From Justusliebigvirus VEcB, in the sequence record OZ035773.1: a stretch of 64,000 bases of DNA. The stretch is one strand, 5' to 3'. A program made the translations under genes and the position numbers. Below, piece by piece: positions 1 to 64,000 of the stretch. How positions within the stretch are numbered: position 1 is the first letter of the stretch; each line of letters begins with the position of its first letter. The notes under the pieces were generated by a model. That model was given only the letters and a program-made list of their open reading frames with translations, was not told where the DNA came from and ran no database searches.

Positions 1-59
1 CAAGTTCAGTAAAACTGCAATCCGTGCCGCTATGGTTGGAATGTAAAGGAGACATAAAA

Positions 60-140
60 ATGAAACATCGTTCGACCTATCTGACAAAACGTTTTAGCTT
101 AGATCATAAATTAGGCTATTACGGAAGAAATAGAAAATAA
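60..140 (+). CDS. small hypothetical protein (26 aa)
   Basis: ATG at 60 preceded by AAGGAG (46-51); below track size cutoff. Confidence 0.25.
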   Translation: MKHRSTYLTKRFSLDHKLGYYGRNRK

Positions 141-141
141 T

Positions 142-169
142 TTGACAACGTTTAAAATTAGTGTAAGAT
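142..169 (+). promoter_or_regulatory. sigma70-like promoter (TTGACA 142-147, TAAGAT 164-169)
   Basis: near-consensus -35, 16 nt spacer, -10-like hexamer; directly upstream of stem-loop and gene. Confidence 0.45.
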
Positions 170-180
170 GTATCACGTAG

Positions 181-201
181 GGCGGGAAATGGTTTCCCGC
201 C
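181..201 (+). promoter_or_regulatory. conserved 5' stem-loop ggcgggaaatggtttcccgcc
   Basis: perfect 9 bp stem; identical copy at 1061 and 4895, near-identical at 3369. Confidence 0.6.
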
Positions 202-223
202 AAATCAAAGAAAGGTTATCATT

Positions 224-451
224 ATGGCTATCGTTATTGTTCGCGTATCCGGTACGGTTGGGATCTCCCAGGTAGTAGCAGTTATCACCGAGAAGAAAGG
301 GGATGATCTTCACTCCTCCTTGAATAGCTGGGCGGTCGCTAACTTTGGGCAATGGTCGAGCGTTGAGTACATCGAAGCCTACCAGGTGCCAACGATTAGC
401 CTAACCGATCTAAATGTTGATCGCTTGTTGTGCCTGGATGGATTAAACTAA
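224..451 (+). CDS. hypothetical protein (75 aa)
   Basis: six-frame ORF downstream of promoter and stem-loop. Confidence 0.5.
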   Translation: MAIVIVRVSGTVGISQVVAVITEKKGDDLHSSLNSWAVANFGQWSSVEYIEAYQVPTISLTDLNVDRLLCLDGLN

Positions 452-459
452 AAATAATC

Positions 460-487
460 TTGACAAGATAACTAAAATCAGTAAAAT
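460..487 (+). promoter_or_regulatory. sigma70-like promoter (TTGACA 460-465, TAAAAT 482-487)
   Basis: consensus -35, 16 nt spacer, -10-like. Confidence 0.45.
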
Positions 488-497
488 GTAATGCATA

Positions 498-517
498 GGG
501 CGGCAATAGTGCCGCCC
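498..517 (+). promoter_or_regulatory. 5' stem-loop variant gggcggcaatagtgccgccc
   Basis: GC-rich hairpin between promoter and start codon. Confidence 0.55.
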
Positions 518-538
518 CTAGTGAGAGAGATTATCAAA

Positions 539-754
539 ATGGCTAATATCCGCACCTTGTTAAAAAATGCAAAGCAAGTTTTATTTTCAGATGACGAATA
601 TTTTAATAAAGATATTACAGGCGTGAAAAATCTTAAAGATGTGAAAGATGTGATAGGTATTCGCGGATCTTTACGTAAAGGTGACACATACGGTAACAAG
701 GTGCAATATAAATTAGATCAGTTTTATGATTTTACTTTGACAATTATTTCATAA
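539..754 (+). CDS. hypothetical protein (72 aa)
   Basis: track ORF 491..754 trimmed to in-frame ATG after the hairpin. Confidence 0.45.
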   Translation: MANIRTLLKNAKQVLFSDDEYFNKDITGVKNLKDVKDVIGIRGSLRKGDTYGNKVQYKLDQFYDFTLTIIS

Positions 755-799
755 AACTACTTGCAAACCTGGTAAAATAAAGTAAACTATATTCATTAA

Positions 800-821
800 G
801 GCGGTGGAATAGCCCACCGCC
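800..821 (+). promoter_or_regulatory. 5' stem-loop variant ggcggtggaatagcccaccgcc
   Basis: hairpin upstream of RBS and ATG at 845. Confidence 0.5.
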
Positions 822-844
822 TAACAAAGAGAAGAGGAAACATC

Positions 845-1015
845 ATGATCACTTTCGCTACCCGTGAAGCCGCTCGCAACGTTGCACGTAAAGTTAACGC
901 CGCCAACCTGGGCGCTACGCTTAAAGCCCCGGTGAAAGATGAATCAGGAAAATGGATCTTTCCTGGTCTGCGTCACGCTGATAAGCTGGGAACATTAACG
1001 TTAAAAAATAAATAA
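845..1015 (+). CDS. small hypothetical protein (56 aa), GC-rich codon usage
   Basis: ATG with GAGGAA RBS; absent from track (<60 aa); codons CTG/CGT/GCC atypical for this genome. Confidence 0.4.
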   Translation: MITFATREAARNVARKVNAANLGATLKAPVKDESGKWIFPGLRHADKLGTLTLKNK

Positions 1016-1060
1016 TATTCGCTTGACAGTAGCATCATTTATAAGTAAAGTAACAACAAC

Positions 1061-1081
1061 GGCGGGAAATGGTTTCCCGCC
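1061..1081 (+). promoter_or_regulatory. conserved 5' stem-loop ggcgggaaatggtttcccgcc
   Basis: identical to 181-201; TTGACA at 1023-1028 upstream. Confidence 0.6.
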
Positions 1082-1101
1082 ATCAATAAAGAGATAAGAT
1101 T

Positions 1102-1461
1102 ATGAAATCAGTAAAAGCAATTAAAACTTACATTGTGTCGGCTATTTCTTTTGATGGTACTACAACCGAAAAAGAAAAAATCACCGAACTGATGCGCCGT
1201 TTTAACTCTGAATACTGGTATCAATCTAATCGTGATCGTTATAATAACAATATGGTACAAGCTGTTAAAAGCTGGTTACAAGGTTTACCGTCAGACATCA
1301 ATATCGCTTTTAATTATAACGAGATCGATCAATTATTAATTGAATGGAAGTACATAAAAGAAACAAGCAAAGAAACAACCGTTACCCGTGAGCGGGAAAA
1401 TTATTGGTTATATATTGCAAGCATGATCGTAACTTTGGCAAAATATCATAACGTAGCGTAA
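1102..1461 (+). CDS. hypothetical protein (119 aa)
   Basis: six-frame ORF after promoter and stem-loop. Confidence 0.5.
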   Translation: MKSVKAIKTYIVSAISFDGTTTEKEKITELMRRFNSEYWYQSNRDRYNNNMVQAVKSWLQGLPSDINIAFNYNEIDQLLIEWKYIKETSKETTVTRERENYWLYIASMIVTLAKYHNVA

Positions 1462-1475
1462 TCGAGAGGAAAAAC

Positions 1476-1613
1476 ATGAACGCATCACAGCAGATCGAAA
1501 AATTCAACCGCAACAAAGCGCGTAAAGATTGGAACGAAGAGATCACCAAAAAAGGCGACAAGCGGAACAAAACAAAAAGAGATCGCAGCACAAAAAGATA
1601 CTGGAACGAATAA
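1476..1613 (+). CDS. small basic hypothetical protein (45 aa)
   Basis: ATG with GAGAGGA RBS; followed by terminator hairpin. Confidence 0.35.
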   Translation: MNASQQIEKFNRNKARKDWNEEITKKGDKRNKTKRDRSTKRYWNE

Positions 1614-1614
1614 C

Positions 1615-1642
1615 AAAAAAGGGCGCAATAAGCGCCCTTTTA
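1615..1642 (+). terminator. rho-independent terminator
   Basis: gggcgc-aataa-gcgccc hairpin followed by T run. Confidence 0.55.
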
Positions 1643-1731
1643 GCTTATATAGAGGCTTGTTACCCATAGGCAATGGTAACGCCAGGATAAGCCTATAAAC
1701 CACGTTAGACAGCTTTACAGGAGCTTTAAAA

Positions 1732-1914
1732 ATGAAATTAGAAGAAATAAGCAAGGCACTAGCCCAGGGGCAAAGGTTAAACGCCCGTTATCGTGATCAA
1801 TATGGCTTCATAACCAGCGGCGTGATCCTGGGGATTGAAGGCAATAAGATTTTTATTGACACGTTGAAAAACGTTGTATATAGTGACAATATAATCTCAA
1901 TAAAACATATATGA
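1732..1914 (+). CDS. hypothetical protein (60 aa)
   Basis: six-frame ORF, AGGAG upstream. Confidence 0.45.
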   Translation: MKLEEISKALAQGQRLNARYRDQYGFITSGVILGIEGNKIFIDTLKNVVYSDNIISIKHI

Positions 1915-2324
1915 GGCAAGAAATGAAAAAATTATTGATCGCTGGTTTAATCTCTTTTGGCATGGTTGGAACATCTAGCGCGGCGATATCCTCCACAGTA
2001 GCAGAATTAAGCGCCGTTGATGCAATGGAAAACGTCATGATCATTAATAATGCGATCCCCGATGAAATCATGGAGGATTCACACATGATCGCTTATGGTG
2101 CTGTTACACAACTAACGGCAAAAATAGATAAATCTATTGTTAATGGCTTAAATGAAGATGTACCATGTGAAATTATTACCAGTGTGCTGACTACTCAAAA
2201 TTTTACGCCGTGGCTAAAAAGTATTCAAAAGGTGCATAGTGCAGCCGCAGATCGTAGCAATGAAAAACTAGTGTCAGCACTTGCAACGTATACCCTGGCA
2301 AAATGCACTGAAATAAAAGATTGA
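1911..2324 (+). CDS. hypothetical secreted protein (signal-peptide-like N-terminus; alternative start 1923)
   Basis: KKLLIAGLISFGMVGTSSAA hydrophobic leader. Confidence 0.5.
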   Translation: MRQEMKKLLIAGLISFGMVGTSSAAISSTVAELSAVDAMENVMIINNAIPDEIMEDSHMIAYGAVTQLTAKIDKSIVNGLNEDVPCEIITSVLTTQNFTPWLKSIQKVHSAAADRSNEKLVSALATYTLAKCTEIKD

Positions 2325-2371
2325 CAACATAGAAAGCACGTTATAAGATACACACAACAAAGGAGAACTAC

Positions 2372-2674
2372 ATGAACGGCATAGCTAAAACGTTTTTTCT
2401 TTTTTCTGGTGTAAATGATCCATCAATAAAAGTCGATAGTGTAAAAGAAAACAATACTATCACCGCTAAATTGTTTCAAGATGAAACAAATAACGTGCTA
2501 ATCATTAATCTTAAAGAAATAACTAAAGGTTATTATACTATTGCTTACCATGCGATCTATCATGCTGGTACTAGCGAGGAAGTGCAAACAAGCAACAACG
2601 AAAGCGCGGCGCTACCTGGTGATCTGGTGCTGGGCGTTATCAGTTTAATTGTCAATGATTTTTTTAAGGAGTAA
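2372..2674 (+). CDS. hypothetical protein (100 aa)
   Basis: six-frame ORF with AAGGAG upstream; TTGACA at 2326. Confidence 0.5.
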   Translation: MNGIAKTFFLFSGVNDPSIKVDSVKENNTITAKLFQDETNNVLIINLKEITKGYYTIAYHAIYHAGTSEEVQTSNNESAALPGDLVLGVISLIVNDFFKE

Positions 2675-2678
2675 AACC

Positions 2679-2774
2679 ATGCCCTATTTACATTTATTTT
2701 TCGGGATCTTATTGTCAGGATCTTTTTTCTTCTGTATACTTGTTTCTATTGTAAACCACGTTTTAAGACATTAA
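2679..2774 (+). CDS. small hydrophobic peptide (31 aa)
   Basis: AAGGAG 7 nt upstream of ATG; single predicted TM helix; not in track. Confidence 0.3.
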   Translation: MPYLHLFFGILLSGSFFFCILVSIVNHVLRH

Positions 2775-2783
2775 GGAAACAGC

Positions 2784-2903
2784 ATGAAAATTATTCCCGT
2801 ACAATATAGCGTAATAAATCCAGCATACGAGGAAGGAAGGAAAACAAGCATGGCTTTATGTTATATTGCTACTATAGCCATGTTGTTATATATTGTGTTT
2901 TAA
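2784..2903 (+). CDS. small hydrophobic peptide (39 aa)
   Basis: AAGGAAAC RBS; hydrophobic C-terminus; not in track. Confidence 0.3.
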   Translation: MKIIPVQYSVINPAYEEGRKTSMALCYIATIAMLLYIVF

Positions 2904-3003
2904 TAGGTTTTATAGTTGTACGCTTTAAAGGCTTGACAATTTTTTGTTATGCTTTAAACTATATCTTGAAAACGGCAAAGGCCGCAAACAAAAGGGTAAA
3001 ATT

Positions 3004-3327
3004 ATGAAATCTGTGATCGGTGTTTATTTGGATAACTCTGATTTTTTCTATCATCGCGCTCGTTTCCTTGATGCGATTGAAATGATAGAATCAGGCTTTA
3101 AAGAGTATCGCCTTGCACATGATGACCTAGAAGCATTACAGGGCAATAGTGTTTTTACATTGCAAGCGAAAGCACTATGCAAAAGCCGGATCGACATTGC
3201 GAGCAAAAAGATAGAACGCGGCATGTCCTGGTTACGCACCGCAGAAATCAACATGGGGCAATGGTACGGCGAAAACTTAGAAAATAAACTCACTTTTGTA
3301 AATGTAGAAAATATTAAAGATTATTGA
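3004..3327 (+). CDS. hypothetical protein (107 aa)
   Basis: track ORF 2944..3327 trimmed to internal ATG because TTGACA 2933-2938 lies inside the longer ORF. Confidence 0.45.
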   Translation: MKSVIGVYLDNSDFFYHRARFLDAIEMIESGFKEYRLAHDDLEALQGNSVFTLQAKALCKSRIDIASKKIERGMSWLRTAEINMGQWYGENLENKLTFVNVENIKDY

Positions 3328-3356
3328 TTGACAGCACACCTGATAAGGAGTATATT
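3328..3356 (+). promoter_or_regulatory. sigma70-like promoter (TTGACA 3328-3333, TATATT 3351-3356)
   Basis: 17 nt spacer. Confidence 0.5.
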
Positions 3357-3368
3357 GTATCTCATAGA

Positions 3369-3389
3369 GCGGGGAAATGGTTTCCCCGC
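3369..3389 (+). promoter_or_regulatory. conserved 5' stem-loop gcggggaaatggtttccccgc
   Basis: one-base variant of the 181 element. Confidence 0.6.
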
Positions 3390-3409
3390 CTTAACAGAAG
3401 AGATAAGAT

Positions 3410-3694
3410 ATGAAGATCACAAAAGCACTTTCCAACTATGCAGCACGTCGCGGATTATGCTTATCCGTTGAAAACTTAGGGAAAGAAGATTTTTTGTGCT
3501 TTTGGGAGCTTGAGAATGATAATGAGTGGATCTTCTCTTATTCTATCTGCGAAGATCAAAACGGTTGTTTATTAACCTGGCGCGGTAATATCTATCTACC
3601 GGAAGAAATCAAAGAAGAATTGCCAGGCACGATCATGACTGAGAAACAGCTTAAGGAAGTGATTAATTTTGTAGGGCAAAACATTAAAAAATAA
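3410..3694 (+). CDS. hypothetical protein (94 aa)
   Basis: six-frame ORF after promoter and stem-loop. Confidence 0.5.
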   Translation: MKITKALSNYAARRGLCLSVENLGKEDFLCFWELENDNEWIFSYSICEDQNGCLLTWRGNIYLPEEIKEELPGTIMTEKQLKEVINFVGQNIKK

Positions 3695-3734
3695 TTTGAC
3701 ACTAGGCAAACAACGTAGTAAAGTTTATCACATA

Positions 3735-3753
3735 GGGCGGCAATAGTGCCGCT
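3735..3753 (+). promoter_or_regulatory. 5' stem-loop variant gggcggcaatagtgccgc
   Basis: same loop as 498 element; TTGACA at 3698. Confidence 0.5.
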
Positions 3754-3775
3754 CATAACAGAAGAGAAACAAATC

Positions 3776-3946
3776 ATGATCCCAACTATGTTTTATGTAT
3801 CGCGCAAAGGTCACAATATTTTTTGGTCTGAAGATTTAAATGAAGCCATGACGTTTGCCCGTGATCGTGTTGCTATTGGTGGCGTTAATATCACCGTAAC
3901 CGATGAAAACGGCATTGAATACTATAACGGCGACGATGAAGAGTAA
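3776..3946 (+). CDS. hypothetical protein (56 aa)
   Basis: track ORF 3746..3946 trimmed to ATG downstream of hairpin. Confidence 0.4.
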   Translation: MIPTMFYVSRKGHNIFWSEDLNEAMTFARDRVAIGGVNITVTDENGIEYYNGDDEE

Positions 3947-3953
3947 TTAATGA

Positions 3954-3974
3954 GGCGGGGGAGTATTCCCCGCC
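3954..3974 (+). promoter_or_regulatory. 5' stem-loop variant ggcggggg-agtatt-ccccgcc
   Basis: GC hairpin immediately upstream of next gene. Confidence 0.45.
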
Positions 3975-3993
3975 GTCAATAAAGAGGTAAATC

Positions 3994-4263
3994 ATGAAAA
4001 TATCTTTGGACGTTGCAATCAAGGCCATCGAATCCGGTTACACCCTGGTAAAAGATGATAAGGCTAAAATAGTGCATCATGTTAACAAGGAAACAGGCGA
4101 AAGCATGATCACATATAAAGCCGCCTACTTTCTCCAATCAGTAGCAGATCCGCGCGTACAGCGCCAGGTCACGGCGGCTATTGCTAAAAAATTATGTGCT
4201 TTACAGGGCACAAGTTTTAACGAGATCGCCCCGTGTTTTGACTGGTCGAGCTTGAAAAAATAG
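3994..4263 (+). CDS. hypothetical protein (89 aa)
   Basis: six-frame ORF. Confidence 0.5.
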   Translation: MKISLDVAIKAIESGYTLVKDDKAKIVHHVNKETGESMITYKAAYFLQSVADPRVQRQVTAAIAKKLCALQGTSFNEIAPCFDWSSLKK

Positions 4264-4302
4264 TTTGATAATACGCGGTTATCTGGTAAAGTGTACGACA
4301 TA

Positions 4303-4326
4303 GGGCGGGGCAATAAGGCAACGCCC
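4303..4326 (+). promoter_or_regulatory. 5' stem-loop variant
   Basis: gggcg...cgccc hairpin upstream of ATG 4346. Confidence 0.4.
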
Positions 4327-4345
4327 ATTAATGAGGGGTAGAATC

Positions 4346-4450
4346 ATGTTAGAGAAAATTTTCACGGTTGTAATAGTGGGCCTGGCGTTATCGGTTGGAT
4401 TGGTTGCAACTATGGCTAACATGATCCTATCTTCCCACGGTATCGGCTAA
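4346..4450 (+). CDS. small hydrophobic peptide (34 aa)
   Basis: ATG after hairpin; TM-like VVIVGLALSVGLVA; not in track. Confidence 0.3.
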   Translation: MLEKIFTVVIVGLALSVGLVATMANMILSSHGIG

Positions 4451-4464
4451 AAGAGAAACACAAC

Positions 4465-4851
4465 ATGAAAACAGAAATCATTATTGAAATCATCAACGGT
4501 TATAAAGAAGCCTTTATTTTTGCCGAACCAGCGACGGATCACAATGGGGAATATATTGAGAATCTAGACGATTATGATTTTTCTCCTAGCGCCCTGAAAC
4601 GTATTACCAGCGATGTGACCGCCTTTTGTGATGCCAATGATGCCGCTATCTCTGAGGCAATGAGCGACGGCGCTACAGCAAACCAGATCGGGAATGATTT
4701 ACATTTTACCAGTAACGGTCACGGCGTAGGTTTTTGGGATCGCCCTGAAATATACACTACTAACACCGCCAACCGTTTAACTGATGCAGCTAAATTAATG
4801 CCATTGGTGCATGCTTACATTGGTGAAGATAATTTGATTTATATTGACTAA
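4465..4851 (+). CDS. hypothetical protein (128 aa)
   Basis: six-frame ORF. Confidence 0.5.
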   Translation: MKTEIIIEIINGYKEAFIFAEPATDHNGEYIENLDDYDFSPSALKRITSDVTAFCDANDAAISEAMSDGATANQIGNDLHFTSNGHGVGFWDRPEIYTTNTANRLTDAAKLMPLVHAYIGEDNLIYID

Positions 4852-4856
4852 AAGTG

Positions 4857-4884
4857 TTGACACCGATCCCCAATATGTTATTAT
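4857..4884 (+). promoter_or_regulatory. sigma70-like promoter (TTGACA 4857-4862, TATTAT 4879-4884)
   Basis: 16 nt spacer. Confidence 0.5.
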
Positions 4885-4894
4885 TTACCACGTA

Positions 4895-4915
4895 GGCGGG
4901 AAATGGTTTCCCGCC
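4895..4915 (+). promoter_or_regulatory. conserved 5' stem-loop ggcgggaaatggtttcccgcc
   Basis: identical to 181 and 1061 copies. Confidence 0.6.
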
Positions 4916-4938
4916 AGGTAATCAAAAAGGTAAATACT

Positions 4939-5328
4939 ATGCGCAACCTGGTTTCTGTTTCTAACGTTGAAAAATTTCAATCCTTACAGGGTATCGTTAA
5001 CAACGTAGCGCCTTTTTTAGTAAACGGCTTGATCGCAAAGATGAAAAATAAACATCATGCGGCATGGTCTGCTTACTGCTTTGATAATGATGAAAAAGCG
5101 GCTGAAATGATGTTAGATATGCTGTTAGATAGTGTAGAAACATCTTTACCGGAAAACATCGCAGAAGAGATCACCTATCGTTATAATATGGCGATCACTT
5201 ACCAGGAGGTTGCGCAATTCAACATGATGGATGATGACGAACAACAGGATCAGGAAATGTTCTGGGAGTATGCGGATCGTCAATCAGCTTTTGATGAAAA
5301 ATTAGCGATGTATTATAACGAATATTAA
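4939..5328 (+). CDS. hypothetical protein (129 aa)
   Basis: track ORF 4903..5328 trimmed to ATG after hairpin. Confidence 0.5.
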   Translation: MRNLVSVSNVEKFQSLQGIVNNVAPFLVNGLIAKMKNKHHAAWSAYCFDNDEKAAEMMLDMLLDSVETSLPENIAEEITYRYNMAITYQEVAQFNMMDDDEQQDQEMFWEYADRQSAFDEKLAMYYNEY

Positions 5329-5345
5329 TACACGGTAAAAGAAAG

Positions 5346-5368
5346 GGGCGCACTAAGCGCCCTTTTTT
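5346..5368 (+). terminator. rho-independent terminator
   Basis: gggcgc-actaa-gcgccc followed by TTTTTT. Confidence 0.6.
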
Positions 5369-5515
5369 GTATTCTTTTTCACAATGGAAGCGACACGTAA
5401 AGAATAGGCGTAAAGGTGGCGTAAAACCATCTAAAACCGACTGTAACCGCTTAAACAAGGTAGGAATGATTAATCACCTTACCAGGATGAAAAAGCTGTT
5501 ATAAAGCTATCTAGG

Positions 5516-5812
5516 GTGTTTAAAGGTGACTTGGTTGAAGTTAGAACAACCGAAGGTTATAGCGACGATTATAAATGCGAGATTCATTTACACAACTGGT
5601 ACACGGGTAAAACTTATGCGCTGAATCATGCGTTTATCGGCAAGGTTGAATATAGAGAAATGATCGACGAAGAAACCGGGCAAGATTTTAGCGATCATGT
5701 TTATATTCGTTCAGAAACATTAGCCGAACGTTTGATCGAGAAAATGAAAGCAAAAAATAAAATTAATTTAGCTCATTGGATTGATATAACAAACGATCCA
5801 GCTTATAAGTAA
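5516..5812 (+). CDS. hypothetical protein (98 aa, GTG start per track)
   Basis: six-frame ORF; weak RBS. Confidence 0.4.
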   Translation: MFKGDLVEVRTTEGYSDDYKCEIHLHNWYTGKTYALNHAFIGKVEYREMIDEETGQDFSDHVYIRSETLAERLIEKMKAKNKINLAHWIDITNDPAYK

Positions 5813-5827
5813 ATAACATTTCATACC

Positions 5828-5852
5828 AGGGCGCTTATTGCGCCCTTTCTTT
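5828..5852 (+). terminator. rho-independent terminator
   Basis: agggcgc-ttattg-gcgccct followed by T-rich run. Confidence 0.55.
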
Positions 5853-6059
5853 TTACCTAAATAAAGATGATAGCTTTTACCTATCAAAAACGTTCACCGA
5901 AAAAAGTGAATAGATCGCGGTATCGAGCTAATCAAGGAGCAGATGAACAACCATACCATGAAGATCATAAGGCGTTTACAGCGTGTTTTAGACCGTTTAT
6001 TTTTAATTTCTTCATGCAACTATAGGACAAAAACAGTCTTTTTCTTGTCTTTCCTCTTA

Positions 6060-6076
6060 AATGATAATCATTCTTA
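6060..6076. repeat. palindromic repeat aatgataatcattctta (Fur-box-like)
   Basis: exact second copy at 6118-6134; related copies at 7042 and 7224. Confidence 0.6.
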
Positions 6077-6117
6077 TTTATAGCTGATTATTTATGCAAT
6101 AAACTGCATAATGCAAT

Positions 6118-6134
6118 AATGATAATCATTCTTA
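6118..6134. repeat. palindromic repeat aatgataatcattctta (Fur-box-like)
   Basis: exact copy of 6060-6076. Confidence 0.6.
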
Positions 6135-6524
6135 ACTTAAGACCATCTAACTTATAAAATAATAAGTTATCTAACTAAATTAAAGCTAATTATCTTACTT
6201 TTATTTATAACATACTGTTACTATCTTATTGATAACCTTATATTAAACAACAATAATCAATGTAAATCATTACTAAGCTAACTATAATCTATCTAACCAT
6301 TAAAACTATAACTATAATCTATCGAATTGTTGCACAAAGTAACTATTAAATTGTTAGTAACATTACTAAATAATTCACATCTTATCTATTTATGATCTAA
6401 TCTTTACCTCCCTATTTATTACCTAAATAACCATTTCATGTAGTAATCATTTCATACAATAACTATAACAAGAAATATAATTCGCAAGCGTATCATTAGC
6501 AGCCTATGCCGGACACATAGGCGG

Positions 6525-6670
6525 CTAATAATAACGCAACTACACCCCCCCACATAATAACTATCGCCGATAGTTATTATTTGTGTTTATGTAGCTTGCA
6601 ACAATTGCAAGCGCAACAATATACATGGTATATTGTATTCCCTTACATTGTTGCGGTGCGTTATTATTAG
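6525..6670. repeat. inverted-repeat-bounded palindrome cluster
   Basis: ctaataataacgcaac (6525-6540) matches reverse complement within gttgcggtgcgttattattag (6650-6670); internal palindromes at 6551-6581, 6596-6610, 6617-6635. Confidence 0.5.
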
Positions 6671-6733
6671 CTAATGTTTAGAACATTGGCTATAATATAA
6701 GCTGCATATAATAAGCTATACAATAATAAACAT

Positions 6734-6769
6734 AATGAATAATGACACTGAAATGAATAATGACACTGA
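6734..6769. repeat. perfect 18 bp tandem duplication aatgaataatgacactga x2
   Basis: read directly from sequence. Confidence 0.8.
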
Positions 6770-6909
6770 TGATCATAATGCGCCACCCTCCAGGGGCGCT
6801 ATGTGAACACAAAGAAATCTTTCTTGTCAAGAAAAATATCATCATTATTGCGCAAAATTATTTACATCTGAATAGATGATTTTTCATACTATTGCCCCCA
6901 TATAACTTA

Positions 6910-6968
6910 CTATTTGTTGCAATGTATTCCCCTATTTGTTGAGCATAGTTATAGCCTATTTGTTGAGC
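6910..6968. repeat. three direct copies of ctatttgttg(agc)
   Basis: copies at 6910, 6932, 6956. Confidence 0.65.
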
Positions 6969-7041
6969 CTACTTTCTTAAAAGCGCAATAAATCAGAATT
7001 ATCTTGATTTTTAGGTAGTTTTATAGTATAGAAAATATGCA

Positions 7042-7057
7042 AATGATAATCATTATC
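7042..7057. repeat. palindrome aatgataatcattatc (17/19 match to Fur-box consensus)
   Basis: compared by eye with GATAATGATAATCATTATC. Confidence 0.5.
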
Positions 7058-7261
7058 AGCTATCTTCCACGGGTGGCACTATTTCACACCAGATCATTTC
7101 ATTTGGCAAGGTGTAGATAGATGTTTAGACTTGCCAAGTTATTGATTTACTTAGAATTTATCTGTTTTGTTGTAAGTAGAGCCTTTTTTGCTCAGAAAAT
7201 AATCAAAAGTCTTATAAGTCATTGAATGATAATGCAAATGATAATTATTCTCATTGATATT

Positions 7262-7486
7262 TGAGGGGGACGGTCGGGAAAAATCGGGGGGCGCTGAAAA
7301 TCGCGTTAAGCACCTCTCGCAAGCGAGCAGTATTTTGCGGCAAGTTATTGATATTATTGACTTTACGCTTATGAAAAGGGGGTGTGTCGAAATAAATCGG
7401 GTATACCGGAAAATTTTTGTGGCATAGATATTTATTTGTCTATATTATGTACAAAGGGGTGTGTTAAAAATATTAGGTATATATAG
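7262..7486. repeat. three imperfect ~30 bp iteron-like direct repeats
   Basis: gggg-tgtgtcg-aaataaatcgggtata-like units at 7262-7296, 7375-7405, 7454-7484. Confidence 0.5.
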
Positions 7487-7627
7487 AATAATTGATAGGG
7501 AAATCCTATACTAATTCCTCCATTAATGATGTTTCTATGTTGCTGTTCTTGTAATAGATGAAAAGACGCTGTATGATGTGTGGCATGAAACGTAATCCTA
7601 CAACGTAATCTTATAAAGGAGTCTGAT

Positions 7628-7993
7628 ATGTGTGTTCCTCTTAGCAGTCCACTGCTGTTAGAATTTTACAAAGCATGGATGGAAGATCATTCCTCAATGC
7701 ATCGTGAGAATGTTGGTTTGTGTAATTGCCTTATGGATTACCTGGCAACCACTATGTCAAAGAAAAAACCTACGGAAGAAGATATAGAACATTTCAAGAT
7801 GGTTCGTAGCAAAACGCTGGAAGAGATGAAACTGCAATTCACGTGTGCTGGGCTATCCTCCTTCCTACCCTTTAATTATGATCTTCTGTGTTATGAAGAT
7901 GAAGGTAAGACACATTCTTGCCATACCAACCCAAAGAGATTGCAGTGGGTGAAAGACAGAATCGAAGATGCAAATAATGCTTGCATTGAATAA
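7628..7993 (+). CDS. hypothetical protein, paralog family A (copy 1)
   Basis: shares L-FY-W...GLC-CL-D-L...PFN...QWV-DRI motif with 9690 and 10968 ORFs. Confidence 0.55.
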   Translation: MCVPLSSPLLLEFYKAWMEDHSSMHRENVGLCNCLMDYLATTMSKKKPTEEDIEHFKMVRSKTLEEMKLQFTCAGLSSFLPFNYDLLCYEDEGKTHSCHTNPKRLQWVKDRIEDANNACIE

Positions 7994-8075
7994 AAATGTC
8001 TGTATAGTGGTTTGCATACCGCGCACGACGCGTTTCCATTTTCAATAAAATGTTAGCATTATGGGGAGGTAGAAA

Positions 8076-8537
8076 ATGAGACAACTATCTATACTGGAAG
8101 CACATGTGCAATGTGTTGCAGATTATGTCAAAGAACACTCAAGTTTGTTGGATGTAACCTGTGCAGTGCAAAATGATGTAGGTATTGTCTGTGTGCGACA
8201 TATCTTATCTGAAACTCGTTATGAAGTATTTCGTGCCAAGTTGTTTGGATGTGATCAAGTGCATGTAAACTTCTTGGATTCCAATTTTCGTTATGCTTTA
8301 AAAAATATTGAGGATTATCTTCCTTGCTCTCCGACCGGATATGTGATGATGGCAGCAAATGAAGTAACACCAAACAATAGTGAGCGGGAAACTTTGTTAC
8401 GGAAGAAAATACGCCAACTGCAAGTGTTGAATGAACTGAAAGAAGAGATTGAAAAAGAACTGAAAGAAGATTTTGGTATGCTTCCAAAAGACGCTTTGAA
8501 ATGGTTTGATGAACTAGGAGAGGAAAGTTATGAATAA
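8076..8537 (+). CDS. hypothetical protein, paralog family B (copy 1)
   Basis: H-SLL-V...V-H-LS-T-Y-VF motif shared with 14573 ORF. Confidence 0.55.
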   Translation: MRQLSILEAHVQCVADYVKEHSSLLDVTCAVQNDVGIVCVRHILSETRYEVFRAKLFGCDQVHVNFLDSNFRYALKNIEDYLPCSPTGYVMMAANEVTPNNSERETLLRKKIRQLQVLNELKEEIEKELKEDFGMLPKDALKWFDELGEESYE

Positions 8538-8706
8538 AGAAACTACTGTGTACTTAGTAACAAAGAATACCCCAGGCTGGAGCCAATGCAGCACTATACC
8601 TTACAAGATCTGTGCAACATTAGAACTAGCACAACGTGCAGAAGCAGAAGTGGATGCCATGCAATACAGCTATGGTGAAATCATTCCTTTTACTCTTGAA
8701 CAATAA
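8530..8706 (+). CDS. small hypothetical protein (58 aa)
   Basis: ATG overlapping upstream stop; not in track. Confidence 0.35.
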   Translation: MNKETTVYLVTKNTPGWSQCSTIPYKICATLELAQRAEAEVDAMQYSYGEIIPFTLEQ

Positions 8707-8717
8707 GGAGTTGTGTA

Positions 8718-9170
8718 ATGTTTGAAATTGGTAAAGTGTATCGTTTTAAGAACGAATCTTATATCCGTAAGTTTGCTAATGTGTCTGAGTTCAATAACAG
8801 GATTGCTTCTTTCTTAGGTGATTCCTATTTTCGTGTATTAGATATTGATGACTGGTATGGTGTCACTTCTTTGCAATCCTTAGCAGGAGAGCAAGAAATT
8901 ATCACTCAAAATGAAGGAGATTTTCTTCAGTGTTACACATTGCTTGTAGAGAGTGAGTTTGAATACTTTGTAGAAGTAGTAGAGGAAGCACCAAAAAGTA
9001 AGCATGAAGAGAAATACCTGCTTGTAGTGGATGGAGTTCCAATCGTGGAAACCATCTCCCGTGAGGAAGTTGAAAAAGAGGCAAAACGTTACAAGCTGGA
9101 TCGTACACAGAGTGTAGTTGAAGTCTATTCTCTTATTGGTGTTGCAGATGTTCATGTGAACATTGTATAA
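8718..9170 (+). CDS. hypothetical protein (150 aa)
   Basis: six-frame ORF with AAGGAG upstream. Confidence 0.5.
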   Translation: MFEIGKVYRFKNESYIRKFANVSEFNNRIASFLGDSYFRVLDIDDWYGVTSLQSLAGEQEIITQNEGDFLQCYTLLVESEFEYFVEVVEEAPKSKHEEKYLLVVDGVPIVETISREEVEKEAKRYKLDRTQSVVEVYSLIGVADVHVNIV

Positions 9171-9384
9171 TATGTGTAATGATAGATACATTCTTCGTGT
9201 ATCTGATAAGTCTCCTATGTTTGACTGGCGGGGCTGGTGGCTACTAGCTCCGATGCTAGGTCTGACTGACGTGGAAAAGGAGGCTTATGTGTATACAAAA
9301 GAAGAGATAGAAGATAGCCTTTATTTGACAGATAACATTAAGAATGGTATCTTTGAGTGTAAATTGAAAGGAGAGGAAGAATGA
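9163..9384 (+). CDS. hypothetical protein (73 aa)
   Basis: six-frame ORF; overlaps neighbours by a few nt. Confidence 0.45.
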   Translation: MYNMCNDRYILRVSDKSPMFDWRGWWLLAPMLGLTDVEKEAYVYTKEEIEDSLYLTDNIKNGIFECKLKGEEE

Positions 9385-9680
9385 CTGTTACAGAAAAACT
9401 GCGTTGTATTGCAAAGCAAAGCGGAGAAGGCTTATGGTTTCCTATTGATGAAGTTATTCAGGACTGTTATGATCAGGCTAAGACTGGCAAATACTCCAAA
9501 GCATTTAAACCATCTGTTTTCGGTTTGGATGATTATCCGACGAATGAACAAGCAAGGAAACGCCAAGTTGATTTGATTGATCTTGCTATGGAAGCACTAC
9601 GAGAGCGTGGACTTAGTAAGGTGTATGCTTTAAACACCAAAGAGGGTTTTGTAGATTCAGTGATCGTAGACTGGCATTAA
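9381..9680 (+). CDS. hypothetical protein (99 aa)
   Basis: six-frame ORF; start overlaps upstream stop. Confidence 0.5.
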   Translation: MTVTEKLRCIAKQSGEGLWFPIDEVIQDCYDQAKTGKYSKAFKPSVFGLDDYPTNEQARKRQVDLIDLAMEALRERGLSKVYALNTKEGFVDSVIVDWH

Positions 9681-9689
9681 GGAGCAGCC

Positions 9690-10058
9690 ATGCAAGAGAA
9701 TAATAAAGTGTGTAACATGAAAAGCAGCCCCTATTTGCTACAATTTTATGAGTGGTGGTTGGAACAAGAAGATACAAACTTTAGCAAAAAGCATTATGGT
9801 CTTTGCACGTGTCTTGTAGACTTCTTATACAACATTGCTTGGATAAAAGATGTTGAAAATGTATCAAAACTCCAATCCTCTGTACGAGAGGAAATGAAGG
9901 AACAATTTAAGAAAGCGGGTTTGAACCATTTACACCCATTTAATACAGATTTCTCACATTACTTTACGGAAACAGAGCTAGGCACTGCACACCTTAACAA
10001 AGAACGTGTACAATGGGTGATTGATCGTATTCGTGATATGGAGGAATATAATGGTTAA
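9690..10058 (+). CDS. hypothetical protein, paralog family A (copy 2)
   Basis: family A motif. Confidence 0.55.
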   Translation: MQENNKVCNMKSSPYLLQFYEWWLEQEDTNFSKKHYGLCTCLVDFLYNIAWIKDVENVSKLQSSVREEMKEQFKKAGLNHLHPFNTDFSHYFTETELGTAHLNKERVQWVIDRIRDMEEYNG

Positions 10059-10260
10059 GTTTAAAACCTTCTGTGCAATCACTGTTTGTCTTATTCTTGC
10101 ATACGTGTTATTCTCTGGTATCATTCGTTTAGGTGAGTATATGGCAAGAGAAGCTCGTGAAAGTGAAGCTAAAAAAGAACAGTGCATCGTGTTAAAGCAC
10201 CAAAGGGATGCTGAAAAATTTCTTGAACAGGATTGTGGGCGCTATGTGAATTATAATTAG
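10051..10260 (+). CDS. small membrane protein, paralog family C (copy 1)
   Basis: track ORF 10021..10260 trimmed to ATG after GGAGGA; TM helix plus KE-C-IVLKH motif shared with 15048 ORF. Confidence 0.5.
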   Translation: MVKFKTFCAITVCLILAYVLFSGIIRLGEYMAREARESEAKKEQCIVLKHQRDAEKFLEQDCGRYVNYN

Positions 10261-10269
10261 GAGGGAAGT

Positions 10270-10518
10270 ATGTTAGATATTTTTACCTTTGATCGTGTTG
10301 GTACACCGATTACCGAAGAAGAACGTACCAAAATTGAACAAGAATTGGATGCTTTACGTGCGTCTCTTACAGACACAGCCTCACTACAACGTGAAGCTGC
10401 ACATCTCACAGAGATCACTGGTATTCAGTGGAACACGGAGTGGGTTGTAATTACAATTGAAGCGGATATTTGGGGACATGAAGAGACGCTACGTACCGGA
10501 GTAGTAACGGTTTGGTGA
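10270..10518 (+). CDS. hypothetical protein (82 aa)
   Basis: six-frame ORF, GGAGGGA upstream. Confidence 0.5.
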   Translation: MLDIFTFDRVGTPITEEERTKIEQELDALRASLTDTASLQREAAHLTEITGIQWNTEWVVITIEADIWGHEETLRTGVVTVW

Positions 10519-10564
10519 TAGATGTTATTCTTTTGTGTTTCTTGATATATAAATAGGAGGGTTT

Positions 10565-10789
10565 ATGGTAAAACGTCTGGAATGGGATGCGTGTACTGCT
10601 CACGCTTGTCACTGTGATATTGTTGAAGATCCTAATGGAGAGATGGTGTATTATGAGGATTACGAAGCATTGCACAATGCTGTGATTGCTTTACTGGATG
10701 ATATTAGCTCACGCTATCCAGGACAACAATTCACGTGTCCACATATCCAACTATTAGCCGAACTTACGGAGTATCCAAGTGTTCCATAA
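10565..10789 (+). CDS. hypothetical protein, paralog family D (copy 1)
   Basis: CDIV-DP-G...DY motif shared with 15924 ORF. Confidence 0.5.
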   Translation: MVKRLEWDACTAHACHCDIVEDPNGEMVYYEDYEALHNAVIALLDDISSRYPGQQFTCPHIQLLAELTEYPSVP

Positions 10790-10967
10790 TATGGGTGTCC
10801 CTGAACAACTGCTCTTTATTGTAGGATTAGTAGGCTTATTGGCGGCTGGCGCTAAAGCCGCTTCTCACACGCATCACATAATGTTAAGATTTCTGTTCCT
10901 ACTCCCTTCTATCCTTGTATTATTAGTCATATTGATTGATAACATTTTTCACAATTAAGGAGAGGTT

Positions 10968-11552
10968 ATGAGTAAAATTATACCAAGCAGTTATGAATTA
11001 TTGCAGTTTTATGTATATTACTTAGACTGGGTTAATAGATCGAATGTTAAAGACAATGCGATGTTTAGTAAAAACATCTGTTTAACAGAAAGTATCTTCC
11101 GTTATTGGCACACAGGCAGAAAGTGTACACACAGTGAAGCTATGCGCATTGTAGGTGAATACCTGGAGCAATTGCAAAAAGCAGAACTTCCTGTCCTTCA
11201 CCCATTCAACGAATCTAAAGAAGAATTAGAACAAGAGTGTAGAGAAGGTAAGTGCCATTTAAATGAAAAACGTATCGAATGGGTGAGGCAACGTTTAGCC
11301 GATGCAGGGAATCCTCCTAGTGACTCTGACTATACGTGGTATGATGTAGAGGGTTTAGTTCAAGGTTTTGAGGCTTGTGCTATAGGTAATACCAACTTTG
11401 CCAAAGTTTTATGCGAGGTTTATGATCTGGCAGATAAAATCCGAAATCACGGATGGAAACAAGAGCATAAAGAATCATATGAACGCCTTGACAAGATTTT
11501 CAAACAGATCTATTCTAACCACAAAGAGATGTTCCAAATGGAGGATGTGTAA
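10968..11552 (+). CDS. hypothetical protein, paralog family A (copy 3, C-terminally extended)
   Basis: family A motif in N-terminal 120 aa. Confidence 0.55.
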   Translation: MSKIIPSSYELLQFYVYYLDWVNRSNVKDNAMFSKNICLTESIFRYWHTGRKCTHSEAMRIVGEYLEQLQKAELPVLHPFNESKEELEQECREGKCHLNEKRIEWVRQRLADAGNPPSDSDYTWYDVEGLVQGFEACAIGNTNFAKVLCEVYDLADKIRNHGWKQEHKESYERLDKIFKQIYSNHKEMFQMEDV

Positions 11553-12238
11553 TGAAAGAGATTATGTTTGAAGGGCATCGTTACGAAGTTCCAGACAATG
11601 CAAATTTCATGGCTCGTGATATCACTGGAGATGTGTTCTGGTTTGAAGATGAACCTGTGTTTTCTTCGAACAAACACTGGTTTTCACAACAATCTTCTTC
11701 GGAAAATATGACTTTTGGCTACGTAGAGCCTAAAGTGCGCTGCAAAGCAGCTTCTTCTTTGGTAGAAATTTCCCAAGATGATCAAGAAAATACTCCAGAT
11801 GTTGTTAGTGCACTACTGAAGTACATTGCAGAACTTGAGAAGAAAATTAAAGAAGCAGAAACTAAGGTGAAAGCACGATCAGCCATCATTGAAGCTATGT
11901 CTGAACGTATCTTAGAGCTAGAAGATTTGTGTGGAGAGGCTTATCAAGTGGTTGGTGCGCTGGCTTGTGAAGCACAAATGTTTGAAACTTCAGAACAAGT
12001 TTCACATATGTTAGATAATTTGAGTGAATGTAAAATGATTCATGATGATGTATTGCCATTTTGTTGCAATGTTAACAAAACAGAGCAAACACAAGATTCA
12101 GAAACAGTTTATGTTCCGCTAATGTGTGTTCCAGATCATCTAAAAGGTGTATTCTCTTGTAAATGGTCGCTGTTGAGCGTTACTAATTGTGGTGAAAACT
12201 ATTCTGCCAACATTGAATTGCTAAAACACGTTAAATAA
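11552..12238 (+). CDS. hypothetical protein (228 aa)
   Basis: six-frame ORF; start overlaps upstream stop. Confidence 0.5.
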   Translation: MKEIMFEGHRYEVPDNANFMARDITGDVFWFEDEPVFSSNKHWFSQQSSSENMTFGYVEPKVRCKAASSLVEISQDDQENTPDVVSALLKYIAELEKKIKEAETKVKARSAIIEAMSERILELEDLCGEAYQVVGALACEAQMFETSEQVSHMLDNLSECKMIHDDVLPFCCNVNKTEQTQDSETVYVPLMCVPDHLKGVFSCKWSLLSVTNCGENYSANIELLKHVK

Positions 12239-12248
12239 GGAGAGTAAT

Positions 12249-12653
12249 ATGTGGTCTGTTAAAATCAAATATAATGCGCAGTATTATGGTGGAAAGCCTT
12301 ACGAAGTTGTTATTTGTGACTGTATCTCTAAAGAAGTTGCACAGCTTTGTGGCGCTGGTGTTAGTGAAGCTATGAACAAAATGCATAACTCGACTGTGCG
12401 TTACCTGGATCAAGATATTCCAGAAGATGTAAATGACTATGCTTACGAAGTTATTTACAGTGAAGGTAAGAAGCTCTCTATTGAAGATGCACTTAAAGCA
12501 CTACCTGCTATGTGCAGCCCAACGCCAGAAGCAGTTAAAGAGGTTTTACCAGAATCCAACCCCGATGAATATGCTTCTATGGTTGCTTCAGATATGTGGA
12601 ATCTCTGTCGAGAAACTATGATTAAAAATCTTGTGGAAATGGCGCATGAGTAA
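12249..12653 (+). CDS. hypothetical protein (134 aa)
   Basis: six-frame ORF with AAGGAG upstream. Confidence 0.5.
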   Translation: MWSVKIKYNAQYYGGKPYEVVICDCISKEVAQLCGAGVSEAMNKMHNSTVRYLDQDIPEDVNDYAYEVIYSEGKKLSIEDALKALPAMCSPTPEAVKEVLPESNPDEYASMVASDMWNLCRETMIKNLVEMAHE

Positions 12654-12864
12654 AACACACTTTATACATCCGTTTGATCCAAAGAACAAGGCGGTTATAC
12701 ACCGCCGTTGGACTGAAACGCGCATTACAAAATGTCCTGTGCCAGCAGCACAGGAATATAACAAAACATATAAAGCAGAATTTGTGGAGTACACCTTTGT
12801 AAATAACAAAGGGAAGGAGGTTTATGTTCCAGAATACTGCCTTTGGATAAAATGGGAGGAATAA
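12646..12864 (+). CDS. hypothetical protein (72 aa)
   Basis: track ORF 12631..12864 trimmed to ATG overlapping upstream stop. Confidence 0.4.
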   Translation: MSKTHFIHPFDPKNKAVIHRRWTETRITKCPVPAAQEYNKTYKAEFVEYTFVNNKGKEVYVPEYCLWIKWEE

Positions 12865-13031
12865 TGCAAACATTTTTTATCGACAAGTTCAATAAAAGTA
12901 TGAACACGTGGATGGCAACATTCACTATGCAATTTGCGTCATTTAAAGAAGCTCAAGAATGGTGCGATCAACACAAGGATTTTGATTTTTACTATCAAGT
13001 TAATGCAAACCTTTCTCCAGAGGAGAAATAA
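12864..13031 (+). CDS. hypothetical protein (55 aa)
   Basis: track ORF 12843..13031 trimmed to ATG after GGGAGG. Confidence 0.4.
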   Translation: MQTFFIDKFNKSMNTWMATFTMQFASFKEAQEWCDQHKDFDFYYQVNANLSPEEK

Positions 13032-13032
13032 T

Positions 13033-13377
13033 ATGTTGGCTGATATTGAAATCCTTATGTACCGACAAGGTATGATCAAAATGTGGTTAGATTCTTTTAG
13101 CAACATATACTGCACAGTACGATCAGCAGACGAGCGTAAAACGCTTATTTTATCTGCTATTGTTGATAAACAACGTTTCTTCAAAGAAATTTTGCAAACA
13201 GGCTTCTCCGATGCAGGAGTAGAAATTGCAACTCTTAGTTTTGGGGTGCTGTCTTACTTGGAATCTGTTGTTTTATATGTCTTCTCTTTAGAGGAAGACT
13301 TGCAATTCGAAGCATTAAAACTTATCTTAGATGCTGCAATTGACATAGAACAAAATCGAATTGATTCTTTTGAATAA
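13033..13377 (+). CDS. hypothetical protein (114 aa)
   Basis: track ORF 12934..13377 trimmed to ATG after AGAGGAG. Confidence 0.45.
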   Translation: MLADIEILMYRQGMIKMWLDSFSNIYCTVRSADERKTLILSAIVDKQRFFKEILQTGFSDAGVEIATLSFGVLSYLESVVLYVFSLEEDLQFEALKLILDAAIDIEQNRIDSFE

Positions 13378-13392
13378 AATAAGGAGAAAACT

Positions 13393-13851
13393 ATGAAAGA
13401 GGTTAAACATTATCCACATGGTCGTAGTTTTGTAGCTGTATGGCATGTTCCTGCTCGTAATGAACTATTTTGTGCATCTTTTCATTACAAAGATGGACAA
13501 TATTTCACCTATGACGAGACGATGGATGATTTTATCCCAGAGTGCGATCATGGGTATACACCAATGTTCTTTAAACGTATGAAAGCTCGTTTCTTCGTTA
13601 CAGATGTTGATGGTGAACCTACTTGGCACATCGAAGAAGATTGGCAAGATTCTGTAGATATTAAAGAAGCCCCAGAATGGGCTACACTACTGGTACACGT
13701 CAAAACCCCTACTCTTGACGTTATGGCGTGGGTTAATCATGATGATACCCATTACCAATACATAAATGGTAGCACAGAGATTTCTGGTGAGATTATTGGT
13801 CGTTGGAAGCCTACGAATCAGGTTGCTATTGTCGGGTATAAGACAGTATAA
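13393..13851 (+). CDS. hypothetical protein (152 aa)
   Basis: six-frame ORF with AAGGAG upstream. Confidence 0.5.
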   Translation: MKEVKHYPHGRSFVAVWHVPARNELFCASFHYKDGQYFTYDETMDDFIPECDHGYTPMFFKRMKARFFVTDVDGEPTWHIEEDWQDSVDIKEAPEWATLLVHVKTPTLDVMAWVNHDDTHYQYINGSTEISGEIIGRWKPTNQVAIVGYKTV

Positions 13852-13852
13852 T

Positions 13853-14047
13853 ATGAAAAAGAGTGTAGATTGGGATGATTTATCCGATTTTGAAAAATGG
13901 TTTTTAGGTAGTGGTTGTTATGCAGATGGGGATCTCGAAAGAGATCCTTCTGGAAACTACACTATGCCATTAACCCAAGGTTTTTATGAGTGCTGGTGCG
14001 CAGCACAAAACAACGTACTGAATAAGGAGACAACACAATGCAATTAA
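13853..14047 (+). CDS. hypothetical protein (64 aa)
   Basis: track ORF 13766..14047 trimmed to ATG after upstream stop. Confidence 0.4.
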   Translation: MKKSVDWDDLSDFEKWFLGSGCYADGDLERDPSGNYTMPLTQGFYECWCAAQNNVLNKETTQCN

Positions 14048-14277
14048 ACATCGGACAACCAATTTTTGATGCAGATACTGGTCAATATGCAGTGATTGTT
14101 GCTCGTATGAGCGGTGATGACCTTATTGTTTCAGAACTACTCGGATCAGATCCGCAACTGCGCGTAGTATGTGACCTATATCTTCGAGACGAAAGTGATC
14201 GCATTGCACTGAAAGAAGATGGTATGCTCTACTATACCTGGACTAGAGATCCTGGGGTAACGGAGGTAGAGGTATAA
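14038..14277 (+). CDS. hypothetical protein (79 aa)
   Basis: six-frame ORF. Confidence 0.45.
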   Translation: MQLNIGQPIFDADTGQYAVIVARMSGDDLIVSELLGSDPQLRVVCDLYLRDESDRIALKEDGMLYYTWTRDPGVTEVEV

Positions 14278-14576
14278 TGGTAAGGAATAGGGGTTTACAT
14301 AAAAGAAGACACCTTACTTACTGGCATCGTAAAGTACATGAACCTGTATCAAAGAAAGAATGGCAATATCTGCCTTATGGGAAGGAGCGAAGAAAGTATC
14401 TGTTAGCTCATTTAAGGGTACATGGTTCTCTTCCTGTTAACAGTAAGTGGCAATTGCAAACAGCTTATGACGAAGATATGAAATATCTGTTAAAGAGAGG
14501 CATTATTTGCCTTGTTAAGATAGGGCGATGGAAATCTCGTCAATCTTATATCGTACTTAAACAGGAGAAACCATGA
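14277..14576 (+). CDS. hypothetical basic protein (99 aa), possibly nucleic-acid binding
   Basis: K/R/H-rich; no confident motif. Confidence 0.45.
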   Translation: MVRNRGLHKRRHLTYWHRKVHEPVSKKEWQYLPYGKERRKYLLAHLRVHGSLPVNSKWQLQTAYDEDMKYLLKRGIICLVKIGRWKSRQSYIVLKQEKP

Positions 14577-14824
14577 ATATCAAAGATGTTGTAGCATATG
14601 TAGAAGATGAAGTTAAAAACCATACAAGTTTACTGAAAGTAATGGTTGTGGTTAAAAATGGCATTGGACAAGTAAACGTACAACATGTCTTATCTGATAC
14701 TGTATATAATGTGTTTGAATGTAAAGACACACCTCATGGAGTACGTGTGGTGTATATTGATAACAATTTCAAAGAGTGTGTGAGACATACCTTAGAAAAT
14801 GAGCTAAGGATCACAATCTTATGA
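14573..14824 (+). CDS. hypothetical protein, paralog family B (copy 2)
   Basis: family B motif. Confidence 0.55.
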   Translation: MNIKDVVAYVEDEVKNHTSLLKVMVVVKNGIGQVNVQHVLSDTVYNVFECKDTPHGVRVVYIDNNFKECVRHTLENELRITIL

Positions 14825-14994
14825 GTTATTATGTTGTACCCTATGCCAATAAGTGGAGAGTAAGAGAAACTTGTTTTCTATTCTCCTGGTGGGCTACGTT
14901 CGGAGATGGTTGTGGAAATGATACAGGGAAGCCTGTAGAGTACGACACAAAAGAAGAATGTGAACAGTGGATAAAATTAACACAAAGATGTTGA
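14821..14994 (+). CDS. small Cys-rich hypothetical protein (57 aa)
   Basis: ATG overlapping upstream stop; not in track. Confidence 0.35.
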   Translation: MSYYVVPYANKWRVRETCFLFSWWATFGDGCGNDTGKPVEYDTKEECEQWIKLTQRC

Positions 14995-15047
14995 CACGAT
15001 CTTAACTTCTTGTTAGTATCAATGTGTACTAACGATAAGGAGGGTTT

Positions 15048-15272
15048 ATGAAGTCTGTAAACAAGTTGCAACAATTTTTGTTATCAACAGCAATCTTTTT
15101 GCTTTTGTTAATTGGTATTCTGTATGGTGCATCTAACTTATACAATCTACATAATGATGTAGAACAGAATAAAGAGAAGTGCATCATTCTAAAACACAAG
15201 AAACAAGCAGAAGATTTCTTAAAGAATAAGTGTTACAACTACATTGATTATGAGGAGACAAACAATGATTAA
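15048..15272 (+). CDS. small membrane protein, paralog family C (copy 2)
   Basis: TM helix plus KEKCIILKHKKQAEDFL motif. Confidence 0.5.
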   Translation: MKSVNKLQQFLLSTAIFLLLLIGILYGASNLYNLHNDVEQNKEKCIILKHKKQAEDFLKNKCYNYIDYEETNND

Positions 15273-15507
15273 AGAATTAGGTATGCGAGTATACAGTGAG
15301 TGGACTCCAAGCAATGGCCCAGGAGTTGTTGCAGCTAAATGTATCAATGGTCGTATTGAGTACCTGGAAGGGTATGAAGATAATGAAGAGTTAGTAGATT
15401 ATGCTAAATCTTTTATTGAAGATGATACAGACTTTATTGTATTATATGATACAGGAGAGTTAGAGTATGGATATGATGGAGATGGGGATATCTTTGAACT
15501 TCAATAA
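15265..15507 (+). CDS. hypothetical protein (80 aa)
   Basis: track ORF 15244..15507 trimmed to ATG after GAGGAG. Confidence 0.45.
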   Translation: MIKELGMRVYSEWTPSNGPGVVAAKCINGRIEYLEGYEDNEELVDYAKSFIEDDTDFIVLYDTGELEYGYDGDGDIFELQ

Positions 15508-15714
15508 GAGTAGTAAGTAAGGTATAAAGAGTATATAGTTAGTTATAGAGTTAGTAACATTACATATACTCTTTCTATGTATAACATGGAATATTCTCTA
15601 CCTCGCTATCGCTCGGTATATAAGATTAGGGTAGCATGTTTTTTACGAAAAGTAAAACTGTTTGTACCGATTGATAGCAGGTTTTTAATAGATTTTATCT
15701 ATGAGGAGTAGAAA

Positions 15715-15933
15715 GTGTACAAATTATATAAAGCAAAAGATAAGTTTACGGGTAATACATCTGGTTTCTATGTAACACCTCGGGGTGTTGCTGTGTTCGA
15801 TTGGATCTCCGGTACTCCAGATCGGGAAATGATCTCTCTTGTAAAACTGTCGGAACAAGAGTACACTTACGGTGACATTACAACATTCTATTCTCGTGCA
15901 GAAAATCCAAAACTGATTGCGGAGTGGGAATAA
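15715..15933 (+). CDS. hypothetical protein (72 aa)
   Basis: six-frame ORF, GTG start after GAGGAG. Confidence 0.45.
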   Translation: MYKLYKAKDKFTGNTSGFYVTPRGVAVFDWISGTPDREMISLVKLSEQEYTYGDITTFYSRAENPKLIAEWE

Positions 15934-16196
15934 TGGTTACACGATATGACTTAGAGGTGTACAGCCAAGGTGCTGCTGGTCAATGTGATATTGTACCAGA
16001 TCCAGAAGGGGATTATGTTCTTCTTGCTGATTACAATAAGCTAGAAGAAAGACTTCTGGCTGTGTATGCTAAAGAGAACAAAACAATCTGCCCTTATTGC
16101 AGTGGAATGGGTTGGGTAGTTGCAGATGTTGGACAAATGTATGAATGTGTGCCTTGTAAAACCACAGGATTTATTGAAAAGGATACTGACAAATGA
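15924..16196 (+). CDS. hypothetical protein, paralog family D (copy 2)
   Basis: CDIVPDPEG motif. Confidence 0.5.
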   Translation: MGIMVTRYDLEVYSQGAAGQCDIVPDPEGDYVLLADYNKLEERLLAVYAKENKTICPYCSGMGWVVADVGQMYECVPCKTTGFIEKDTDK

Positions 16197-16441
16197 CTGT
16201 AGCAGATAAAATGAGAGAACTGGCAGAAAACGCAGAACTTAACAAAGCAAAAGAGAGTTTACAAAACGTCTACGCGTATATTGAAAGAGCAGCTAAAGAT
16301 GGAGACAGAGAAGCTGCTATATACACGCTCTATCCAACTTTCGTAAAAGTTAGCTTGGATGCTGAAGGTTTTTCAACTTTTATTGATACAGAAACATCTC
16401 ATTACGATGAAAACTTTACTCGAATAGTTATTCGATGGTAA
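16193..16441 (+). CDS. hypothetical protein (82 aa)
   Basis: six-frame ORF. Confidence 0.45.
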   Translation: MTVADKMRELAENAELNKAKESLQNVYAYIERAAKDGDREAAIYTLYPTFVKVSLDAEGFSTFIDTETSHYDENFTRIVIRW

Positions 16442-16546
16442 ATTTCTGATATTTATGCGCCCTGGCTACCTGGGCGTAATAAATTCAGCTTATATTTGAT
16501 CCGCGCCTTCGGCGCTTAGGCAAAGCCACGCCACACAGGAGAGTTT

Positions 16547-16957
16547 ATGTTCAAATGGTTAAAAGAGTTTCTAACATCTTTGGCAGAACCTAAGCAAGAT
16601 GTTATTAAAAGCTCTATCACAGGAAAACCGCTTGTTATAGTTACAGGCGGCTTTGGTCATGGGTTTTCTCTTAAACAAACAGATATAGGTTTACAGGGAT
16701 CTTTGATTAGTTTTAGAATCACTCAATTAGGAGATAATAGACAAACAATCTTAGACCTTTTCAATGGGGAATTTGATGACTATTTATCCAAGAGTGGTAA
16801 AGAACGTCTGATCGAGCATATAAAACACCGCTATGAGCATGGTGGTTACTACTTAGATACAAAACGTAATGCACAAGGTGATCTTGACATAGTTCGTATA
16901 GCGTGGGATAATGAATTTAAAACTAAACTTGGTAAACTTCTGGAGGAGTTATGGTAA
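16547..16957 (+). CDS. hypothetical protein (136 aa)
   Basis: six-frame ORF with GGAGAG upstream. Confidence 0.5.
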   Translation: MFKWLKEFLTSLAEPKQDVIKSSITGKPLVIVTGGFGHGFSLKQTDIGLQGSLISFRITQLGDNRQTILDLFNGEFDDYLSKSGKERLIEHIKHRYEHGGYYLDTKRNAQGDLDIVRIAWDNEFKTKLGKLLEELW

Positions 16958-17133
16958 ATATTAAAACAGGTGATATTGTACGTCTTGCTAGTGAAGAAAT
17001 GTTAATGACTGTAATGGTATCTACCTACGATACTTGCGAAGTGGTGTGGTTTGATGTTAATGAACAACTACAGAAAGCTACATTTGATAAACGTATGCTT
17101 CGTAAAGTTGAAGAAGTGAAGGAGGAAGAATAA
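16951..17133 (+). CDS. hypothetical protein (60 aa)
   Basis: six-frame ORF. Confidence 0.4.
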   Translation: MVNIKTGDIVRLASEEMLMTVMVSTYDTCEVVWFDVNEQLQKATFDKRMLRKVEEVKEEE

Positions 17134-17134
17134 T

Positions 17135-17347
17135 ATGGGAATGTTGCTTCGTGTTTTTGTGTTTCTTATGTTCTGGATTATCGTTGGTAACGGTATTGTA
17201 TTTTTGATTTTTCCTGAAGTGATGACAGGTAATGAAAATAAGGCAGTGCCTTACATTATGCTTATCGGTTACGGTATTGGTACACTTGGACTACTGTTTG
17301 CTGATTGGTTGATCAATACTTTGTTCTCTAAGTACAGGAACAACTAA
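17135..17347 (+). CDS. small membrane protein (70 aa, two TM helices)
   Basis: hydrophobic composition. Confidence 0.45.
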   Translation: MGMLLRVFVFLMFWIIVGNGIVFLIFPEVMTGNENKAVPYIMLIGYGIGTLGLLFADWLINTLFSKYRNN

Positions 17348-17348
17348 T

Positions 17349-17621
17349 ATGTCGGAAAAATTACCTAACGTTTTCTTTTGTTTTGTAGATTGCGTTACAC
17401 AAGAAATTATAGTTGACGAAGAAGGTATGTTTACTTATTTTGCATCTGAAGAAGAGGCAAAACTATCAGCTATGAAGTGTATAAGCCAATTGTCAGTACC
17501 TGCTGTCAACAGGTTCGGTATTGCACAGGTGTATAAAACAGTAACAGAGTTTACACCAGATCGAAAACTAACTTTTCTTAACGTTCACTTTGTTTGTAAG
17601 TTTAGTGAACTACGACATTAA
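17349..17621 (+). CDS. hypothetical protein (90 aa)
   Basis: six-frame ORF. Confidence 0.45.
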   Translation: MSEKLPNVFFCFVDCVTQEIIVDEEGMFTYFASEEEAKLSAMKCISQLSVPAVNRFGIAQVYKTVTEFTPDRKLTFLNVHFVCKFSELRH

Positions 17622-17634
17622 ATCAGGAGTAAAA

Positions 17635-18234
17635 ATGAAAGAATATTGGAGTGGTGAGAAGGGCTTGCTAAAGTCAGGAATGCTTTTGCGAGTAAAGAAC
17701 ATGTTGATCACACAAGATTACATAATGCCTAATCCTGGAGCATTAGTAGAATTCCTTACTGCGCGAGATCAACCTGGGGTTGGTGAAATGTGGATTGTAA
17801 CGTGGATATCTCTCGATAGTAAATTACGCGTTGCTCCTATTGACCCAAAACACTTGGAATCTCCTTACGCCAGCATTGATTCTCGGATCATAGATTTGGC
17901 TAGAGTTTATAAGGCTAGGACTGGTGTAGAATTAGATGTAGAAATTTTAAATCAATGTATTGACTTCTTACCTGAAAAAGTGCATAATGCACAACAAGAA
18001 GATAGCGGTTTAGAAGTTATTCTTCTGAATGATGGGATGTTCTCTGGTCTGGCATCTGTAGATTTTCCAATAACATTAAGATTGTTACCTGGGGAATACG
18101 TACTGGATGACACTACTATTGCTATATCCTCTAAAATTTTAGAACTCATTCCAGGTGCAAGGTGTGTTGGTGATACATCTTCCTTGCTGTTTACTCTGAA
18201 TGAAGAAGCCATTATAGTTAAAAAGGAGAAGTAA
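17635..18234 (+). CDS. hypothetical protein (199 aa)
   Basis: track ORF 17590..18234 trimmed to ATG after AGGAG. Confidence 0.5.
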   Translation: MKEYWSGEKGLLKSGMLLRVKNMLITQDYIMPNPGALVEFLTARDQPGVGEMWIVTWISLDSKLRVAPIDPKHLESPYASIDSRIIDLARVYKARTGVELDVEILNQCIDFLPEKVHNAQQEDSGLEVILLNDGMFSGLASVDFPITLRLLPGEYVLDDTTIAISSKILELIPGARCVGDTSSLLFTLNEEAIIVKKEK

Positions 18235-18339
18235 ATGATGACGTTTATTGTTGGTGTTGTTGTTGGTTATTTTGGTCACAAGTATCAGGATGTTATCATC
18301 GCTAAAGTTGACGAAGTAATCGAAAAATTTAAACACTAA
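18235..18339 (+). CDS. small hydrophobic peptide (34 aa)
   Basis: AAAAGGAGAA RBS; not in track. Confidence 0.3.
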   Translation: MMTFIVGVVVGYFGHKYQDVIIAKVDEVIEKFKH

Positions 18340-18390
18340 TTTTCTAAAAGGCTGTACTATTGTGCAGCCTATCTTTCAAAGGAGAGTAAA

Positions 18391-18564
18391 ATGTTCAAAG
18401 ATACCAATTATAAATGTGTACATTGTGGTAAATCTTTTGGTGATCACAAAGCTAAAACATTCAATTGTCCACGAAAAGGGCGAGGTAGCTTTAAAGGTTT
18501 TAATCCATCTCACGTTTATTCTCCCAACTACGAGAAACCAGAAGAAGAAAAATTTGTAATCTGA
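18391..18564 (+). CDS. small zinc-ribbon-like protein (57 aa)
   Basis: CxxC...C-P cysteine pattern; GGAGAG RBS; not in track. Confidence 0.4.
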   Translation: MFKDTNYKCVHCGKSFGDHKAKTFNCPRKGRGSFKGFNPSHVYSPNYEKPEEEKFVI

Positions 18565-18573
18565 GGAGGCAAT

Positions 18574-18861
18574 ATGGAACTAGTGCAAGAAGTTTATGAA
18601 AAACTGAAAGAAGAGAATCTTGATTGGCCTGAACATGCTCTTATTGTCGTCAAAGATACTAATGGTGAAATAAAATTCTCAAGTGTAAGTGAAGATGATG
18701 TTGTTTTAAGTCCTACAGGATATTATATGAGAGGTGTTACGTGTCTATTCAACACCAAAGTGTATCCTGAAATTAAACTTAGTTACGGTGAACCTGATCA
18801 TCCAGAAATCGTTACACGTAATGAATATGAAAATTATTATTTTGCTCGTGAAAGCAAATAA
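18574..18861 (+). CDS. hypothetical protein (95 aa)
   Basis: six-frame ORF after GAGGAGG. Confidence 0.5.
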   Translation: MELVQEVYEKLKEENLDWPEHALIVVKDTNGEIKFSSVSEDDVVLSPTGYYMRGVTCLFNTKVYPEIKLSYGEPDHPEIVTRNEYENYYFARESK

Positions 18862-18869
18862 GGAAAACT

Positions 18870-19193
18870 ATGCAAAAAATAAACACTGGTTCTCGTCCTA
18901 AACAGAAGCAAACAAAAGCAAGGGTATCTTATGTTGACAACTCTTGTTATAATTTCAAAAATGTTAAAGAAGTTATCATTGATGAAAAAGAAGGTTTGAT
19001 TCACATTTCATCTGAACGTTTGAAAGGTAGTGTTACTCTTCGTGAGAATGTATCTATACCTATGAAAGTTGTGGCTACACTCTGTGTTGATAAACCAGAT
19101 GTTGTTAACTACTATGTGTTCCGTGATAGTTGTATTTCATTACATAATAAGATTTTTAAATCTTCGCACGTTAAAACAAAACACATTGTATAA
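18870..19193 (+). CDS. hypothetical protein (107 aa)
   Basis: six-frame ORF. Confidence 0.5.
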   Translation: MQKINTGSRPKQKQTKARVSYVDNSCYNFKNVKEVIIDEKEGLIHISSERLKGSVTLRENVSIPMKVVATLCVDKPDVVNYYVFRDSCISLHNKIFKSSHVKTKHIV

Positions 19194-19197
19194 CACA

Positions 19198-19220
19198 TAA
19201 ACCCGCTTCGGCGGGTTTTC
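19198..19220 (+). terminator. rho-independent terminator
   Basis: aaacccgc-ttcg-gcgggtttt. Confidence 0.6.
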
Positions 19221-19278
19221 TTGTATGTGTGTTCTTTATTTGTTATAAGTATTCTTAGCATAAACAATAGGAGGTATT

Positions 19279-19500
19279 ATGTCTGTAGTTGTAGAAGGTA
19301 GTATTGGTTTCTTAGTAGATAACCCTCACCCTTTCGTGGTTAAGGTTCATATTCAAGAAAAGGTAAGCAACAATACGTGGTTGTGCTTGTTAGATAGTAA
19401 GATACACTCTTATACAGAGGTTTATCTTCATACTTGGCAAATTGGTACGATAACAGCAGAGGATGAATTGATAATTGAATTATATGAACGAGATCTATAG
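19279..19500 (+). CDS. hypothetical protein (73 aa)
   Basis: six-frame ORF after AGGAGG. Confidence 0.5.
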   Translation: MSVVVEGSIGFLVDNPHPFVVKVHIQEKVSNNTWLCLLDSKIHSYTEVYLHTWQIGTITAEDELIIELYERDL

Positions 19501-19575
19501 ATGACTTTACTAGAGAGTATCGTAGTGTTAATCATCCTTATCATTGTTGTCATAGGATATTTTACAGAAGACTAA
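19501..19575 (+). CDS. small hydrophobic peptide (24 aa)
   Basis: ATG abutting upstream stop; very short, speculative. Confidence 0.2.
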   Translation: MTLLESIVVLIILIIVVIGYFTED

Positions 19576-19581
19576 AAATAA

Positions 19582-19611
19582 AGCCCCTAGAATCGCTTCT
19601 AGGGGCTTTTG
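19582..19611. terminator. bidirectional rho-independent terminator at strand switch
   Basis: agcccctag-loop-ctaggggct flanked by A and T runs. Confidence 0.6.
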
Positions 19612-19676
19612 TTTGCATTAGATAGGGAAACGTATTACTAAAATAAAAAATGCGTTAGAATGCGTTACAGGAGGTT

Positions 19677-19934
19677 TTAGGAATGCATAAAATCTTCTTC
19701 AGGGCAGGTTGAGAGATAAGAGATGCACGTTGGGACAACAACAACATTATCTTTAAGGTTTGCAACCAAGCCTTTTGTAATTCCAGCCACTGCCCCGTTA
19801 ATATCTGCTTGACGGATACCAAAACCTTGTTGTGCGGATAGATAACAAAATCCCTCACCTTTCTGTTGATTATTATTGAAGTAATAAACGTAGTGCATCA
19901 TAAAATGGTCTTTAACGATTTGTTCTGTGGTCAT
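19677..19934 (-). CDS. hypothetical protein (85 aa)
   Basis: six-frame ORF between two terminators. Confidence 0.45.
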   Translation of the reverse strand: MTTEQIVKDHFMMHYVYYFNNNQQKGEGFCYLSAQQGFGIRQADINGAVAGITKGLVANLKDNVVVVPTCISYLSTCPEEDFMHS

Positions 19935-19950
19935 AATATTCTCCTATAAG

Positions 19951-19974
19951 AAAAGGGGCTTTCGCCCCCTTGGT
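19951..19974 (-). terminator. rho-independent terminator ending the Sir2 operon
   Basis: ggggc-tttc-gcccc hairpin with flanking A/T runs. Confidence 0.55.
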
Positions 19975-19978
19975 TAAG

Positions 19979-20791
19979 TTATTTAGTCAAATGATCTTCT
20001 ATCATTTTTATGAAAGCAGGATTGCTAAAAGCATCTGCGGCCTTTTCTCGATAAACAAAAACTCCTCTATCTTCGTAAAGAAGAGTTTCTTCGTAATTAA
20101 TTCCTGGGTTAACAACAATCATTTTTGTACCCATACTAAGTGCAGGGAATAATTCCCAATTAAAATTGATAACTTGGTTTGAACATCCTACTACAACAAC
20201 CAAATCTTGCATGGTCAAAGTATCAAACAAGTGATCCATATCTGCATACAAAGGTGCAGCCTCACCAAAAAATACAACATTAGGCTTCACCCAGTTATAA
20301 TCATCTATGTTTATACTATTGTAACCAATGTCTACCAGTGTTTTGTAATCTCCAGGATGCATACGGTAAACTACTTCAGGAAGATATCCGTGCACGTGGA
20401 TAACAGAATCCCTGTCTACACCTGCTCGCTCTAGTAGATCATCAACGTTTGTTGTCAAGTTTACTACTTGGTTAGGATATTCCTTAAACCACTTTGCTAT
20501 TTGAATATGTGCAGCATTAGGTTGTACATCTTTAAGCTCAACACGTCTTTTGTTATAAAATTCGTGTGTTTTGGCATACAAATCCATACCGTTTTCGTCT
20601 ACACCACCAACCACTGGAAGATCTGGTGATGTTCTCACACGATAACCTGCTTGGAAAGCTCCAATATCGCAGATCTCTTCTAAATCCCATTCTTCCCATA
20701 GGGCACGACCACTATCTGTGTCTGTTCGGAATGTTCGAATCCCACTGTCTGCACTTAAACCAGCTCCACTAACAAAAATTACTCTTCGCAT
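19979..20791 (-). CDS. Sir2 (sirtuin) family protein
   Basis: GAGLSADSGIRTFR Rossmann motif, TTNVD, HVHG, FFGE, VVVGCS; no zinc-ribbon cysteines. Confidence 0.75.
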   Translation of the reverse strand: MRRVIFVSGAGLSADSGIRTFRTDTDSGRALWEEWDLEEICDIGAFQAGYRVRTSPDLPVVGGVDENGMDLYAKTHEFYNKRRVELKDVQPNAAHIQIAKWFKEYPNQVVNLTTNVDDLLERAGVDRDSVIHVHGYLPEVVYRMHPGDYKTLVDIGYNSINIDDYNWVKPNVVFFGEAAPLYADMDHLFDTLTMQDLVVVVGCSNQVINFNWELFPALSMGTKMIVVNPGINYEETLLYEDRGVFVYREKAADAFSNPAFIKMIEDHLTK

Positions 20792-21348
20792 TCAATATCC
20801 TCTTCGTAATCATCATCCCAAGAAGATGCGTCGTAACGCTCTTCCTCTTCGAAATCCCAATTAATTTCTACTCCAAAATCTAAAAACAATTTAACAATGT
20901 TTTCTGTAGAGTAGTATTTATCATAAGCATCAGCTAGTTCCCAATACTTGTCACTCAATTTTTTATATTTAGGATCATTATAGTCATAATCTACTTTATA
21001 ACCATAATCATACATCTCTTGTTCAGCTTTAAGCATAGCTTCTGGCGTAAGAAGATTAGGGAACGGACGATTTCTTTCTTTTAACTTAGAAACAATCCAG
21101 TTTGCAACATTTGCCACTTCACCATCTTGATTATCACCTAAACAACTTGCATAATCTCCATCTTCGTAAGTGCCTAAATCCCCACAGACTTCATGTACAA
21201 TAGATGAATACGATCCACACGTTTCACAATCTGAAAAAGTGTCTACTGTTGTAATATCAATAGATAAAACTGGTAAAGCCATAGCTTCTTTCACACAAGC
21301 CTCCTCATATAATAACATATCATCAAAACCCATATATCCTCCACACAA
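20779..21348 (-). CDS. highly acidic hypothetical protein (189 aa)
   Basis: D/E/Y-rich; stop overlaps Sir2 start by 13 nt. Confidence 0.5.
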   Translation of the reverse strand: MCGGYMGFDDMLLYEEACVKEAMALPVLSIDITTVDTFSDCETCGSYSSIVHEVCGDLGTYEDGDYASCLGDNQDGEVANVANWIVSKLKERNRPFPNLLTPEAMLKAEQEMYDYGYKVDYDYNDPKYKKLSDKYWELADAYDKYYSTENIVKLFLDFGVEINWDFEEEERYDASSWDDDYEEDIECEE

Positions 21349-21387
21349 ATAAAGCCCCTGATTGGGGCTTTGGTTAAGTTTTACGGA

Positions 21388-21996
21388 TTATACCAGACTT
21401 TTAAGGTACTTGTCAAGGGCTTCTTGATCACCTTGACAAACATAGCAACGGAAGTCTTGAGCAGAAGGTTCTTTGTCCTCGTCCCAATCCCAATAAACAG
21501 TACCTTTATAACGTGAACCTGGGAACTCGAAATATGCTGTATGAGTAATATGATGTGGGCCACCCCAAAACTGTGTAAAAGTAAATTGAGGATACGCTGC
21601 TTTAACTGTATTTTCAAACCAAGTTTTACGATCTAACGCTTCGTTTATAAAATAAGCATGGCGTTCCATTTCATCCCAGTTTTTCCAAACGCATTTTTCA
21701 TCCAGAGAAAAAACAAAATCTTCACTGTTGAATTCATCTGTATCTTCCAAAATATCATAATCATGTGCACTAGGTATCCACCATCCAGCTTCTAATAGTG
21801 CTTTCACGGGTACAAAACCTTTTTCAGCATATTGATCAAATTCTTTTACTCTACGTACAGTGCAGTATTCATCTTCACCACCAATGTCCAGTAGACAAGC
21901 ACCTTTGCGTCTTGCTGCAAGACCATGTGTATCAAAAACTACAACACTACCTTCACCATCTTCACGATCTACTTGATATGCAACTTTTTGAGTCAT
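21388..21996 (-). CDS. hypothetical protein (202 aa)
   Basis: six-frame ORF in same operon. Confidence 0.5.
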   Translation of the reverse strand: MTQKVAYQVDREDGEGSVVVFDTHGLAARRKGACLLDIGGEDEYCTVRRVKEFDQYAEKGFVPVKALLEAGWWIPSAHDYDILEDTDEFNSEDFVFSLDEKCVWKNWDEMERHAYFINEALDRKTWFENTVKAAYPQFTFTQFWGGPHHITHTAYFEFPGSRYKGTVYWDWDEDKEPSAQDFRCYVCQGDQEALDKYLKSLV

Positions 21997-21997
21997 A

Positions 21998-22135
21998 TTA
22001 CCCCCAATGTATATGGGAAATTAACCAAAAGATAAATTCCCAAAAACACCAACCAAGAAAAGTTAATGGAATTATAAAAGCTATCAGAGCAGTCTTCCAG
22101 CCTTTCCACAATGTTTCCACTATTCCTCCATACAT
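21998..22135 (-). CDS. small membrane protein (45 aa)
   Basis: manual translation; fills gap between methyltransferase and 202-aa gene; not in track. Confidence 0.3.
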   Translation of the reverse strand: MYGGIVETLWKGWKTALIAFIIPLTFLGWCFWEFIFWLISHIHWG

Positions 22136-23109
22136 TTAAGAATATGTGCAATGACAGGTATAGTCCAACCGTTACCTAACATCTTATATGCTTGTGTGTT
22201 ACTACTCACTTTAAAGTAATCATCTGGCACACCTTGCAAACGGCAACACTCTTTAACGGTTAACTTTCTATAATGTACGCCTTCACTCAATTTTTCAAAA
22301 GCATCTAAATATCTTCCAGGTGGAATGTAAGCTAATAGTACGTCTTTCGGCACAGTCGTGAGGCAACGAGTTTTTTCACTATCCTGAACTTCCAAACAAT
22401 GTACCAAACGATCAGTTTTAGATGTACTACGTTTGCCATTCTCATTAATTCTACGCCCATATATTGCTGCTGGATAAAAAACCAGTTGTCTGCGACTCTT
22501 TTCAAAATACTGTTCTATATTACCACCTTTGGCATAATTTGCATCTATGCAATAAGCCTTATCTCTGTCTACAATACTATCATCTTCAATGATATCTTGC
22601 AACACTTCATTGGTAATATCCCAAGGTTTTATTTCCCAGTTGCACCAGTATAAACGTTGTCTATTCTGTGCTGTGAAATCTGCGGAGTTAATGAATACGG
22701 GATCAACACCTAAGTAACTTGTGATCACGTTTTCCCACTCCACTTTCATCTTAACGTTTTCAAGCATGAACTTAACATTAGGGTTAAACTTTTTAATATG
22801 TTCAAGAATCTCAACATATTCGAAGAATAGCTTAGATCGCGGATCTTGAAAGTTCAAACCTTTACCGGAAGAAGAGAAGCCTTGACACGGACTACCACCT
22901 AACAAAAGATCAATTTCTCCCCACGGGATATCCCATTCTCTCCATTTTGTAACATCACCTAACTGAATAATATCTGGAAAATTTGCTTGGCTTTCAGCTA
23001 TGGCAAATTTGTCTAATTCTGAAGCATAATATGTATCTACTTCAATACCTGCACTTTTTAGCGCAAGCATTCCTCCTGACATACCATCAAAAAGACTTAA
23101 AATTTTCAT
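22120..23109 (-). CDS. DNA (cytosine-5)-methyltransferase
   Basis: FDGMSGG (motif I) and GGSPCQGFSSSG (PCQ catalytic motif). Confidence 0.85.
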   Translation of the reverse strand: MKILSLFDGMSGGMLALKSAGIEVDTYYASELDKFAIAESQANFPDIIQLGDVTKWREWDIPWGEIDLLLGGSPCQGFSSSGKGLNFQDPRSKLFFEYVEILEHIKKFNPNVKFMLENVKMKVEWENVITSYLGVDPVFINSADFTAQNRQRLYWCNWEIKPWDITNEVLQDIIEDDSIVDRDKAYCIDANYAKGGNIEQYFEKSRRQLVFYPAAIYGRRINENGKRSTSKTDRLVHCLEVQDSEKTRCLTTVPKDVLLAYIPPGRYLDAFEKLSEGVHYRKLTVKECCRLQGVPDDYFKVSSNTQAYKMLGNGWTIPVIAHILKCMEE

Positions 23110-23111
23110 TA

Positions 23112-23522
23112 TTACTTCTTCTCCTTAACACTAGCTGGTAATTCTGCCTTGAGGCAGAAGTTTAAACGGTAAGCCTCATTCTCATTTAAAAGTACAGATT
23201 CACACGATAACCAGAACAAGAGATCCTCAATACCAGGGCTGTTAAGCCAACAGTGCAGAAGAGAATGTTGTTCTATATCAATGTAATTTAGTAACAAGGC
23301 TTGTAAGGCGTAACTAGTTCCTGTCGTTTTTGCTTTTTCAAGGATGATATTGTGTTTACTAACAACTTTCTTCCTAAGACCAAACCATTTATTAACAACA
23401 ACAGTCTCTTCTTGTAGTTGTTTTCTTATTTTCTCACATTCTTTAACTACAATCTGCATCTTATCCACCGCTGATTGAAGTTGTTCTTTTGTTGGGTTTA
23501 CAAAATAATCACTATAATACAT
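23112..23522 (-). CDS. hypothetical protein (136 aa), first gene of operon
   Basis: six-frame ORF abutting methyltransferase start. Confidence 0.5.
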   Translation of the reverse strand: MYYSDYFVNPTKEQLQSAVDKMQIVVKECEKIRKQLQEETVVVNKWFGLRKKVVSKHNIILEKAKTTGTSYALQALLLNYIDIEQHSLLHCWLNSPGIEDLLFWLSCESVLLNENEAYRLNFCLKAELPASVKEKK

Positions 23523-23579
23523 GCTAAACTCCTCTTCTGTTTTTCTGTAGTTTATTCTAAAAAACTGGTGTTGTCAACA

Positions 23580-23601
23580 AAAAACCCGCCGAAGCGGGTT
23601 T
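23580..23601 (-). terminator. rho-independent terminator
   Basis: aacccgc-cgaa-gcgggtt; minus-strand TTGACA lies just downstream. Confidence 0.55.
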
Positions 23602-23604
23602 ATA

Positions 23605-23862
23605 TTATTCTACAGGAACTTCTTCACCAAGAGAAACTTCTAAACGAAATGCTTTACTTTCAATACATTCACTACCTTTTAGAAAATCAAATTGCACTAT
23701 AGACTGACTTAATAGAATAGATAGAATCACATCGCAATCTTCACTAGGAGCTAGATGTTTGTATTCTTCCTTCAAGGTAACATCATAAAAACATAAATCC
23801 CCTACTCCTAGTTCATCCCATCCTTCCCACGCATCTACAAAGTTAAACTCTAAACCTTTCAT
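23605..23862 (-). CDS. hypothetical protein (85 aa)
   Basis: six-frame ORF. Confidence 0.45.
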   Translation of the reverse strand: MKGLEFNFVDAWEGWDELGVGDLCFYDVTLKEEYKHLAPSEDCDVILSILLSQSIVQFDFLKGSECIESKAFRLEVSLGEEVPVE

Positions 23863-24383
23863 ACAACCTCCTCGTAATTGTTATTGTGTTTTACTGTCTC
23901 AACATACAATAAAGATTCCATCTGTAATACATTACCAGAAATAATAAATCCATAAGACATTTCAGATGTGTCTATATCATATGCCCCGTCTTCCGGTTTA
24001 GCAAAGTGTAAAACTATTTCATCTGGGTTTTCTTCATCCCATAGTTTAGAAATTTTCCGAACCAGGATGTTAGCTAAAATAGTTGACATTCGGGATAAAG
24101 CTGTATCCTCATATCTTTTAAAACCTAGCCAATAGAGGTTAAGAATTTCTACTTCTTCTTGTGTTAAGTTTTTGTCTAAAGTAATCAGATCTGTAGAGCA
24201 CGGCGTTTTTGTTGAACCTACTGTTACAAAACCTGGGGTGTTATGAAAAACAATCTTAACTTTATCACGTATAAAGTTTAAACCTTGTGCCTCAACTATA
24301 TATTGTATTGTAGGTACAATATCGTTTGTTACATCAATAAAACTATCTTTAATGACGCTTATATTATTTCTGGACAAGACCAT
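23859..24383 (-). CDS. hypothetical protein (174 aa)
   Basis: six-frame ORF. Confidence 0.5.
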   Translation of the reverse strand: MVLSRNNISVIKDSFIDVTNDIVPTIQYIVEAQGLNFIRDKVKIVFHNTPGFVTVGSTKTPCSTDLITLDKNLTQEEVEILNLYWLGFKRYEDTALSRMSTILANILVRKISKLWDEENPDEIVLHFAKPEDGAYDIDTSEMSYGFIISGNVLQMESLLYVETVKHNNNYEEVV

Positions 24384-25026
24384 TCTCCTCTAAAATAGGC
24401 TTAATAAATTCGAAAATTTGTTTTTTACTTTTACCTCGAATATTAAAACAAGGAACATTAAACTTTTTAGCCAACATCCAAGCTGTTCTTGTACCACCTA
24501 AAGGATCTCCATTTTTATCTGTGTTTGCACAAGCTAAAAGAAAACAAGATGGTTTTGGATTCTCAAGATCTTTTCCAAGAACTTGGTGGATATTTCTTTG
24601 ATGTAATTTTTTAGCACCTTGAGATAATCTGTCCCAAGCTGGATGCAATTCTTTTGCATATTGTAAGGTTAAAGCATAGTTTACACTATCTGGTCTGTCA
24701 AGAACAATAACCTCTCCCTCTATTTCATTACCTTTAAATGAGAGCCAAGGGATGTATATTTCTTTCTTTGTATTGTTCCCACTATCATATACCCCGCATT
24801 CAAATGCGGAATCTGCACCTTCTGCTTTACCAGATCGCAAAATGAACCATGTAGATAACCATTTTGCAACAGATACCATAGTATCCCATTCTTCGTCTGT
24901 AATATCTCTGCTACCAACACCTGTGTAGAATAAATCGCTCATGGTTTTCTCCTTAACAAGTAATATTGGGAGTAACAATTGGATTAACAATTGGAGTAAT
25001 AGGGTACGTAAACCAAGGGCTTCCAA
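24364..25026 (-). CDS. putative Rossmann-fold nucleotide-binding protein (SLOG/DprA-like); true start probably internal
   Basis: GVGSRD and SGKAEGADSAFECG glycine-rich motifs; weak call. Confidence 0.35.
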   Translation of the reverse strand: MEALGLRTLLLQLLIQLLLPILLVKEKTMSDLFYTGVGSRDITDEEWDTMVSVAKWLSTWFILRSGKAEGADSAFECGVYDSGNNTKKEIYIPWLSFKGNEIEGEVIVLDRPDSVNYALTLQYAKELHPAWDRLSQGAKKLHQRNIHQVLGKDLENPKPSCFLLACANTDKNGDPLGGTRTAWMLAKKFNVPCFNIRGKSKKQIFEFIKPILEENGLVQK

Positions 25027-25273
25027 TTTCCCAAGGATAATAAGGTCTACGAGGATCGTATGGAGGAGTTACTTCAGGCTTTTTCCAAATCTCCGCTAGT
25101 TGTTTCTTCCATTTATCCCTTGCTGTCTCATTATCTTCATCCAACTGTTCATCATTATCTTTTATTTCTGGTTTTGGAAATAAAAGCTCTTTGACTAACT
25201 CAACATCTTCCGTCTCAATAGTAGTTTCTTTCGTAAGTTCTCCTACTGTTTCTTTAATTGTGATTTTATACAT
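24953..25273 (-). CDS. hypothetical proline-rich protein (106 aa)
   Basis: six-frame ORF; overlaps neighbour so one start is wrong. Confidence 0.35.
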   Translation of the reverse strand: MYKITIKETVGELTKETTIETEDVELVKELLFPKPEIKDNDEQLDEDNETARDKWKKQLAEIWKKPEVTPPYDPRRPYYPWEIGSPWFTYPITPIVNPIVTPNITC

Positions 25274-26019
25274 TAGTCCTCCTCTAAAGTAGAATAAAAT
25301 TGTAACGTATTTGAATCATCAAAATATGCAAAGGTTAAATTACCATTGAAGCAAGATCCTGTGTCCATATATACCCTATTACTGCTAATCACAGGTTTAG
25401 GAACATAAGAATGTCCGTGAAATACATAATCTACTCCTGAAACCCTAGGAAGAAGAATCCCTTCAAGTGCGCAATCTATCATATCACGATCCCACATTAA
25501 AGATTCTGTGAATCGAGAAACTTGCTCTTTATTCATATTCAAACAAAATGGCAAAACTTCTGTCACTGGTAAATGTTCCAAAACTGAAGGATACCCACCG
25601 TGAATAAAGCCTAGTTTCATATTACGATAATTGACAACAAGTACAACAGGTAAATCTTCTAGCATCAAAGCAAGAGCAGTTGCACCCTCTTCTCCACACT
25701 CGTCTAGAACTGTATGGCCTCCGTTCTGAAACCAACATTCGTAATATCGTCTATCACCTTCTAGCAACCCTTTAATCATCATATCTTCATGATTTCCACG
25801 AATACCATAACGATTTAGCTTTCTGGTGAATTCAACAACACAACGAAAATTCTGCTTGCCGCGATCTGTAAGATCTCCTAAAGATACAACAACATCTTGA
25901 TCTCGGATACCTAAAGTATTAACACCTTTCTGGTACAAATCAAAACAACCATGTAAATCACCAATAATAAACAGGTCTTGATCATCTTTTACACTAATTT
26001 CTTGATATACTAGCATCAA
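25273..26019 (-). CDS. Ser/Thr protein phosphatase (lambda-type metallophosphatase)
   Basis: GDLHG, GDLTDRG, GNHE motifs. Confidence 0.8.
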   Translation of the reverse strand: MMLVYQEISVKDDQDLFIIGDLHGCFDLYQKGVNTLGIRDQDVVVSLGDLTDRGKQNFRCVVEFTRKLNRYGIRGNHEDMMIKGLLEGDRRYYECWFQNGGHTVLDECGEEGATALALMLEDLPVVLVVNYRNMKLGFIHGGYPSVLEHLPVTEVLPFCLNMNKEQVSRFTESLMWDRDMIDCALEGILLPRVSGVDYVFHGHSYVPKPVISSNRVYMDTGSCFNGNLTFAYFDDSNTLQFYSTLEED

Positions 26020-26342
26020 CTCTCCTCAAAATCCATAAGTATAAAGATATTAACTTTACCTTCTATATTATGTTCTACAACAAGGTCTGCAAATTCTTTG
26101 TAGGCTTTTTCTTCTATTTGTTCAATATGAGACGCTACATCTTTGTATATAGCGTCACCATCTACTTTAACAAGGAGGAATAGAGATCTCACTTCAATCT
26201 CTTTATTTTTACGGGGTAGAAAATCGACGGCTTCTTGTATACGCCAGCCGAGATACCCTGGAGTCCTTTGAATATCCTCCAAATGACTTTCTAAGATTTC
26301 CCTTCCTTTGTCTATTAAAGCCTGTTCTGTCGTTATTTTCAT
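26016..26342 (-). CDS. hypothetical protein (108 aa)
   Basis: six-frame ORF. Confidence 0.45.
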   Translation of the reverse strand: MKITTEQALIDKGREILESHLEDIQRTPGYLGWRIQEAVDFLPRKNKEIEVRSLFLLVKVDGDAIYKDVASHIEQIEEKAYKEFADLVVEHNIEGKVNIFILMDFEES

Positions 26343-26352
26343 CCCCTTCTCC

Positions 26353-26925
26353 TTAATGTGTTAATGAAACTGCATAACTAAACACAGGTTCAGATATTAC
26401 ATCGGCTACAGTAATAAAAACGTCCTCGTCTTGCGTTGTTTCTACACGACATACAGTTACACCATTTACCACGAATTCAACGCAATGTGGAATATCTTCA
26501 CAAACGAAGGTAGTGTAAGTAACACCCAAAGCATCATACAAAGATTTAACAGTGTTTGCAAGTGCCGCAGTTTCTTCTTTTTCTGAGACAATGAATGCTG
26601 TAACAATAAGATTGTTTGCATAGTTTAGACTGTCCTCTATAGCCAATGATTTACAAGGTAGTAATGCAAAATATTTACCTGGTTTAATCAGACCTGCTTC
26701 CCATTGATTCAAAATTGCCTGGGATGGTTTAGTAATATAAAATAGATTTTCACTTGGGTTATCAATATTACTTCTGGCGATACAACGTGAAGGATTATTA
26801 ATATCAAATACATGATCAAAATCTACACAAACAGGTAAACTGAAAGGTGTAAATTTTTTACCTAATAATCCTATGGCTGATAATATGTTTGCTGTGCTTA
26901 TCTTCCCGTTAAAAGCTAAACGCAT
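26353..26925 (-). CDS. hypothetical protein (190 aa)
   Basis: six-frame ORF. Confidence 0.5.
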   Translation of the reverse strand: MRLAFNGKISTANILSAIGLLGKKFTPFSLPVCVDFDHVFDINNPSRCIARSNIDNPSENLFYITKPSQAILNQWEAGLIKPGKYFALLPCKSLAIEDSLNYANNLIVTAFIVSEKEETAALANTVKSLYDALGVTYTTFVCEDIPHCVEFVVNGVTVCRVETTQDEDVFITVADVISEPVFSYAVSLTH

Positions 26926-26936
26926 ATTTAACTCCT

Positions 26937-27140
26937 TTAACTAGCGACCGTAACTTCCGAACTTTCTTCTTTCGTACTGTCTACGATATGCCTGGTGGCA
27001 ATATACGAGACTTGCCAGTTACCATCTGGTGTAGTCTCAATAAGTACCCTATCTACTTCGAGAAAATGCAAAAATTCAACCATCGCTCGCTTCGATAGGA
27101 ATTGTTTTTTAACAGTCTCCTCAAAAGATTGAACTGCCAT
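26937..27140 (-). CDS. hypothetical protein (67 aa)
   Basis: six-frame ORF. Confidence 0.4.
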   Translation of the reverse strand: MAVQSFEETVKKQFLSKRAMVEFLHFLEVDRVLIETTPDGNWQVSYIATRHIVDSTKEESSEVTVAS

Positions 27141-27149
27141 GTTTCCTCC

Positions 27150-27812
27150 TTATTTAATATTCAATTTTGCACAAAGACGTTGTACCGCTTTGGCATCGAA
27201 CAAACTCCCACGAATAGTTCTCTTTCCTGATTCATTCAGATGCTTTGCAATCGTCATATATGGCGTTTTACAAGCTCTGTATGCAACTAAAGAATCTTTT
27301 AAAGAAAGCGCAAACTCTCTTGAGCGTTTTGCTTCTTCCGTTTTCGTATAGTCTGTTCTTTTGTATTTAGGGTTTGCTGCACCAAGAAGCGTTCCCTTCG
27401 CTTTTGCTACCTTAAGGCTCTTCTTAACACGATCAGATATTGCACGAGCCTCTTCTTCTGCCAGAACTGCTAAAATATTTATTATCATATTTTCAGCGGA
27501 GGGCATAGTTGCTATTCGTACATTAATCATCTCTAACAAGGTTGCAACAGAAGCTGTGTTACGTCCAAGACGGTCAACCTTAGCAACAACAAGTGTAGCA
27601 CCTGTTTCTTTGCAAAGATTAACAGCTTTTACAAGCTCTCTACGTTGCTTCCAATCGCCTTTACCCGAATAAAACTCTGCAAAGCTACCTATAATAGTAT
27701 AATTTTCTTGTGAATCCAGGAAGCGTTGAATATCTGCTTCCTGTGATTCTATACCATACTGGTTGCCTTGTTGTTTCTTCTTAGAAAGTCGATGATATAG
27801 TACAAACTTCAT
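27150..27812 (-). CDS. serine recombinase (resolvase/invertase family)
   Basis: YHRLSKKKQQ catalytic-Ser region and VAKVDRLGRN motif; AGGAGG RBS. Confidence 0.8.
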   Translation of the reverse strand: MKFVLYHRLSKKKQQGNQYGIESQEADIQRFLDSQENYTIIGSFAEFYSGKGDWKQRRELVKAVNLCKETGATLVVAKVDRLGRNTASVATLLEMINVRIATMPSAENMIINILAVLAEEEARAISDRVKKSLKVAKAKGTLLGAANPKYKRTDYTKTEEAKRSREFALSLKDSLVAYRACKTPYMTIAKHLNESGKRTIRGSLFDAKAVQRLCAKLNIK

Positions 27813-27869
27813 AATACCCTCCTGTTCTGTTACAGGAAGTATGCACTACCTTAATGTTAAAGTCAACAG

Positions 27870-28085
27870 TTAAGTAGTGGTAATATCATCCTCTTGAATA
27901 CCAGGGTCAACTTCTGCAAAGATAGCCTCTACAGGAATTTCTTCACCTGCTATTCTAGAAAGAAGCACTGAACCAATAGCTTTTGCGTGTTCTTCGGATT
28001 CCGCATAAACATTAGTTCCTGTGTCTTTTTTCTTAGTTTCGTTAAAATATACCAGATAGTAATTGTATGCCATTATTCTTCCCAA
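27870..28085 (-). CDS. hypothetical protein (71 aa)
   Basis: six-frame ORF. Confidence 0.4.
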   Translation of the reverse strand: MGRIMAYNYYLVYFNETKKKDTGTNVYAESEEHAKAIGSVLLSRIAGEEIPVEAIFAEVDPGIQEDDITTT

Positions 28086-28324
28086 TCGTTGTTACGAGCA
28101 CTTTCAAGAACCTTGACAACTTCTGCATACTCTACAGCTAAACCAGCGCACACTTCAGCTTGTTTTGCAATTGCTTGTTTAAAGAACATAGCGATTGCAA
28201 CACTCTGTGTTGTGTGAATGTTATCTGCTTTAGTTGATACATGAAGATCAAAATCTTCTTCATCAAAGGTGAGTTCCATAGTAACAATAAATTTCTCGGT
28301 CATAAAAATGCTCCTCTTAAACAA
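28073..28324 (-). CDS. hypothetical protein (83 aa)
   Basis: six-frame ORF. Confidence 0.4.
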   Translation of the reverse strand: MFKRSIFMTEKFIVTMELTFDEEDFDLHVSTKADNIHTTQSVAIAMFFKQAIAKQAEVCAGLAVEYAEVVKVLESARNNDWEE

Positions 28325-28826
28325 AATAGAAAGGTTGAGTTAAACCCAGCCTGTTTTTTGGGTCGTAGACGTACCAAGCATATGCTGTCTTATCAGTACC
28401 ACCTGCAACAAAAGATGGTCGTTCAGAAAGAACAATCAAATTTGTTGGTGGATTCTGTTTATGGAACTCCCTTCGTTTAATAGACTCTAGGAACCCAAGA
28501 CGCAACAAGTATATGCAAACGTCTGCTTCTTTTAAGCTCTTTTGCAAGAACTCAAGTGCAAGTTTGAATGGGGGATTTGTGATTATAATATCCGGCTTAG
28601 TATGCCATTCGTGGTTAAAATAATCTTTCCCTTCTTCTAACTCACAATATTCTGATCCTTCTGGAAAATGTTGATAAATTGCAGCAGCAGCGCCTTTACA
28701 CGGTTCTGCAAAAATAAAACCTTCTTCTTTAAGGTTATTAAAATCTATTACACTAAATAATGCATTTATACATTTTTGTGGAGTAGGATAGTAATCAGTT
28801 GGTGGACGATCATACTTATTTGCCAC
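28317..28826 (-). CDS. DNA N6-adenine methyltransferase (small)
   Basis: TNPPF catalytic motif with upstream DYYPTP. Confidence 0.65.
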   Translation of the reverse strand: MANKYDRPPTDYYPTPQKCINALFSVIDFNNLKEEGFIFAEPCKGAAAAIYQHFPEGSEYCELEEGKDYFNHEWHTKPDIIITNPPFKLALEFLQKSLKEADVCIYLLRLGFLESIKRREFHKQNPPTNLIVLSERPSFVAGGTDKTAYAWYVYDPKNRLGLTQPFYFV

Positions 28827-29244
28827 TACTTAAAATCTCCTCTTTTGTGATTTCAGGGTCTTCTTCAAAAACCATAATATCTCTTAAGAACGTTAATTCT
28901 TCCATAGATACTGGTATTGTATCTTCTTCTGTTTTTCGTTTACATAAATCGTCAAGAAAGTTTTTAAAGTTTTCTGACAAATCGTAAAATTTCAACAGTT
29001 GATAATCACAGGAGGAGATCCTATCTAGTTCTAACATTCTTTCTAAGATATTTTCTGTGTTGCCGTACAACACACGAACTTCTCCGAAAGGGTTGACTGA
29101 ATATTGTGAAGTTCTGAACCATCCCTTTTTAGATACAGTGTAACGCTGTTCTGCTAAACTTTCAATAAAATTTTTAGCTCTTTTACAGTTTTGTTCTAAA
29201 GAGTAGTAGGCTTTTTCTACAAAGATTACAGGTACTGGTAACAT
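28816..29244 (-). CDS. hypothetical protein (142 aa)
   Basis: six-frame ORF. Confidence 0.5.
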   Translation of the reverse strand: MLPVPVIFVEKAYYSLEQNCKRAKNFIESLAEQRYTVSKKGWFRTSQYSVNPFGEVRVLYGNTENILERMLELDRISSCDYQLLKFYDLSENFKNFLDDLCKRKTEEDTIPVSMEELTFLRDIMVFEEDPEITKEEILSSGK

Positions 29245-29258
29245 ATCTCCTCCTAATA

Positions 29259-29277
29259 ACCCCCGTGAGGGGGTTTA
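29259..29277 (-). terminator. rho-independent terminator after HslV-like gene
   Basis: ccccc-gtga-ggggg plus T run. Confidence 0.5.
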
Positions 29278-29284
29278 TGTTAGA

Positions 29285-29938
29285 TTAATTATCAGAGGAT
29301 ACTTTATCAAGTTTTTCAGAGACTGTCAATACTTTTTCTTGTGATTCTTTCATTTCTGCTAAAATACTTTCAGCTTCATCACTATCAGGATCACCAGTCA
29401 ACAGCATACTAATTAGTTGCTCCTTGCTGAAGTTCAGAATATCTTCCGCTGTTAGCTCCAGTTGTTCTTCAATCTCTTCGACAAAAGTTTCACCGCCTGA
29501 AAAAGCATCTCGTAGTTTTGCAACTTCCATCGCTTCTTCTGGGGTTGCCCCAGCATCTAAAGCTGCTAAAGCAAAATCTGCCCCACTACCAACAGCATAG
29601 TAATCTTCAGTTAAAGGATATGCTCGCGTTGGATTATTACCCTCGTGCATATAAATTTTACCGTCTGGGTGAACAACCAATGCCACAAACTCTTCATCTT
29701 CTTTATCAGGATCTGACTGGATCACCAAACCTGGGATTGTCTCTTGTGCTGCCTGGCACTGTAAGTTTTGTTCGAACCAAGAAAAGAAAGTCAGGATAGA
29801 AGACAGACGTCCTGCACCACCAACAAGGTAATCCCCAATTTTACGCACTTTCTTAAAATTTAAAGTGTCTACTCGATTACCTACTGTTACTTTACCGTCA
29901 GATAGAATTTTGTTATGTGTTGCAATAATTGTTGTCAT
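29285..29938 (-). CDS. HslV-like Ntn-hydrolase peptidase with acidic C-terminal extension
   Basis: N-terminal MTTII (Thr nucleophile after Met), GGAGRLSSILTFF, YAVGSGADFALAALDAG align with HslV. Confidence 0.7.
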   Translation of the reverse strand: MTTIIATHNKILSDGKVTVGNRVDTLNFKKVRKIGDYLVGGAGRLSSILTFFSWFEQNLQCQAAQETIPGLVIQSDPDKEDEEFVALVVHPDGKIYMHEGNNPTRAYPLTEDYYAVGSGADFALAALDAGATPEEAMEVAKLRDAFSGGETFVEEIEEQLELTAEDILNFSKEQLISMLLTGDPDSDEAESILAEMKESQEKVLTVSEKLDKVSSDN

Positions 29939-30429
29939 TGTACTTCCTCCTGTAGTGTTTTAAGGACTGCTTTACCACCGCTTACATACTTACGGAGGTA
30001 ATCAATAGCTCTTAGTGTTTCTTTATCCACAAGAATTTTATTAGTTCTTGTCAATGGATGATTCAGTAAGTCACTGCAATTTCTTACTAACATAGATTTC
30101 TTGTGAAAGATACTGCTAAGAAAAAGAAGTTTAGAATCTTCTTCATCAATCAGGAGTAATTCTGAATTAGACCCAGCTACATTTATTATACACTCAAACA
30201 AGCCTTCTTGACTATCAGATAATTCCTGGTAATATTTAGTTAGCCAATCCTCTCCTTTTAACCAACTAAAAAACATCTGAACTTTTTGCAAAGTTGTCAT
30301 GTTCTCTAAACGAAGAGATATTTCTTTTTCAATCTTGTCAATATAAATCTGTCTAAACTCATTCGGCTTAACTAAGCCAGCTTGATAGCATTCATCAATA
30401 CCATTGCGATCAATCTCAATTAGCGTCAT
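29935..30429 (-). CDS. hypothetical protein (164 aa), translationally coupled to HslV-like gene
   Basis: 4 nt overlap with downstream gene. Confidence 0.5.
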   Translation of the reverse strand: MTLIEIDRNGIDECYQAGLVKPNEFRQIYIDKIEKEISLRLENMTTLQKVQMFFSWLKGEDWLTKYYQELSDSQEGLFECIINVAGSNSELLLIDEEDSKLLFLSSIFHKKSMLVRNCSDLLNHPLTRTNKILVDKETLRAIDYLRKYVSGGKAVLKTLQEEVQ

Positions 30430-30465
30430 TTAACCTCCATAATAGGCATCCTTGCCTTGTAATTA

Positions 30466-31218
30466 TTAATATACTTCCGTGATGAACTGAGACAAACGGG
30501 AACGTTGGTTATCAGCAGTTGTCATTTCAACATAACCAATAAAATCTACAATAGCTTCCCTTTCTCCTTCTTCGTTAATAGGAACAACACGATCTAACAA
30601 ATCACCTAACCCGTTAGCTCTTCGTTTAATTGCATATGTTTGATTAACATCGCCCATAATGACAATACGTGTATTAAGACCTGCTCGCTCAAGGAGAAGT
30701 TTTACTGTGTTTGGTGACATAAGTTGAACTTCATCAATAAGAATAATGCTGTTATCCCACGTAGCACCTAGTGCATAGTTCGGAATATTAAGTTCAATTT
30801 TGCCACTTGCAATATCGTTTTCCAATTTATTTGCAGTCATAAACTGTTGGAAAATTCTTTTAGTTGACTCGTAGTGTGCTGCTAGTTTATCAGTCTTATC
30901 TCCAGATAAGAAACCGATTTGGTCATCACCTACTTCTGTCGGGTTTTTAAGGAAAATCAACTTTCTGAAGTCACCAGCTTTAAGCATTTGCAATGCTTTC
31001 CATAGTGCTGTTGTCGTTTTTCCTGTTCCTGCTGGGGCATTAACAATGGTTAAATCATTCCAAACCATGCTTCTTACAATAGCTTCTTGATTCCCAACAG
31101 GGGTAAATTCATCAAGACGGTAATCATCATTTCCTACTGCTTTAGCCGCATAACGACTGGCACGTTTGTCATCATTGGCTGCTGATTGACGACGAGCCTT
31201 TGCGGTTTTATTTCCCAT
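30466..31218 (-). CDS. phoH: PhoH-like ATPase
   Basis: Walker A NAPAGTGKTT, Walker B ILIDEVQ, IMGDVNQ. Confidence 0.85.
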   Translation of the reverse strand: MGNKTAKARRQSAANDDKRASRYAAKAVGNDDYRLDEFTPVGNQEAIVRSMVWNDLTIVNAPAGTGKTTTALWKALQMLKAGDFRKLIFLKNPTEVGDDQIGFLSGDKTDKLAAHYESTKRIFQQFMTANKLENDIASGKIELNIPNYALGATWDNSIILIDEVQLMSPNTVKLLLERAGLNTRIVIMGDVNQTYAIKRRANGLGDLLDRVVPINEEGEREAIVDFIGYVEMTTADNQRSRLSQFITEVY

Positions 31219-31233
31219 GTTTGCACTCCTTAT

Positions 31234-31255
31234 AAAAGGGGCTTTCGCCCCTTTG
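31234..31255 (-). terminator. rho-independent terminator
   Basis: ggggc-tttc-gcccc plus T run. Confidence 0.55.
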
Positions 31256-31256
31256 T

Positions 31257-31757
31257 TTAGTTATAAGCGTCTAATGTTCCAGTTTTAAGCACCTGAATTA
31301 CACGCTCTGCGCGATTAGGCGTTTGGCGATACCATTTACTTTTACGTAAATTTATAGAGGCTTGAGTATAATATGAATTACTCACTAAAGTCAAGCTATT
31401 TTTGAAAGATTCTGCACCTTTCAATCCCATTTGAAATACCATATTAATAATAGCCATTTTACGATTAGGACTTACTTTATCGTAAATAGGAGATAATATG
31501 GTGCTTGAATGGATTTGTTGTATCGCTTTCTTTACGTCACTCTCAAAGATTCTTCTAGCTTCCGCTTCAGTAATAACTCCATTGGTTTTTCTACCTACTA
31601 AGTTATCAAGAATGCGTATAGCTTCTGCTTTATCTTTGAGTTTTGTCAGAAGGTGTCCAATACCAACTGTCCAATACCCTTCGGTATCAGGATATACAGT
31701 TAGCTTTAGTCCTTCATCAAAACGTAACATATCAAACACATCAACTACTTTAGCCAT
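31257..31757 (-). CDS. T4-type lysozyme (endolysin, glycoside hydrolase)
   Basis: FDMLRFDEGLKLTVYPDTEGYWTVGIGHL matches T4 lysozyme N-terminus. Confidence 0.85.
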   Translation of the reverse strand: MAKVVDVFDMLRFDEGLKLTVYPDTEGYWTVGIGHLLTKLKDKAEAIRILDNLVGRKTNGVITEAEARRIFESDVKKAIQQIHSSTILSPIYDKVSPNRKMAIINMVFQMGLKGAESFKNSLTLVSNSYYTQASINLRKSKWYRQTPNRAERVIQVLKTGTLDAYN

Positions 31758-31769
31758 GTTTTCCTTATA

Positions 31770-31913
31770 TTAGTCGCCCTCCCCATGATCTAGCTCTTGA
31801 AACAGTAGGTGTTCAGGAGACATTTCACGTTTAGGCTTCGTCTTTTTAGTTTGGGACTTAAGCTCTGTTGCCAAAGCACGAGAAAAGATCTTACGTTTCT
31901 GTTTACCTTTCAT
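31770..31913 (-). CDS. small basic hypothetical protein (47 aa)
   Basis: manual translation; not in track. Confidence 0.25.
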   Translation of the reverse strand: MKGKQKRKIFSRALATELKSQTKKTKPKREMSPEHLLFQELDHGEGD

Positions 31914-31917
31914 ATTG

Positions 31918-32184
31918 TTACTCCGCAATCTGAGCCATGAATTCACGTAGTTCAGAAAAACCTCCTACGTGGGTTAGCTGTTCACCATCTTCCACAAAAA
32001 TCTGAGGAAATGTGCGTGGTAGAACACCTGTTTTCTCTAAAACCAGATTCTGAATCTGATCTAAAGAATAGTCTTCATCTAAGGTAAGGTATTTAAAATC
32101 CTGTTCACGCTGTTCTAGTAGAATCTTAGCGTTAGTGCAGAAAGGACAATTTGGTTTACCGTAGATAATAAAATTCATTTTCAC
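31918..32184 (-). CDS. glutaredoxin (NrdC-like redoxin)
   Basis: CPFC active-site motif; 88 aa. Confidence 0.75.
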   Translation of the reverse strand: MKMNFIIYGKPNCPFCTNAKILLEQREQDFKYLTLDEDYSLDQIQNLVLEKTGVLPRTFPQIFVEDGEQLTHVGGFSELREFMAQIAE

Positions 32185-33011
32185 TCCTTGTTTAAAAGTA
32201 TAGTTAAAGTTCTTACAATACCGCTATCAACACTTCGCGGATTTAAAGTAGGATCTGTTTTTAAATAAGATGTTGCTGGTCTGACTGCTTTGGAATTATA
32301 GGTTGAAGCAGACACAGGATTAACTGTAACAGATAAATCTATAACAAGAAATATCTTACGTGCAAAATCATACCAAGAAATATAATCTGCACCTGCATAG
32401 TGTACAATTTTACTATTTACACCATCTTTTACAAGTTTAAAAATTGTTTCTGCAAGATCAGGTGCATAAGTAGGACATGACAAATGATCACATACTACAT
32501 TAAATTCTTTTTGACCACCGTTGTAGCGTTCCAACATAGTTTTCAAAAAGTTATGTCCAAATTCACTATAAACAGAAGCTGTTCTGATAATAAGTGCTGT
32601 AGGACAAACTGTTTGTACTAAAGTTTCACCTAATTGTTTACTGTAACCGTAGGTGTTCAAGGGGTTTGTTTTACTATCTTCTGTGCCAGCAACATGCCCA
32701 TCAAAAACATAGTCTGTTGAAATATGTACAAACTGTATCAGTAAATCATTACATGCTTTGGCAATGTTTGTTGCACCGTATGCATTAACATTTATACAGG
32801 TGTTAACATCTTCTTCAGCTTTATCTACTGCCGTGTAAGCCGCACAATTCACAACAACATCAGGCACATGCTGTACAAGACTATTCATAACATCTTTAAA
32901 GTTGGTAATGTCTACATCACTTGCTTCAATCAAAATAACATCTTCGGGCGCAACTTTTGCCAAAGACTGTCCTAATTGACCTTTTGAACCAAAGATTAAA
33001 AATTTTGTCAA
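32181..33011 (-). CDS. rmlD: dTDP-4-dehydrorhamnose reductase
   Basis: N-terminal GxxGQLG Rossmann motif; YTAVD; operon position. Confidence 0.8.
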   Translation of the reverse strand: MTKFLIFGSKGQLGQSLAKVAPEDVILIEASDVDITNFKDVMNSLVQHVPDVVVNCAAYTAVDKAEEDVNTCINVNAYGATNIAKACNDLLIQFVHISTDYVFDGHVAGTEDSKTNPLNTYGYSKQLGETLVQTVCPTALIIRTASVYSEFGHNFLKTMLERYNGGQKEFNVVCDHLSCPTYAPDLAETIFKLVKDGVNSKIVHYAGADYISWYDFARKIFLVIDLSVTVNPVSASTYNSKAVRPATSYLKTDPTLNPRSVDSGIVRTLTILLNKE

Positions 33012-33562
33012 AATATGATCTCCTTTAGTGTTTTGGCTTGCTGATCTTTTTGTGACAAGATAGGTTTAAAATTAATATCATTAAAGATTAAATCAAAACC
33101 CCAATCAATATTGATATCTGGATCATTCCACGCAAGACTACACTCTGAAGTCGGATCGTAATATTCTGTACATTTATATTCAAAATCAGCAATGTCACTA
33201 ATCACAACAAAGCCATGAGCGAAACCAGGAGGAATCCAAAATTGTGTTTTATTCTTTTCAGATAAGAGAACACCTACCCATTCTCCAAATGTTGGACTAC
33301 CAACTCTAATATCCACAGCAACATCATAAACTTCACCACGAACACAACGTACTAACTTCCCTTGTGGGTTTTTCTTTTGAAAATGAAGCCCACGTAGAAC
33401 TCCTCGGATAGAACGTGAATGGTTATCTTGGACAAAGTTTTGTTTACCTATGTATTGATCATATAAAGCCTGATTAAAACTTTCTAAGAAAAAACCACGT
33501 TCATCTCCGTAAACGTCTGGTTGAATGATCAACAAATCTTCGATTTTTGTTGCTTGAATCAT
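33008..33562 (-). CDS. rmlC: dTDP-4-dehydrorhamnose 3,5-epimerase
   Basis: cupin-type RGLHFQ region; size and operon position. Confidence 0.8.
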   Translation of the reverse strand: MIQATKIEDLLIIQPDVYGDERGFFLESFNQALYDQYIGKQNFVQDNHSRSIRGVLRGLHFQKKNPQGKLVRCVRGEVYDVAVDIRVGSPTFGEWVGVLLSEKNKTQFWIPPGFAHGFVVISDIADFEYKCTEYYDPTSECSLAWNDPDINIDWGFDLIFNDINFKPILSQKDQQAKTLKEIIF

Positions 33563-33574
33563 TTAATCTCCCCT

Positions 33575-34444
33575 TTATTTTAATTTAAGTAAATACTTGC
33601 CGTAGTCTGTTTTACTTAAAACCTCTCCAGAACTTTTTACAGAATCTAAAGTAATCCATTCATTTTTAAAAGCAATCTCTTCTAGGCATGCAACCTTCAT
33701 ACCTTGTTGCTTTTCTATTGCATGAACAAATTGAGATGCTTCCATAAGACTTTCATGTGTTCCTGTATCCAGCCAAGTGAAACCTCTTCCTAGCTTACAG
33801 ACACGTAAAGCCTTTTCTTTCCAGTACATCTCATTTATATCTGTGATCTCTAACTCTCCTCTAGCAGAAGGCTTAACGCTTTTAGCTTTCTGTATAACAG
33901 AATTATCGTAAAAGTACAAGCCTGTAATTGCATAGTTGCTTTTTGGTGCTTTTGGTTTTTCTTCAATACTTACCACTGTACCTTCAGAATCAAACTCAAC
34001 AACACCAAATCTTTCAGGATCATTTACGTGATACCCAAAAATATTAGCTCCACCATTCTTTTCAATATGTTCTTTAGCAGAATCTAAAATGCTACCAAAA
34101 CTCTGACCAAAGAATAAATTATCACCTAGCACAAGTGCTACAGAATCTTCACCAATAAAGTTCTCACCAATAATAAACGCTTCTGCTAAACCTTTTGGGC
34201 TATCCTGTATTGCATACTGTAGGGAAATACCAAAAGAAGAACCGTCACCTAGAAGATTTACAAAATTAATTTGATCTTCTGGTGTTGTAATTATTAGTAT
34301 TTCCCTAATTCCAGAAAGCATTAGGACAGAGAGTGGATAATAAATCATAGGTTTATCGTAAATTGGTAATAGTTGTTTACTAACCCCTTTAGTAACTGGG
34401 TAAAGTCTTGTTCCACTACCACCTGCTAAGATAATACCTTTCAT
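33575..34444 (-). CDS. rmlA: glucose-1-phosphate thymidylyltransferase
   Basis: [16 protein letters not shown] signature. Confidence 0.85.
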
Positions 34445-34452
34445 ACTCCTCC

Positions 34453-35442
34453 TTAAACTTTATTTTCCCACCACTCTTTGTTATCTACATACCAATCAAT
34501 GGTTGAATAAAGTTTTTCTTCAAATGTGCCTTTAGCTTTCCACCCTAATTCCTTTTCAATCTTATAAGGATTCACTTCATATCTTAGATCATGCCCAGGC
34601 CTATCTGTAACCATCTCAATGAGGCTACAAGCATCTGTTTCAGATGGATATACCGCATCCATATAATCACAAATCATATAGATTACATCAATATTAGTTC
34701 TAGGGTTTCTGCTCCCAATATTATATGTTTCTCCAGATTTGCCTTTAGTTACTACTAGGTGTAATGCTTCTGCGTGATCGTCAACGTATAGCCAGTCTCT
34801 TACTTGAAGACCATTGCCATAAACAGGGATTGGTTTATTCATTAAGATATTTGTTATCGTCTTAGGTATTAGTTTTTCTGGATGATGATACGCTCCAAAA
34901 TTATTTGAACAATTTGTTATAACTGTCGGAATACCATAAGTACGATGCCACGCTCTTACCAAATGATCGCTTGCAGCTTTAGATGCGGCATATGGACTAC
35001 TTGGTTTATAAGGATTCTGTTCTGTAAACGGATAATCCCCTTCTTCCATATCACCATACACTTCATCTGTTGAAATATGATGAAACATTTTAAGATTTGA
35101 TTTATCTCCCATTAAACGAACAGCTTCTAGAAGATTAAATGTTCCAACGATATTTGAATTTATAAAAACACTCGGTGATGCTATTGAATTATCTACGTGA
35201 CTTTCTGCTGCAAGATGCATTATATAATCTGGGTTAACATCTGCCACAATCTTAGCAGTTAACTGAGCATTTGTCAAGTCAACACGACAAAACTTTACAT
35301 TAGGTGTTTCTGATAAATTTCTAGGGTCTGAAGCGTAACCCCATTTATCTATAACGTAAATATCATTCTTAGTATTTTTAGCCAGGAAACGAACTACTGC
35401 ACTTCCAATAAAACCTAAACCACCTGTTACTAAGTATTTCAT
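34453..35442 (-). CDS. rmlB: dTDP-glucose 4,6-dehydratase
   Basis: TGGLGFIGS Rossmann motif; YAASK catalytic motif. Confidence 0.85.
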
Positions 35443-35636
35443 TTAGTCTCCTTCCAATTATTCCCTTCAGTAAAAATAATACCTTCATAAAACAACCATC
35501 TGGAACCTTTTTCAACAGGAACAGGAATCTCTTCTTCAGTAAAGTTATAAACCTCTCTAGCATCTTCTAAAAGTGATGCAAATGTTTTTGGACTTACTGT
35601 TACGCGAGGAGCATTGATCAGTTGATCTAGCATCAT
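35439..35636 (-). CDS. hypothetical protein (66 aa)
   Basis: track ORF 35439..35729 trimmed to internal ATG with AGGAGG RBS. Confidence 0.4.
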   Translation of the reverse strand: MMLDQLINAPRVTVSPKTFASLLEDAREVYNFTEEEIPVPVEKGSRWLFYEGIIFTEGNNWKETK

Positions 35637-35649
35637 TCTACTATCCTCC

Positions 35650-35976
35650 TTACCAAACGTGTTGAGAAATAATAGTTTCCGTTTCAATGTTATATTTTTC
35701 AAGAAGTTGTGCATAGGCTTCTTTTGCATTCTTATTTAGTTGCTCAAGATCTACAGCTACACTTCCTTCGCCACCTTCTAAATAAATCCCATATATGCAA
35801 TAAGATGCATCAGCGTCATAGAAAGGTGAGATACGGCTTAAATCAAGACCTTCTTGTAAGAACCAATTAAAATCTCCATCAAATTCTTCTTCAATTCTAG
35901 GATCTTCTCCTACAGCCTCTTCCCATTTATTAAAAGGTGCGCCCTGTAACATACGCCATTCAATATTAGTTCCCAT
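35650..35976 (-). CDS. hypothetical acidic protein (108 aa)
   Basis: six-frame ORF. Confidence 0.45.
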   Translation of the reverse strand: MGTNIEWRMLQGAPFNKWEEAVGEDPRIEEEFDGDFNWFLQEGLDLSRISPFYDADASYCIYGIYLEGGEGSVAVDLEQLNKNAKEAYAQLLEKYNIETETIISQHVW

Positions 35977-36112
35977 TATCTTCCTCCTCTTCTTTTTCTT
36001 CCGTGTGAACGAAGCCTAAACCGTTACAATTCCAACACGGAATAAATTGTTCCATACTAACAATAAAATTCCCAGTACCACCGCAGATAGGACAAATACT
36101 TACATCGTCCAT
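35969..36112 (-). CDS. small zinc-ribbon protein (47 aa)
   Basis: CPICGG...CWNC by manual translation; not in track. Confidence 0.35.
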
Positions 36113-36114
36113 TA

Positions 36115-36321
36115 TTAAAGCTCCTCAATCTTTTCTAACATCTGTTTTAACTCATTCTCTGTTAATAGAATTTCTGTGATACCATCATAAGTTTCTACCA
36201 TCAGAGTAAAACATTTCTCTCCATCTGAACATACAAAAGCACCACCTTCCTCTTCTGTTAAGTCAGAATTAATATCTACATCAACAAAATCAATCATCTT
36301 TTTCTCCTTTGATAATTTCAA
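36115..36321 (-). CDS. hypothetical protein (68 aa)
   Basis: six-frame ORF. Confidence 0.4.
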   Translation of the reverse strand: MKLSKEKKMIDFVDVDINSDLTEEEGGAFVCSDGEKCFTLMVETYDGITEILLTENELKQMLEKIEEL

Positions 36322-36508
36322 ACTTGGCTACACCATTAACTATAATATGACCGCAAGACAGAACTCCTAGCCAATGATCACCATTCTTTTTTAAACGTTT
36401 ACCGTAAACATCACAGAAACCATTCTGTAATTCGGAAGCCTCGTAAGAGGCTCCCTTTTCGAAAACGTCTTTGAAGTCAGAAATTAATCCAACACAAAGT
36501 AGTTTCAT
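36290..36508 (-). CDS. hypothetical protein (72 aa)
   Basis: six-frame ORF. Confidence 0.4.
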   Translation of the reverse strand: MKLLCVGLISDFKDVFEKGASYEASELQNGFCDVYGKRLKKNGDHWLGVLSCGHIIVNGVAKFEIIKGEKDD

Positions 36509-37593
36509 TAGAAGTCTAACTCCTCGTCATCACTTACATCTTTATTTGCTGAATTCAGTTTGTAAGCTGTAATTTGGATCTCCTGTGCTGCTGCTTGAAT
36601 TTGATCTGGATTTAACCAAACATCCATCCAAGGCAGTGGACTTTTCTTCGGTGCACGGAATTTGTGTTTCATTTTCAGTCTGCGATAGATAGGCGCAGCA
36701 TTGAAGTAAACCCAAAGTTTGAACAACTCTGCGTTACCACCAACGATAATCCTTCCTTCACTAAACAGATAGTCACACCAATCTTCCTCTTGTCCAACTA
36801 CCGTGTCAAGAATTTCTGTCAGAACGTCGATATTATCTTCGTATACTTTTCTCCAGACAGGATCTTTCAGCAGTGCATCAATAATAGCATAATCCATTTT
36901 AACGTGCAATAGTTCATCCAACATAATTTTTTGAATGAGTTTAGCTGCACCTACAAACAGTTGCTGCTCTGCTAAGGCAAATGTTGCAGCAAAAGATGAT
37001 ATGAATTGAATGCCTTCCAGACCGATAAGTGCAATCATTCCTTTCAGAATCAGTAGACGAAGGTTATCATCCTTCTCAATCAGACCTAGAGCATATTTAT
37101 GTCCTGCCTCTGCCAGATCACTCATTATCTCTTCAACTATACCCATCCTCTGGAAGATTCTTTCGTTCTCCATAATCTGATCGATAACTTCATTTGGATT
37201 AGGGATACACTGACGAATAATTTCAGAATATGTCAAAGCGTGTAAAACTTCCATTTCTGATTGCTTCATCATCATTGCACATGCTTCGTTGTTGCTTAAA
37301 AATGGTGCAAACAAAGTGATGATTGATTTAGCAAGTGAATCATTTTCCCATTGGAAAGATAGGTTTTTGATCATAACATCATAGTTGCTTTTAGAACAAG
37401 CTACGAAATCTTTTCGTGTCTGATCTAAGTTTACTTCGTTTTCATCCCAATCTTGCTGTTTTTGTAGTTTGTACAGACGATGCATTTCTGGGTATGTTAC
37501 ATTAATAGAATCAAAAATACCTAACTGTTCTCCCAAAAACACAGGGTAGAAACCTTCTTTGTAAGTGTCGTTGTATAAGTTAATTGCTGCCAT
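36508..37593 (-). CDS. nrdB: ribonucleotide reductase small (beta) subunit
   Basis: ferritin-like helices with conserved E/H; position next to nrdA. Confidence 0.85.
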   Translation of the reverse strand: MAAINLYNDTYKEGFYPVFLGEQLGIFDSINVTYPEMHRLYKLQKQQDWDENEVNLDQTRKDFVACSKSNYDVMIKNLSFQWENDSLAKSIITLFAPFLSNNEACAMMMKQSEMEVLHALTYSEIIRQCIPNPNEVIDQIMENERIFQRMGIVEEIMSDLAEAGHKYALGLIEKDDNLRLLILKGMIALIGLEGIQFISSFAATFALAEQQLFVGAAKLIQKIMLDELLHVKMDYAIIDALLKDPVWRKVYEDNIDVLTEILDTVVGQEEDWCDYLFSEGRIIVGGNAELFKLWVYFNAAPIYRRLKMKHKFRAPKKSPLPWMDVWLNPDQIQAAAQEIQITAYKLNSANKDVSDDEELDF

Positions 37594-37990
37594 TTAAATC
37601 CTCCACAATATCGCACATTGCTTTTATTGTATCAATGTGTTCTCTCTCCATACCATGCTCTATGTAAGCCTTCTCTAATGCGTCCCATACACTCTTTGTG
37701 AGTAGTACAGTAACCTCTCCCTCATACCTTGCCCTGGTTAAAGCATACCAGGTAGCTACGGGATCATTGGAAGCCCATATTTCAACACTGGAAAATTGAA
37801 AACCTGCAATATAATGGCAACACCAATCGAATGTAAAATCTTTACTATCTACCAGTGTATAATTTCCCCAGCGTCTTTGTGGTGTTGCCCCAGGTAATAC
37901 AACTAATGTAGGCATATTCCTCCTTAAGAAAGGGGGACAAAGCCCCCTAGTTTCATTACATCTTACAAGCCTCACAACCGGATTCTTCAT
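37580..37990 (-). CDS. hypothetical protein between nrdA and nrdB (start uncertain)
   Basis: six-frame ORF overlapping nrdA 3' end. Confidence 0.35.
   Translation of the reverse strand: MKNPVVRLVRCNETRGLCPPFLRRNMPTLVVLPGATPQRRWGNYTLVDSKDFTFDWCCHYIAGFQFSSVEIWASNDPVATWYALTRARYEGEVTVLLTKSVWDALEKAYIEHGMEREHIDTIKAMCDIVEDLNGSN
37931..37948 (-). terminator. hairpin (possible attenuator)
   Basis: aggggg-acaaagc-ccccct. Confidence 0.3.
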
Positions 37991-40217
37991 CCTCTTGAGC
38001 GAGTGAGGTTGCCGATTTTGTTCTGCTATTTAGATAGTACAAAGATTTACCACCAAGTTTTGCAAACTGAAGAATATATTGCATTTCTGATTTAATGGAT
38101 AAACGACCACCTTCCATCTTAGAATAGTCAATCCACTTATCACATGATGCACCTTGATCTAAGAATTTAGTCAACAGTCCATATGCTTCAGCCATATCTT
38201 TATCTGGCGTATCCCAAGCCGATTGGTAAATATCTTTTAGTTTATCGTAGTCTGGCACAATAAACAGAACATTACCCTTTTGGCTTTGTTTATAAACTAT
38301 AGTATCACGTACAGGATACACAGAGTTAGTCGTATTACTTACAAGACTACTGGACTCATTTGGAGCAATAGCTGCTAATACGCTATTTCGGATACCACCT
38401 TGTGCAATGATATCTTGTCGTAAACCTTCCCAATCCATTTTAAGTTTAAAATTGCCAATATCGTCTACAGCTTTAGCGTAGGTGTCAATAGGCAACCATC
38501 CTTCAGGCCATTTGGTTTTATGCATCCATTCTGCATTACCTTTCTCTTTTGCCAAACGAAGAGAAGCTCTTGCTAACCAATAATAATGTCTTTCTGCTAA
38601 TTCGTGAATTAGTTTTTTGCCGTAAGGATCTGAATAAGTAACAAAATTACTTGCCAGATAATGTGCAAGGTTTGTAATACCTACACCGATAGATCTACGT
38701 GCTTTAGCAGTGATTTCGTTATGTTTAAACGGATACTGCATTGTTTCAATAACATTATCAATAGTTAGAACGGTATAATATGCAACATCTTCATATTCTT
38801 CTGGTGTAACACGACCAGCTACAATAGAAGACAGGAAGCATAATGCCAACTCTTGATCTTCTGTATTCTCACCTGTGAAAAGATCAGTCATATTGTGAAA
38901 TGCTTTCGTAGGTAAGAAAATTTCTTGGCACAAGTTTGACTGGTAAATAACATCCTTAAACGGAGTATGCTTATTAGCATTATCCGCAAAGAACATATAA
39001 ATACGTCCTGTCTCTGCTCTTTGTGTAATAATTTCTGCCAGAAGATCTCGTGCTTTTACAAACTTCTTCTTAATTCGTTTGCGACTAACTTTTTCATATA
39101 CTTCTTCAAACTCTTCCTCGCTTTTATAAAGCGCCTCATAGAGTTCTGGTGCTTCGTCATAACTGACTAGCATCCAATCTTTACCTTTTGCTGCACGGCG
39201 CAGGAAAGCATTGTTTACTACAATAGAGTAATCAAGTTTATCTACTCGTTTTTCACTAACAGTAGTTGGGTTTTTCAAACGTACCAGATCTTCAAAATCA
39301 GGTTCTAGTATTGTAAACGTTACCGTTGCACTTCCACCACGACTTGCTTGTTTTGATGCTCCAACACTTGTTTCCATCCATTTCAGATATGGTAAAAGAC
39401 CACCGTGAACGATACGGTTGTTCTTAACACCTTGTCCTGTAGCACGGGTTTGGAGGTTAACACCAATACCTGCATTATTCAATGTATATTCATGAGCAAG
39501 ATAGTTAGCAATTGCTAAAGATTCTGCTGTATCATCTGCTCTAAACAGACAACAAGAAGCACTACCTTTAATCTTAGTACGCAACGTTGTTAAATAAGGC
39601 GATGGTAAATTAATCTTAAGATCACTTACGTAGGTATATAGACGTTTAATGTCTTCTACTCTGCGATCTTTTGGTTGAATTTCCATTACCTTCATTGCTA
39701 CACCAATGAATAAAAACTGTGGTGATTCAAAAACAACATTATTGATCGCATCTTTCACAAGATACTTATCAACCATCTGGCGCAGTACGGAATAACCATA
39801 AGTTAGGTTTTTATCGTGATTGACAATTTTACCAATCTCAATAATTTCTTCTTCTGTATAATCCATCTTCCCCCAATAGCCTTTACTTACAGACATATTG
39901 TAGAAATCCAGGAGGGAGGGGATATTGTGATATCCCCCATGAGCCTGTTTATAGATCATACCAAGAAGTAACCGACCTGCCATATCACTATATGCCTGAT
40001 CTTTCTTATCAATACATGCTGCTATCATAGCTTTATGTAAATCACGAGTAGGCACACCGTCGTAACAACGTTTAACAGCTTCGAGTTCAATTTCAGACCA
40101 ATTTAATTTACCAGCAGCAAACTCTGACCATTTACGAAGTTTTTCTGGATTAAATTCTTCTTTCTTGCCGTTTGTTTTTGTTACATAACGGATAGATTTG
40201 CTTAGATACTGAGTCAC
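37956..40217 (-). CDS. nrdA: ribonucleotide reductase large (alpha) subunit
   Basis: 753 aa; N-terminal ATP-cone-like region, conserved cysteines, C-terminal CxxC. Confidence 0.9.
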   Translation of the reverse strand: MTQYLSKSIRYVTKTNGKKEEFNPEKLRKWSEFAAGKLNWSEIELEAVKRCYDGVPTRDLHKAMIAACIDKKDQAYSDMAGRLLLGMIYKQAHGGYHNIPSLLDFYNMSVSKGYWGKMDYTEEEIIEIGKIVNHDKNLTYGYSVLRQMVDKYLVKDAINNVVFESPQFLFIGVAMKVMEIQPKDRRVEDIKRLYTYVSDLKINLPSPYLTTLRTKIKGSASCCLFRADDTAESLAIANYLAHEYTLNNAGIGVNLQTRATGQGVKNNRIVHGGLLPYLKWMETSVGASKQASRGGSATVTFTILEPDFEDLVRLKNPTTVSEKRVDKLDYSIVVNNAFLRRAAKGKDWMLVSYDEAPELYEALYKSEEEFEEVYEKVSRKRIKKKFVKARDLLAEIITQRAETGRIYMFFADNANKHTPFKDVIYQSNLCQEIFLPTKAFHNMTDLFTGENTEDQELALCFLSSIVAGRVTPEEYEDVAYYTVLTIDNVIETMQYPFKHNEITAKARRSIGVGITNLAHYLASNFVTYSDPYGKKLIHELAERHYYWLARASLRLAKEKGNAEWMHKTKWPEGWLPIDTYAKAVDDIGNFKLKMDWEGLRQDIIAQGGIRNSVLAAIAPNESSSLVSNTTNSVYPVRDTIVYKQSQKGNVLFIVPDYDKLKDIYQSAWDTPDKDMAEAYGLLTKFLDQGASCDKWIDYSKMEGGRLSIKSEMQYILQFAKLGGKSLYYLNSRTKSATSLAQEDEESGCEACKM

Positions 40218-40228
40218 TTCCTCTCCTA

Positions 40229-40489
40229 TTAATTGTGCATGTTTAGAACATCTACATCATAACCGCCACGCATCTCATTATATAAGCCATTTGCGTATAG
40301 AAAACCTTCAAAATGATCTATACCTTCAAAACCTTTTGCCTTTGCTTTGCGGTCTGCTTCTTGTCTTTTTGGGGATAATCTTTTAGATGTATCAAGAATA
40401 ACTGTTACATTGCAACCTAATGTTTCATCAAAATAGACTTCAATTTCACAGCCTTCATATTTATTACTTTCTGTCATTTGGCCTCTCAA
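40229..40489 (-). CDS. hypothetical protein (86 aa)
   Basis: six-frame ORF. Confidence 0.45.
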   Translation of the reverse strand: MRGQMTESNKYEGCEIEVYFDETLGCNVTVILDTSKRLSPKRQEADRKAKAKGFEGIDHFEGFLYANGLYNEMRGGYDVDVLNMHN

Positions 40490-40900
40490 TTAGAATTCAG
40501 AATCATCATCTCGTGATGGATCATGTTCATTTCCGAAGTCTTCCATTTTGATATGAGAGCTACCCCAACCTGTAAAATCTTCTTCTCCAAAGTGCAAAAT
40601 ATCTACACCTTGATAGATTCGCTTATATTTATAGTCTTGTCGAACTGGGAAAGTATACAATGTAGTATTTGCAAACACCACACGTCGATTGTTGTTACTA
40701 CGAATATTAACACCACGTTCTACTGTATAATGTCCATCGGTAGACATACCAAGCATTACTAATGCTGCTCGCAATGTAGTGTTATGATACTCGTGAGGAA
40801 TTTTTCCTCCGTGTTTTTTAGCCATTTCTTTCCAGATCGGTGTAGCCTTAATGGTAGACATACTTACGGTCGCCCAAATGGTTGTATTAATTAGTGACAT
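40490..40900 (-). CDS. hypothetical protein (136 aa)
   Basis: six-frame ORF. Confidence 0.45.
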   Translation of the reverse strand: MSLINTTIWATVSMSTIKATPIWKEMAKKHGGKIPHEYHNTTLRAALVMLGMSTDGHYTVERGVNIRSNNNRRVVFANTTLYTFPVRQDYKYKRIYQGVDILHFGEEDFTGWGSSHIKMEDFGNEHDPSRDDDSEF

Positions 40901-40998
40901 AAATTCTCCTTCTCTCTTTTTAAGGAGAGCTACGCTCTCCTAACGTTAGCCTATACTACACGAATCTCAATTAAAAGTCAACTATAATTTTAAGTTGA

Positions 40999-41970
40999 TC
41001 ACCATTTTGTATGGTTAGTCAAAAGTTGACGATGTTGAATCCAACCACAGAAGTTTCCACTCCACAAACGATGTTTACGATCCATATGTGTAATACCTTC
41101 TTCCCAAGAGGTAGGGAACGGAGGAATATTAATACCACCTTTCTGTTGTTTTAATCCTGACAAATCCATTTCTTTCATTGGCGTTGCCTGGTGTTCAAAC
41201 GGAGATGCATGTACCTTTTGTCCAGACAGCAAACGAGAATAGATATCCAATGCTTTATCTTTGGTATCATTCAATTTACGATAACTTACCTGAGCGCAAC
41301 AAGAAGCTGAAATAGCTTTTGCTTCCTCTTCTGTCAACATTTTCTCGTTGGAGAAGGTTTCACCCAAGAAATAACGGATCATACCAGTTTCTGGATCTCG
41401 ATCACGATTAACGTAAGGTGTATGCCATTCCCCTGGGAAAAGAAGATATGGTTCAGAAGATTCATACAGTTTTTTAATTTCTTTAGCAAGAGCCTCAATA
41501 GTAGGATCTGCATCAGCATCTACGCGCAACCACAAGAAGTTTTCTAGCTCTGTAGTGGTTACTACAGTCTTCATACGCTGGAATGGTTCTAGTAGGCGGT
41601 TTGCAACCTGTTTATGATAACCAGCAAGGGCAAACTCTTCTGCAAAACGTGCAGCACTTAGCGCAGCCAAGTCCCACCATTCTTTTGCAGTGTAACCTGC
41701 ATCAATCAGGGCATCGTGATCTGTGCCTTTATCTTGCATACCTGGTTGGTTAGCACCAAAACGATAAGGACGTGCTGGAGATTGCCGTACCATTTCAATT
41801 AGAGTTTTAACAGGGATAGCTCGACTTGATGCGGCATTACGAGAAAACAAACGATGCGTCATCAATTCAGAGTGAATGATTCGAGGATATTCAAGTTCAA
41901 AGGTAACAATATCCTTACCTTCAGATGTTTGAGAGTGTGCAATAATTTTTGCTGAAATAGAGTTTGTCAT
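40999..41970 (-). CDS. thyX: flavin-dependent thymidylate synthase
   Basis: ThyX signature region HRLFSRNAASSRAIP. Confidence 0.8.
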   Translation of the reverse strand: MTNSISAKIIAHSQTSEGKDIVTFELEYPRIIHSELMTHRLFSRNAASSRAIPVKTLIEMVRQSPARPYRFGANQPGMQDKGTDHDALIDAGYTAKEWWDLAALSAARFAEEFALAGYHKQVANRLLEPFQRMKTVVTTTELENFLWLRVDADADPTIEALAKEIKKLYESSEPYLLFPGEWHTPYVNRDRDPETGMIRYFLGETFSNEKMLTEEEAKAISASCCAQVSYRKLNDTKDKALDIYSRLLSGQKVHASPFEHQATPMKEMDLSGLKQQKGGINIPPFPTSWEEGITHMDRKHRLWSGNFCGWIQHRQLLTNHTKW

Positions 41971-41979
41971 TATTTCTCC

Positions 41980-42684
41980 TTAAGGTAGTAAAATACTTTC
42001 AATTTCTTCCCACTGATTATCTAAACCAGTGATAATTACATTAGGAAGTTTCTTTAACTCTTCCAAGTATGGATCTTCGTAAATAGTGTTGAAATATATT
42101 TTCAACGTTTCATCTGGAAATAGGACAAGATTTTCAGCCCTATCGTCAATAGTTACGTCGCAAGGTAATAAGTATTTTTCTTTTGTTGCGAAAAAGCCAT
42201 TACCAGATGTTCTACTAAAGTCCACTCTATCTAAAGATCGTGTTACGTGTCTATATTTAGAACTAAGGTGTCCACCCTTAGTGTGGCTTGCTATAGATAT
42301 ATTAGCTCCATTTGCAATTATACGATGAACAACATCTGTACTATTAGGTACTACTCCCATAGTATCATATAGATGTTGGTTATCCCAAAAAGAGTAAGGA
42401 TCTACACCAAATTGCTTTTTAAAATCAGGAAAATATTTCGTAATATCATAATGCACAGTCTTATGTGCCTTATCAAATTTGATATTAGATCTACTTACCG
42501 CATTTAACCAACTCAACCATTCTACATCGGCAGGAGCTATTACTAAATCCCAATCACATACTAGACGCATTATTTCTCCTGTTATAACATTTTCTACACA
42601 TTGTTTCGTAAATATCTTCTCCTCCAATAACAATCTGTTCTTTAGAGTCGATAAGTCTAGCATTGAAAATAGCTTTTCTTCCAC
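41980..42684 (-). CDS. putative HAD-family 5'(3')-deoxyribonucleotidase (start probably internal)
   Basis: DVTIDDRAEN motif; overlaps tk 5' region. Confidence 0.4.
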   Translation of the reverse strand: MEEKLFSMLDLSTLKNRLLLEEKIFTKQCVENVITGEIMRLVCDWDLVIAPADVEWLSWLNAVSRSNIKFDKAHKTVHYDITKYFPDFKKQFGVDPYSFWDNQHLYDTMGVVPNSTDVVHRIIANGANISIASHTKGGHLSSKYRHVTRSLDRVDFSRTSGNGFFATKEKYLLPCDVTIDDRAENLVLFPDETLKIYFNTIYEDPYLEELKKLPNVIITGLDNQWEEIESILLP

Positions 42685-43117
42685 ATTTACAAATGCTTTT
42701 CAATTCTGTAATTGAATCTGCTATGGCTAATAACCGTTCAGAACCTTCAAACAATTCTGTAGCAAAATCTGTTTTAAGCCCATAACAGAATACAGGAATA
42801 TCGTAATTATCTACCACATCTCCAAGAATGTCAACCATATCTTTAGTTAGGAATTGTGATTCGTCCACAAACACTGCATCTACTGGATTTTCTTTAAGTT
42901 GTGTATAAATTTCCAGCATATCTTCTTTTGTTTTAACTGGTTTTGCTTCCTCTTTAATACCTATCCTAGAAGCAATAGCACAACCAGACCTGGTATCTAA
43001 AGCTGAAGTTAAAAGAAGAACTTTCATATTTCTTTCTTTATAGTTCCAAGCTGTTTGTAGCAGATGTGTGCTTTTACCACTGTTCATCGGACTATATCGG
43101 AAATAAAGTTTAGCCAT
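42554..43117 (-). CDS. tdk: thymidine kinase
   Basis: P-loop YSPMNSGKST; C-terminal Cys cluster. Confidence 0.85.
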   Translation of the reverse strand: MAKLYFRYSPMNSGKSTHLLQTAWNYKERNMKVLLLTSALDTRSGCAIASRIGIKEEAKPVKTKEDMLEIYTQLKENPVDAVFVDESQFLTKDMVDILGDVVDNYDIPVFCYGLKTDFATELFEGSERLLAIADSITELKSICKCGRKAIFNARLIDSKEQIVIGGEDIYETMCRKCYNRRNNASSM

Positions 43118-43162
43118 ATTTTCTCCTCTAACGCTCCCATTTGTGGGAGCGATAATACTTTA

Positions 43163-43738
43163 TTATTTCTCTTCGTCAAGAAGAATTTTTACTATTTGTT
43201 TTCTTCGCTTACTTACTGTACTTTCTGGTGAAATTCCGCGCTTCGTTAGCCAATTTTTATCCTTTTTAGACTGGCATAAAGCTATCGCTTCCTTCTCCGC
43301 TTTTGCTTCCCTGAATGTCATATCGTGCTTGTCAGCGTAAGCTAGGGTAGCGTTACACTGCTTACAAACTACACGCAGGTCGTCTTCTGTTACGTACAAT
43401 AAGCGTAAAACAAAACTTGGAATATCTTCATAACAGGTTAATGTACCTGCTGCATTAATATGGTCTACTTGAAAGTCTTTCATACCTCCTGTATGTCCAC
43501 ACAATTCACATTTACAATTCCAAACCTGTTTCGGTTTGCCTGTTTTCTTATCTAAGACTATATTTCCATCTTTATCCAATCTATCAGCTTTAAATCGTAC
43601 AGATTGGATCTTTTTTATCTTATTCGGGTGTCTCACCCATGCTTTCCTTAAGCAACCCCTTAAATACGTATAAAAGGCTGCTTGAGTTTTCCAAGGTGTT
43701 CCATCTCCCCAAATAACTTTAGGTTCTTTATTTTCCAA
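43163..43738 (-). CDS. HNH endonuclease (putative homing endonuclease)
   Basis: CELCGH...DHINAAG...CKQCN. Confidence 0.7.
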   Translation of the reverse strand: MENKEPKVIWGDGTPWKTQAAFYTYLRGCLRKAWVRHPNKIKKIQSVRFKADRLDKDGNIVLDKKTGKPKQVWNCKCELCGHTGGMKDFQVDHINAAGTLTCYEDIPSFVLRLLYVTEDDLRVVCKQCNATLAYADKHDMTFREAKAEKEAIALCQSKKDKNWLTKRGISPESTVSKRRKQIVKILLDEEK

Positions 43739-43922
43739 TAGTGCTCACCTTTTTAGCTACATAATCTCCTGGTGGAATGTTATATTTAAAGAAAAGCATA
43801 CGGTCTAAACCAGCCTTACACATGTTTTCTGGGATTGTGATTGTATATAAGAGTTTATCTCCACGTTTATTGTATATTTTATATACTTCACCCTCTCCGT
43901 ATTGTTTACCGTGAGAAGCCAT
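43728..43922 (-). CDS. hypothetical protein (64 aa)
   Basis: six-frame ORF. Confidence 0.4.
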   Translation of the reverse strand: MASHGKQYGEGEVYKIYNKRGDKLLYTITIPENMCKAGLDRMLFFKYNIPPGDYVAKKVSTIGK

Positions 43923-44307
43923 CTACGCTCTCCTTCAATGTTTCAATAGCATCTGCTGCTTCAATATACTTACCTTTGTACATTGCTTTTAAAGCCTTAC
44001 GAACAAGATCATCATCTGTGTATAAATCAATTAGCTGATTAGCTAACTCAATTTTTACAGGATTTTTTAAGTTAGGGTAGGCTTCATACAACATATTGTA
44101 ATACTTATCACTTAATTCTTTTTCAATATGAATAACGTGAATCGCTTTGTTTAGGTTGATCACACGATCACCTTTGTTTCGACAAGCATACTTAGCTAAC
44201 TTAGTGAAACAAGGAGTTGCACCAATTAGATATGCAAGTTCCAAAGGTTGCATACGCATACGTTTGTAGTGATCACCATCAATTTGAATATCCAGTGCTG
44301 TAGTCAT
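43906..44307 (-). CDS. hypothetical protein (133 aa)
   Basis: six-frame ORF. Confidence 0.45.
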   Translation of the reverse strand: MTTALDIQIDGDHYKRMRMQPLELAYLIGATPCFTKLAKYACRNKGDRVINLNKAIHVIHIEKELSDKYYNMLYEAYPNLKNPVKIELANQLIDLYTDDDLVRKALKAMYKGKYIEAADAIETLKESVDGFSR

Positions 44308-44322
44308 AAATCCTCCAAAAAT

Positions 44323-44347
44323 AAAGGGGCTTTCGCCCCTTTTTATT
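44323..44347 (-). terminator. rho-independent terminator
   Basis: ggggc-tttc-gcccc plus TTTTT. Confidence 0.55.
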
Positions 44348-45308
44348 AAATTCCAATAACAGTATTTACACGCTTCTCTTTGCTACGCAAATTAACACGT
44401 CCACGAGACAGGCTATTACATGATGTGCATCTTAGCACTTGGAATGTACTAACCGCTGTTGTGTAAACCTTACCAGGAACAACTTCAAGGTGCTCTTTAC
44501 CGCAACGAGGACAACGAAGTTTTTCATCGTCATAGAATGCAGATACGTTAGGATGTTGTGGAATCCATGCACGAAGTTTGATGTAAAGATCTCTAAGAGA
44601 AACAACATCACCATCATTGTATGTTTGCATACGGAAGAAGGCATGTCTATCTCCTTCACAACATGCTTTCCACAAAGGAAAACCTTCATTATCAAGTTTA
44701 AAGTTTTCTGTATCAAAATACAAACACATTTCTTTAAGCGCATTAGAAGGTAGTGCAAACTGCTTCTTAGCTGCCTTGAGTGTATCAATTACAACATAAT
44801 GTGATGGTGGCTCCATACCGTGAAAAGCAAAACGTTGGTTAATATAAGCCTTATCAAACTTAATACCGTTGTGCGCGATCACAATATCTGCATCGTCAAG
44901 CAAGTGCCAGAGATCTTGACATAATTCCCAATCATCTGTATGATCTATGTCAAACAAAGGGTAATTGCTAAGGTTCTTACCTTCTACTTCCCCTGTTTCT
45001 AAATCAGCAGATGAATAGGAAAGCAAGTAACCTCGACGAATAACTTGTTCAGGTGCAATAAAGGCTTTGAAACGTGAGAAGCTATACACAATCTCCGGTG
45101 CTGTCTCTACGTCAATAATTTTAATTACTGGCCCACCTTTATCTTGCGGAGCACCACGATGTGGTGAATTTACACGAGCTAAGTAATCATTTACTGTGCT
45201 CTTCTTAGTAGAACTTCCCAACACCTCTTGTGCAATCTTACGCGAAGAATAACCTTGTGCTTTCATAGATACAATCAAGGCTTTCTGTTCGTCTGTTAAT
45301 TTACTCAA
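44346..45308 (-). CDS. DEDD-type 3'-5' exonuclease with N-terminal HTH and C-terminal zinc ribbon
   Basis: IIDVETAP, HNGIKFDKAY, YNDGDVV motifs. Confidence 0.65.
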   Translation of the reverse strand: MSKLTDEQKALIVSMKAQGYSSRKIAQEVLGSSTKKSTVNDYLARVNSPHRGAPQDKGGPVIKIIDVETAPEIVYSFSRFKAFIAPEQVIRRGYLLSYSSADLETGEVEGKNLSNYPLFDIDHTDDWELCQDLWHLLDDADIVIAHNGIKFDKAYINQRFAFHGMEPPSHYVVIDTLKAAKKQFALPSNALKEMCLYFDTENFKLDNEGFPLWKACCEGDRHAFFRMQTYNDGDVVSLRDLYIKLRAWIPQHPNVSAFYDDEKLRCPRCGKEHLEVVPGKVYTTAVSTFQVLRCTSCNSLSRGRVNLRSKEKRVNTVIGI

Positions 45309-46339
45309 TGTTCCTCCTGCTCTGAAATATATGCTTGTAGCATACTTTCAAAAGTTGTTTCATCATTCGCCCAACGTTTCATATATACCAACTGAAAAAT
45401 TGTCTCTATCCATTCATCAGTTGTCATTTCTACTTCTTCACCATCCCAAGAAGTAAATTTAACGCCATCTGGGAACCATTCATAATACTGATCTTTAACT
45501 GTCTGAAAAAGTTCAGCCTGTGTTTTACATTTGGAAATAAGATTAAAGCAAGTAATATCTCCAAATTTAACATCGAAATCTTGGTAAGGTCGAATACTGT
45601 CTGTCTTATCGCCCATTAGCATTTGATAAGCTAACCAGTAACTACCCCAACCCTTAACTTCTTTTTTCTTACCTTTTTCTACGATCCAGATATCACCGAT
45701 AGATTCATCAATCAGAATAACACAAGGATTTTTATAAACACCATCCTCTTTATAAAAATTAAAGAGTAAACTTGGTGTGTGTAAGCTATCTTTGTCGATA
45801 GATGCTACAATATGAGAAAACTTACCAGTTTCCTTGTAGGCTTTATACCCTGCATATCCATAGATTTCTAAAGCATCATCTGCCTCAATACCAGTAACAA
45901 CGTCACCGTTATGTTTTTCAACTAGATAATCTTTAGTATCTGATAATTGGATTGGTCTTAAATCTGATCGTTCTGATTTATATTCTTTTGGCATTTTGAA
46001 AGAATGCCGGAAGGTTTTTCCTACCCCGATGACACCGCAATACTTTTGAAGTTTTAGGTGATCCACCATCTGGGTTATTTTTGTCTTTGCAGCTTGAAAC
46101 GTAAAAGAAATATTCTCTGGGACTATTTGAACATCTTTTATTTCAAAATCTTCCTTGGAGAACAACTTCTTACCAGCAGCTTCGCGTTGCGCGTTAAGTG
46201 CTCCTAACCATCCTCCAATATTTTTTGAAGATTTACCCCAAAAATCTGTTCTTGTTTCAAACTCTTTTACATTACCGGAAGCCTTGTGTACAGCGTGGAT
46301 TTTTCTTTGTTCTAAAGCTGAAGACGCTTGGAACGCCAC
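45305..46339 (-). CDS. 5'-3' exonuclease / RNase H (FEN family)
   Basis: GIEADDALEIYG resembles G-x-EADD FEN motif. Confidence 0.55.
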   Translation of the reverse strand: MAFQASSALEQRKIHAVHKASGNVKEFETRTDFWGKSSKNIGGWLGALNAQREAAGKKLFSKEDFEIKDVQIVPENISFTFQAAKTKITQMVDHLKLQKYCGVIGVGKTFRHSFKMPKEYKSERSDLRPIQLSDTKDYLVEKHNGDVVTGIEADDALEIYGYAGYKAYKETGKFSHIVASIDKDSLHTPSLLFNFYKEDGVYKNPCVILIDESIGDIWIVEKGKKKEVKGWGSYWLAYQMLMGDKTDSIRPYQDFDVKFGDITCFNLISKCKTQAELFQTVKDQYYEWFPDGVKFTSWDGEEVEMTTDEWIETIFQLVYMKRWANDETTFESMLQAYISEQEEH

Positions 46340-46431
46340 TTGATCGTAGTCTATTGCAAGAATTGTGTTCTCGTCAACATATTTGTGCAGGTCTTCCGGT
46401 TGGATTAAAATGTAACCGCTAATATTACCTC

Positions 46432-46644
46432 CTATTCATCATCTGAACTCTCTGTTGAGAATGTTCGTGTGTAGGGACACTGACGACTTGCAGAAACCTC
46501 TATAACCTTGTCGTACATACCGTTAGAGTAAAAACAGTATTTTGTACTTCCAGAAACTTGTTCTCCAGAATTAATTAAAGTTATTTGACCAGCATAAGAA
46601 TAAGAACTGATTACTAAAAGTAAACCGACAAGAAGTTTTTTCAT
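46432..46644 (-). CDS. small secreted/periplasmic protein (70 aa)
   Basis: signal-peptide-like MKKLLVGLLLVISSYSYA, two Cys. Confidence 0.5.
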   Translation of the reverse strand: MKKLLVGLLLVISSYSYAGQITLINSGEQVSGSTKYCFYSNGMYDKVIEVSASRQCPYTRTFSTESSDDE

Positions 46645-46719
46645 TGGTGTGTCTCCTTAAAAGCCCACCTAACTAAGTAGGTAGGCATATTAACACATAT
46701 TAAATTAGTAAGTCAAGTA

Positions 46720-47604
46720 TTATTTTTGAATAGTTGACTTAATAAGGTCTTGCATAATACCACGGATTTCATTAAAGCACAGAAGGACAGATGCTTCAAA
46801 AGATCCTTCTTCGTCGTTAAAGTATTTAGGGAATTTAATGCCACTTAACTTAAATTCTTTATCAACAATAAAGTTAACGAAACCGTCATATTCCAGACCA
46901 ATGGCAACAACGTGCTTACCATCTTCCATAAGTTCTACTGCACGAGATTCGTAAAGGGATTCTTTACTCCATACAACCACACCTTCAGAATCTTCAAGTT
47001 TAATATAATTACCAAGGGTCAGTCGTTCAGCCTCATGTTCTTCTAAGATGGTATCGAAACCTTTAATAATGGCTTCTTCGTGTACACTAAACGGCAGGAC
47101 TGGGAAAGTACCCAACACCTCACGAAGAAACACAGCAATATCTTCACTAATTTTCTTAGTACCATTAAGAACGTAGGTAATACTGTTTTCAGTGTCTACA
47201 ACAACATAGTTATAGAAATCATCTGCCTCTGTTTCTGGGAGCAGAGAAAACACGATATCAGCCTCAATTGCTTTTTTACTTTCTTTGTCCAGGAAGAATT
47301 CTTTAGTAGGATTTGCAGCAATAAACTCTTGTTCCATCTCTTTGAGTTTTTCATTAAGAATGCGTTTAACTTTTTTCTTGTTAACTTTCTTAACAGATTG
47401 CCCTACTTTAATAACCTCTAAACCAGAGAACACTTTTACATAGGAACCATCATCTTCAAAACGAACAAGACCAATGGTATGTGCTTGTTGACCCTGTGCC
47501 ACAACAAAATCCAGCGGTTTGTCTGTTACTGTGTTCAGTGCGGAAATAGACAGACCATCACCAGAAATCAGGGTTACGCAAGATTTGAAATTTTTAGCAA
47601 ACAT
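46720..47604 (-). CDS. hypothetical protein (294 aa)
   Basis: six-frame ORF. Confidence 0.5.
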   Translation of the reverse strand: MFAKNFKSCVTLISGDGLSISALNTVTDKPLDFVVAQGQQAHTIGLVRFEDDGSYVKVFSGLEVIKVGQSVKKVNKKKVKRILNEKLKEMEQEFIAANPTKEFFLDKESKKAIEADIVFSLLPETEADDFYNYVVVDTENSITYVLNGTKKISEDIAVFLREVLGTFPVLPFSVHEEAIIKGFDTILEEHEAERLTLGNYIKLEDSEGVVVWSKESLYESRAVELMEDGKHVVAIGLEYDGFVNFIVDKEFKLSGIKFPKYFNDEEGSFEASVLLCFNEIRGIMQDLIKSTIQK

Positions 47605-47614
47605 AGTTTTCTCC

Positions 47615-47893
47615 TCAAATAATAACTACAAAATATTTTACACCATCATATTCGACAATATGATCAGGATATTTAAATCCTTTATAAGATTTACCAAACA
47701 GACTAACAGCCTCATTAGCTTTGTTTTGCGGATTACTCAGCCACTGTTCTTCTGTGTAAAACTTAAACTCTGTTCTCTTACCTTCTTTTTCTAAACCAAC
47801 AATTTCCTGTGTGATATCTTCAATACCTGCATTCTTCAAGGATTTGATTACCTGACGCAAACCGTGTTTAAAGATATCTTCTGCTGTTAACAT
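47615..47893 (-). CDS. hypothetical protein (92 aa)
   Basis: six-frame ORF. Confidence 0.45.
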   Translation of the reverse strand: MLTAEDIFKHGLRQVIKSLKNAGIEDITQEIVGLEKEGKRTEFKFYTEEQWLSNPQNKANEAVSLFGKSYKGFKYPDHIVEYDGVKYFVVII

Positions 47894-47906
47894 AATACCT
47901 CCAATA

Positions 47907-47925
47907 AGCCCCCGAAGGGGCTTTA
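47907..47925 (-). terminator. rho-independent terminator
   Basis: agcccc-cgaa-ggggct plus T run. Confidence 0.5.
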
Positions 47926-47929
47926 TTTC

Positions 47930-48652
47930 TTAAGCAATGATTGCTGCGATATTAGGTTTAACAAAGGTAGATGGTTTCATAATTTTACCTTTGTCATCAA
48001 AGAATACGTACACCTTTTGAACTTCGTTATATACAGCATGTACCCCAGTATAAGAACCTTCTGCACGATCTTTGCTTCGCATCTCGATAGCATCGCACTC
48101 TTTTTCAAGAGCTTCAATAATATCCTTAGTTTCCCAAATAGCCAGGAGTTGCTTCTTGGTAGGATACTTGGACTCATTGCTATTCAACACTTCACGCATA
48201 ACCTTCTTCTCGTTATAAACAGAACGCACCAAAGTATCTCGTGCCATACGGGTAAGTGTAAGAGACATTAAGGCAAATTGCAAGTCATTTTCTACCATTT
48301 TATCAAATTCAATGATAACATCGTAAATGTTTTCTGCCAGAACATCTCCTGTCGGCATTTCCAGAGCTTTATCAACACCTTCTTTACCAAAGAACATAAA
48401 TGCCAGATAGGATGCTACCACAAAAATATCTGCTGCTGCATCAAGTAATTCAACGTGATCATTTTCCTGTGCTGCTGCTTGAAACTCTTTAAGTTCTTCT
48501 CGTACAAAAGAAAGTTGAGCTTCAAACATCTCTTGAGTAAATTCTGGGGTTACTCCACCGCGTGCCTTAGCATTCCAAGCAGCAATTTGATCGGCAGCTT
48601 TGATAAAGAAGCTATTGTCCACTTTTACTTGTTTGAAAAAATTCTCGATCAT
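47930..48652 (-). CDS. MazG-like nucleoside triphosphate pyrophosphohydrolase (possible dCTPase/dUTPase-like)
   Basis: E-E...LLDAAADIFVV all-alpha NTP-PPase motif. Confidence 0.55.
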   Translation of the reverse strand: MIENFFKQVKVDNSFFIKAADQIAAWNAKARGGVTPEFTQEMFEAQLSFVREELKEFQAAAQENDHVELLDAAADIFVVASYLAFMFFGKEGVDKALEMPTGDVLAENIYDVIIEFDKMVENDLQFALMSLTLTRMARDTLVRSVYNEKKVMREVLNSNESKYPTKKQLLAIWETKDIIEALEKECDAIEMRSKDRAEGSYTGVHAVYNEVQKVYVFFDDKGKIMKPSTFVKPNIAAIIA

Positions 48653-48661
48653 TGTTTCTCC

Positions 48662-48868
48662 TTATTTAAAATATTGTTCTAACAAAACACTAATGCGAAC
48701 TACCGATTCGCCCATATACGCCCCAGCACAGAGGAAAACAACAAATCTACAAAAATTGCAGTACCATTTGTCCACTGGAAACGAGGCTAACATTATAATT
48801 GCAATAGCAATTAACATCATAAGAACTGTTACTAATACCATATTACCTCTTACTCTGCTGGTTCCCAA
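48662..48868 (-). CDS. small membrane protein (68 aa)
   Basis: hydrophobic VLVTVLMMLIAIAIIML. Confidence 0.4.
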   Translation of the reverse strand: MGTSRVRGNMVLVTVLMMLIAIAIIMLASFPVDKWYCNFCRFVVFLCAGAYMGESVVRISVLLEQYFK

Positions 48869-50013
48869 GTACCTGGAATCATCTTACGTAAACGGACACC
48901 TGTTGGTTTCGTAGGTATTCCACCATCGGAAAACTCTTCATACTCAATCTCAACAAATTTACCAATTAACATTTCGGCATTTTCTGCTTTACGATAGTTA
49001 ATGGTTTCATCTGAATCCTTACGCATCAGGAATTCGACTACTTTACCATTTTCCATCTCGCCTGTCAATACCCCGTCACCATTTTTATCACGCTTTGCGC
49101 TTACCACTTTAACTTCAAGCGTCTGACGTGGTTTACGTTTAATAACATCATAAGAACGTTTATCAAACTCGTAAACACCTTGTGCGTTACGATACACCAC
49201 ACCTTCCGCTTTCTCACGTAGAGCTTTTGCATAGAAAGCATCAAACTGTTCTTGGTTTTCAATGTACTCTGTATGTACTACACAAATAAGTTCATCTAAA
49301 CCTTTATCTTCAACAACGTCTTTTAGAGCAGCCAAAACTTCAACCCTCTTCTCAAATGGTACAGATGGCACAGGAACATCATATACATAGTATTTAAGAA
49401 GCGGAGTGTTAGCATTATGCTTTTTCCACGCACTATTAATTTGTTGAAGGCTAAGGACACCCAAACCAGCAAAAACTTCACCGTCAAGAGGATGACCAAC
49501 TACTTCTTTAATGAAGGTTGGAATTTCTTTCCAGTGAGGTGGAAGTTTATATACTTCCCCAGCTTTAGATAAACATTCACCTTGCATGTTAATCATTGAA
49601 CGTAGACCATTCAATTTATATTGTGCATAACCTGGGAACAAAACACGATCAGCATAATCTTTATAATCCTGACATTTCATGGGTGTGGAAGGAACATGGT
49701 TTTCAGCTTCCTCTTTTGTTTTATAATACCCATTCTTAAGTTGTTTTGTCCATTTGGCAAGAGCTTCTATTTCAGCTTGTTCTTCTGCTGTTGTTTCATT
49801 TGAGCGACCAATATTTTTAGGTTCTGCTGTATAAGATTTGCTAGTAATCTTTCCACCTAATTGACCATGAGCAACAGTTACAACACTACCTTCGGTATAG
49901 ACTGACCACTGTTTAATTTTACCTGTAGAAGTTTTACCATACAATGTAGGATTAGTTTGTTTCATCTTTAACCTCCAGTTGAGAAAGAACCCATTTAGCC
50001 ATTTCAATTTCAC
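48850..50013 (-). CDS. ATP-dependent DNA ligase (start may be internal)
   Basis: YKLNGLR adenylation motif K-x-N-G-x-R; nucleotidyltransferase plus OB-domain size. Confidence 0.75.
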   Translation of the reverse strand: MKLKWLNGFFLNWRLKMKQTNPTLYGKTSTGKIKQWSVYTEGSVVTVAHGQLGGKITSKSYTAEPKNIGRSNETTAEEQAEIEALAKWTKQLKNGYYKTKEEAENHVPSTPMKCQDYKDYADRVLFPGYAQYKLNGLRSMINMQGECLSKAGEVYKLPPHWKEIPTFIKEVVGHPLDGEVFAGLGVLSLQQINSAWKKHNANTPLLKYYVYDVPVPSVPFEKRVEVLAALKDVVEDKGLDELICVVHTEYIENQEQFDAFYAKALREKAEGVVYRNAQGVYEFDKRSYDVIKRKPRQTLEVKVVSAKRDKNGDGVLTGEMENGKVVEFLMRKDSDETINYRKAENAEMLIGKFVEIEYEEFSDGGIPTKPTGVRLRKMIPGTWEPAE

Positions 50014-50155
50014 CGTGTAGTCTGCCTAGTTCATAGGCATCATCAATATTACCACCAGTGTAATCATCCACCATAAAGTAAGGATCTTCACTACTGTTAG
50101 GCGCGTTTGCAATTCTCGTTAGTTCTTCAATAAATGTCATAGTTAACCTTACCAA
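49952..50155 (-). CDS. hypothetical protein (67 aa)
   Basis: six-frame ORF. Confidence 0.4.
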   Translation of the reverse strand: MVRLTMTFIEELTRIANAPNSSEDPYFMVDDYTGGNIDDAYELGRLHGEIEMAKWVLSQLEVKDETN

Positions 50156-50373
50156 TTATACACAAGAGTTTGAATTTCTTCCATCAAGTCTTCAAGATCT
50201 GTATCAACATATTCAGAAGATGTTGCCATAAAGTATGTAATCATTGTGAACCCTTCAGAAGAAAGGGCATCAAGAATATCATTAAACATATCTTCCATTT
50301 CAGTATTCTCACCAAACGAGAATAACATTTGTTGATCTTCGCTTACACCTTTAACATAGATAGCTGTACTCAT
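50149..50373 (-). CDS. hypothetical acidic protein (74 aa)
   Basis: six-frame ORF. Confidence 0.4.
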   Translation of the reverse strand: MSTAIYVKGVSEDQQMLFSFGENTEMEDMFNDILDALSSEGFTMITYFMATSSEYVDTDLEDLMEEIQTLVYNW

Positions 50374-50376
50374 ATA

Positions 50377-50697
50377 TTAATCCTTAAGACGTTCATTTAA
50401 ATCTGCAATAACATCACCTAAATCTTCACATTCCAGTGTTAATTCTGAAACTTGTCCACTCAAATAACAAACTTCTTCATTTAGATCTGAAATAATGTTT
50501 TCTAATGAATCTACTTGGTCATCATATGAACGTTTTGTTTCTTCAAGGTCTTCCATAAGACTATCAATCAAATGCAGCAAAGATAAGATATAGCCGTCTC
50601 CTGTCTCGTTCCTCCACTCACTTCCGTAGCGATAAATAATAATTTCACCATTATCGACTACTGTAAAATACTTACCTTCACCAGAATAAATTTCCAT
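50377..50697 (-). CDS. hypothetical protein (106 aa)
   Basis: six-frame ORF. Confidence 0.45.
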   Translation of the reverse strand: MEIYSGEGKYFTVVDNGEIIIYRYGSEWRNETGDGYILSLLHLIDSLMEDLEETKRSYDDQVDSLENIISDLNEEVCYLSGQVSELTLECEDLGDVIADLNERLKD

Positions 50698-50706
50698 ACA
50701 CTCTCC

Positions 50707-51111
50707 TTATTGTAGCTTAAGTGAACTGCGAAGACGTTTTTCTTGCTGATCACGAATATGTTGTGGAACCTCATGAATTGAATCGTTACCGTGCCTATTC
50801 TCCACAACTAAAGAAATAACTTGATAACCAAACTCTTCAGCAAGAGTTAAATAAGGTTTAAGTTCTTTTTCTGTAGTAGAGGTATTAGAAACAATAATCT
50901 TTTCAACACCATACTGCATATATTTTTGTACTTTGACACGACACCATTGGTGTGCTTTATGGATATTCTCTTGTTTCCACTCATACACACCATCTTCAGT
51001 GTAGTGGTATTGATCTGCCTCACAAATAGGCCAATGATTTTCAGAGATAATTTCTGCTACTGTAGATTTACCTGCACCTGAAACACCACGTAAAATGATA
51101 AGTTGTTTCAT
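50707..51111 (-). CDS. P-loop kinase (polynucleotide 5'-kinase-like)
   Basis: Walker A GVSGAGKST; size and position next to ligase and phosphoesterase. Confidence 0.55.
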   Translation of the reverse strand: MKQLIILRGVSGAGKSTVAEIISENHWPICEADQYHYTEDGVYEWKQENIHKAHQWCRVKVQKYMQYGVEKIIVSNTSTTEKELKPYLTLAEEFGYQVISLVVENRHGNDSIHEVPQHIRDQQEKRLRSSLKLQ

Positions 51112-52044
51112 TTAGCCTCCAAAGAAGTTTTCTATTTCTTTACGTCGCTCTTGTGGATCGAGAGTAGCCCATTGAGCCTTCGTAAATTTATTTCGAAGCC
51201 ATTCTAGCAAAGTATAATATTCTTCGTCAACAATTTGTTTAGCATTGTTTGGGTTGTCCCAAATCATATCCCACTTCTTATTGCCACCACGCATAAGGAA
51301 TTTCTTAGCAAGATAGTATGGTGACTTAATCTTTAAGAGTAAGTTAAACGGATAGTTTGTTTCACGAACAACAAAGCCTTCGTGTCTACAATGTTTAGAC
51401 ATTTCAACAACATCTGAAAATTTAATCATCGGATAAACTTCAGGACGTTTAAATTTTGTAATAGATGCAATCCCATCAAGAACACCTTCAGGTAACATGA
51501 AACTTGTCCCATCAAGATTTTGAATTCTTGCTCCAATTAAGTATGCGCCTGGTTCTTCTTCGACAATATGTGGATCAGAAGGATCACAGATTTCAAAAAG
51601 AAAAGTTGCTTTTGCACTTTCTGTCCACTTAATGAAATACTCTATATCGTCACACTCGGAAACAATACGGTTCTTTGCCATAATTGCGAAATCTGATTCT
51701 AGGCTCCCTGTTGTTGATACAACAAGTTTCCCTTTGTACACACCTACAGATGCCATAAAACCGTTTACTTTACGGGCAGCATCTACAATTTCGTCTGCTG
51801 GAAGATCTGTACCATTTTCAAAACGATTAAAGATTTTAGTAAAAGGCCAAATAACAACATTGTCTTCTGAGTCAACAACCAACCCACGACAATCTAAAAG
51901 TCGTTTGTCAACGTTCCACAAGTTATCCCAGAATACATTGTTTTTGTATTTAAGTACAGCAAGACCAGCATACTCTCCAGATTTAACTTCTTTTTTATGC
52001 ACTAAACCTTTTGCAATCAGGTCATCACAATTGAACTTAGCCAC
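51112..52044 (-). CDS. RNA ligase (T4 Rnl1-like)
   Basis: LLDCRGLVV resembles T4 Rnl1 ALECRGIMF; KVNG nucleotidyltransferase motif I; EGFVVRE. Confidence 0.55.
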   Translation of the reverse strand: MAKFNCDDLIAKGLVHKKEVKSGEYAGLAVLKYKNNVFWDNLWNVDKRLLDCRGLVVDSEDNVVIWPFTKIFNRFENGTDLPADEIVDAARKVNGFMASVGVYKGKLVVSTTGSLESDFAIMAKNRIVSECDDIEYFIKWTESAKATFLFEICDPSDPHIVEEEPGAYLIGARIQNLDGTSFMLPEGVLDGIASITKFKRPEVYPMIKFSDVVEMSKHCRHEGFVVRETNYPFNLLLKIKSPYYLAKKFLMRGGNKKWDMIWDNPNNAKQIVDEEYYTLLEWLRNKFTKAQWATLDPQERRKEIENFFGG

Positions 52045-52045
52045 C

Positions 52046-52597
52046 TTAATCTCCTTTGATTATCTTATGATGATCTACAACAATAATATCACGCTTATCC
52101 ATAATAGAGATGATTTCGTCAAAATGCAAGATTTTCCCGTGTGCATCCCAACCAACATCCAACATTTTCCCATACAAATGATCAGGGAATGATCCGTGAG
52201 AGTGTCCGTGTAGCATGATTGATCCATGCCCTTGTTTATTCCAGGCAGCCATAGGGTAATGACTTAAGACGAAGAACAGCTTCTTATATTTCACTTCGTC
52301 ATAATACACAACTTCTCCATACTCTGCAAGCATTTTTCGGTGTTTGCTATAATCGTGATTACCAACAATAAACGTAATATCACCTTGCAAACGACAAGCA
52401 ATTTTACGTGTATCTTCTTCGGTTCCGAAACAGAAGTCCCCAAGATGGTACATCTTTACTCCTGGTGTTGTGGCACATTTATTCCATGCTTCGATCAGTG
52501 CTTCTGTCATATGCTCCATATCTTCCCACGGGCGATATTCAGGAGCAAACTCTCGGATACGTTTGTGCATAAAATGCAAATCACTTGTAATAAACAT
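52046..52597 (-). CDS. calcineurin-like metallophosphoesterase
   Basis: DLHF, GDFCFG, GNHD motifs. Confidence 0.7.
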   Translation of the reverse strand: MFITSDLHFMHKRIREFAPEYRPWEDMEHMTEALIEAWNKCATTPGVKMYHLGDFCFGTEEDTRKIACRLQGDITFIVGNHDYSKHRKMLAEYGEVVYYDEVKYKKLFFVLSHYPMAAWNKQGHGSIMLHGHSHGSFPDHLYGKMLDVGWDAHGKILHFDEIISIMDKRDIIVVDHHKIIKGD

Positions 52598-52959
52598 TAG
52601 TATAATCCCTCGCTGAATAGTTCACTGTTGTGACCATTTCTTTCGTAGTTAATTTGTTTGGCGTTATCTGCAATGATATAAGCATCTTTGCGACTCCACC
52701 AGTTATAATACTGATCAATAAACCCTTGATTATCAGGTAAGCAAAACAGTTTATCAATCAATCCTGCATCTTTTAAAACATTAAGTTGTGCAGATAGTAC
52801 AGGATTTGCATGCCTAACACAAGGAATAATTAACTCTTCGCCATTATTGAGAATATACTTGTTCGCAGCGCAGACTATAACACGTTGAGCATAGTGATCC
52901 TCACCAATCCAAGTAAGAGGTTGGTAACAAATATCATGTTGATTAGTAGCGCACATCAA
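52597..52959 (-). CDS. hypothetical protein (120 aa)
   Basis: six-frame ORF. Confidence 0.45.
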   Translation of the reverse strand: MMCATNQHDICYQPLTWIGEDHYAQRVIVCAANKYILNNGEELIIPCVRHANPVLSAQLNVLKDAGLIDKLFCLPDNQGFIDQYYNWWSRKDAYIIADNAKQINYERNGHNSELFSEGLY

Positions 52960-53113
52960 TTTTCTCCATACTCTTTTAATCTATCAGCGAAAAACTGTAA
53001 TCAGGAAGTAAAAGATCATTACTCGTATCGCTACAGTTTTCTTCCTCTTTATAGATAAAATGCCCTTCATCCTCTTCTTGCTCTGACCAAACTGAGTAAT
53101 GCATAATACCTAC

Positions 53114-53488
53114 TTAATAGTTAACACGTTTAATTTCAACACCATAGGATGCAATAAAATTTTCCTTAGCTAACATATATTTACTAGCAGCAGAAGGATT
53201 TGATGTATGAACATAGATAGTTTTAAGAGCATCCCATTCACCTGCGTACAACATACATTCTACATCTAAGAACGCATGATAGCCTTCTTGATCTTCTCCA
53301 AGATCATTATCGAAGTGTATTTCTGAGATATTATTGAAATTATCTTCATCTGAAACAAAAGATGACCAATCCCCAAAAGATTTTAACCAAATGGCATCCT
53401 CATAACCATAATCTTTAGGATCTCTTAAATCGTCTAACCAAAGAATTTTAGCCACTATCAACCCCCTTCCTGTTTCTCTTCTTTCCAA
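53114..53488 (-). CDS. hypothetical protein (124 aa)
   Basis: six-frame ORF. Confidence 0.45.
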   Translation of the reverse strand: MERRETGRGLIVAKILWLDDLRDPKDYGYEDAIWLKSFGDWSSFVSDEDNFNNISEIHFDNDLGEDQEGYHAFLDVECMLYAGEWDALKTIYVHTSNPSAASKYMLAKENFIASYGVEIKRVNY

Positions 53489-53649
53489 GTTTTACCTTTA
53501 TCTACCAATTGCTTAGAAACAGCAAATCTTTCTCCATTGACATAAAACAGATAAAGAATAAAGGATTTTCCTATAGTTACAGTATCTACCACTTCTACAC
53601 GCTTTACACCTTGCATGTATTTGGCTTTACCTGAATAAATAAGGAACAT
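53458..53649 (-). CDS. hypothetical protein (63 aa)
   Basis: six-frame ORF. Confidence 0.35.
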   Translation of the reverse strand: MFLIYSGKAKYMQGVKRVEVVDTVTIGKSFILYLFYVNGERFAVSKQLVDKGKTWKEEKQEGG

Positions 53650-53927
53650 TATTTATTCCTTTTGTTGTTGATCACATCTAAAGCTGTATAAGGTTTGTTT
53701 GTACCGCTGTATTCAAGAATAATTGGTGCATGTTCATAGACAAACTCAAAAGTACCATACACAGAATCTGCAACTGAAATAAGCATTTCAGTGCCTTCAT
53801 CGTTCTTAATTAATGAAAACCTTGCCCCTGGTTTATTGAGCACTTCATATTTCTTACCTACTGTCAGCAAACCTGAATACCATTCATTTTGCACAACAGA
53901 CAAACACTTCAGGTAGGTTTTTCTCAT
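53649..53927 (-). CDS. hypothetical protein (92 aa)
   Basis: six-frame ORF. Confidence 0.45.
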   Translation of the reverse strand: MRKTYLKCLSVVQNEWYSGLLTVGKKYEVLNKPGARFSLIKNDEGTEMLISVADSVYGTFEFVYEHAPIILEYSGTNKPYTALDVINNKRNK

Positions 53928-54265
53928 TTCTTTTTGCTCCTTCTTTTAGGCTTCTCGTATAAACCTAACACAGCCGATTCTTTTGCGCAAATAGGAACTG
54001 ACTTCATCCCTCGTTTTTTAGCTTCTGGTAGATTCAAAACCCACCAACCAAACCAATACAATTCATCTTCTGTGAAAGGATCTGCCATAGGATCTGCATC
54101 ACGTTCTTCAAATTTAGCAAGAGCTTCTTCTATCTTTTCTATTGGAGTATCAAAGACAAAAGCCTCTGTGTCAAATTTTTGTTTCTTAGGAGCGGCCTTT
54201 GCCGCCCCATCTTTAGATGCGTGCTTTGTTACGGATCGCTTCTTCGGTGTTTTCGCCATCAACAA
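53924..54265 (-). CDS. hypothetical protein with basic termini (113 aa)
   Basis: K-rich N and C termini. Confidence 0.45.
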   Translation of the reverse strand: MLMAKTPKKRSVTKHASKDGAAKAAPKKQKFDTEAFVFDTPIEKIEEALAKFEERDADPMADPFTEDELYWFGWWVLNLPEAKKRGMKSVPICAKESAVLGLYEKPKRRSKKK

Positions 54266-54452
54266 CCTCCATACGGTGTAAGAAATCTTGCTGGAATCGC
54301 CAATACTGTTGACCAGTCCTTACATCTTCGTAGATCACAACAGGATCAAACACTTTAGATACACCCGCTGGTTTAGGAAAACCAACTACACGATATAAAC
54401 CACCTTTGCTAATACAAGAATATGTTACATCAGTTAAAATTTCTTTTTTCAT
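54213..54452 (-). CDS. hypothetical protein (79 aa)
   Basis: six-frame ORF. Confidence 0.4.
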   Translation of the reverse strand: MKKEILTDVTYSCISKGGLYRVVGFPKPAGVSKVFDPVVIYEDVRTGQQYWRFQQDFLHRMEVVDGENTEEAIRNKARI

Positions 54453-54646
54453 TTTTTAATAAACTCCAAAACAGGTACGTGATCAGCAGTCAAAGTTACA
54501 CAATTGTAACTTACCTTTTCAACTTCAGAGAATGCTTCAACCCAAAGCAAGAAATTCTCTTTAGCTTCTTCATAATTCAATGTTGACTTAACAACATGAA
54601 ACTCACCAAGAATTACTCTATAGATTGTTTGCATAGTTTGATTCAT
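54449..54646 (-). CDS. hypothetical protein (65 aa)
   Basis: six-frame ORF. Confidence 0.4.
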   Translation of the reverse strand: MNQTMQTIYRVILGEFHVVKSTLNYEEAKENFLLWVEAFSEVEKVSYNCVTLTADHVPVLEFIKK

Positions 54647-54712
54647 TTATTTTTCCTTTGTTTAGAATGTGTTAAACAATCGCAAATGCTTGTGACGCAC
54701 TTTGTGATCCCA

Positions 54713-55081
54713 CTAATTAACGTCAGCACTATGATTGTTGAGAGTATAGGATACTCCATCGCCCAAGTCAACATGAATCTCAACTCCTAACTGTCTTTCT
54801 AATGGTAAACGTTTTGAGAATTGATAATTACAAAGTTTGCAATCTAAGTCAAGCAACTCATGTTTGCTTAAACCTGGAATGATAACTTTGCTTCCCACTG
54901 TCCACTCAATACCTTCAAAGTTATCTCTTCTTTTCAAAATGTCAAGTAAGAAGATGATTTGTTGCCATTCCGTAGACAAGTCTTCTTCATAGAACGCAGA
55001 ACAAAAAGTTTTATCATCGTAGAAAGCATACATTATGCCTCCATCTACTGTTTCACTTCTAACGTACCGTGTGACCCTCAT
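54713..55081 (-). CDS. hypothetical protein (122 aa)
   Basis: six-frame ORF with GGAGGG RBS. Confidence 0.45.
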   Translation of the reverse strand: MRVTRYVRSETVDGGIMYAFYDDKTFCSAFYEEDLSTEWQQIIFLLDILKRRDNFEGIEWTVGSKVIIPGLSKHELLDLDCKLCNYQFSKRLPLERQLGVEIHVDLGDGVSYTLNNHSADVN

Positions 55082-55492
55082 TATTCCCTCCTGTATGGCT
55101 CTGTAACGAGCTAATAGCCTCTAAGATATGCAATCACCTTACCTCACAGTAAAACTCGTTACAATCGTTTTTAGGAGGTTTAGGTTGTACTTAAAAATAA
55201 TCCAAAAAGGTGTTGACAAACGCAAAAAAGTATGCTACCCTAACCCCCGAAAAACGCCGAGCGCAGCGAGGGGGGGTGTTATCTAATCTTGTGATACATG
55301 ATCTAACAGACAACTGAGTAGTCTACATATAGCACTATGTTATGTCTATAATACTAACATACATGCTCTATACTAACAATAGATTCTTTATTAATTTTAT
55401 TATTAATTAAATAATAAATATCTATTGACTTTAGATCTATCTGTATGTAGAGTAGAGAACATAAAGTCCTAACTCAACTAAGGAGATAAACA

Positions 55493-56386
55493 ATGAAAGT
55501 TAGTATTCTACATGGTGTTGACTGTTATGTTACTGATGTAGACGTTAAAGTCTTTACATTCTCTGGTGGAGAACAACATGTTCAACTAGATACGAATCTA
55601 TCAGGTTTCAATCATGCTACAGACAGAATCTTACTTACTTTAGAAGTAAGATCTGCTAAAGACTTGATGACTTTGGTTATGATTAAGAATGCATTGGACA
55701 ATATGCTATATCATAAACCATATTGTGTCGATTTGCTCATGTTGTATGTGCCATATGCACGACAAGACAGAGTGTGTGAGCCTGGGGAAGCATTCGGAGT
55801 TAAAGCCTTTGCTTCTATAATTAATTCATTAAATTTCTCACGTGTTATCGTTGCTGATCCACATAGTGATGTTACTCCAGCAGTGTTTGACAGACTCTGT
55901 GTAATACCTCAAGAAGAGATTGCTTACGAAACTTTAAAGTGGAAGTTACGTATGGAGAATTTTGCTCTTGTTAGTCCTGATGGTGGTGCTCTTAAGAAAA
56001 TATTTAAATTATCTAAGAAAATGTCTTTAGATGTGTTCTGTGCAGAGAAGGTTAGAGATACTGCAACAGGTGCTATTGTTCGTACAGACATTTCTGTACA
56101 GGATTTCAATAAGCGTAACCTGATGATCGTAGATGATATCTGTGACGGCGGTAGAACTTTTATTGAATTGGCTAAAGTGCTACGTGCTCGTAACGCAGGT
56201 AAGATTGAGTTATATGTTACACACGGTATCTTTTCTAAAGGTCTTAAAGAGTTAAGTGAGCACTTTGACTGCATTCATTCTCTTAATGTGTGGGAAGATA
56301 ACATCCAAGAAGATTCCGGTGTTCTTGTTAAGAATCAGTCAGATTTGCAACAACAAATTGTATCTCCATACGTGTGGAATTTTTAA
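55493..56386 (+). CDS. ribose-phosphate pyrophosphokinase-like protein (Prs/Adps-type)
   Basis: PRPP-binding loop LMIVDDICDGGRTF; Prs-like fold. Confidence 0.8.
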   Translation: MKVSILHGVDCYVTDVDVKVFTFSGGEQHVQLDTNLSGFNHATDRILLTLEVRSAKDLMTLVMIKNALDNMLYHKPYCVDLLMLYVPYARQDRVCEPGEAFGVKAFASIINSLNFSRVIVADPHSDVTPAVFDRLCVIPQEEIAYETLKWKLRMENFALVSPDGGALKKIFKLSKKMSLDVFCAEKVRDTATGAIVRTDISVQDFNKRNLMIVDDICDGGRTFIELAKVLRARNAGKIELYVTHGIFSKGLKELSEHFDCIHSLNVWEDNIQEDSGVLVKNQSDLQQQIVSPYVWNF

Positions 56387-56396
56387 ATAATAAGTG

Positions 56397-56431
56397 TTGA
56401 CAACAGGGAGTATGCTTAGTAAGATACTCCC
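56397..56431 (+). promoter_or_regulatory. sigma70-like promoter overlapping stem-loop
   Basis: TTGACA 56397-56402, TAAGAT 56420-56425; hairpin gggagtat...atactccc 56406-56431. Confidence 0.45.
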
Positions 56432-56457
56432 ACACTAACAAACAAGGAGACATAACT

Positions 56458-63696: not shown

Positions 63697-63931
63697 GCAG
63701 TGTAAAGCTGTAGCAACACAACAAATAAAAGCCCCTGATTCTGTCAGTATGGAAAAACCATCTACCCCTGTTTTATATACCCCTAATCAAATAAAGAAAG
63801 GAGTTACAAGATCAGAGGTAGTTGATAATCAAACTTTAAACAACGCTTTGTGGGAAAAAGATAGGATAAAACTTATCAGTTTACAAAACTATATTAAAAC
63901 ATTACAAAGTGAAGGAATAATTTCTAATTAG
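63602..63931 (+). CDS. o-spanin-like lipoprotein, overlapping i-spanin in another frame
   Basis: lipobox-like LALMMTGC after hydrophobic leader. Confidence 0.5.
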   Translation: MRKHLLALCLVLALMMTGCASSTTASQPLLIEQCKAVATQQIKAPDSVSMEKPSTPVLYTPNQIKKGVTRSEVVDNQTLNNALWEKDRIKLISLQNYIKTLQSEGIISN

Positions 63932-63939
63932 GAGGAGAT

Positions 63940-64000
63940 GTGGCAAGGAAACCTGTCAAACAATCTTTTGAAAATGTAGATATTGAAGTTAAAGCCCAAC
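63940..64000 (+). CDS. partial hypothetical ORF (5' end only; GTG start?)
   Basis: AGGAGG at 63930; runs to window edge. Confidence 0.2.
   Translation, partial: MARKPVKQSFENVDIEVKAQ

Follow-up and report, generated by a model that had tools for sequence, protein, structure and literature searches.

The 64-kb window, by which we mean the whole stretch of DNA analyzed, shares 95 to 97% identity with Justusliebigvirus (phi92-like phages, Stephanstirmvirinae), and a T4-type identity of the source phage was rejected on this basis. The left edge of the window truncates an array of ~10 kb that adjoins the right genome end, and in relatives 4 to 5 further cassettes lie upstream. In this array, a promoter and a GC-rich hairpin repeatedly precede a short ORF. 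The small proteins encoded next to the cassettes have no known domains and no known function.

We searched for the hairpin with a covariance model whose seed comprised 61 copies from 6 phages, scanning the whole window with filters off and a cut-off of E<=0.01. This yielded nine family members, all on the + strand and within positions 168 to 4928; the hits next in rank were either the opposite strands of these nine sites or noise with E>2. The density is thus 9 copies in 5 kb, and the model found none in the remaining 59 kb of the window. Similarly, all 125 matches in 225 kb of relatives were on the + strand and inside the putative early array (11 to 21 copies per relative), while phi92 harbored no match to the family between 1 and 50 kb. 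Of the strong promoter-like sites in the window, 10 lie inside the array, 6 of them with a hairpin, and 22 lie outside, 2 of them with a hairpin; among 300 random positions the count was 12. Rfam covariance models gave no relevant match in positions 1 to 8000 at E<=1. The features of the array are as follows.

142..223, +: cassette c142; TTGACA-16-TAAGAT; type A hairpin 181-201 (exact 21-mer); purine-rich leader; ATG 224, 75-aa ORF; 44.7 bits
460..538, +: cassette c460; TTGACA-16-TAAAAT; type B hairpin 498-517, GGGCGGCAATAGTGCCGCCC; ATG 539, 71-aa ORF; 33.3 bits
761..844, +: cassette c761; TTGCAA-16-TAAACT; hairpin 799-822, AGGCGGTGG-AATAGC-CCACCGCCT; ATG 845, 56-aa ORF; 33.9 bits
1023..1101, +: cassette c1023; TTGACA-17-TAAAGT; type A hairpin 1061-1081 (exact 21-mer); ATG 1102, 119-aa ORF; 38.4 bits
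1617..1645, +: intrinsic terminator of another hairpin family, GGGCGC-N5-GCGCCC followed by a T-run
1856..1884, +: sigma-70-like promoter without hairpin, within ORF 1732-1914 and upstream of ATG 1923
2321..2349, +: sigma-70-like promoter without hairpin; short leader, then ATG 2372
2933..3003, +: degenerate site; TTGACA-16-TAAACT; 4-bp hairpin CGGC-AAAG-GCCG at 2975-2986; ATG 3004; 10.9 bits, E=5, not a significant family member
3328..3409, +: cassette c3328; TTGACA-17-TATATT; hairpin 3369-3389, type A plus one extra G:C pair; ATG 3410, 94-aa ORF; 42.4 bits
3696..3775, +: cassette c3696; TTGACA-17-TAAAGT; type B hairpin 3735-3754; ATG 3776, 56-aa ORF; 38.8 bits
3954..3974, +: promoterless intercistronic hairpin, GGCGGGGGAGTATTCCCCGCC; ORF 3776-3946 stops 7 nt upstream, ATG 3994 follows 19 nt downstream; 34.8 bits
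4265..4345, +: cassette c4265; TTGATA-16-TAAAGT; interrupted hairpin 4303-4326, GGGCG..GC-loop-GC..CGCCC; ATG 4346, 34-aa ORF; 20.3 bits, E=0.01, outside the seed
4857..4938, +: cassette c4857; TTGACA-16-TATTAT, TG-extended; type A hairpin 4895-4915 (exact 21-mer); ATG 4939, 129-aa ORF; 31 bits
5340..5373, +: intrinsic terminator closing the array, GGGGCGC-ACTAA-GCGCCC followed by T8

The initial annotation had reported three exact copies of the 21-mer GGCGGGAAATGGTTTCCCGCC, and these were recovered at 181-201, 1061-1081 and 4895-4915 on the + strand; 100 dinucleotide-preserving shuffles gave 0 matches. The copy at 3369 had been described as a single-change variant. Its sequence, GCGGGGAAATGGTTTCCCCGC, instead has one G added in the 5' arm and one C in the 3' arm, which form an extra G:C pair, as well as an altered outer base, and it escapes a search with the 21-mer at up to 3 mismatches. 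The five further variants proposed are real (498-517, 799-822, 3735-3754, 3954-3974 and 4303-4326), and the promoter, ribosome binding site and short ORF attributed to most copies surround eight of the nine.

Geometry and pairing of the hairpin

The eight promoters are near consensus for sigma-70, with a -35 element reading TTGACA in six cases and TTGCAA or TTGATA in one case each, a spacer of 16 to 17 nt and a -10 element of the form TAnnnT. Upstream of them lies an A/T-rich tract (AAAATAAT-type), and the preceding gene often has its stop codon within this tract. The stem begins 9 to 12 nt after the end of the -10 element and ends 19 to 23 nt before the ATG. Given the first of these distances, the hairpin cannot be upstream of a start made from that promoter. 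An offset of 10 nt between the -10 element and a stem was also found in Phapecoctavirus and in some Vequintavirus promoters; in one Vequintavirus (position 6908 of the sequence examined), the same geometry is occupied by an unrelated stem, GGGGCGAG...CTTGCCCC. The ninth copy, at 3954, has no credible promoter, the only match being a poor one within ORF 3776-3946. Its promoterless state is kept in relatives, including Phapecoctavirus, and there the inner stem and the loop differ.

A conserved pyrimidine-purine step stands at positions 7 and 8 after the -10 element (of 75 copies, 56 have C at the first of these positions and 65 have a purine at the second), and judging from this pattern it is most likely the transcription start. 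A start at position 8 would leave a free 5' tail of 3 to 4 nt. The protective free tail of stabilizing hairpins is reported as 2 to 4 nt. If the purine 6 nt after the -10 element were used as an alternative start, the predicted tail would be 5 to 6 nt and would exceed this range. A search of the literature returned no transcription start or half-life data for the phi92-like group, so that the terminal placement of the hairpin and its influence on the mRNA are inferred.

The hairpins have folding energies of -13 to -18 kcal/mol. In modelled leaders they fold independently, and in most of these leaders the Shine-Dalgarno sequence is mostly unpaired (z = -2.0 to -4.4). Among 75 distinct copies, the GCGG/CCGC base of the stem is invariant, and the inner pairs vary with compensation: the fifth pair is GC in 46, CG in 22 and UA in 3, the sixth is AU in 59 and GC in 11, and one copy carries an inserted G:C pair. 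The proportion of paired cells was 93%, compared to 84.5% in shuffles and 38 to 60% when the partners were slid, figures that come from a few hairpin types, each inherited or copied many times, and from an alignment fitted to the structure. As an indicator of selection, the stems diverge between orthologues by 2.3%, the -35 element by 2.0% and the -10 element by 1.4%, compared to 8.1% for the spacer and 4.5% for third codon positions.

The 5' flank Y-R-T-A-G is conserved and the loop is usually AAT(A/G)G. The distance between GCGG and CCGC ranges from 8 to 14 bp. Together, the invariant stem base and the loop represent a sequence constraint beyond the needs of simple stability, for which either gene conversion or a factor that binds specifically could be responsible.

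Recombination junctions in the cassettes

Of the two possible roles initially suggested for the cassettes, gene shuffling or uniform control of the downstream genes, the former was borne out in seven close relatives by chimeric cassettes, swaps of hairpin type, and indels or replacements. In phi92, the promoter and hairpin of c3696 are fused to a leader and gene that belong to another cassette; the crossover lies within the shared hairpin, and two genes have been lost. At the orthologous c3696 site, five of the seven relatives carry a type A hairpin instead of the type B found here. The c4857 promoter and hairpin are the same in phi92 and are followed there by a different gene, and patches of leader and promoter have been exchanged at c460 and c142. 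Junctions at 3769 (replacement or indel), 4255-4268, 4283-4309, 4325 and 4914 are located within the promoter or the hairpin or at the 3' edge of the latter, c4265 being an indel hot spot in relatives; two others lie outside the cassettes (4450-4460 and 5516-5525). In phage KMB37, the center of one hairpin has been swapped for its own reverse complement. On these genome comparisons, the repetition of the cassettes drives a modular shuffling of genes with junctions in the cassettes.

A candidate early expression module

We hypothesize, with moderate confidence, that the cassettes are early expression modules in which a hairpin at the 5' end stabilizes the mRNA and whose repeats serve as a substrate for shuffling. 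Each module would consist of the A/T-rich tract, in which the gene upstream often ends, a near-consensus sigma-70 promoter used by unmodified host RNA polymerase, a GC-clamped hairpin of 7 to 10 bp, and a purine-rich, unstructured leader with a Shine-Dalgarno sequence. The mRNA would begin with 3 to 4 free nucleotides (R-U-A-G) immediately followed by the hairpin, which probably forms its 5' end and stabilizes it. Such a near-terminal stem-loop would prevent 5'-end-dependent decay, namely pyrophosphate removal by RppH and 5'-end sensing by RNase E, and the ribosome site ~10 nt behind it would leave little naked RNA. In read-through transcripts of upstream promoters, the hairpin could cap processed 5' ends or stop 3' exonucleases, which would account for the copy at 3954 that lacks a promoter. 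As DNA, near-identical direct repeats of 45 to 80 nt every 0.3 to 0.5 kb would be a substrate for homologous recombination or gene conversion that deletes, inserts or replaces promoter-gene modules and leaves the genes unbroken. As a counterpoint to the need for a hairpin, the array promoters at 1856 and 2321 have none.

Stabilizing 5'-terminal stem-loops, among them the ompA 5' UTR hairpin and that of the T7 phi10 leader, were reportedly described by Emory, Bouvet and Belasco in 1992. The cassettes resemble them in that a stable hairpin stands a few nucleotides from the predicted 5' end and the leader behind it is unstructured and carries a ribosome binding site. However, the known stabilizers are single-gene elements with measured half-life effects, whereas the hairpins described here form a multicopy family and are only predicted to lie at the 5' end and to have such an effect. 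The REP/BIME elements of E. coli are intergenic palindromes with a known role as mRNA stabilizers, and they too are short, GC-rich, multicopy intercistronic palindromes behind a (G/A)TAG-like motif. Unlike them, the cassettes have a shorter stem, keep a fixed distance to a promoter and occur only in the phage early array; a search of 5,426 complete E. coli genomes with hairpin plus leader gave no match.

The initial annotation had likened the cassettes to the PeSL architecture of T4-type phages. PeSL cassettes are known from the T4-like phages RB49/phi1, T4/PST and KVP40/nt-1 (Arbiol et al. 2010, PMC2839356; Comeau et al. 2014, PMC4122927), and the likeness stands as far as the repeated promoter, GC-clamped hairpin, ribosome binding site and short ORF are concerned. 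Both are composite motifs of ~70 to 100 bp, made of an AT-rich tract with the upstream stop, a sigma-70-like promoter, a GC-rich stem-loop, a Shine-Dalgarno sequence and a start codon; both cluster in a plastic region of small ORFans, and in both the indel and replacement junctions between close relatives are located in the motifs. The two differ in other respects. Published PeSL stem-loops belong to T4-like myoviruses, fall into five positional subclasses, mostly between or overlapping the -35 and -10 elements, and have been interpreted and tested as terminators (PMC2839356), whereas the genome studied here is not T4-type and its stem-loops form one family with an invariant GCGG/CCGC base, lie at a fixed 9 to 12 nt downstream of the -10 element, inside the predicted transcript, and have no U-tract. 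On the best reading of the sequences, the cassettes are a PeSL-like system, found in a lineage of phages new to this kind of element and set apart by a fixed geometry of its own.

PeSL-type shuffling of regulatory cassettes is not peculiar to T4-like phages and also shapes the early host-takeover region of phi92/phAPEC8-like and, in part, rV5-like phages, which are widely isolated for therapy. The cassettes would also provide compact, naturally insulated promoter/5'-hairpin/RBS parts and a natural series of variants with which the influence of 5' hairpins on the lifetime of phage mRNA could be tested, and they predict breakpoints for engineering or comparing phi92-like genomes.

Alternative roles of the hairpin

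The hairpin could instead be a recognition site for a phage or host factor, with a regulator binding either the hairpin as RNA or the DNA palindrome that spans +4 to +25; candidates would be an antiterminator of the N/boxB kind, a regulator of translation or stability, or a repressor that binds the site as an operator and silences the early promoters together. The invariant core in 75 distinct copies and the conserved flank and loop are in line with this idea, the position overlaps the start region as in classical operators, and one element common to all early promoters would make coordinated control possible. We nevertheless consider it doubtful, as the 8- to 14-bp spacing among functional copies is ill-suited to a rigid DNA-binding dimer, the reverse-complemented center in KMB37 implies that the loop sequence is inessential there, and the promoterless copy and its orthologues retain pairing with an altered loop. 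Furthermore, no candidate protein was found, the neighboring small proteins having no known domains.

It is unlikely that the stem-loops act as PeSL-style terminators or attenuators that stop or dampen transcription entering from the cassette upstream and thereby leave each gene mainly under its own promoter. The RB49/phi1 PeSL stem-loop did cut lacZ expression as strongly as rrnB T1 (PMC2839356), and the promoterless copy at 3954 sits directly behind a stop codon. Furthermore, the cassette hairpins are GC-rich and intergenic, as intrinsic terminators are, and the automatic annotation of phage Paula labels them as such. However, those labels are on the non-coding strand, so that the public annotation has to be corrected. 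All nine hairpins are followed by A-rich tails with 0 to 3 T in the next 10 nt, compared to 6 to 8 T after each of three GGGCGC-type terminators in the same region, which belong to another stem family. A terminator scan called none of the nine on the + strand, and we rejected the intrinsic terminator class for lack of a U-tract on the transcribed strand. In addition, an efficient terminator downstream of its own promoter would abort its own transcript at ~+25.

A more speculative proposal, which we regard as improbable, is that the stem base, the R-U-A-G flank and the AAU(A/G)G loop form a dedicated recognition element and not a generic stabilizer. It would be either an RNA handle common to all early messages, through which a single factor of phage or host turns them on or off together, or a single-strand DNA structure mobilizing the modules, comparable to integron attC sites or PeSL mini-circles; if the latter held, the subfamily would possess a genuine system for exchanging gene cassettes. 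Least likely of all is a repeat kept mainly for or by recombination, spread and homogenized by gene conversion with no expression role for the hairpin: the mosaicism and conversion patches between cassettes are abundant and the invariant core fits homogenization, but recombination requires homology and no self-complementarity, yet compensated changes and an inserted base pair have preserved the pairing. The -10 element and the ATG also stand at fixed distances from the hairpin, and one Vequintavirus has the same geometry with unrelated stems.

Anatomy and genomic setting of the hairpin cassettes

The 21-mer GGCGGGAAATGGTTTCCCGCC was absent from 100 dinucleotide-preserving shuffles, and its three exact occurrences in the window were confirmed. 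Reading the region by eye, together with a whole-window hairpin scan, gave more GC-clamped hairpins. When the copies were aligned with MAFFT and RNAalifold, the 3' arms were misaligned and only three pairs were recovered; a covariance model was used instead, built on an N-padded structural seed of 61 distinct copies from the window and five related phages. With filters off, this model found exactly nine significant matches in the 64 kb (E values of 1e-9 to 0.01), all on the + strand between 168 and 4928, including one at 4291-4338 that had been outside the seed. The initial annotation had counted this same number of family members. What it observed is confirmed and needs one minor correction: the copy at 3369, described there as a one-base variant, instead carries an extra G:C pair. 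The energies of the hairpins were -13 to -18 kcal/mol.

Hairpins and promoters of the cassette region
181, 1061 and 4895, + strand: exact copies of the 21-mer (type A hairpin)
3369, + strand: GCGGGGAAATGGTTTCCCCGC, one G:C pair more than the 21-mer
498, 799, 3735 and 4303, + strand: further GC-clamped hairpins
3954, + strand: GC-clamped hairpin 7 nt past a stop codon, without a credible promoter
2933: tenth promoter, followed by only a 4-bp hairpin remnant
1856 and 2321: promoters without a hairpin

The architecture claimed at the outset (promoter, GC-clamped hairpin, ribosome-binding site and short ORF) stands, as a sigma-70-type promoter precedes eight of the nine hairpins. This reading of the promoters is based on their near-consensus boxes and on the conservation of these boxes. 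The -35 box is TTGACA in six of the eight promoter-bearing copies, TTGCAA in one and TTGATA in one, the spacer measures 16-17 nt, and the -10 box reads TAnnnT. An A/T-rich tract lies upstream of the -35 box, and in most cases the preceding gene has its stop codon there. The stem starts 9-12 nt past the -10 box and ends 19-23 nt before an ATG that is preceded by a purine-rich leader and a Shine-Dalgarno (SD) sequence. Leaders were modelled from the conserved purine through the start codon and beyond; in them the hairpin folds independently, and in most of them the SD is mostly unpaired. The downstream genes encode products of 34-133 amino acids to which known families assign no function: scans with Pfam and PHROGs matched solely families of unknown function.

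The initial annotation had likened these cassettes to ones reported from T4-type phages. The phage itself is not of the T4 type: with 95-97% identity, the region matches Justusliebigvirus phages (phi92, alia, BME3, Paula and others; Stephanstirmvirinae), which are E. coli myoviruses of about 147 kb. The direct terminal repeat of phi92 maps to window positions 6966-7308 (95.6% match). The array of cassette-bearing early genes, which is transcribed toward the physical right end, is thus the last block before that end, and in this phage type about 2 kb separate the last cassette from the genome end that follows it. Compared with the phi92 map, the window is circularly permuted. It also holds 16 tRNA genes clustered at 58938-62135 (+ strand), including three tRNA-Met, two Leu and two Ser.

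The hairpin as a probable RNA element

Among 75 distinct copies, the four base pairs GCGG/CCGC were invariant, and the inner pairs varied with compensation (fifth pair, GC in 46, CG in 22 and UA in 3; sixth pair, AU in 59 and GC in 11). Pairing was observed in 93% of the cells, compared to 84.5% after shuffling and 38-60% when partners were slid by 1-3 columns, figures to be read knowing that the alignments had been fitted to the structure and that the variation comes from few hairpin types, each copied many times, and hence from few independent events. The gap between the invariant half-sites ranged from 8 to 14 bp, a spread that is compatible with a stem and at odds with a rigid DNA site bound by a dimer. 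Given an invariant stem base and a conserved loop, a specific factor may bind there; alternatively, gene conversion may simply have homogenized both features.

Divergence of full-length orthologues from the window, by segment
-10 box: 1.4%
-35 box: 2.0%
stem: 2.3%
codon position 3: 4.5%
-10 box to stem: 5.0%
promoter spacer: 8.1%

A conserved pyrimidine-purine step lies at positions 7 and 8 past the -10 box (C in 56/75 copies, purine in 65/75), and from it we infer the transcription start. The RNA would then begin with R-U-A-(G), directly followed by the stem. E. coli mRNAs that carry a stem-loop no more than 2-4 nt from their 5' end are shielded from RppH and from RNase E entry. Such protection was reportedly described by Emory, Bouvet and Belasco in 1992 and in later studies of RppH and the RNase E 5' sensor. 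The short, fixed distance between hairpin and ribosome site would leave little unprotected RNA. The most likely reading is that the cassette serves as a module for early expression and carries its own 5' stabilizer. Internal copies within read-through transcripts, such as the promoterless hairpin at 3954, could serve as caps after processing or as barriers to 3' exonucleases. In the literature searched, we found no transcription start, RNA-seq or half-life data for this phage group.

The sequence argues against a role as terminator. The tail behind each cassette hairpin is A-rich, with only 0-3 T in 10 nt, whereas three genuine intrinsic terminators nearby, the real ones of the early array, have a different stem followed by 6-8 T. 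Furthermore, an efficient terminator 10 nt past its own -10 box would abort its own transcript too. The record of Paula (LR865361, our locus L001) does carry "terminator" features over cassette hairpins, but on the non-coding strand; these labels are probably an artefact of automatic prediction.

Terminators and terminator labels
1621-1637, 5346-5362 and 5829-5845: second hairpin family, GGGCGC-N5-GCGCCC plus T-run, intrinsic terminators
Paula 475-499, 927-946, 3798-3821, 4055-4082, 6368-6391 and 6954-6979, strand opposite to the genes: "terminator" features

RNase III sites were rejected because the stems are too short, and N4-type hairpin promoters because a canonical sigma-70 promoter precedes the hairpin. 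Elsewhere in the window, identical 20-mers (AAAGGGGCTTTCGCCCCTTT) occur at 31235-31254 and 44323-44342, between minus-strand genes; with an A-tract, a hairpin and a T-tract, they look like bidirectional terminators just upstream of ribosome sites.

Exchange within the cassettes

The window was compared with seven Justusliebigvirus genomes by chained alignment, and the junctions were then inspected. The results agree with the earlier proposal that genes are shuffled via the cassettes: they revealed chimeric cassettes, hairpin swaps and junctions within cassettes. In phi92, the promoter and hairpin of c3696 (cassettes are named by their start) are fused to part of another cassette, the alia_122 module, which contributes its leader and gene; the point of fusion lies inside the hairpin that both have in common, and phi92 is thereby without the two genes at 3776-4263. 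The window is without the alia_122 module, with its junction in a 14-nt overlap (4255-4268) in the A/T tract and -35 box. BME3 has one extra module, with a junction within 4283-4309, and phi92 has an additional gene inserted exactly past the hairpin at 4325 and a different gene behind the c4857 hairpin (junction at 4914). Since cassettes occupy most of the intergenic space, enrichment of junctions in them would not be decisive alone.

Exchange was also seen without a change of gene. With identical flanks, the orthologous c3696 site harbors a type A hairpin in five relatives and type B, the kind found at 498-517 and 3735-3754, in the window, BME3 and phi92. The c460 leader of BME3 is replaced by a patch present in other cassettes, and the c142 spacer and -10 box of Paula, phi92 and others by patches from the repertoire of other cassettes. 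In KMB37 (L068), the centre of the hairpin orthologous to 498-517 (c460) is changed from CAATAGTG to its reverse complement CACTATTG with the loss of one C, the characteristic trace left by a palindrome-templated inversion or by template switching. The chimeric cassettes, in contrast to mere enrichment of junctions, are direct traces of exchange within the repeats. Their crossover points are scattered across the conserved segment, a pattern suggestive of general homologous recombination and gene conversion, as opposed to cleavage at a specific site.

Two junctions fell outside cassettes, at 4450-4460 and 5516-5525. At the latter, all relatives examined are 350-675 bp longer; the additional DNA holds a gp247-like gene and, apparently, the 5' portion of the gp248-like gene. 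The ORF at 5516-5812 may encode a gp248 homologue truncated at its N-terminus, the product of a deletion in which no cassette took part. A 26-amino-acid mini-ORF with its own SD (61-140), between the end of the gp232-like gene and c142, is missing from phi92 and EC_OE_11 and represents an insertion without its own cassette.

Relation to known systems and distribution

The nearest described system is the promoter-early stem-loop (PeSL) cassettes of T4-like phages (PMC2839356, PMC4122927). Both systems consist of composite promoter and stem-loop repeats, have an AT-rich tract with the upstream stop codon, lie in a plastic ORFan region and show indel junctions inside the motifs. However, the cassettes described here belong to another phage lineage (Justusliebigvirus/Stephanstirmvirinae), their hairpin has a fixed place downstream of the -10 box, inside the predicted transcript, and they form a single hairpin family with an invariant core. 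They also lack a terminator signature, whereas the PeSL stem-loops were tested as terminators. This is a PeSL-like system, a variant in a new lineage, and not a PeSL member in the strict sense. The initial interpretation thus holds for architecture and shuffling, but not for the phage type nor, probably, for the role of the hairpin, which likely differs from that account. In a literature search of incomplete coverage, we found no earlier description of such cassettes in phi92, phAPEC8 or rV5-like phages. Overall, the cassettes extend a known phenomenon in a clear and well-documented way and add a mechanistic twist that is open to testing.

In relatives, the covariance model found 125 copies (225 kb, ten loci), every one on the + strand in the homologous array: 12 in alia, 11 in phi92, and 21 and 16 in two Phapecoctavirus phages. 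None was found in phi92 1-50 kb or in the remaining alia 50-100 kb. The window edge cuts the array, and relatives carry four or five further upstream cassettes. Searches further afield gave no relevant Rfam match for window positions 1-8000, no match in 5,426 E. coli genomes that would indicate a host origin, and no new lineage in IMG/VR, where the type B 18-mer mostly gave single, apparently chance matches in unrelated contigs and multi-copy matches only in contigs of 97-153 kb.

In the window, promoters are coupled to hairpins specifically in the array. A hairpin accompanied 6 of 10 strong promoter-like sites inside the array and 2 of 22 outside; the latter is near the random background of 4%, and promoter-then-hairpin was rejected as a genome-wide design rule. 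In the Vequintavirus (rV5-like) WalterGehring (L072), a hairpin lies exactly 10 nt past the -10 box at some early promoters (3646, 6191, 6908 and 11541), and several neighbouring promoters have none. Two of these stems use GGCGGGAA...TTCCCGCC as in the cassettes; the others are unrelated.

Among database records, phage ZYD (GenBank PQ110661) is classed as Vequintavirus, yet it is a 95% match to Justusliebigvirus. Records named Campylobacter phage A145, A150 and A110a (MG065645, MG065639, MG065689 and others) are about 95-98% identical to this E. coli phage region, and by this identity their host labels or samples look doubtful.

Follow-up and report, generated by a model that had tools for sequence, protein, structure and literature searches.

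The gene-free region of a phi92-like Justusliebigvirus genome probably represents the joined ends of its linear chromosome

The DNA analyzed in this study (64,000 nt of Justusliebigvirus VEcB, hereafter the window) contains a repeat-dense region without a credible gene (5847-7627). We consider it very likely that this is the end region of the linear chromosome, and that the two ends appear joined because their terminal repeats were merged into a single copy during assembly. The sequence places the phage among the phi92-like Justusliebigviruses; identity over the region is 90-95% with 49 phi92-like records and 95-99% with five further ones, and at least 80% of it is covered in 43 records. The absence of genes described in the initial annotation is real: no open reading frame (ORF) of 60 aa or more is found on either strand between 5812, where the upstream Gp30.8-like gene (PF06019) ends, and 7628. 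The longest stop-free stretch measures 97 aa (the median in the other 1815-nt tiles of the window is 234 aa), lacks a usable start and crosses the terminal-repeat boundary, and the curated records of relatives carry no annotated genes in the region. Its predicted parts are non-coding DNA inside the right end (5847-6965), a 343-bp direct terminal repeat (DTR) with which the virion DNA physically ends (6966-7308), and a leader ahead of the first left-end gene (7309-7627) (Table 1). Among the four explanations originally offered (replication origin, regulatory hub, ncRNA locus, degraded mobile element), the hub is plausible and the mobile element had to be abandoned; the identity as a terminus and packaging region had been missed.

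Table 1. Features of the gene-free region and its borders (positions in the window).
Feature	Position	Strand	Description
Intrinsic terminator	5828-5846	+	Stem-loop and T-run; predicted to close the upstream right-end early operon
Conserved island 1	5868-6010		Perfect palindrome TGATAG-N7-CTATCA (5868-5886) and AAATCGCGGTA (5912-5922)
Fur-like module A/B	6057-6134		Box A (7-1-7 at 6062-6076), palindrome TTATGCA..TGCATAA (6092-6111), box B (19-mer at 6115-6133, 16/19)
AT-rich tract	6135-6490		GC ~22-28%; G-poor and C-rich on the + strand
Conserved multi-hairpin element	6499-6671		173 nt; covariation; hairpin 6502-6508/6516-6522, 15-bp closing stem 6524-6538/6657-6671
18-bp perfect tandem	6734-6769		Lineage-specific; single copy in phi92
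Three CTATTTGTTG copies	6910-6968	+	Copies at 6910, 6932 and 6956
DTR, single collapsed copy	6966-7308		343 bp; homology to the phi92 DTR
Fur-like box C	7039-7057		17/19; perfect 7-1-7 TGATAATcATTATCA at 7044-7058
Segment S1	7100-7149		Inverted repeat TTGGCAAG (7103-7110) / CTTGCCAA (7130-7137)
Fur-like array D	7222-7255		Overlapping hexamer repeats; 7-1-7 at 7239-7253 (1 mismatch), 19-mer at 7234-7252 (15/19)
Segment S2	7253-7325	+	TGATATTTGAGG, G-rich unit U1 (7255-7300), right cut site GAAAATCGCGTTA^AGCACCTCTCGCAA
Left-end leader elements	7341-7511		IHF-core match (7341-7353), G-rich U2 (7376-7421) and U3 (7453-7498), palindrome TGATAG-N7-CTATAC (7493-7511)
First gene after left end	7628-7993	+	121 aa, no Pfam family

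The assignment of the terminal repeat is based on four related phages. In phi92 (FR775895.2) the left repeat (1-343) is identical to the right one and aligns exactly to 6966-7308 with 96.8% identity, the phi92 end positions being those of the GenBank annotation (PHI92_DTR-L/-R). The ends of the BME3 record map to positions 7307 and 6966, and the BME3 paper gives a DTR of 342 bp determined by PhageTerm. The record of Schickermooser, which belongs to another genus, starts with AGCAAG.., ends with ..TCGCGTTA and has a terminal redundancy of 329 bp (328 bp according to PMC6563267), and the UAB_1 record annotates the same terminal repeat. All four have a homologous repeat with the same two boundary motifs and a length in the class of 328-343 bp. 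Phi92-type genomes also share the flanking genes, with the Gp30.8-like gp248 upstream and gp001-type genes downstream; the gene at 7628-7993 is syntenic with the first annotated genes of these records. Our phage differs from phi92 in that its repeat appears as a collapsed, internal copy, the only one in the window. It also has a duplication (24 nt) of the left cut motif and the 18-bp tandem, neither of which is found in phi92. We infer the ends of our phage by homology to relatives with determined ends. The accounts of Stephanstirmvirinae ends that we consulted give the repeat length alone and no description of its internal anatomy.

Both repeat boundaries are marked by a short motif, TGTTG^AGC on the left and CGCGTTA^AGCA on the right, which are present in the window and conserved across all clades compared, with a spacing between left and right cut of 329-412 nt (11 loci from at least six clades). 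During packaging, the terminase would cut the concatemer at these two sites and the DNA between the cuts would be duplicated, so that each virion would carry the repeat at both ends, as in T7-type phages. The three CTATTTGTTG copies noticed initially are the sole copies in 64 kb (0.37 expected). Copies 2 and 3 (6931-6944 and 6955-6968) duplicate the left cut motif, CCTATTTGTTG^AGC, 24 nt apart, and the exact left end is therefore ambiguous here (6942 or 6966). The middle copy is missing in phi92 (24-nt indel), and the left boundary motif has been duplicated independently in several clades. The 18-bp tandem duplication, likewise reported before, is 100% identical and lies in a part (6700-6950) that is not conserved between genera. 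We infer that this tandem and the extra CTATTTGTTG copy are recent slippage duplications without a conserved role.

Two segments of the repeat region stand out as possible terminase targets. S2 is a candidate recognition and cleavage signal; the right cut falls after 7308, within a boundary motif conserved in all clades. S1 and S2 together (7100-7149, 7253-7325) would be the likeliest terminase recognition elements; no other non-coding DNA of the phage is copied in the chromosomal islands, which also carry its tail genes (see below). S1 overlaps a sigma-70-like TTGGCA-17-TAGACT, the phi92 counterpart of which has a perfect TTGACA, as well as an IHF-core match (7135-7147). The latter and a second IHF-core match (7341-7353), out of eight in the window, flank the right cut. 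Promoter assignments are weak, since sigma-70-like matches in the region are not above those in shuffled sequences (19 vs 16.4 +/- 3.8).

This arrangement can be compared with two well-known packaging systems. The T7 concatemer junction consists of a 160-bp terminal repeat flanked by the short-repeat arrays SRL and SRR, with early promoters beside the left end; the repeat is duplicated through a hairpin intermediate that depends on a palindrome. Our phage resembles T7 in its short exact terminal repeat and in the repeated motifs on both repeat flanks. In addition, promoter-like sites follow directly after its left end, and palindromes precede its right end by a few hundred bp. It differs in that there is no sequence similarity, and in being a 147-kb myovirus with promoters of the host RNA polymerase type, Fur-like and IHF-like sites and a far larger non-coding flank (1.1 kb). 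The cos site of phage lambda comprises cosN and cosB with the IHF site I1, and host DNA-binding proteins assist its terminase. Host-factor consensus sites also lie beside the cut here (IHF cores at the right cut, Fur-like boxes beside S1/S2), but lambda has cohesive ends and not terminal repeats, and we know of no role of Fur in packaging.

The organization of the region is conserved. Across 11 loci from at least six clades, the order is terminator, island 1, Fur-like boxes A/B, folded structure and left cut, followed by Fur-like box C, S1, Fur-like array D, right cut and AATTGATAGG. Vequintavirinae also have a gene-free region (1.5-1.9 kb), drawn as an unexplained ‘non-coding’ box in the rV5 genome map (PMC3606486). 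In rV5 this syntenic region follows the same terminator and island 1 and contains a Fur-like A/B module. The Vequintavirinae differ in having the downstream genes on the other strand, and neither the cut motifs nor the P1-type element can be recognised in them (weak covariance-model matches, E ~1e-3). The stem of the terminator is kept in all relatives including Vequintavirinae, with a variable loop, and the terminator is annotated in the PATM and phAPEC8 records. The primary sequence of island 1 is conserved across Stephanstirmvirinae and Vequintavirinae; its AAATCGCGGTA resembles the right cut-site motif and its palindrome recurs in the left-end leader. A Fur-regulated leftward sRNA across island 1 was considered and dropped, as no consensus RNA fold was obtained (-2.85 kcal/mol). 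In the leader, the motifs GGGGTGTCAAAAATA..GGTATATAT..AATTGATAGG are conserved across genera; considered as a possible promoter class, neither GGTATATAT nor GGGGTGT..AAATA is enriched elsewhere in the window.

The same comparison makes it highly improbable that the region is a degraded mobile element or a set of unannotated small protein genes. The region is rich in repeats, and some automatic annotations place 8-11 ‘hypothetical proteins’ in it. However, it is syntenic in every relative, with an architecture conserved over two subfamilies, and contains neither a transposase or integrase remnant nor terminal inverted repeats bounding it, which rules out the mobile element. Small genes are contradicted by reading frames broken by indels between genera (e.g., the 52-aa ORF at 5867-6025) and by curated records without a CDS in the region. 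The comparison with related genomes suggested initially thus found the region kept and free of ordinary genes, but the 18-bp tandem and part of the CTATTTGTTG family proved lineage-specific.

The Fur-like repeats were among the repeat families noted at the outset. aatgataatcattctta indeed occurs twice exactly (6060-6076 and 6118-6134), but the reported match of 17/19 positions to the Fur-box consensus holds at 7039-7057 only. Scored by mismatches to the E. coli consensus, the other sites match at 16/19 (6115-6133), 15/19 (7234-7252) and 14/19 (6057-6075) positions. For the 19-mer GATAATGATAATCATTATC with at most three mismatches, 0.05 chance matches are expected per 64 kb. Four of the five window matches to the 7-1-7 form TGATAATnATTATCA fall in the region, i.e., in 2.8% of the length, with a whole-window expectation of 0.84. 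Fur-like sites keep their positions across genera and two phage subfamilies, in surroundings of which only ~28% can be aligned. The position of module A/B is kept in Phapecoctavirus, Klebsiella phages, metagenomic clades and even Vequintavirinae. Box C follows the invariant ATCTTGATTT (7002-7011) at a distance of ~30 nt and, in most but not all clades, lies ~75-80 nt inside the left end. Array D, the counterpart of which in Wec190 matches at 17/19 positions, precedes the right cut by ~60-70 nt in most clades. In one metagenomic clade (mg24, mg31), C and D match poorly or are missing.

The four Fur-box-like sites would most likely bind host Fur, which is the candidate binder because no Fur-family protein is encoded nearby (none among 10 neighbouring ORFs). 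Multicopy Fur boxes titrate Fur, as exploited in the FURTA assay. The sites would make terminal promoters iron-responsive, or would titrate Fur once the genome is amplified. We see about an even chance that the repeat family AATGATAATCATT serves mainly to bind E. coli Fur-Fe2+, which would make the region a regulatory hub as proposed initially; such a role is compatible with the terminus identity and concerns solely the purpose of the repeats. Like E. coli Fur operators, the sites include a 17/19 match with a perfect 7-1-7 (7039-7058) and a clustered array at D, which is overlapping and phased by 6 nt as is typical of E. coli Fur clusters (PMC2189734). Unlike those operators, they lie in terminal non-coding DNA of virulent phages and not before iron-uptake genes. 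Several observations argue against such a hub: no consistent -35/-10 pair was found over any box in either orientation (promoter scan and manual inspection), the phage consensus half-site ATTCTCA is slightly off ATTATCA, and our literature search found no link of Fur to these phages, and a count of occurrences gave no mention of fur in a Keio screen paper on a V5-like phage. Repressing essential early genes would also seem costly in iron-replete media, where these phages thrive. A fur SNP from a phage-resistance paper concerns a T4-like phage and is irrelevant here. Fur boxes are absent from the non-coding DNA of the chromosomal islands and are therefore not part of the signal shared with them.

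The multi-hairpin element contains the inverted repeat pair described before, which is a perfect 15-nt repeat at slightly different positions (6524-6538/6657-6671) and does enclose palindromes, including GCTTGCAA-N3-TTGCAAGC in the inner hairpins. As a single sequence, the element has a folding z-score of about -7 on both strands. In an alignment of 21 sequences, 98.5% of the cells are paired (91.3% after shuffling), with compensatory double changes in 11 pairs over five helices, a result equaled by one of 500 shuffles (slid controls: 0-3). A covariance model finds a single copy of the element in the window. Next to it, the AT-rich tract reaches a GC content of 0.22 at 6001-6400, with a local skew minimum; the cumulative skew turns at ~7000. 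The G-poor composition is found at the same position in eight of eight relatives (4-12 G vs 14-26 C per 100 nt), but the sequence itself is not conserved. The element would act as a folded single strand, either as a replication or priming signal or as an RNA.

That the element and the strand-skewed tract start replication or priming is a tentative reading. It is favored by the change in sign of the GC skew, by the low GC content with its local skew minimum, by a composition conserved without sequence conservation and by the conserved pairing, which suggests a single-stranded form. The chromosomal islands, moreover, have their own Rep-like gene and iterons and no copy of the element, as would fit a role in replication and not in packaging. 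On the other hand, none of the 34 DnaA-box matches in the window (at most one mismatch) falls in the region, the neighbouring ORFs have no initiator domains, and no similarity to plasmid origins or ssi signals was found. A few hundred bp of skew cannot be the mutational footprint of replication, and the skew changes of rV5 were attributed to transcription direction (PMC3606486). Nor is there a regular iteron array. Of the three iteron-like units described initially, U2 and U3 are related (33/51 identical positions, above all 300 shuffles), whereas U1 shows borderline similarity to U2 and no significant similarity to U3; the ‘iterons’ are two convincing units beside the right cut, and the spacings are 121 and 77 nt. 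The density of GATC is not unusual (5 observed vs 8 expected). The origin option of the initial annotation is thus weak, with the AT-rich stretch in its favor and DnaA boxes, an iteron array and a nearby initiator gene missing.

Transcription of the element as a structured RNA, possibly from the minus strand, is rather unlikely, even though the covariation speaks for this ncRNA option. The consensus fold is more stable on the minus strand (-55.7 vs -44.2 kcal/mol), which is free of broken pairs in a set of 15 sequences, and the negative GC skew over 5800-7000 resembles that of minus-strand genes. By manual count, ~5-7 wobble-creating substitutions favor the minus and two the plus strand, a difference that is not significant. 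The search for known structured RNAs proposed initially yielded no family: an Rfam scan of 5000-8500 on both strands gave chance-level matches only and nothing in 6485-6680 at E up to 5. Further points against an RNA are the equal single-sequence z-scores of both strands and the absence of a conserved promoter or terminator on either strand (scan and manual inspection); in Phapecoctavirus, the sole -10-like hexamer would start transcription within the closing stem.

The right cut site and a nearby palindrome are copied in integrase-bounded islands of ~13.5 kb that occur in 6-8% of complete E. coli genomes. In 413 of 5426 E. coli chromosomes, a 46-nt core of S2 is found with 90-96% identity, ~75 nt being colinear, and the S1 segment is shared as well. 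Besides the integrase, these islands have att repeats located at tRNA genes (in locus L036, direct repeats of 21 nt at 804 and 14291, separated by 13.5 kb) and a Rep-like protein and iterons of their own. They are candidate satellites because they encode homologues of the phage tape-measure and tail-tube-initiator proteins. The former matches Stephanstirmvirinae only among 50,697 phage records, and the latter is 58-61% identical to its Justusliebigvirus counterpart; a distant capsid-like protein is also encoded. We propose that the islands may be satellites of phi92-like phages that hijack the packaging signal, although the copied segments could instead serve as targets of regulation.

Known satellites that copy the packaging site of their helper include P4 (cos) and the cos and pac PICIs, and PLE and PICMI are satellites of virulent phages. 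The islands resemble these in their size of 13.5 kb, integrase, att sites at tRNA genes, own Rep-like gene and iterons and copy of the phage cut-site segment, but differ in their gene set (tape-measure, tail-tube-initiator, distant capsid-like protein), which to our knowledge fits none of these families. It is conceivable, if doubtful, that the region forms a three-way interface in which S1/S2 are the terminase signal, ~13.5-kb satellites copy this signal and the phage recruits Fur at four operators. With similar reserve, the islands would then be a previously undescribed family with shortened tape-measure and tail-tube-initiator genes. If true, the four Fur operators would tie the development of the phage, or iron uptake by its host, to the iron status.

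The terminus identity as such is already known, the 343-bp repeat being annotated in phi92, and the region alone is an ordinary phi92-like genome end; recognising it prevents mis-annotation. Several deposited records list 8-11 ‘hypothetical proteins’ in this region, and at least one has a mis-joined end. The two cut motifs let the ends of ~140 related therapeutic-candidate phages be set from sequence alone. The Fur-box cluster, found over two subfamilies of virulent coliphages, offers a directly testable connection of iron sensing by the host with the biology of lytic phages, and the 173-nt element with its covariation is a candidate for an origin or an RNA in this phage group. Hundreds of E. 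coli chromosomes contain cut-site copies together with tail genes of the helper type, which points to satellites of virulent coliphages. If real, these would influence how well phage therapy based on phi92-like or phAPEC8-like phages works.

The region of about 5830-7627 was described in the initial annotation as gene-free, and this is borne out. We found no ORF of at least 60 aa from the stop codon of the Gp30.8-like gene (5516-5812; PF06019) to the ORF at 7628-7993. The longest stop-free run is 97 aa (minus strand, 7154-7444) and has no usable start codon, against a median of 234 aa for the other 1815-nt tiles of the window. The GC content is lowest (0.22) at 6001-6400, and the GC skew is negative from approximately 5800 to 7000 and then turns positive. 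The upstream Gp30.8-like gene (window 5429-5812) encodes 98 aa from a GTG start at 5516, versus 127 aa in phages phi92, PATM and inny, and has three in-frame stop codons upstream of it in the window. Approximately 350 nt of PATM (comparison locus L001, 2467-2817) have no counterpart in the window.

Megablast revealed 85 phage records matching the region; for 43 of them, the match extends over 80% or more of its length, mostly with 90-95% identity. The latter are all phi92-like Justusliebigvirus phages of the Stephanstirmvirinae, whose genomes have published direct terminal repeats at their ends. In the curated records, the region is flanked by Phi92_gp248 on one side and by the genes that open the phi92 map on the other. 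The phi92 genome (FR775895.2) is annotated with identical left (1-343) and right (148270-148612) terminal repeats, and a junction made from both phi92 ends aligns end-to-end with the window, the repeat corresponding exactly to 6966-7308. The same repeat is annotated in the UAB_1 record. A 342-bp repeat was determined with PhageTerm in the BME3 paper, and the first and last positions of the BME3 record map to 7307 and 6966 of the window, respectively. The record of the Phapecoctavirus Schickermooser starts with AGCAAGTTCTC and ends with AAAATTCGCGTTA, giving a terminal redundancy of 329 bp (328 bp in the corresponding paper; PMC6563267). Homology to phi92, BME3, UAB_1 and Schickermooser identifies the region as the place where the chromosome ends are joined. 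Since the repeat occurs only once in the window while the ends of its relatives map here, the window represents a permuted assembly with both terminal repeats collapsed into one. The earlier reading of the region as a replication origin, regulatory hub, ncRNA locus or degraded mobile element is partly supported but missed this genome terminus.

In its core identity, a genome terminus, the region has a known precedent in phi92. On the rV5 genome map, a box is marked “non-coding” with no explanation (PMC3606486). The literature searched seems to contain no description of the cut-site motifs, of the conserved cluster of Fur boxes, of the covarying element or of the island copies discussed below. 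We should note that the ends of the BME3 record (PP239276.1; comparison loci L003/L004) are seemingly mis-joined, with the window equivalent of 7307-6507 at both ends and an additional 7380-6966 segment appended, and that its annotated ‘DTR-L’ is offset from the phi92 boundaries. In addition, four records labeled ‘Campylobacter phage’ with C. jejuni as host (MG065639, MG065645, MG065656, and MG065689) show 95% identity to the region, which probably reflects a wrong label or a contaminant.

A distant search returned 138 matching records. A gene-free stretch of 1.5-1.7 kb is found at the same place in Phapecoctavirus, Klebsiella phages, a new genus (phiWec190) and five metagenomic clades. As only approximately 28% of the region can be aligned between these clades and the window, the conserved islands stand out, and their order is given in the table. 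In all clades, the left and right cuts lie 329-412 nt apart. Vequintavirinae (TH18, Av-05) have a gene-free region of their own (1.6-1.9 kb), in which the terminator is found again together with island 1 and the A/B module.

Conserved elements of the gene-free region, in order (window coordinates; ^, cut position)
Order	Element	Coordinates	Sequence or remark
1	Terminator	5828-5846	
2	Island 1	5868 to ~6010	Perfect palindrome TGATAG-N7-CTATCA and AAATCGCG(G/T)TA
3	Fur-like box A, palindrome, Fur-like box B	6057-6134 (together)	Palindrome TTATGCA..TGCATAA
4	AT-rich tract		G-poor on + strand; composition kept, sequence not
5	Folded element	6499-6671	
6	Left cut motif		TGTTG^AGC
7	Conserved motif, then Fur-like box C		ATCTTGATTT (motif)
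8	S1	7100-7149	
9	Fur-like array D		
10	S2 with right cut	7253-7325, cut after 7308	CGCGTTA^AGCA
11	Outer right motifs	7453-7511	GGGGTGTCAAAAATA..GGTATATAT..AATTGATAGG

Both outer edges of the region carry the right cut motif AAATCGCG(G/T)TA (5912-5922 versus 7298-7308) and the palindrome TGATAG-N7-CTAT(C/A)(A/C) (5868-5886 versus 7493-7511). The island 1 copy of the motif is exactly TCGCGTTA in several clades.

All five repeat families of the initial annotation are present, while the Fur match scores, the length of the inverted repeat and the third iteron-like unit had to be corrected. The 18-bp tandem is single-copy in phi92 and thus a recent duplication. Of the three CTATTTGTTG copies, the second and third duplicate the left cut motif, and the middle one is missing from phi92. 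The left cut motif has been independently duplicated in other clades; given its duplication in the window, the left end may be either 6942 or 6966. Among the G-rich “iteron-like” units, U1 lies immediately inside the right cut, within S2, with U2 and U3 immediately outside; two of the three are convincingly related, the third is not. The inverted repeat is found at 6524-6538 and 6657-6671 but is 15 nt long instead of 16 bp, and forms the stem that closes the folded element.

On either strand, this element folds far better than shuffled sequences do (z-scores of -7.1 and -7.0). Across 21 distinct sequences from at least six clades, its 45 pairs in five helices are 98.5% paired, versus 91.3% when shuffled. 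Compensatory double changes were found in 11 pairs, a number reached by only one out of 500 shuffles, and in only 0-3 pairs of control structures slid by 1-3 columns. The inner hairpin differs completely in sequence between clades, yet its pairing is always kept. The pairing is clearly under selection; the element may act as RNA or as single-stranded DNA, of either strand. A covariance model detects one copy in the window and only weak matches (E about 1e-3) at the equivalent position in Vequintavirinae, whereas the E. coli islands give no match. The element corresponds to no Rfam family, and neither plasmid similarity nor DnaA boxes were found. In rV5-type phages (Vequintavirinae; loci L019, 3476-3599, and L020, 3501-3644), the position of the element is occupied by another large palindrome, GTTAACAATTTTGCAA..TTGCAAAATTGTTAAC, together with ATTGTGTC motifs in repeated copies.

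The 17/19 match to the Fur consensus claimed for the Fur-like boxes holds at 7039-7057 only, the remaining sites scoring 16/19, 15/19, and 14/19. This 17/19 19-mer is site C, which contains a perfect 7-1-7 motif (TGATAATcATTATCA). Four of the five 7-1-7 matches in the window fall in the region (2.8% of the window), with 0.84 expected for the whole window. The Fur-like sites are conserved in position in most clades, site D of Wec190 matching 17/19. Site D consists of hexamers that overlap one another, an arrangement resembling the clusters of 6-nt-phased Fur sites in E. coli (PMC2189734). No Fur-family protein is encoded nearby, making host Fur the candidate binder. A consistent promoter could not be assigned to any of the boxes. 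A literature search yielded no paper linking Fur with this phage group.

Two mechanisms are possible. The predicted Fur sites may place terminal promoters under iron-responsive control, a promoter-like TTGACA-17-TAGACT being located between sites C and D in phi92, or the amplified genome may titrate Fur via the predicted boxes. Multicopy Fur boxes titrate Fur in the FURTA assay. The prophage gene nohA encodes a protein similar to a terminase small subunit. A site upstream of nohA is among the strongest Fur sites of E. coli K-12 and was confirmed by gel shift (PMC2189734). Given the nature of nohA, this site forms a precedent for Fur sites adjoining phage packaging functions.

Elsewhere in the window, a perfect TTGACA-type promoter precedes nearly every small gene in the block upstream of the region. 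After several of these promoters (142, 460, 1023, 3328, 3696, and 4857, + strand) comes a conserved leader similar to CACGTAGGGCGGGAAATGGTT. Downstream of the region, promoters of this type are few. Sixteen tRNA genes are clustered at 58938-62135 (+ strand), a cluster known from this phage group.

The segment 7283-7328, spanning the right cut, was also found in 413 out of 5426 complete E. coli genomes with 90-96% identity, always in unannotated DNA. The likeness to S2 covers approximately 75 nt, and a second, colinear segment of 50 nt (S1) is located 540-830 nt upstream of the S2 copy. In all three genomes inspected (chromosomal loci L035, 8480-9046; L036, about 804-14311; L037, 1-13264), the segment is part of an island adjoining a tRNA gene, which is thrW in two genomes and leuX in the third, where the island is degraded and lies beside BREX. 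The islands are integrase-bounded and approximately 13.5 kb in size, one having 21-nt direct repeats at its boundaries, 13.5 kb apart. Strains 2014C-3061 and 2013C-4225 are examples in which the island is intact. Besides the integrase, the islands encode a tape-measure homologue (609 aa), a tail-tube-initiator homologue (237 aa), a distant capsid-like protein and a Rep-initiator-like protein, next to which lie about 2 kb of non-coding DNA rich in iterons. Among 50,697 phage records, the tape-measure homologue matches only Stephanstirmvirinae-type phages, and the tube-initiator homologue is most similar to Justusliebigvirus (58-61% identity). This tail-gene pair is present in 313 out of 5426 E. 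coli genomes.

Judged by sequence similarity, the islands are tied to the phage group by three independent links. The simplest reading is that they are candidate satellites copying the packaging signal of their helper; a literature search gave no paper connecting satellites to these phage genera. If the islands are indeed satellites, S1 and S2 would be the recognition elements of the terminase, and the two features that the islands lack, namely the Fur-like boxes and the folded element, would serve phage-specific regulation or replication.

Follow-up and report, generated by a model that had tools for sequence, protein, structure and literature searches.

Families of related small proteins from the accessory genes at the left end of a phi92-like Justusliebigvirus genome

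Gene content of the left-end array

The window, i.e. the whole 64,000-nucleotide stretch of record OZ035773.1 that was analysed, is Justusliebigvirus (phi92-like) genome sequence with 97% identity to published phages (PMC12695924, cited here for phage identity and left-end position). A direct terminal repeat representing the physical left end of the genome was located by homology at 6966..7308 (no strand assigned). The annotation of UAB_1 includes a 343-bp left-end repeat at its positions 1-343, matching the window from 6966 onward, and position 35 of the phi92 record aligns with position 7000 of the window. An array of 38 small, tightly packed ORFs on the plus strand (7628..19500), defined from the ORF list and from annotated homologues in EmilieFrey, UAB_1 and PHB05, begins ~320 bp past the 343-bp repeat. 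It is closed by two strong bidirectional terminator-like hairpins at 19199-19218 and 19580-19609 (within 19199..19609, no strand assigned), and the GC skew switches at ~20000. The array had originally been given as 9 kb (7628-16196), which is too short; it is real, but extends to 19500. The phage is a phi92-like, virulent myovirus of the genus Justusliebigvirus, and the region forms its block of accessory genes at the left end.

Intergenic gaps in the array are mostly -10 to +15 nt, some ORFs overlap, and the ribosome-binding sites are of the AGGAG type. The encoded proteins are largely acidic (pI <6 in 27 of 38), and a single one passes a Pfam threshold, namely that of DUF7202, a domain of unknown function.

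Four families of small proteins

Nine of the array genes form four genuine small-protein families, A with three members and B, C and D with two each, as the original prediction had claimed. BLASTP comparison of all 377 window ORFs with each other revealed 40% identity over 115 aa for A1/A2 (E 1e-24), 31% over 114 aa for A2/A3 (E 1e-9), 29% over 119 aa for A1/A3 (E 8e-7), 43% over 74 aa for B1/B2 (E 1e-10), 50% over 30 aa for C1/C2 (E 7e-8) and 36% over 44 aa for D1/D2 (E 2e-4). All six within-family pairs were significant by formal alignment, with Smith-Waterman z scores of 34.7, 16.1, 13.0, 18.1, 17.5 and 9.4, respectively; for each pair the observed score was reached by 0 of 2000 shuffles, and the largest z between families was 4.7. 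Reciprocal PHROG profile matches connect every pair, those for families B, C and D being cross-matches of phrog_14944 and phrog_27423, phrog_15662 and phrog_23204, and phrog_23083 and phrog_22955, respectively. Profiles built with relatives gave E values of 1e-21 to 1e-39. The BLASTP, shuffling, PHROG and HMM/hhalign comparisons, run as the suggested pairwise and profile check, agree on the same four families, which consist of true paralogs or domain-sharing proteins. Chance or compositional likeness of short, AT-rich, hydrophobic or cysteine-rich peptides without homology, to which the hydrophobic segment of the C proteins and the brevity of the D1/D2 match (only ~45 residues) might point, is extremely improbable and was rejected, as the shuffle, independent PHROG and relatives-based profile tests all stand against it and the C pair keeps a significant z of 14.7 once the hydrophobic segment is removed.

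Iterated HMMs from seven related arrays, followed by all-versus-all hhalign of the 38 array genes, revealed no other family with several copies in the window. Beyond the four families there was just a weak N-terminal match between the ORFs at 9381 and 16193 (hhalign probability 46%). None of the nine proteins of families A-D reached a curated Pfam or NCBIfam cutoff.

A1 (121 aa; 7628..7993, plus strand) occupies the gp001 position and matches phrog_2510 (E 5.5e-23) and the A5 HMM (E 2e-34), and A2 (122 aa; 9690..10058, plus strand) matches phrog_2510 with E 4.4e-26. A3 (194 aa; 10968..11552, plus strand) combines a divergent A domain with a C-terminal extension of ~85 aa and belongs to phrog_27059 over its full length (E 1.5e-138); it also matches phrog_2510 (E 5.1e-18), as do the other two, over a domain of ~110 aa. 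A1 and A2 share the motif set SS..L..FY / GLC / EM..QF..AGL / PFN / HLN..R..WV, which A3 retains except for the GLC register. Structure prediction, suggested earlier as a check and run on A2, gave a confident AlphaFold2 model of six helices (pLDDT 90.9) for which no relative was found in the PDB; the family A fold is thus confidently predicted and lacks a solved relative.

Family A is a large and broad phage protein family (PHROG 2510/27059/6418), with 783 clusters at E<=1e-3 and 543 places in 184 phage records. Within Stephanstirmvirinae there are 2-9 copies per genome: two in PHB05, three in the window and in UAB_1, four in EmilieFrey, at least five in ZCKP1, seven in phAPEC8 and nine in phiWec186. 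Members also lie in left-end small-gene regions of unrelated virulent N4-like and T7-like phages, such as gene 07 of Ea9-2 (upstream of RNAP1), gene 003 of RHph_TM33 and gp5 of JG068 (class I left end), and in the T4-like phage JC221 in a small-gene cluster adjoining DNA ligase.

B1 (153 aa; 8076..8537, plus strand) has an N-terminal domain of ~75 aa in common with B2 and an acidic helical C-terminal tail, and B2 (83 aa; 14573..14824, plus strand) consists of the B domain alone. C1 (69 aa; 10051..10260, plus strand) and C2 (74 aa; 15048..15272, plus strand) share a C-terminal domain with two cysteines, preceded in C1 by a hydrophobic segment and in C2 by an N-terminus resembling a signal anchor or signal peptide. 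The hydrophobic segments span residues 7-25 of C1 and 10-28 of C2 (mean Kyte-Doolittle values 2.57 and 2.41, respectively) and follow lysines; both proteins show the ~19-residue hydrophobic segment after a positively charged N-terminus that is expected of exported or membrane-anchored proteins. The annotation of phi92 gp022, corresponding to C2, includes a SignalP prediction. A putative sigma-70-like sequence, TTGACA-17-TAGTAT, lies immediately upstream of C2 at 14991-15019.

The D proteins have in common an N-terminal module of ~45 aa. In D1 (74 aa; 10565..10789, plus strand) it is followed by a distinct C-terminal part, and in D2 (87 aa; 15933..16196, plus strand) by a zinc-ribbon-like CxxCxGxG/CxxC motif; since the same module is joined to different C-terminal parts, family D represents domain shuffling. 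All ORF starts named in the original prediction are real plus-strand starts, the sole refinement being that of D2. Its longest ORF begins with GTG at 15924 and has no Shine-Dalgarno sequence. The more likely start is the ATG at 15933, part of a TAATG stop/start overlap, as judged from the annotated homologue and from a GGAG located 8 nt upstream. Towards its C-terminus, D2 matches phrog_13972 (E 8e-9) and carries one canonical motif, CPYCSGMG, then a partial one, CVPCKTTG, both lacking in D1. These resemble the DnaJ-type CxxCxGxG zinc finger and anti-TRAP, with scores far below the cutoffs: 14.9 bits for Pfam DnaJ_CXXCXGXG (cutoff 32.7), 15.6 for Anti-TRAP (cutoff 32) and 17.7 for NCBIfam RtpA (cutoff 65). 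D2 may be a zinc-binding protein. A Lar-like restriction alleviation protein was considered for family D and rejected, there being no match to Pfam Lar_restr_allev even at E<=1. For phrog_3592 (Lar) the only match was a weak one of D1 (E 7.7e-4, covering positions 4-50 of the 182-position profile), and no named Lar relatives were among the hits when 5.8 billion proteins were searched by profile.

Age, exchange and selection of the copies

Protein identities between paralogs range from 21 to 53%, and likeness at the DNA level is limited to direct traces of 38-39 nt at 74-76% identity. Recent tandem duplication ('accordion') was not found, as no adjacent copies have high DNA identity and protein identity between paralogs reaches 53% at most. 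Judged by this divergence, the copies are evidently ancient. The closest Phapecoctavirus counterparts of two A copies (52% and 42% identity) lie where the array of that genus begins, which suggests, without proving it, that these copies predate the Justusliebigvirus/Phapecoctavirus split.

The proposed synteny comparison, when run, revealed deletions and replacements within the genus (PHB05, EmilieFrey, UAB_1). PHB05 has lost A1 by deletion, other sequence takes the place of B1 in EmilieFrey and UAB_1, and an 82-aa gene adjoining C1 is absent from UAB_1 and PHB05; the locus, accessory as originally described, is flexible within the genus. The extra A copy of EmilieFrey is 97% identical to a copy of phiWec186 (Phapecoctavirus) and 50% identical to its own neighbour. 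The B1 DNA (8014-8541) is 93% identical to phAPEC8, the remaining array showing DNA identity of <=77% or no detectable match and protein identity of typically 25-60%. A 76-bp junction at 7943..8018 (plus strand), comprising the 3' end of A1 and a spacer, was found by local blastn to be 92-93% identical to three Phapecoctavirus genomes (L003, L006, L010) and is a candidate recombination boundary. The copy-number differences within the genus are thus attributable, on sequence comparison, to deletion and to whole-cassette exchange with the sister genus Phapecoctavirus. Of the repeated local duplication predicted originally, the old paralogs are real, but recent duplicates are lacking and the traceable differences in copy number reflect cassette exchange rather than duplication in situ.

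The multi-copy state might itself have arisen mainly by horizontal acquisition (xenology), with genes of sister lineages united by recombination at short conserved boundaries. The high DNA identity of B1 to phAPEC8 amid far more divergent neighbours, the presence of B1 in only a subset of Justusliebigvirus as compared with B2 in all those examined, the Phapecoctavirus-like A copy of EmilieFrey and the conserved junction at the exchange point agree with such an origin. However, all four Justusliebigvirus genomes compared (window, EmilieFrey, UAB_1 and PHB05) carry A2, A3, C1, C2, D1 and D2, for which Phapecoctavirus offers no close donor, and the tandem A triplets and pairs of phiWec186 (41-53% identity) resemble products of in-situ duplication. 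The B-C-D order recurs in both halves of the array, hinting at an old segmental duplication (chance probability ~0.07). A mainly xenologous origin is possible, though doubtful.

Selection was assessed from pooled Nei-Gojobori dN/dS values between orthologs in three pairwise comparisons that are not independent of each other and contain few substitutions per gene. The ratios were 0.10, 0.24, 0.28 and 0.05 for families A, B, C and D, respectively, and 0.12-0.15 for the array, as compared with 0.08-0.09 in the window's genes for replication and metabolism. Nonsynonymous differences outnumbered synonymous ones in single comparisons of B1, B2 and C2, and the pooled ortholog values of the four families were neither >1 nor clearly above the genome background. 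The paralogs are each maintained by purifying selection, and the diversifying selection claimed at first was not seen.

The original prediction as a whole, ongoing local duplication of anti-defence or host-takeover genes under arms-race diversification, is unlikely. The reality of the families, the variability of the locus, the three tandem A copies that open the phiWec186 array and the occurrence of the highest array dN/dS in B and C accord with it. Against it stand the low pooled ratios, the absence of any paralog pair >53% identical, hence of young duplicates, and the derivation of all 'extra' copies traced from exchange with another genus. Searches of Pfam, NCBIfam, PHROG annotation and the PDB linked none of the families to a characterised protein of host takeover or anti-defence, a search with the defence library PADLOC gave only noise, and phi92-like phages are reported to be exceptionally sensitive to restriction-modification systems (BASEL paper, PMC8594841).

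Possible roles and comparison with known systems

The families are probably old, conserved duplicates together with exchanged cassettes, kept under purifying selection in the left-end accessory block and presumably directed at the host. [quoted passage not shown] Expression data for this phage group were not found in the literature, and 'early' is therefore used on grounds of position beside the terminal repeat, strand, ORF density and analogy. A scan for sigma-70 promoters showed no enrichment (58 found, 55 expected from shuffles).

It is quite unlikely that the family members are phage regulators, i.e. small DNA-binding proteins or transcription factors timing infection, instead of host-directed effectors. 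The EmilieFrey homologue of D2 is annotated as a 'putative DNA-binding protein' and several of its neighbours as a 'putative transcription factor', and the zinc-ribbon-like motif of D2 would suit such a role; but neither Pfam nor NCBIfam supports these annotations, the proteins of families A, B and D have acidic pI values (4.3-6.0), and nine copies of one regulator family per phage would be unusual.

Under the preferred explanation of conserved, host-directed gene copies, the array would be expressed early, with host RNA polymerase initiating in the AT-rich leader, and its products would act on the host. For family A an early host-interaction role is only inferred. Its paralogs may have in common one conserved pocket for binding or catalysis, for which S13, Y20, G37-L38-C39, E68, Q72, P83-F84, N103, R106 and W109 are proposed, and differ in their surfaces, which would give a repertoire of related effectors. 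The C proteins are predicted to be exported or anchored in the membrane and to have a disulfide bond in their periplasmic domain; they could act at the envelope, e.g. in superinfection exclusion.

The A domain is known in another setting as a module in the centre of P22-like EaA ('ea' region) proteins. In these proteins of temperate phages it is embedded within 250-400 aa, whereas in the window it is free-standing and present three times per genome, with up to nine copies in relatives. Family C is analogous to small early phage proteins of the membrane or periplasm, such as T4 Imm, Sp and rI, in its length (~70 aa), its signal-anchor-like N-terminal hydrophobic segment, its short soluble C-terminus and its location among presumed early genes; it differs in having no sequence similarity to them and in being defined by two conserved cysteines.

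The array as a whole resembles the left-end or terminal host-takeover blocks of large virulent phages, such as the SPO1 host-takeover module, the T5 pre-early region and the T4 hyperplastic regions. Common to these are the adjacent terminal repeat, the single coding strand, dozens of small, mostly acidic, unmatched ORFs, gene content that varies among close relatives and the paralogy of some genes. However, no array protein is homologous to a characterised takeover protein of SPO1, T5 or T4. Large eukaryotic DNA viruses also carry multigene families and 'genomic accordions', such as poxvirus K3L expansions and the MGF families of ASFV. Family A resembles them as a terminal-region family whose copy number varies from 2 to 9 across related viruses, but the array differs in having 21-53% identity and purifying selection in place of recent near-identical tandem copies. 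This indicates a stable diversified repertoire rather than an active accordion.

Position and organisation of the left-end gene array

A megablast search with positions 7000–17000 of the window matched 128 phage records, with Escherichia phage Antha as the top match (97.5% identity, 100% coverage) and phi92 at 97.3% identity. Because of these matches, the window is assigned to Justusliebigvirus, i.e. to phi92-like myoviruses of the subfamily Stephanstirmvirinae. Position 7000 aligns with position 35 of the phi92 record, and the annotated 343-bp left-end direct terminal repeat (DTR, bases 1–343) of Salmonella phage UAB_1 aligns from position 6966 onwards. The physical genome therefore has the ORF at 7628 as its gene 1, and the paralog families sit in the leftmost gene block (7628 to ~19500, +), which is closed by two strong predicted hairpin terminators (19199–19218 and 19580–19609). 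The GC skew switches sign at the end of this array. On the – strand 3' of it lie genes for a sirtuin, methyltransferase, dTDP-rhamnose synthesis, ribonucleotide reductase, thymidylate synthase, exonuclease, ligase and RNA repair, and beyond these metabolic genes an NAD-salvage pair and 16 tRNA genes. By homology to the annotation of the related phages EmilieFrey and PHB05, this metabolic stretch (19677–58200 and 58938–62135) includes Dcm-like and N6-adenine methyltransferases, a four-gene dTDP-rhamnose pathway, an HslV-like peptidase, PhoH, an RNA ligase with polynucleotide kinase, and a PRPP synthetase/NAMPT pair for NAD salvage.

The 38 ORFs of the array are 44–228 aa in length, most with an AGGAG-type ribosome-binding site, and their junctions are mostly –10 to +15 nt; 27 of the 38 proteins have a pI below 6. 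A Pfam scan of 40 small ORFs in and beside the array found nothing except DUF7202 (12646–12864; E 4e-35), in the one array ORF of 38 that passed the threshold, Phage_30_8, the T4 gp30.8 family, in the right-end block (5516–5812; E 2.7e-21), and a sub-threshold match to DUF2158 (16951–17133).

Fur-box-like motifs (AATGATAATNATTNTC) are present at 6060–6075, 6118–6133, 7042–7057 and 7237–7252, all within the 1.8-kb noncoding leader and terminal repeat and nowhere else in the 64 kb, giving five strand matches at four sites as compared with 0.09 expected. The best site, GCAAATGATAATCATTATC, agrees at 17 of 19 positions with the E. coli Fur consensus. EmilieFrey keeps all four positions, and UAB_1 and PHB05 have both DTR copies, the loci compared in these two beginning at the genome end so that the leader pair lies outside them. 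Three genomes of the sister genus Phapecoctavirus each have one copy, 275–360 bp before the array begins with its first gene. These sites, on which the literature search found no paper, could make the first promoters responsive to iron or could bind an unrelated protein. Also noncoding, ~300–440 bp before the inferred genome end, is a perfect 15-nt inverted repeat (arms 6524–6538 and 6657–6671) that encloses a 27-nt near-palindrome (6540–6594 region). Together with direct repeats at 6738–6770 and 6923–6965, it is a candidate for a packaging or replication signal.

Four families of paralogous small proteins

It was predicted originally that four paralogous families recur in the array, and the observation is confirmed. 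All claimed pairs were recovered by all-versus-all BLASTP of the 377 window ORFs, by shuffling, by PHROG and by HMMs, and each predicted start is a real ORF start in the ORF list. The sole refinement concerns D2, translation of which most likely starts at the ATG at 15933, which lies in a TAATG overlap and is preceded by GGAG, and not at the GTG at 15924.

In family A, A1 (7628–7993) and A2 (9690–10058) are 40% identical over 115 aa (BLASTP E 1e-24, shuffle z 34.7), A2 and A3 (10968–11552) 31% over 114 aa (E 1e-9, z 16.1), and A1 and A3 29% over 119 aa (E 8e-7, z 13.0). B1 (8076–8537) and B2 (14573–14824) share 43% identity over 74 aa (E 1e-10, z 18.1), C1 (10051–10260) and C2 (15048–15272) 50% over 30 aa (E 7e-8, z 17.5), and D1 (10565–10789) and D2 (15933–16196) 36% over 44 aa (E 2e-4, z 9.4). 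Pairwise and profile alignment thus found the shared motifs significant in all six pairs. For every pair, the observed Smith-Waterman score was reached in none of 2000 shuffles, the cross-family z did not exceed 4.7, and z for C1/C2 was still 14.7 without the hydrophobic segment. Independent PHROG profiles cross-match within each family, and iterated HMMs from seven related arrays gave paralog-versus-paralog E values of 1e-21 to 1e-39.

Nine of the first 28 array genes fall into the four families. No further multi-copy family was found in the window using iterated HMMs and then an all-versus-all hhalign comparison of the 38 array genes; the original prediction therefore included all detectable paralogy. 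A weak alignment of the N-terminal ~35 residues (MTV.EK.R..A...) links 9381–9680 with 16193–16441 (hhalign probability 46%, E 2e-4), a possible fifth family; the homologues of both are annotated as 'putative transcription factor' in EmilieFrey. The sole other significant paralog pair in the window consists of SDR-type sugar enzymes at 32181–33011 and 34453–35442 (E 3e-7). The array of Phapecoctavirus phiWec186 (5216–21050, – strand) includes nine family A copies, with a tandem triplet at its start, and paralog pairs for the homologues of 8718, 9381 and 15715, each single-copy in the window. Thus, paralogy is a general property of these arrays.

Both family B proteins have an N-terminal domain of ~75 aa, to which B1 adds an acidic helical tail. 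In family C, lysines precede an N-terminal hydrophobic segment (mean Kyte-Doolittle 2.4–2.6), and the C-terminal region of ~35 aa has two conserved cysteines (KE.C..LKH...AE.FL...C..Y); the phi92 annotation includes a SignalP call on the C2 homologue. D1 and D2 have a common N-terminal module of ~45 aa (C.IV.DP.G.YV...DY..L) and differing C-termini, and D is thus a domain-sharing family. The C-terminus of D1 is common to 148-aa Phapecoctavirus proteins, and that of D2 carries a CxxCxGxG/CxxC zinc-ribbon-like motif, which is encoded by a separate small gene in Phapecoctavirus (mis-annotated as 'DNA ligase' in phAPEC8). A 48-aa ORF encoded on the – strand at 35966–36112, well away from the array, also resembles the zinc-ribbon part of D2 (15924–16196), with a BLASTP E of 5e-4.

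Selection and origin of the copies

Identity between paralogs is 21–53%, and no young duplicates were seen among those compared (maximum 53%). At the DNA level, traces of paralogy are limited to stretches of 38–39 nt with 74–76% identity in the B and D cores. Within Justusliebigvirus, orthologs are 92–100% identical. Pooled Nei-Gojobori dN/dS values for the window versus EmilieFrey, UAB_1 and PHB05 were 0.12–0.15 for the array, 0.08–0.09 for the rest of the window, and 0.10, 0.24, 0.28 and 0.05 for families A, B, C and D, respectively, these being pooled pairwise values from three non-independent comparisons with small per-gene counts. Nonsynonymous changes outnumbered synonymous ones in a few single comparisons of B1, B2 and C2. 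The array is under purifying selection, slightly relaxed as compared with the rest of the window, and the diversifying selection proposed originally is not seen in these values.

Repeated local duplication, the other part of that interpretation, holds in part. The tandem A triplet of phiWec186 is 41–45% identical, and tandem duplication is a plausible origin of the older copies. The order B-C-D occurs once in each half of the array, perhaps through an old segmental duplication; the chance probability of the order alone is ~6/90 (~0.07), and hhalign found no relationship between the intervening genes of the two halves. Current variation is of another kind. Segment 7529–7938 (A1) is deleted in PHB05, 8019–8529 (B1) is replaced in EmilieFrey and UAB_1, and UAB_1 and PHB05 both lack 10236–10554. 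In EmilieFrey, the additional A copy is not a recent tandem duplicate, being 50% identical to its own neighbour versus 97% to a phiWec186 copy. The B1 DNA (8014–8541) is 93% identical to that of phAPEC8; for the rest of the array, identity to Phapecoctavirus is at most ~77% for DNA and typically 25–60% for protein. A 76-bp junction (7943–8018), kept at 92–93% in three Phapecoctavirus genomes, is a candidate exchange boundary, and the B1 cassette (7943–8541) looks like a recent inter-genus exchange at this short conserved boundary. The EmilieFrey copy, B1, the junction and the indels therefore assign current copy-number variation to deletion and inter-genus cassette exchange. Judged from these alignments, the copies are a stable repertoire reshuffled by such exchange, unlike an arms-race hotspot, and the original interpretation is partly supported.

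Family A and possible functions of the array

Family A is a domain of ~110 aa, to which A3 adds a tail of ~85 aa. A profile of the three window copies matched 783 clusters (50% identity representatives) at E≤1e-3 among 1.84 billion proteins, mostly stand-alone proteins of 100–120 aa, some with two or three tandem domains and some with the domain inside proteins of 250–400 aa. In tblastn, several of the latter coincide with genes annotated as EaA in temperate Salmonella phages. No Pfam domain was found in ten longer A-domain proteins scanned for fusion partners; visual inspection and the tblastn overlap with EaA annotations identify these partners as EaA-type prophage modules. Family A was located by tblastn at 543 places in 184 phage records. 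HMM counts on the arrays of seven phages gave two copies in PHB05, three in the window and in UAB_1, four in EmilieFrey, at least five in ZCKP1, seven in phAPEC8 and nine in phiWec186. Beyond Stephanstirmvirinae, phages have one or a few copies of the gene, located with other small genes at the left end or close to it. It lies upstream of RNAP1 in N4-like Erwinia phage Ea9-2, is gene 003 of Rhizobium phage RHph_TM33 (Autographiviridae), and is found among small genes adjoining DNA ligase in a T4-like Yersinia phage. Burkholderia phage JG068 gp5, matched in BFVD, belongs to the class I left end (PMC3765740).

The AlphaFold2 model of family A from a 90-sequence alignment has six helices (pLDDT 90.9, pTM 0.82) and replaced a model from only three sequences (pLDDT 71). 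Its BFVD structure matches, from diverse phages, are all named 'uncharacterized protein'. The (near-)invariant residues include S13, Y20, C39, E68, Q72, N103 and R106, which are polar, and G37, L38, P83, F84, W109 and V110. Because many of them are polar, they hint at a conserved binding or catalytic site.

For the nine family proteins, nothing characterised was matched in Pfam, NCBIfam, PADLOC or PHROG annotations, searches of the PDB with sequence profiles of A, B and D gave nothing useful, and a word-indexed search of 5.8 billion proteins gave 1, 18 and 12 matches, none with a functional name. The literature search found no paper describing these families and no transcriptome for Stephanstirmvirinae. 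Judging by its position and ORF density, and by the way family A recurs in left-end contexts, the array would be transcribed early by host RNA polymerase and would encode host-directed accessory proteins. The family A paralogs would form a diversified repertoire around a single conserved pocket, family C proteins would act at the envelope, and D2 would bind zinc. A more specific reading, which we regard as rather unlikely, is that family A represents a widespread and so far undescribed class of early phage effectors with a fold absent from the PDB, the two to nine diversified copies of phi92-like and phAPEC8-like phages being specificity variants that each neutralise a different host factor or defence allele, and the module being reused in N4-, T7- and T4-like phages and in P22-like EaA. 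A Lar-like restriction alleviation role for family D is rejected, since the PHROG link of D1 is weak (E 7.7e-4) and was unsupported by Pfam and the 5.8-billion-protein profile search. The reported exceptional susceptibility of phi92-like phages to restriction-modification systems (BASEL paper, PMC8594841) speaks against effective anti-restriction activity in laboratory settings.

The result provides a short ranked list of genes for functional screens and corrects the evolutionary picture from an arms-race hotspot to a stable repertoire under purifying selection with cassette exchange. If family A is a host-directed effector, hundreds of 'hypothetical' genes in left ends and small-gene clusters of N4-, T7-, T4- and P22-like phages would gain an annotation. 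The large virulent coliphages of the phi92 and phAPEC8 group are noted for a very broad host range and are therefore phage-therapy candidates; their left end of ~12 kb is without functional annotation. The phage and its genes are public as 'hypothetical proteins' clustered in PHROGs, and small paralogous genes are already familiar from the accessory regions of phages. New with respect to the searchable literature are the explicit family structure, the two-to-nine range of family A copies, a confidently predicted family A fold that lacks a solved relative, and the evidence of both purifying selection and cassette exchange.

Follow-up and report, generated by a model that had tools for sequence, protein, structure and literature searches.

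A zinc-less, CobB-type sirtuin in a run of seven genes of a phi92-like Escherichia coli phage, read as two promoter-defined units

The window analysed here, a stretch of 64,000 nucleotides (OZ035773.1), comes from a phi92-like E. coli myophage (Justusliebigvirus), and the region considered is an ordinary stretch of such a genome that has been annotated before. Judging from the sequence, its seven co-directional genes (Table 1) would form two promoter-defined units and not one operon, and one of them encodes what is, by its motifs, an intact-looking CobB-type sirtuin and not a defence-style NAD+ destroyer. The sirtuin is most likely an NAD+-dependent deacylase or ADP-ribosyl transferase. The reading as a whole, which combines the two-unit layout with a phage-clade sirtuin acting as a deacylase and possible NARP1-type recycling, has in our judgement about an even chance of being right. 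An earlier note, made from the letters of the window, had described a six-gene operon with a Sir2 protein likened to those of defence systems. Its observations are partly confirmed, in that the open reading frames, the domains and the border hairpins stand, while the gap-free run, the end of the unit and the 45-aa gene do not; its interpretation is partly supported.

The region corresponds to gp038-gp044 of phage phi92, and more than 100 GenBank records annotate it. Phi92-like phages match it at 96-99% identity and carry annotations for the methyltransferase and Sir2. It appears to be the distal end of a long leftward block of early or metabolic genes. All six minus-strand reading frames listed earlier, from the 136-aa protein to the sirtuin, are present, the acidic gene being open from 21348 or, with the phi92 start, from 21333. 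The 136-aa protein has no match in a Pfam search, and in the sister genus Phapecoctavirus a 25%-identical homologue occupies the same position, as does a 47%-identical counterpart of the 85-aa protein. The 45-aa hydrophobic frame, previously called a small membrane protein, is doubtful as a gene: comparison with three relatives gives 3 synonymous vs 5 non-synonymous codon changes, a ratio in which purifying selection is not seen, the phi92 record flags it with "bad prodigal statistics", and Pfam and PHROG-type searches return no family match.

Table 1. Features of the leftward run and its borders, in window coordinates.
Feature	Position	Strand	Evidence or remark
Terminator-like hairpin closing the upstream unit	23582..23601	-	RNA fold -13.2 kcal/mol, z -4.0; annotated terminator in phage Paula
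Sigma-70-like promoter P1, TTGACA-17-TAAACT	23549..23577	-	Motif search
136-aa protein (phi92 gp044, phrog_16551)	23112..23522	-	ORF call, phi92 annotation, PHROG match
Putative orphan C5 cytosine DNA methyltransferase (phi92 gp043)	22120..23109	-	PF00145 1.4e-43, full length
45-aa hydrophobic ORF (phi92 gp042)	21998..22135	-	ORF call; doubtful gene
202-aa protein (phi92 gp041, phrog_8514)	21388..21996	-	
Internal promoter P2, perfect TTGACA-18-TATAAT + TG extension	21387..21416	-	Overlaps stop codon of 202-aa gene
Hairpin between P2 and acidic gene	21351..21371	-	-13.3 kcal/mol; weak terminator or 5' stabilising hairpin
184-aa acidic protein (phi92 gp039, phrog_9509)	20779..21333	-	phi92 start, GGAGG ribosome-binding site
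270-aa zinc-less class-III-type sirtuin (phi92 gp038, phrog_2162; annotated as matching T5.102)	19979..20791	-	PF02146
Hairpin 3' of Sir2, weak T-tract	19953..19971	-	-13.7 kcal/mol
85-aa protein (phi92 gp037), last gene of leftward block	19677..19934	-	ORF call, phi92 annotation
Strong bidirectional terminator, meeting point of convergent gene blocks	19580..19609	.	-22.1 kcal/mol, z -5.9; Paula annotates both strands

At its upstream border the run is as the earlier note had it, with a hairpin followed by a sigma-70-like promoter near 23580. It does not, however, proceed without gaps, as had been stated: P2 and a further hairpin sit between the 202-aa and the acidic genes. P2 is the sole perfect sigma-70 consensus promoter within the 64 kb, and the internal hairpin equals in stability those at the presumed operon borders (-13.3 vs -13.2 and -13.7 kcal/mol). 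Both elements are kept in Phapecoctavirus, the promoter as TTGACA-18-TATAGT and the hairpin as a counterpart at L004 4479-4503, and by splitting the run they argue against a single six-gene operon. The conservation of P2 is partly explained by its -35 hexamer, which falls within conserved codons (ALDK). Sites of the form TTGACA-N16-18-TAnnnT number 27 in the window vs 4.3 expected, and only two of them, at 39820-39847 and 44916-44944, are off the local coding strand. At the downstream border, the terminator proposed at 19951 exists as a hairpin whose position is also kept in Phapecoctavirus (L004 5803-5820), but the unit does not end there, the 85-aa gene and then the bidirectional terminator following it. 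From the promoter at 23577, the first unit would comprise the 136-aa protein, the methyltransferase, the doubtful 45-aa frame and the 202-aa protein; from the consensus promoter at 21416, the second would comprise the small acidic Cys3 protein, the sirtuin and the 85-aa protein.

The Sir2 assignment made earlier is borne out by PF02146 (80.7 bits vs a cutoff of 24, E 1.7e-22), the only Pfam match at E <=0.1, and by phrog_2162 (2e-103); the phi92 protein is 99% identical. Among solved structures, E. coli CobB (1S5P, 1e-18) is the nearest, and in the alignment with it GAGxSxxSGIRTFR, TQNID/TTNVDD, HxHG and FGE are matched, Y79/R82 falling on CobB Y92/R95. With CobB (PDB 1S5P, 6RXJ) and human SIRT5 the protein has in common GAGxSxxSGIxxFR, PNxxH, the Asn/Asp of TQNID, HxHG, the FGE loop, GxS and Tyr-x-x-Arg. 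Unlike them, it lacks all four zinc-ribbon cysteines, the length of the segment being kept, has T for the Q of TQNID and carries an insertion of ~25 residues in the helical subdomain. CobB-type deacylases supply its best NCBIfam models, and every CobB cutoff is missed (NF001753, 105 vs 243 bits; NF040867 CobB, 85 vs 320 bits). The loss of the zinc ligands, correctly read from the letters, extends over 32 diverse phage homologues, in which H134-K169 is free of cysteines bar single scattered ones; the cysteines of the window protein are C41 and C203 only. Invariant in the same 32 sequences are G9-A10-G11, S13, F21-R22, Y79, R82, N115, D117 and H134-G135. Degenerate catalytic His and Asn positions had been named as one observation that would speak against the Sir2 proposal; Asn115, Asp117 and His134 are intact, so that test leaves it standing. 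Codon changes (44 synonymous vs 11 non-synonymous) indicate purifying selection.

The sirtuin belongs to a large phage-specific clade nearest CobB/SIRT5 (class III), which has kept a ribbon-length segment and lost its zinc ligands. The clade (PHROG 2162), which has been described computationally (PMC9503650), includes proteins matching T5.102 and those of rV5, Mydo and PVP-SE1 (gp109). It occurs in 982 phage records, from T5-, rV5-, KVP40-like and jumbo phages, and carries T for the Q of TQNID throughout. The window protein is 47-61% identical to T5-like, Mydo and rV5-like proteins over >98% of its length and 64% identical to that of Phapecoctavirus. In its subfamily, the gene stands apart from RNA ligase and cREC, is paired with that of the acidic Cys3 protein and has its own promoter.

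It appears most likely that the enzyme binds NAD+, releases nicotinamide and hands ADP-ribose on to an acceptor that is anionic, for which a negatively charged acyl-lysine, e.g., succinyl-lysine, on host or phage proteins is favoured; the enzyme would then be a deacylase that remodels acylation in infected cells. The Tyr-x-x-Arg pair for acidic acyl groups is present as Y79 and R82, and the corresponding CobB residues have been reported to be important for desuccinylation (PMC6636992). Against this reading count the T that replaces the Q of TQNID and the fact that no biochemical characterisation of a clade member was found in the literature searched. The sirtuin also resembles SirTM, in that it may transfer ADP-ribose and is one of a small pair of genes, and differs from it in that Pfam finds no macrodomain in the six genes or the scanned flanking genes. 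The NAD+ reconstitution pair noted earlier at 55493-58191 is indeed present, a Prs-like gene (PF14572/PF00156) lying directly upstream of a Nampt-like gene (PF04095) in the NARP1 architecture. NARP1 (Adps + Namat) has been shown in BASEL phage Bas63 (genes 79-80), and the operon is reported from four BASEL phages (bioRxiv 10.1101/2024.02.11.579819). Judged by sequence, the pair in the window matches that of Bas63 in its two-gene layout and its Pfam annotation. The BASEL phi92-like phages EmilieFrey and PaulScherrer are close relatives of the window, and EmilieFrey carries the pair. A NARP1-type pair could rebuild NAD+ from nicotinamide and, after hydrolysis of O-acyl-ADPR, from ADP-ribose. The pair and Sir2 are 35 kb apart and on opposite strands, and of the 1565 phage records with the Prs/Adps family most belong to groups that the Sir2 tally does not contain.

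The upstream neighbour of the sirtuin is acidic, as had been noted (pI 4.05, 25.5% D+E), and the proteins neighbouring it are likewise acidic (pI 4.1-4.8). An invariant C36-x2-C39...C64 is seen in the family alignment, together with an acidic, aromatic, disordered tail. The family is confined to phages, with 19 representatives among 1.84 billion proteins. Its AF2 model has a pLDDT of 84 and a pTM of 0.73, and a fold search with it returned no match outside the family. The 13-nt overlap with Sir2 exists in the window but is not conserved, Paula and EmilieFrey having GAA>TAA 8 codons earlier. The two genes had been expected to occur together in relatives, and they do adjoin each other across two genera, within Stephanstirmvirinae only.

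An unlikely alternative is the role in RNA repair that Iyer, Burroughs, Anantharaman and Aravind put forward in 2022 (PMC9503650), in which the sirtuin would use NAD+ in a KptA/Tpt1-like manner to strip the 2'-phosphate that host metal-independent nucleases leave when they cut tRNA or mRNA, with phage cREC, phosphoesterase, kinase and RNA ligase as partners. That proposal was based on gene neighbourhood alone. In rV5-like (Vequintavirus) and Mydo-like phages, whose sirtuins are 47-56% identical to that of the window, RNA ligase 1 and a cREC domain protein are encoded one or two genes away, as seen in isim and Mydo, and the placement of the sirtuin gene between RNA ligase/cREC and DNA ligase favours the RNA-repair role. 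The window holds the full set of partners (cREC 53114-53488, phosphoesterase 52046-52597, Rnl1 51112-52044, kinase 50707-51111), but Sir2 stands ~30 kb from this cluster under its own promoter, outside the neighbourhood conserved elsewhere, and T5-like and KVP40-like phages have no RNA-ligase neighbourhood around their sirtuin. The invariant Tyr/Arg pair, whose ligand in class III enzymes is an anionic group, could equally bind phosphate; no sirtuin is known to act on an RNA 2'-phosphate. The sirtuin fold might instead serve mainly for binding, as a sensor or sponge for NAD+ or ADPR derivatives that blunts host nucleotide-signalling immunity. Phages deploy sponges against ADPR-derived signals, and the clade-wide Q>T in TQNID could alter catalysis. 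Such a function is nevertheless extremely improbable, since His134, Asn115, Asp117 and the FGE loop are strictly invariant across the clade, which points to catalysis, and Pfam, PHROG and PADLOC searches reveal no similarity to known sponge families.

The earlier note had pointed to a defence-like NADase effector for Sir2, which the acidic protein could hold in check as an inhibitor or DNA mimic, in a possible exclusion, anti-defence or host-takeover module. We consider this very improbable. The protein does share with the Sir2 domains of ThsA, DSR1/DSR2, SIR2-HerA and SPARSA the Rossmann-type NAD+-binding sirtuin superfamily and the lack of zinc cysteines. Unlike them, it is CobB-like with an FGE peptide-binding loop, matches neither PF13289 nor the PADLOC models for ThsA, DSR, SIR2-HerA or pAgo-Sir2 (a 13.8-bit partial match to PDC-S65 being the only one), and has no fused or adjacent SLOG, HerA, pAgo or DSR C-terminal domain; it is a single-domain enzyme that stands alone, lacking both a sensor domain and a partner. 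The acidic gene lies directly upstream of Sir2, sharing its promoter in a hairpin-bounded unit in two genera, and its product evolves fast (38% identity between genera vs 64% for Sir2; 21 synonymous vs 17 non-synonymous codon changes), both of which speak for this reading. Nevertheless, it is absent from ~850 of the 982 Sir2-bearing phage records, and in Klebsiella phage FKP3 an HNH endonuclease gene separates the two. The family and a phage sirtuin are found in the same genome in Stephanstirmvirinae, Erwinia pEa_SNUABM_12-like and PBECO4-like jumbo phages, yet in the jumbo phages the genes are 30-36 kb apart, and distant members of the family have DUF5856 and thymidine kinase, not Sir2, as their neighbours. 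Also speaking for the defence reading, a weak fold match to the acidic protein was seen in Serratia phage BF, for which a sirtuin has been reported (PMC9503650). Charge is the only evidence for a DNA mimic or inhibitor, the protein having no fold or sequence relation to known mimics of the Ocr/ArdA kind. A functional module of all six genes likewise finds no support at the Phapecoctavirus locus, where no homologue of the methyltransferase is detectable.

In the window, the C5-methyltransferase call of the earlier note holds (PF00145, 150 bits; TIGR00675, 141 bits vs a cutoff of 100.65), and the motifs FDGxxGG, GGSPCQ (with the catalytic PCQ) and ENV align with DNMT3A, M.HaeIII and M.HhaI. In its full-length domain, catalytic motifs and size (~330 aa), the protein resembles M.HaeIII/M.HhaI and phage anti-restriction methylases, and as in orphan type II C5 methyltransferases, a cognate endonuclease is absent nearby. 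Unlike Dcm, it falls outside the Dcm equivalog (PRK10458, 30 bits vs a cutoff of 710). The enzyme looks intact and would most likely serve self-protection against restriction; its codon changes number 49 synonymous vs 9 non-synonymous.

The 3.75-kb region around the Sir2 gene shares 96-99% identity along its entire length with that of about 50 E. coli phages of Justusliebigvirus (phi92-like, Stephanstirmvirinae), whose records label it 'DNA methyltransferase', 'Sir2 NAD-dependent deacetylase' and hypothetical proteins. It corresponds to gp044-gp038 of phi92 and to bas61_0191-0186 of the BASEL phage EmilieFrey. The genes of the region are real and already public; one comparative-genomics paper and the public annotations between them cover its content. 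The window contributes little beyond these sources, namely a sirtuin that appears class III-like, not defence-like, and has its own strong promoter, an acidic neighbour that bears a CxxC...C motif and seems to be a companion specific to this lineage, and a set of six genes without functional unity.

An earlier note, made from the sequence alone, had described the region as a six-gene operon whose Sir2 was likened to the NADase domains of defence systems; the observation proves partly right. The six minus-strand ORFs are present where it placed them, as are the hairpins on either side and the promoter-like site (23577-23549). The genes were said to run without gaps, which is not so: a 54-nt spacer separates the gene for a 202-aa protein (stop at 21388) from the gene of the acidic protein, whose ATG at 21333 is the start annotated in phi92 and is preceded by GGAGG. 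P2, the internal promoter at the edge of this spacer, is the sole perfect consensus promoter within 64 kb, and the internal hairpin equals in stability the border hairpins of the earlier note (-13.2 and -13.7). The sister genus Phapecoctavirus shares this layout despite much lower nucleotide identity, i.e., a promoter in the final codons of the 202-aa gene, a hairpin, the acidic gene, Sir2, a hairpin, a small gene and a bidirectional terminator. The conservation of P2 is not independent evidence, since its -35 hexamer lies within conserved codons. Because of the spacer with its hairpin, the perfect promoter at its edge, the equal hairpin stabilities and the Phapecoctavirus layout, the region is read as two putative units: P1, the upstream promoter, would serve the 136-aa gene, the methyltransferase, the 45-aa ORF and the 202-aa gene, and P2 the acidic gene, Sir2 and the 85-aa gene. 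Such an arrangement speaks against a single operon, as P2 and the internal hairpin would split the run and a seventh gene precedes the strong terminator.

Features of the studied region and of related loci in the window
Feature	Coordinates	Strand	Remark
Promoter P1	23549-23577	-	
136-aa gene	23112-23522	-	
Methyltransferase gene	22120-23109	-	
45-aa ORF	21998-22135	-	
202-aa gene	21388-21996	-	
Promoter P2	21387-21416	-	perfect, TTGACA-18-TATAAT with TG extension; reaches edge of 54-nt spacer
Internal GC-rich hairpin	21351-21371	-	inside 54-nt spacer; -13.3 kcal/mol
Acidic protein gene	20779-21333	-	184 aa
Sir2 gene	19979-20791	-	270 aa
Seventh gene (85 aa)	19677-19934	-	
Bidirectional terminator	19580-19609		truly strong structure, -22.1; after seventh gene
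ATP-dependent DNA ligase	48850-50013	-	
P-loop kinase	50707-51111	-	
T4 Rnl1-type RNA ligase	51112-52044	-	
Calcineurin-like phosphoesterase	52046-52597	-	
cREC domain protein	53114-53488	-	
Prs-like gene	55493-56386	+	297 aa
Nampt-like gene	56458-58191	+	577 aa

Over the whole window, sites of the form TTGACA-N16-18-TAnnnT are enriched about six-fold (27 against 4.3 expected) and all except two lie on the local coding strand, their orientation tracking the genes (plus to ~15 kb, minus from 21 to 55 kb, plus beyond). The phage clearly depends on host sigma-70 promoters. The 10-mer AACTTAACCA abuts both the internal hairpin (21371-21380, -) and the hairpin that follows Sir2 (19971-19980, -); the window as a whole shows no enrichment of it (10 matches, 8.2 expected, with up to one mismatch allowed), and its place before two hairpins may be chance. 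An Rfam scan of 19400-23800 gave nothing near threshold.

A six-gene module uniting the upstream genes with Sir2 is not supported. The methyltransferase, of the C5 type, is complete in length, keeps its catalytic motifs intact and has no endonuclease partner; it differs from three relatives by 49 synonymous and 9 non-synonymous codon changes. At the sampled Phapecoctavirus locus, tblastn found no homologue and an unrelated 227-aa gene stands in its place, and the enzyme appears to behave as an exchangeable anti-restriction accessory. The 45-aa ORF is doubtful as a gene, since it has no family match, its phi92 annotation reads 'bad prodigal statistics', and its codon changes versus three relatives comprise 3 synonymous and 5 non-synonymous ones. 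Neither the 136-aa nor the 202-aa protein could be assigned to a family or fold; the latter is well conserved (57-69% identity to relatives in the sister genus and in the divergent phage FKP3).

The sirtuin itself matches only PF02146 in Pfam and no defence Sir2 model in PADLOC, leaving the suggested likeness to defence NADases unsupported. Its top NCBIfam models are CobB-type deacylases, every score being under its cutoff, and in PHROGs it falls in phrog_2162 (2e-103). Among solved structures the best match is E. coli CobB (1S5P, 1e-18), with GAGLSADSGIRTFR aligned to GAGISAESGIRTFR, TTNVDD to TQNIDN, IHVHG to IHMHG, VVFFGE to VVWFGE and FYNKRR to FYNARR. From the last pair, Tyr79 and Arg82 correspond to CobB Tyr92 and Arg95, which have been reported to be important for desuccinylation (PMC6636992). 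Among 32 homologues (identity down to 55%), G9-A-G, S13, F21-R22, Y79, R82, N115, D117, H134-G135, K169-P-N-V, E177, G202, S204 and N228-P229 are invariant, so the catalytic residues are not degenerate, and none of the 32 carries the CxxC...CxxC zinc ligands, in agreement with the earlier note. The segment between HG and KPN spans 35 residues as against 38 in CobB, and the ribbon module has probably been retained without its metal. Compared with three relatives, the gene shows 44 synonymous to 11 non-synonymous codon changes. This zinc-less Sir2 looks active, and on it, as on the NAD+ rebuilding pair, the interpretation in the earlier note finds support.

The acidic protein (pI 4.05, Asp+Glu 25.5%) had been suspected of being a DNA mimic, an idea for which its charge is the sole support; the neighbouring proteins are acidic too. 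Its family is very small (6 clusters among 5.8 billion proteins, 19 representatives among 1.84 billion) and has C36, C39, G59 and C64 as its invariants (DCETCG ... GxxAxC). After this motif the chain is helical and then ends in a disordered acidic tail, in which a Trp or Tyr is conserved. AlphaFold models the protein with confidence (pLDDT 84, pTM 0.73), placing the CxxC at a predicted beta-hairpin turn; the model has no match in the PDB and, in a Foldseek search of the viral structures of BFVD, matches only uncharacterised members of its own family. Evolution of the protein is fast, with 21 synonymous and 17 non-synonymous changes. The BASEL label 'putative aminoacyl-tRNA synthetase' was rejected, as its only basis is probably a PheRS_B1 match of 14.8 bits, below the cutoff of 26.8; a second gene so labelled (26353-26925) is unrelated. 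GenBank records such as MG065645 and MG065689 ('Campylobacter phage', host Campylobacter jejuni) carry an acidic protein ~95% identical to that of E. coli phi92-like phages and are probably mislabelled or contaminated.

Could this protein supply the missing zinc ribbon in trans? Residues 26-57 weakly resemble the bL32 zinc ribbon, below threshold, and there seemed to be a fourth conserved cysteine, C182. The latter is an artefact, since it comes from an out-of-frame reading of the start of Sir2 (ATGCGAAGA or ATGCCAAGA), and it is lost in natural isolates: a nonsense codon 8 residues earlier in Paula and EmilieFrey removes both the C-terminal Cys and the 13-nt overlap with Sir2. The idea was dropped on these grounds; further against it, Sir2 keeps a ribbon-length segment and most members of its clade have no such partner. 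The acidic gene adjoins Sir2 in Justusliebigvirus and Phapecoctavirus, between which the acidic protein is 38% and Sir2 64% identical. Klebsiella phage FKP3 has a gene annotated as an HNH endonuclease (2854-3504 of the locus) exactly between the two, in Erwinia and PBECO4-like jumbo phages they are 30-36 kb apart, and ~850 Sir2-bearing records lack the acidic family at tblastn sensitivity. Distant family members adjoin a DUF5856 gene, near thymidine kinase. A lineage-specific functional tie to Sir2 is possible, though rather improbable, and an obligatory inhibitor or antitoxin is unlikely. The FKP3 HNH ORF begins with ATGCCAAGA, the Sir2 start sequence of relatives, as if the insertion had captured it. 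The DUF5856 (ferritin-like) gene recurs 5' of distant members in jumbo and T4-like phage contigs (L009 5513-5956, L010 634-1080, L013 1071-1511), thymidine kinase being a few genes off, and in Erwinia phage pEa_SNUABM_12 a NADAR gene lies three genes from the family member.

By record counts and sampled rows, on which the phyletic picture of the sirtuin clade and its associated families rests, tblastn places Sir2 in 982 phage records, including T5-like Demerecviridae, Vequintavirinae (rV5-like, Mydo, PVP-SE1-like), Stephanstirmvirinae, KVP40-like Schizotequatrovirus and several jumbo phages; the Mydo record labels its orthologue as matching T5.102. The only functional proposal for phage sirtuins found in the searchable literature is that of Iyer et al., in which most are KptA-like and act in RNA repair (PMC9503650), on the basis of an RNA ligase/cREC neighbourhood. 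The order in an rV5-like phage, which Mydo resembles, is RNA ligase 1, cREC domain protein, Sir2, a second Sir2-like gene and DNA ligase, and the window phage encodes all of the proposed partners, 30 kb from Sir2. Neighbours vary among lineages: in a T5-like phage they are small hypothetical genes by the anaerobic NTP reductase and primase, and in phi-Grn1 a topoisomerase. Protein deacylation is the preferred candidate activity, ahead of the removal of an RNA 2'-phosphate; NAD+-dependent ADP-ribosyl transfer to an anionic acceptor would be the most likely mechanism of this presumably early-expressed, CobB-like sirtuin. The RNA-repair-type cluster at 48850-53488 (-) is complete in the window, with the sirtuin outside it, whereas in rV5-like phages the sirtuin lies inside. 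In the rV5-like phage isim, the second gene labelled 'Sir2-like' (4776-5489), directly 3' of the sirtuin, has no Pfam match.

An NAD+ rebuilding pair had also been noted in the window, and its gene architecture does match that of NARP1 (Adps + Namat). The NARP1 study set out from an operon of just this type, present in four BASEL phages; in Bas63, for which the chemistry was shown, 'Prs' works as an ADP-ribose pyrophosphate synthetase and 'Nampt' as a nicotinamide ADP-ribose transferase, which together rebuild NAD+ out of ADPR and nicotinamide (bioRxiv 10.1101/2024.02.11.579819). EmilieFrey (Bas61) carries the same pair, with tRNA genes downstream. The sirtuin reaction would free nicotinamide and (O-acyl-)ADPR, products that the pair could in principle recycle. 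If sirtuin and NARP1 formed such a closed NAD+ cycle, ADP-ribosyl-transfer chemistry (deacylation, or the stripping of anionic marks off protein or RNA) would run even where defence systems destroy the NAD+ of the cell. This reading, together with the acidic protein as a dedicated sirtuin regulator or substrate adaptor under the common strong early promoter, seems very unlikely. Members of the Prs/Adps family are found in 1565 phage records, foremost in groups missing from the Sir2 tally (Staphylococcus, Pseudomonas), so the two are not tightly linked.

A zinc-less CobB-like sirtuin is carried by about a thousand sequenced lytic phages (T5-, rV5-, phi92- and KVP40-like and several jumbo phages), and no experimental function of phage sirtuins or of phi92 Sir2 was found in the searchable literature. 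A clear assignment, whether as host-protein deacylase, RNA-repair enzyme or NAD+ consumer, would show phage use of NAD+ beyond mere NAD+ defence.

Further genes lie nearby. Just upstream of the studied region (24364-24942 and 25273-26019, -) are a calcineurin-like Ser/Thr phosphatase and a 192-aa protein without Pfam match, which relatives label DprA-like, 'DNA processing protein like fold'. A serine recombinase (27150-27812, -; Resolvase N-terminal domain, 1.7e-21) is found in this seemingly strictly lytic phage. At 32181-35442 (-), four genes match by position EmilieFrey genes annotated as the dTDP-rhamnose pathway (RmlA-D-like); on that annotation, the phage carries a sugar-nucleotide pathway unusual for phages.
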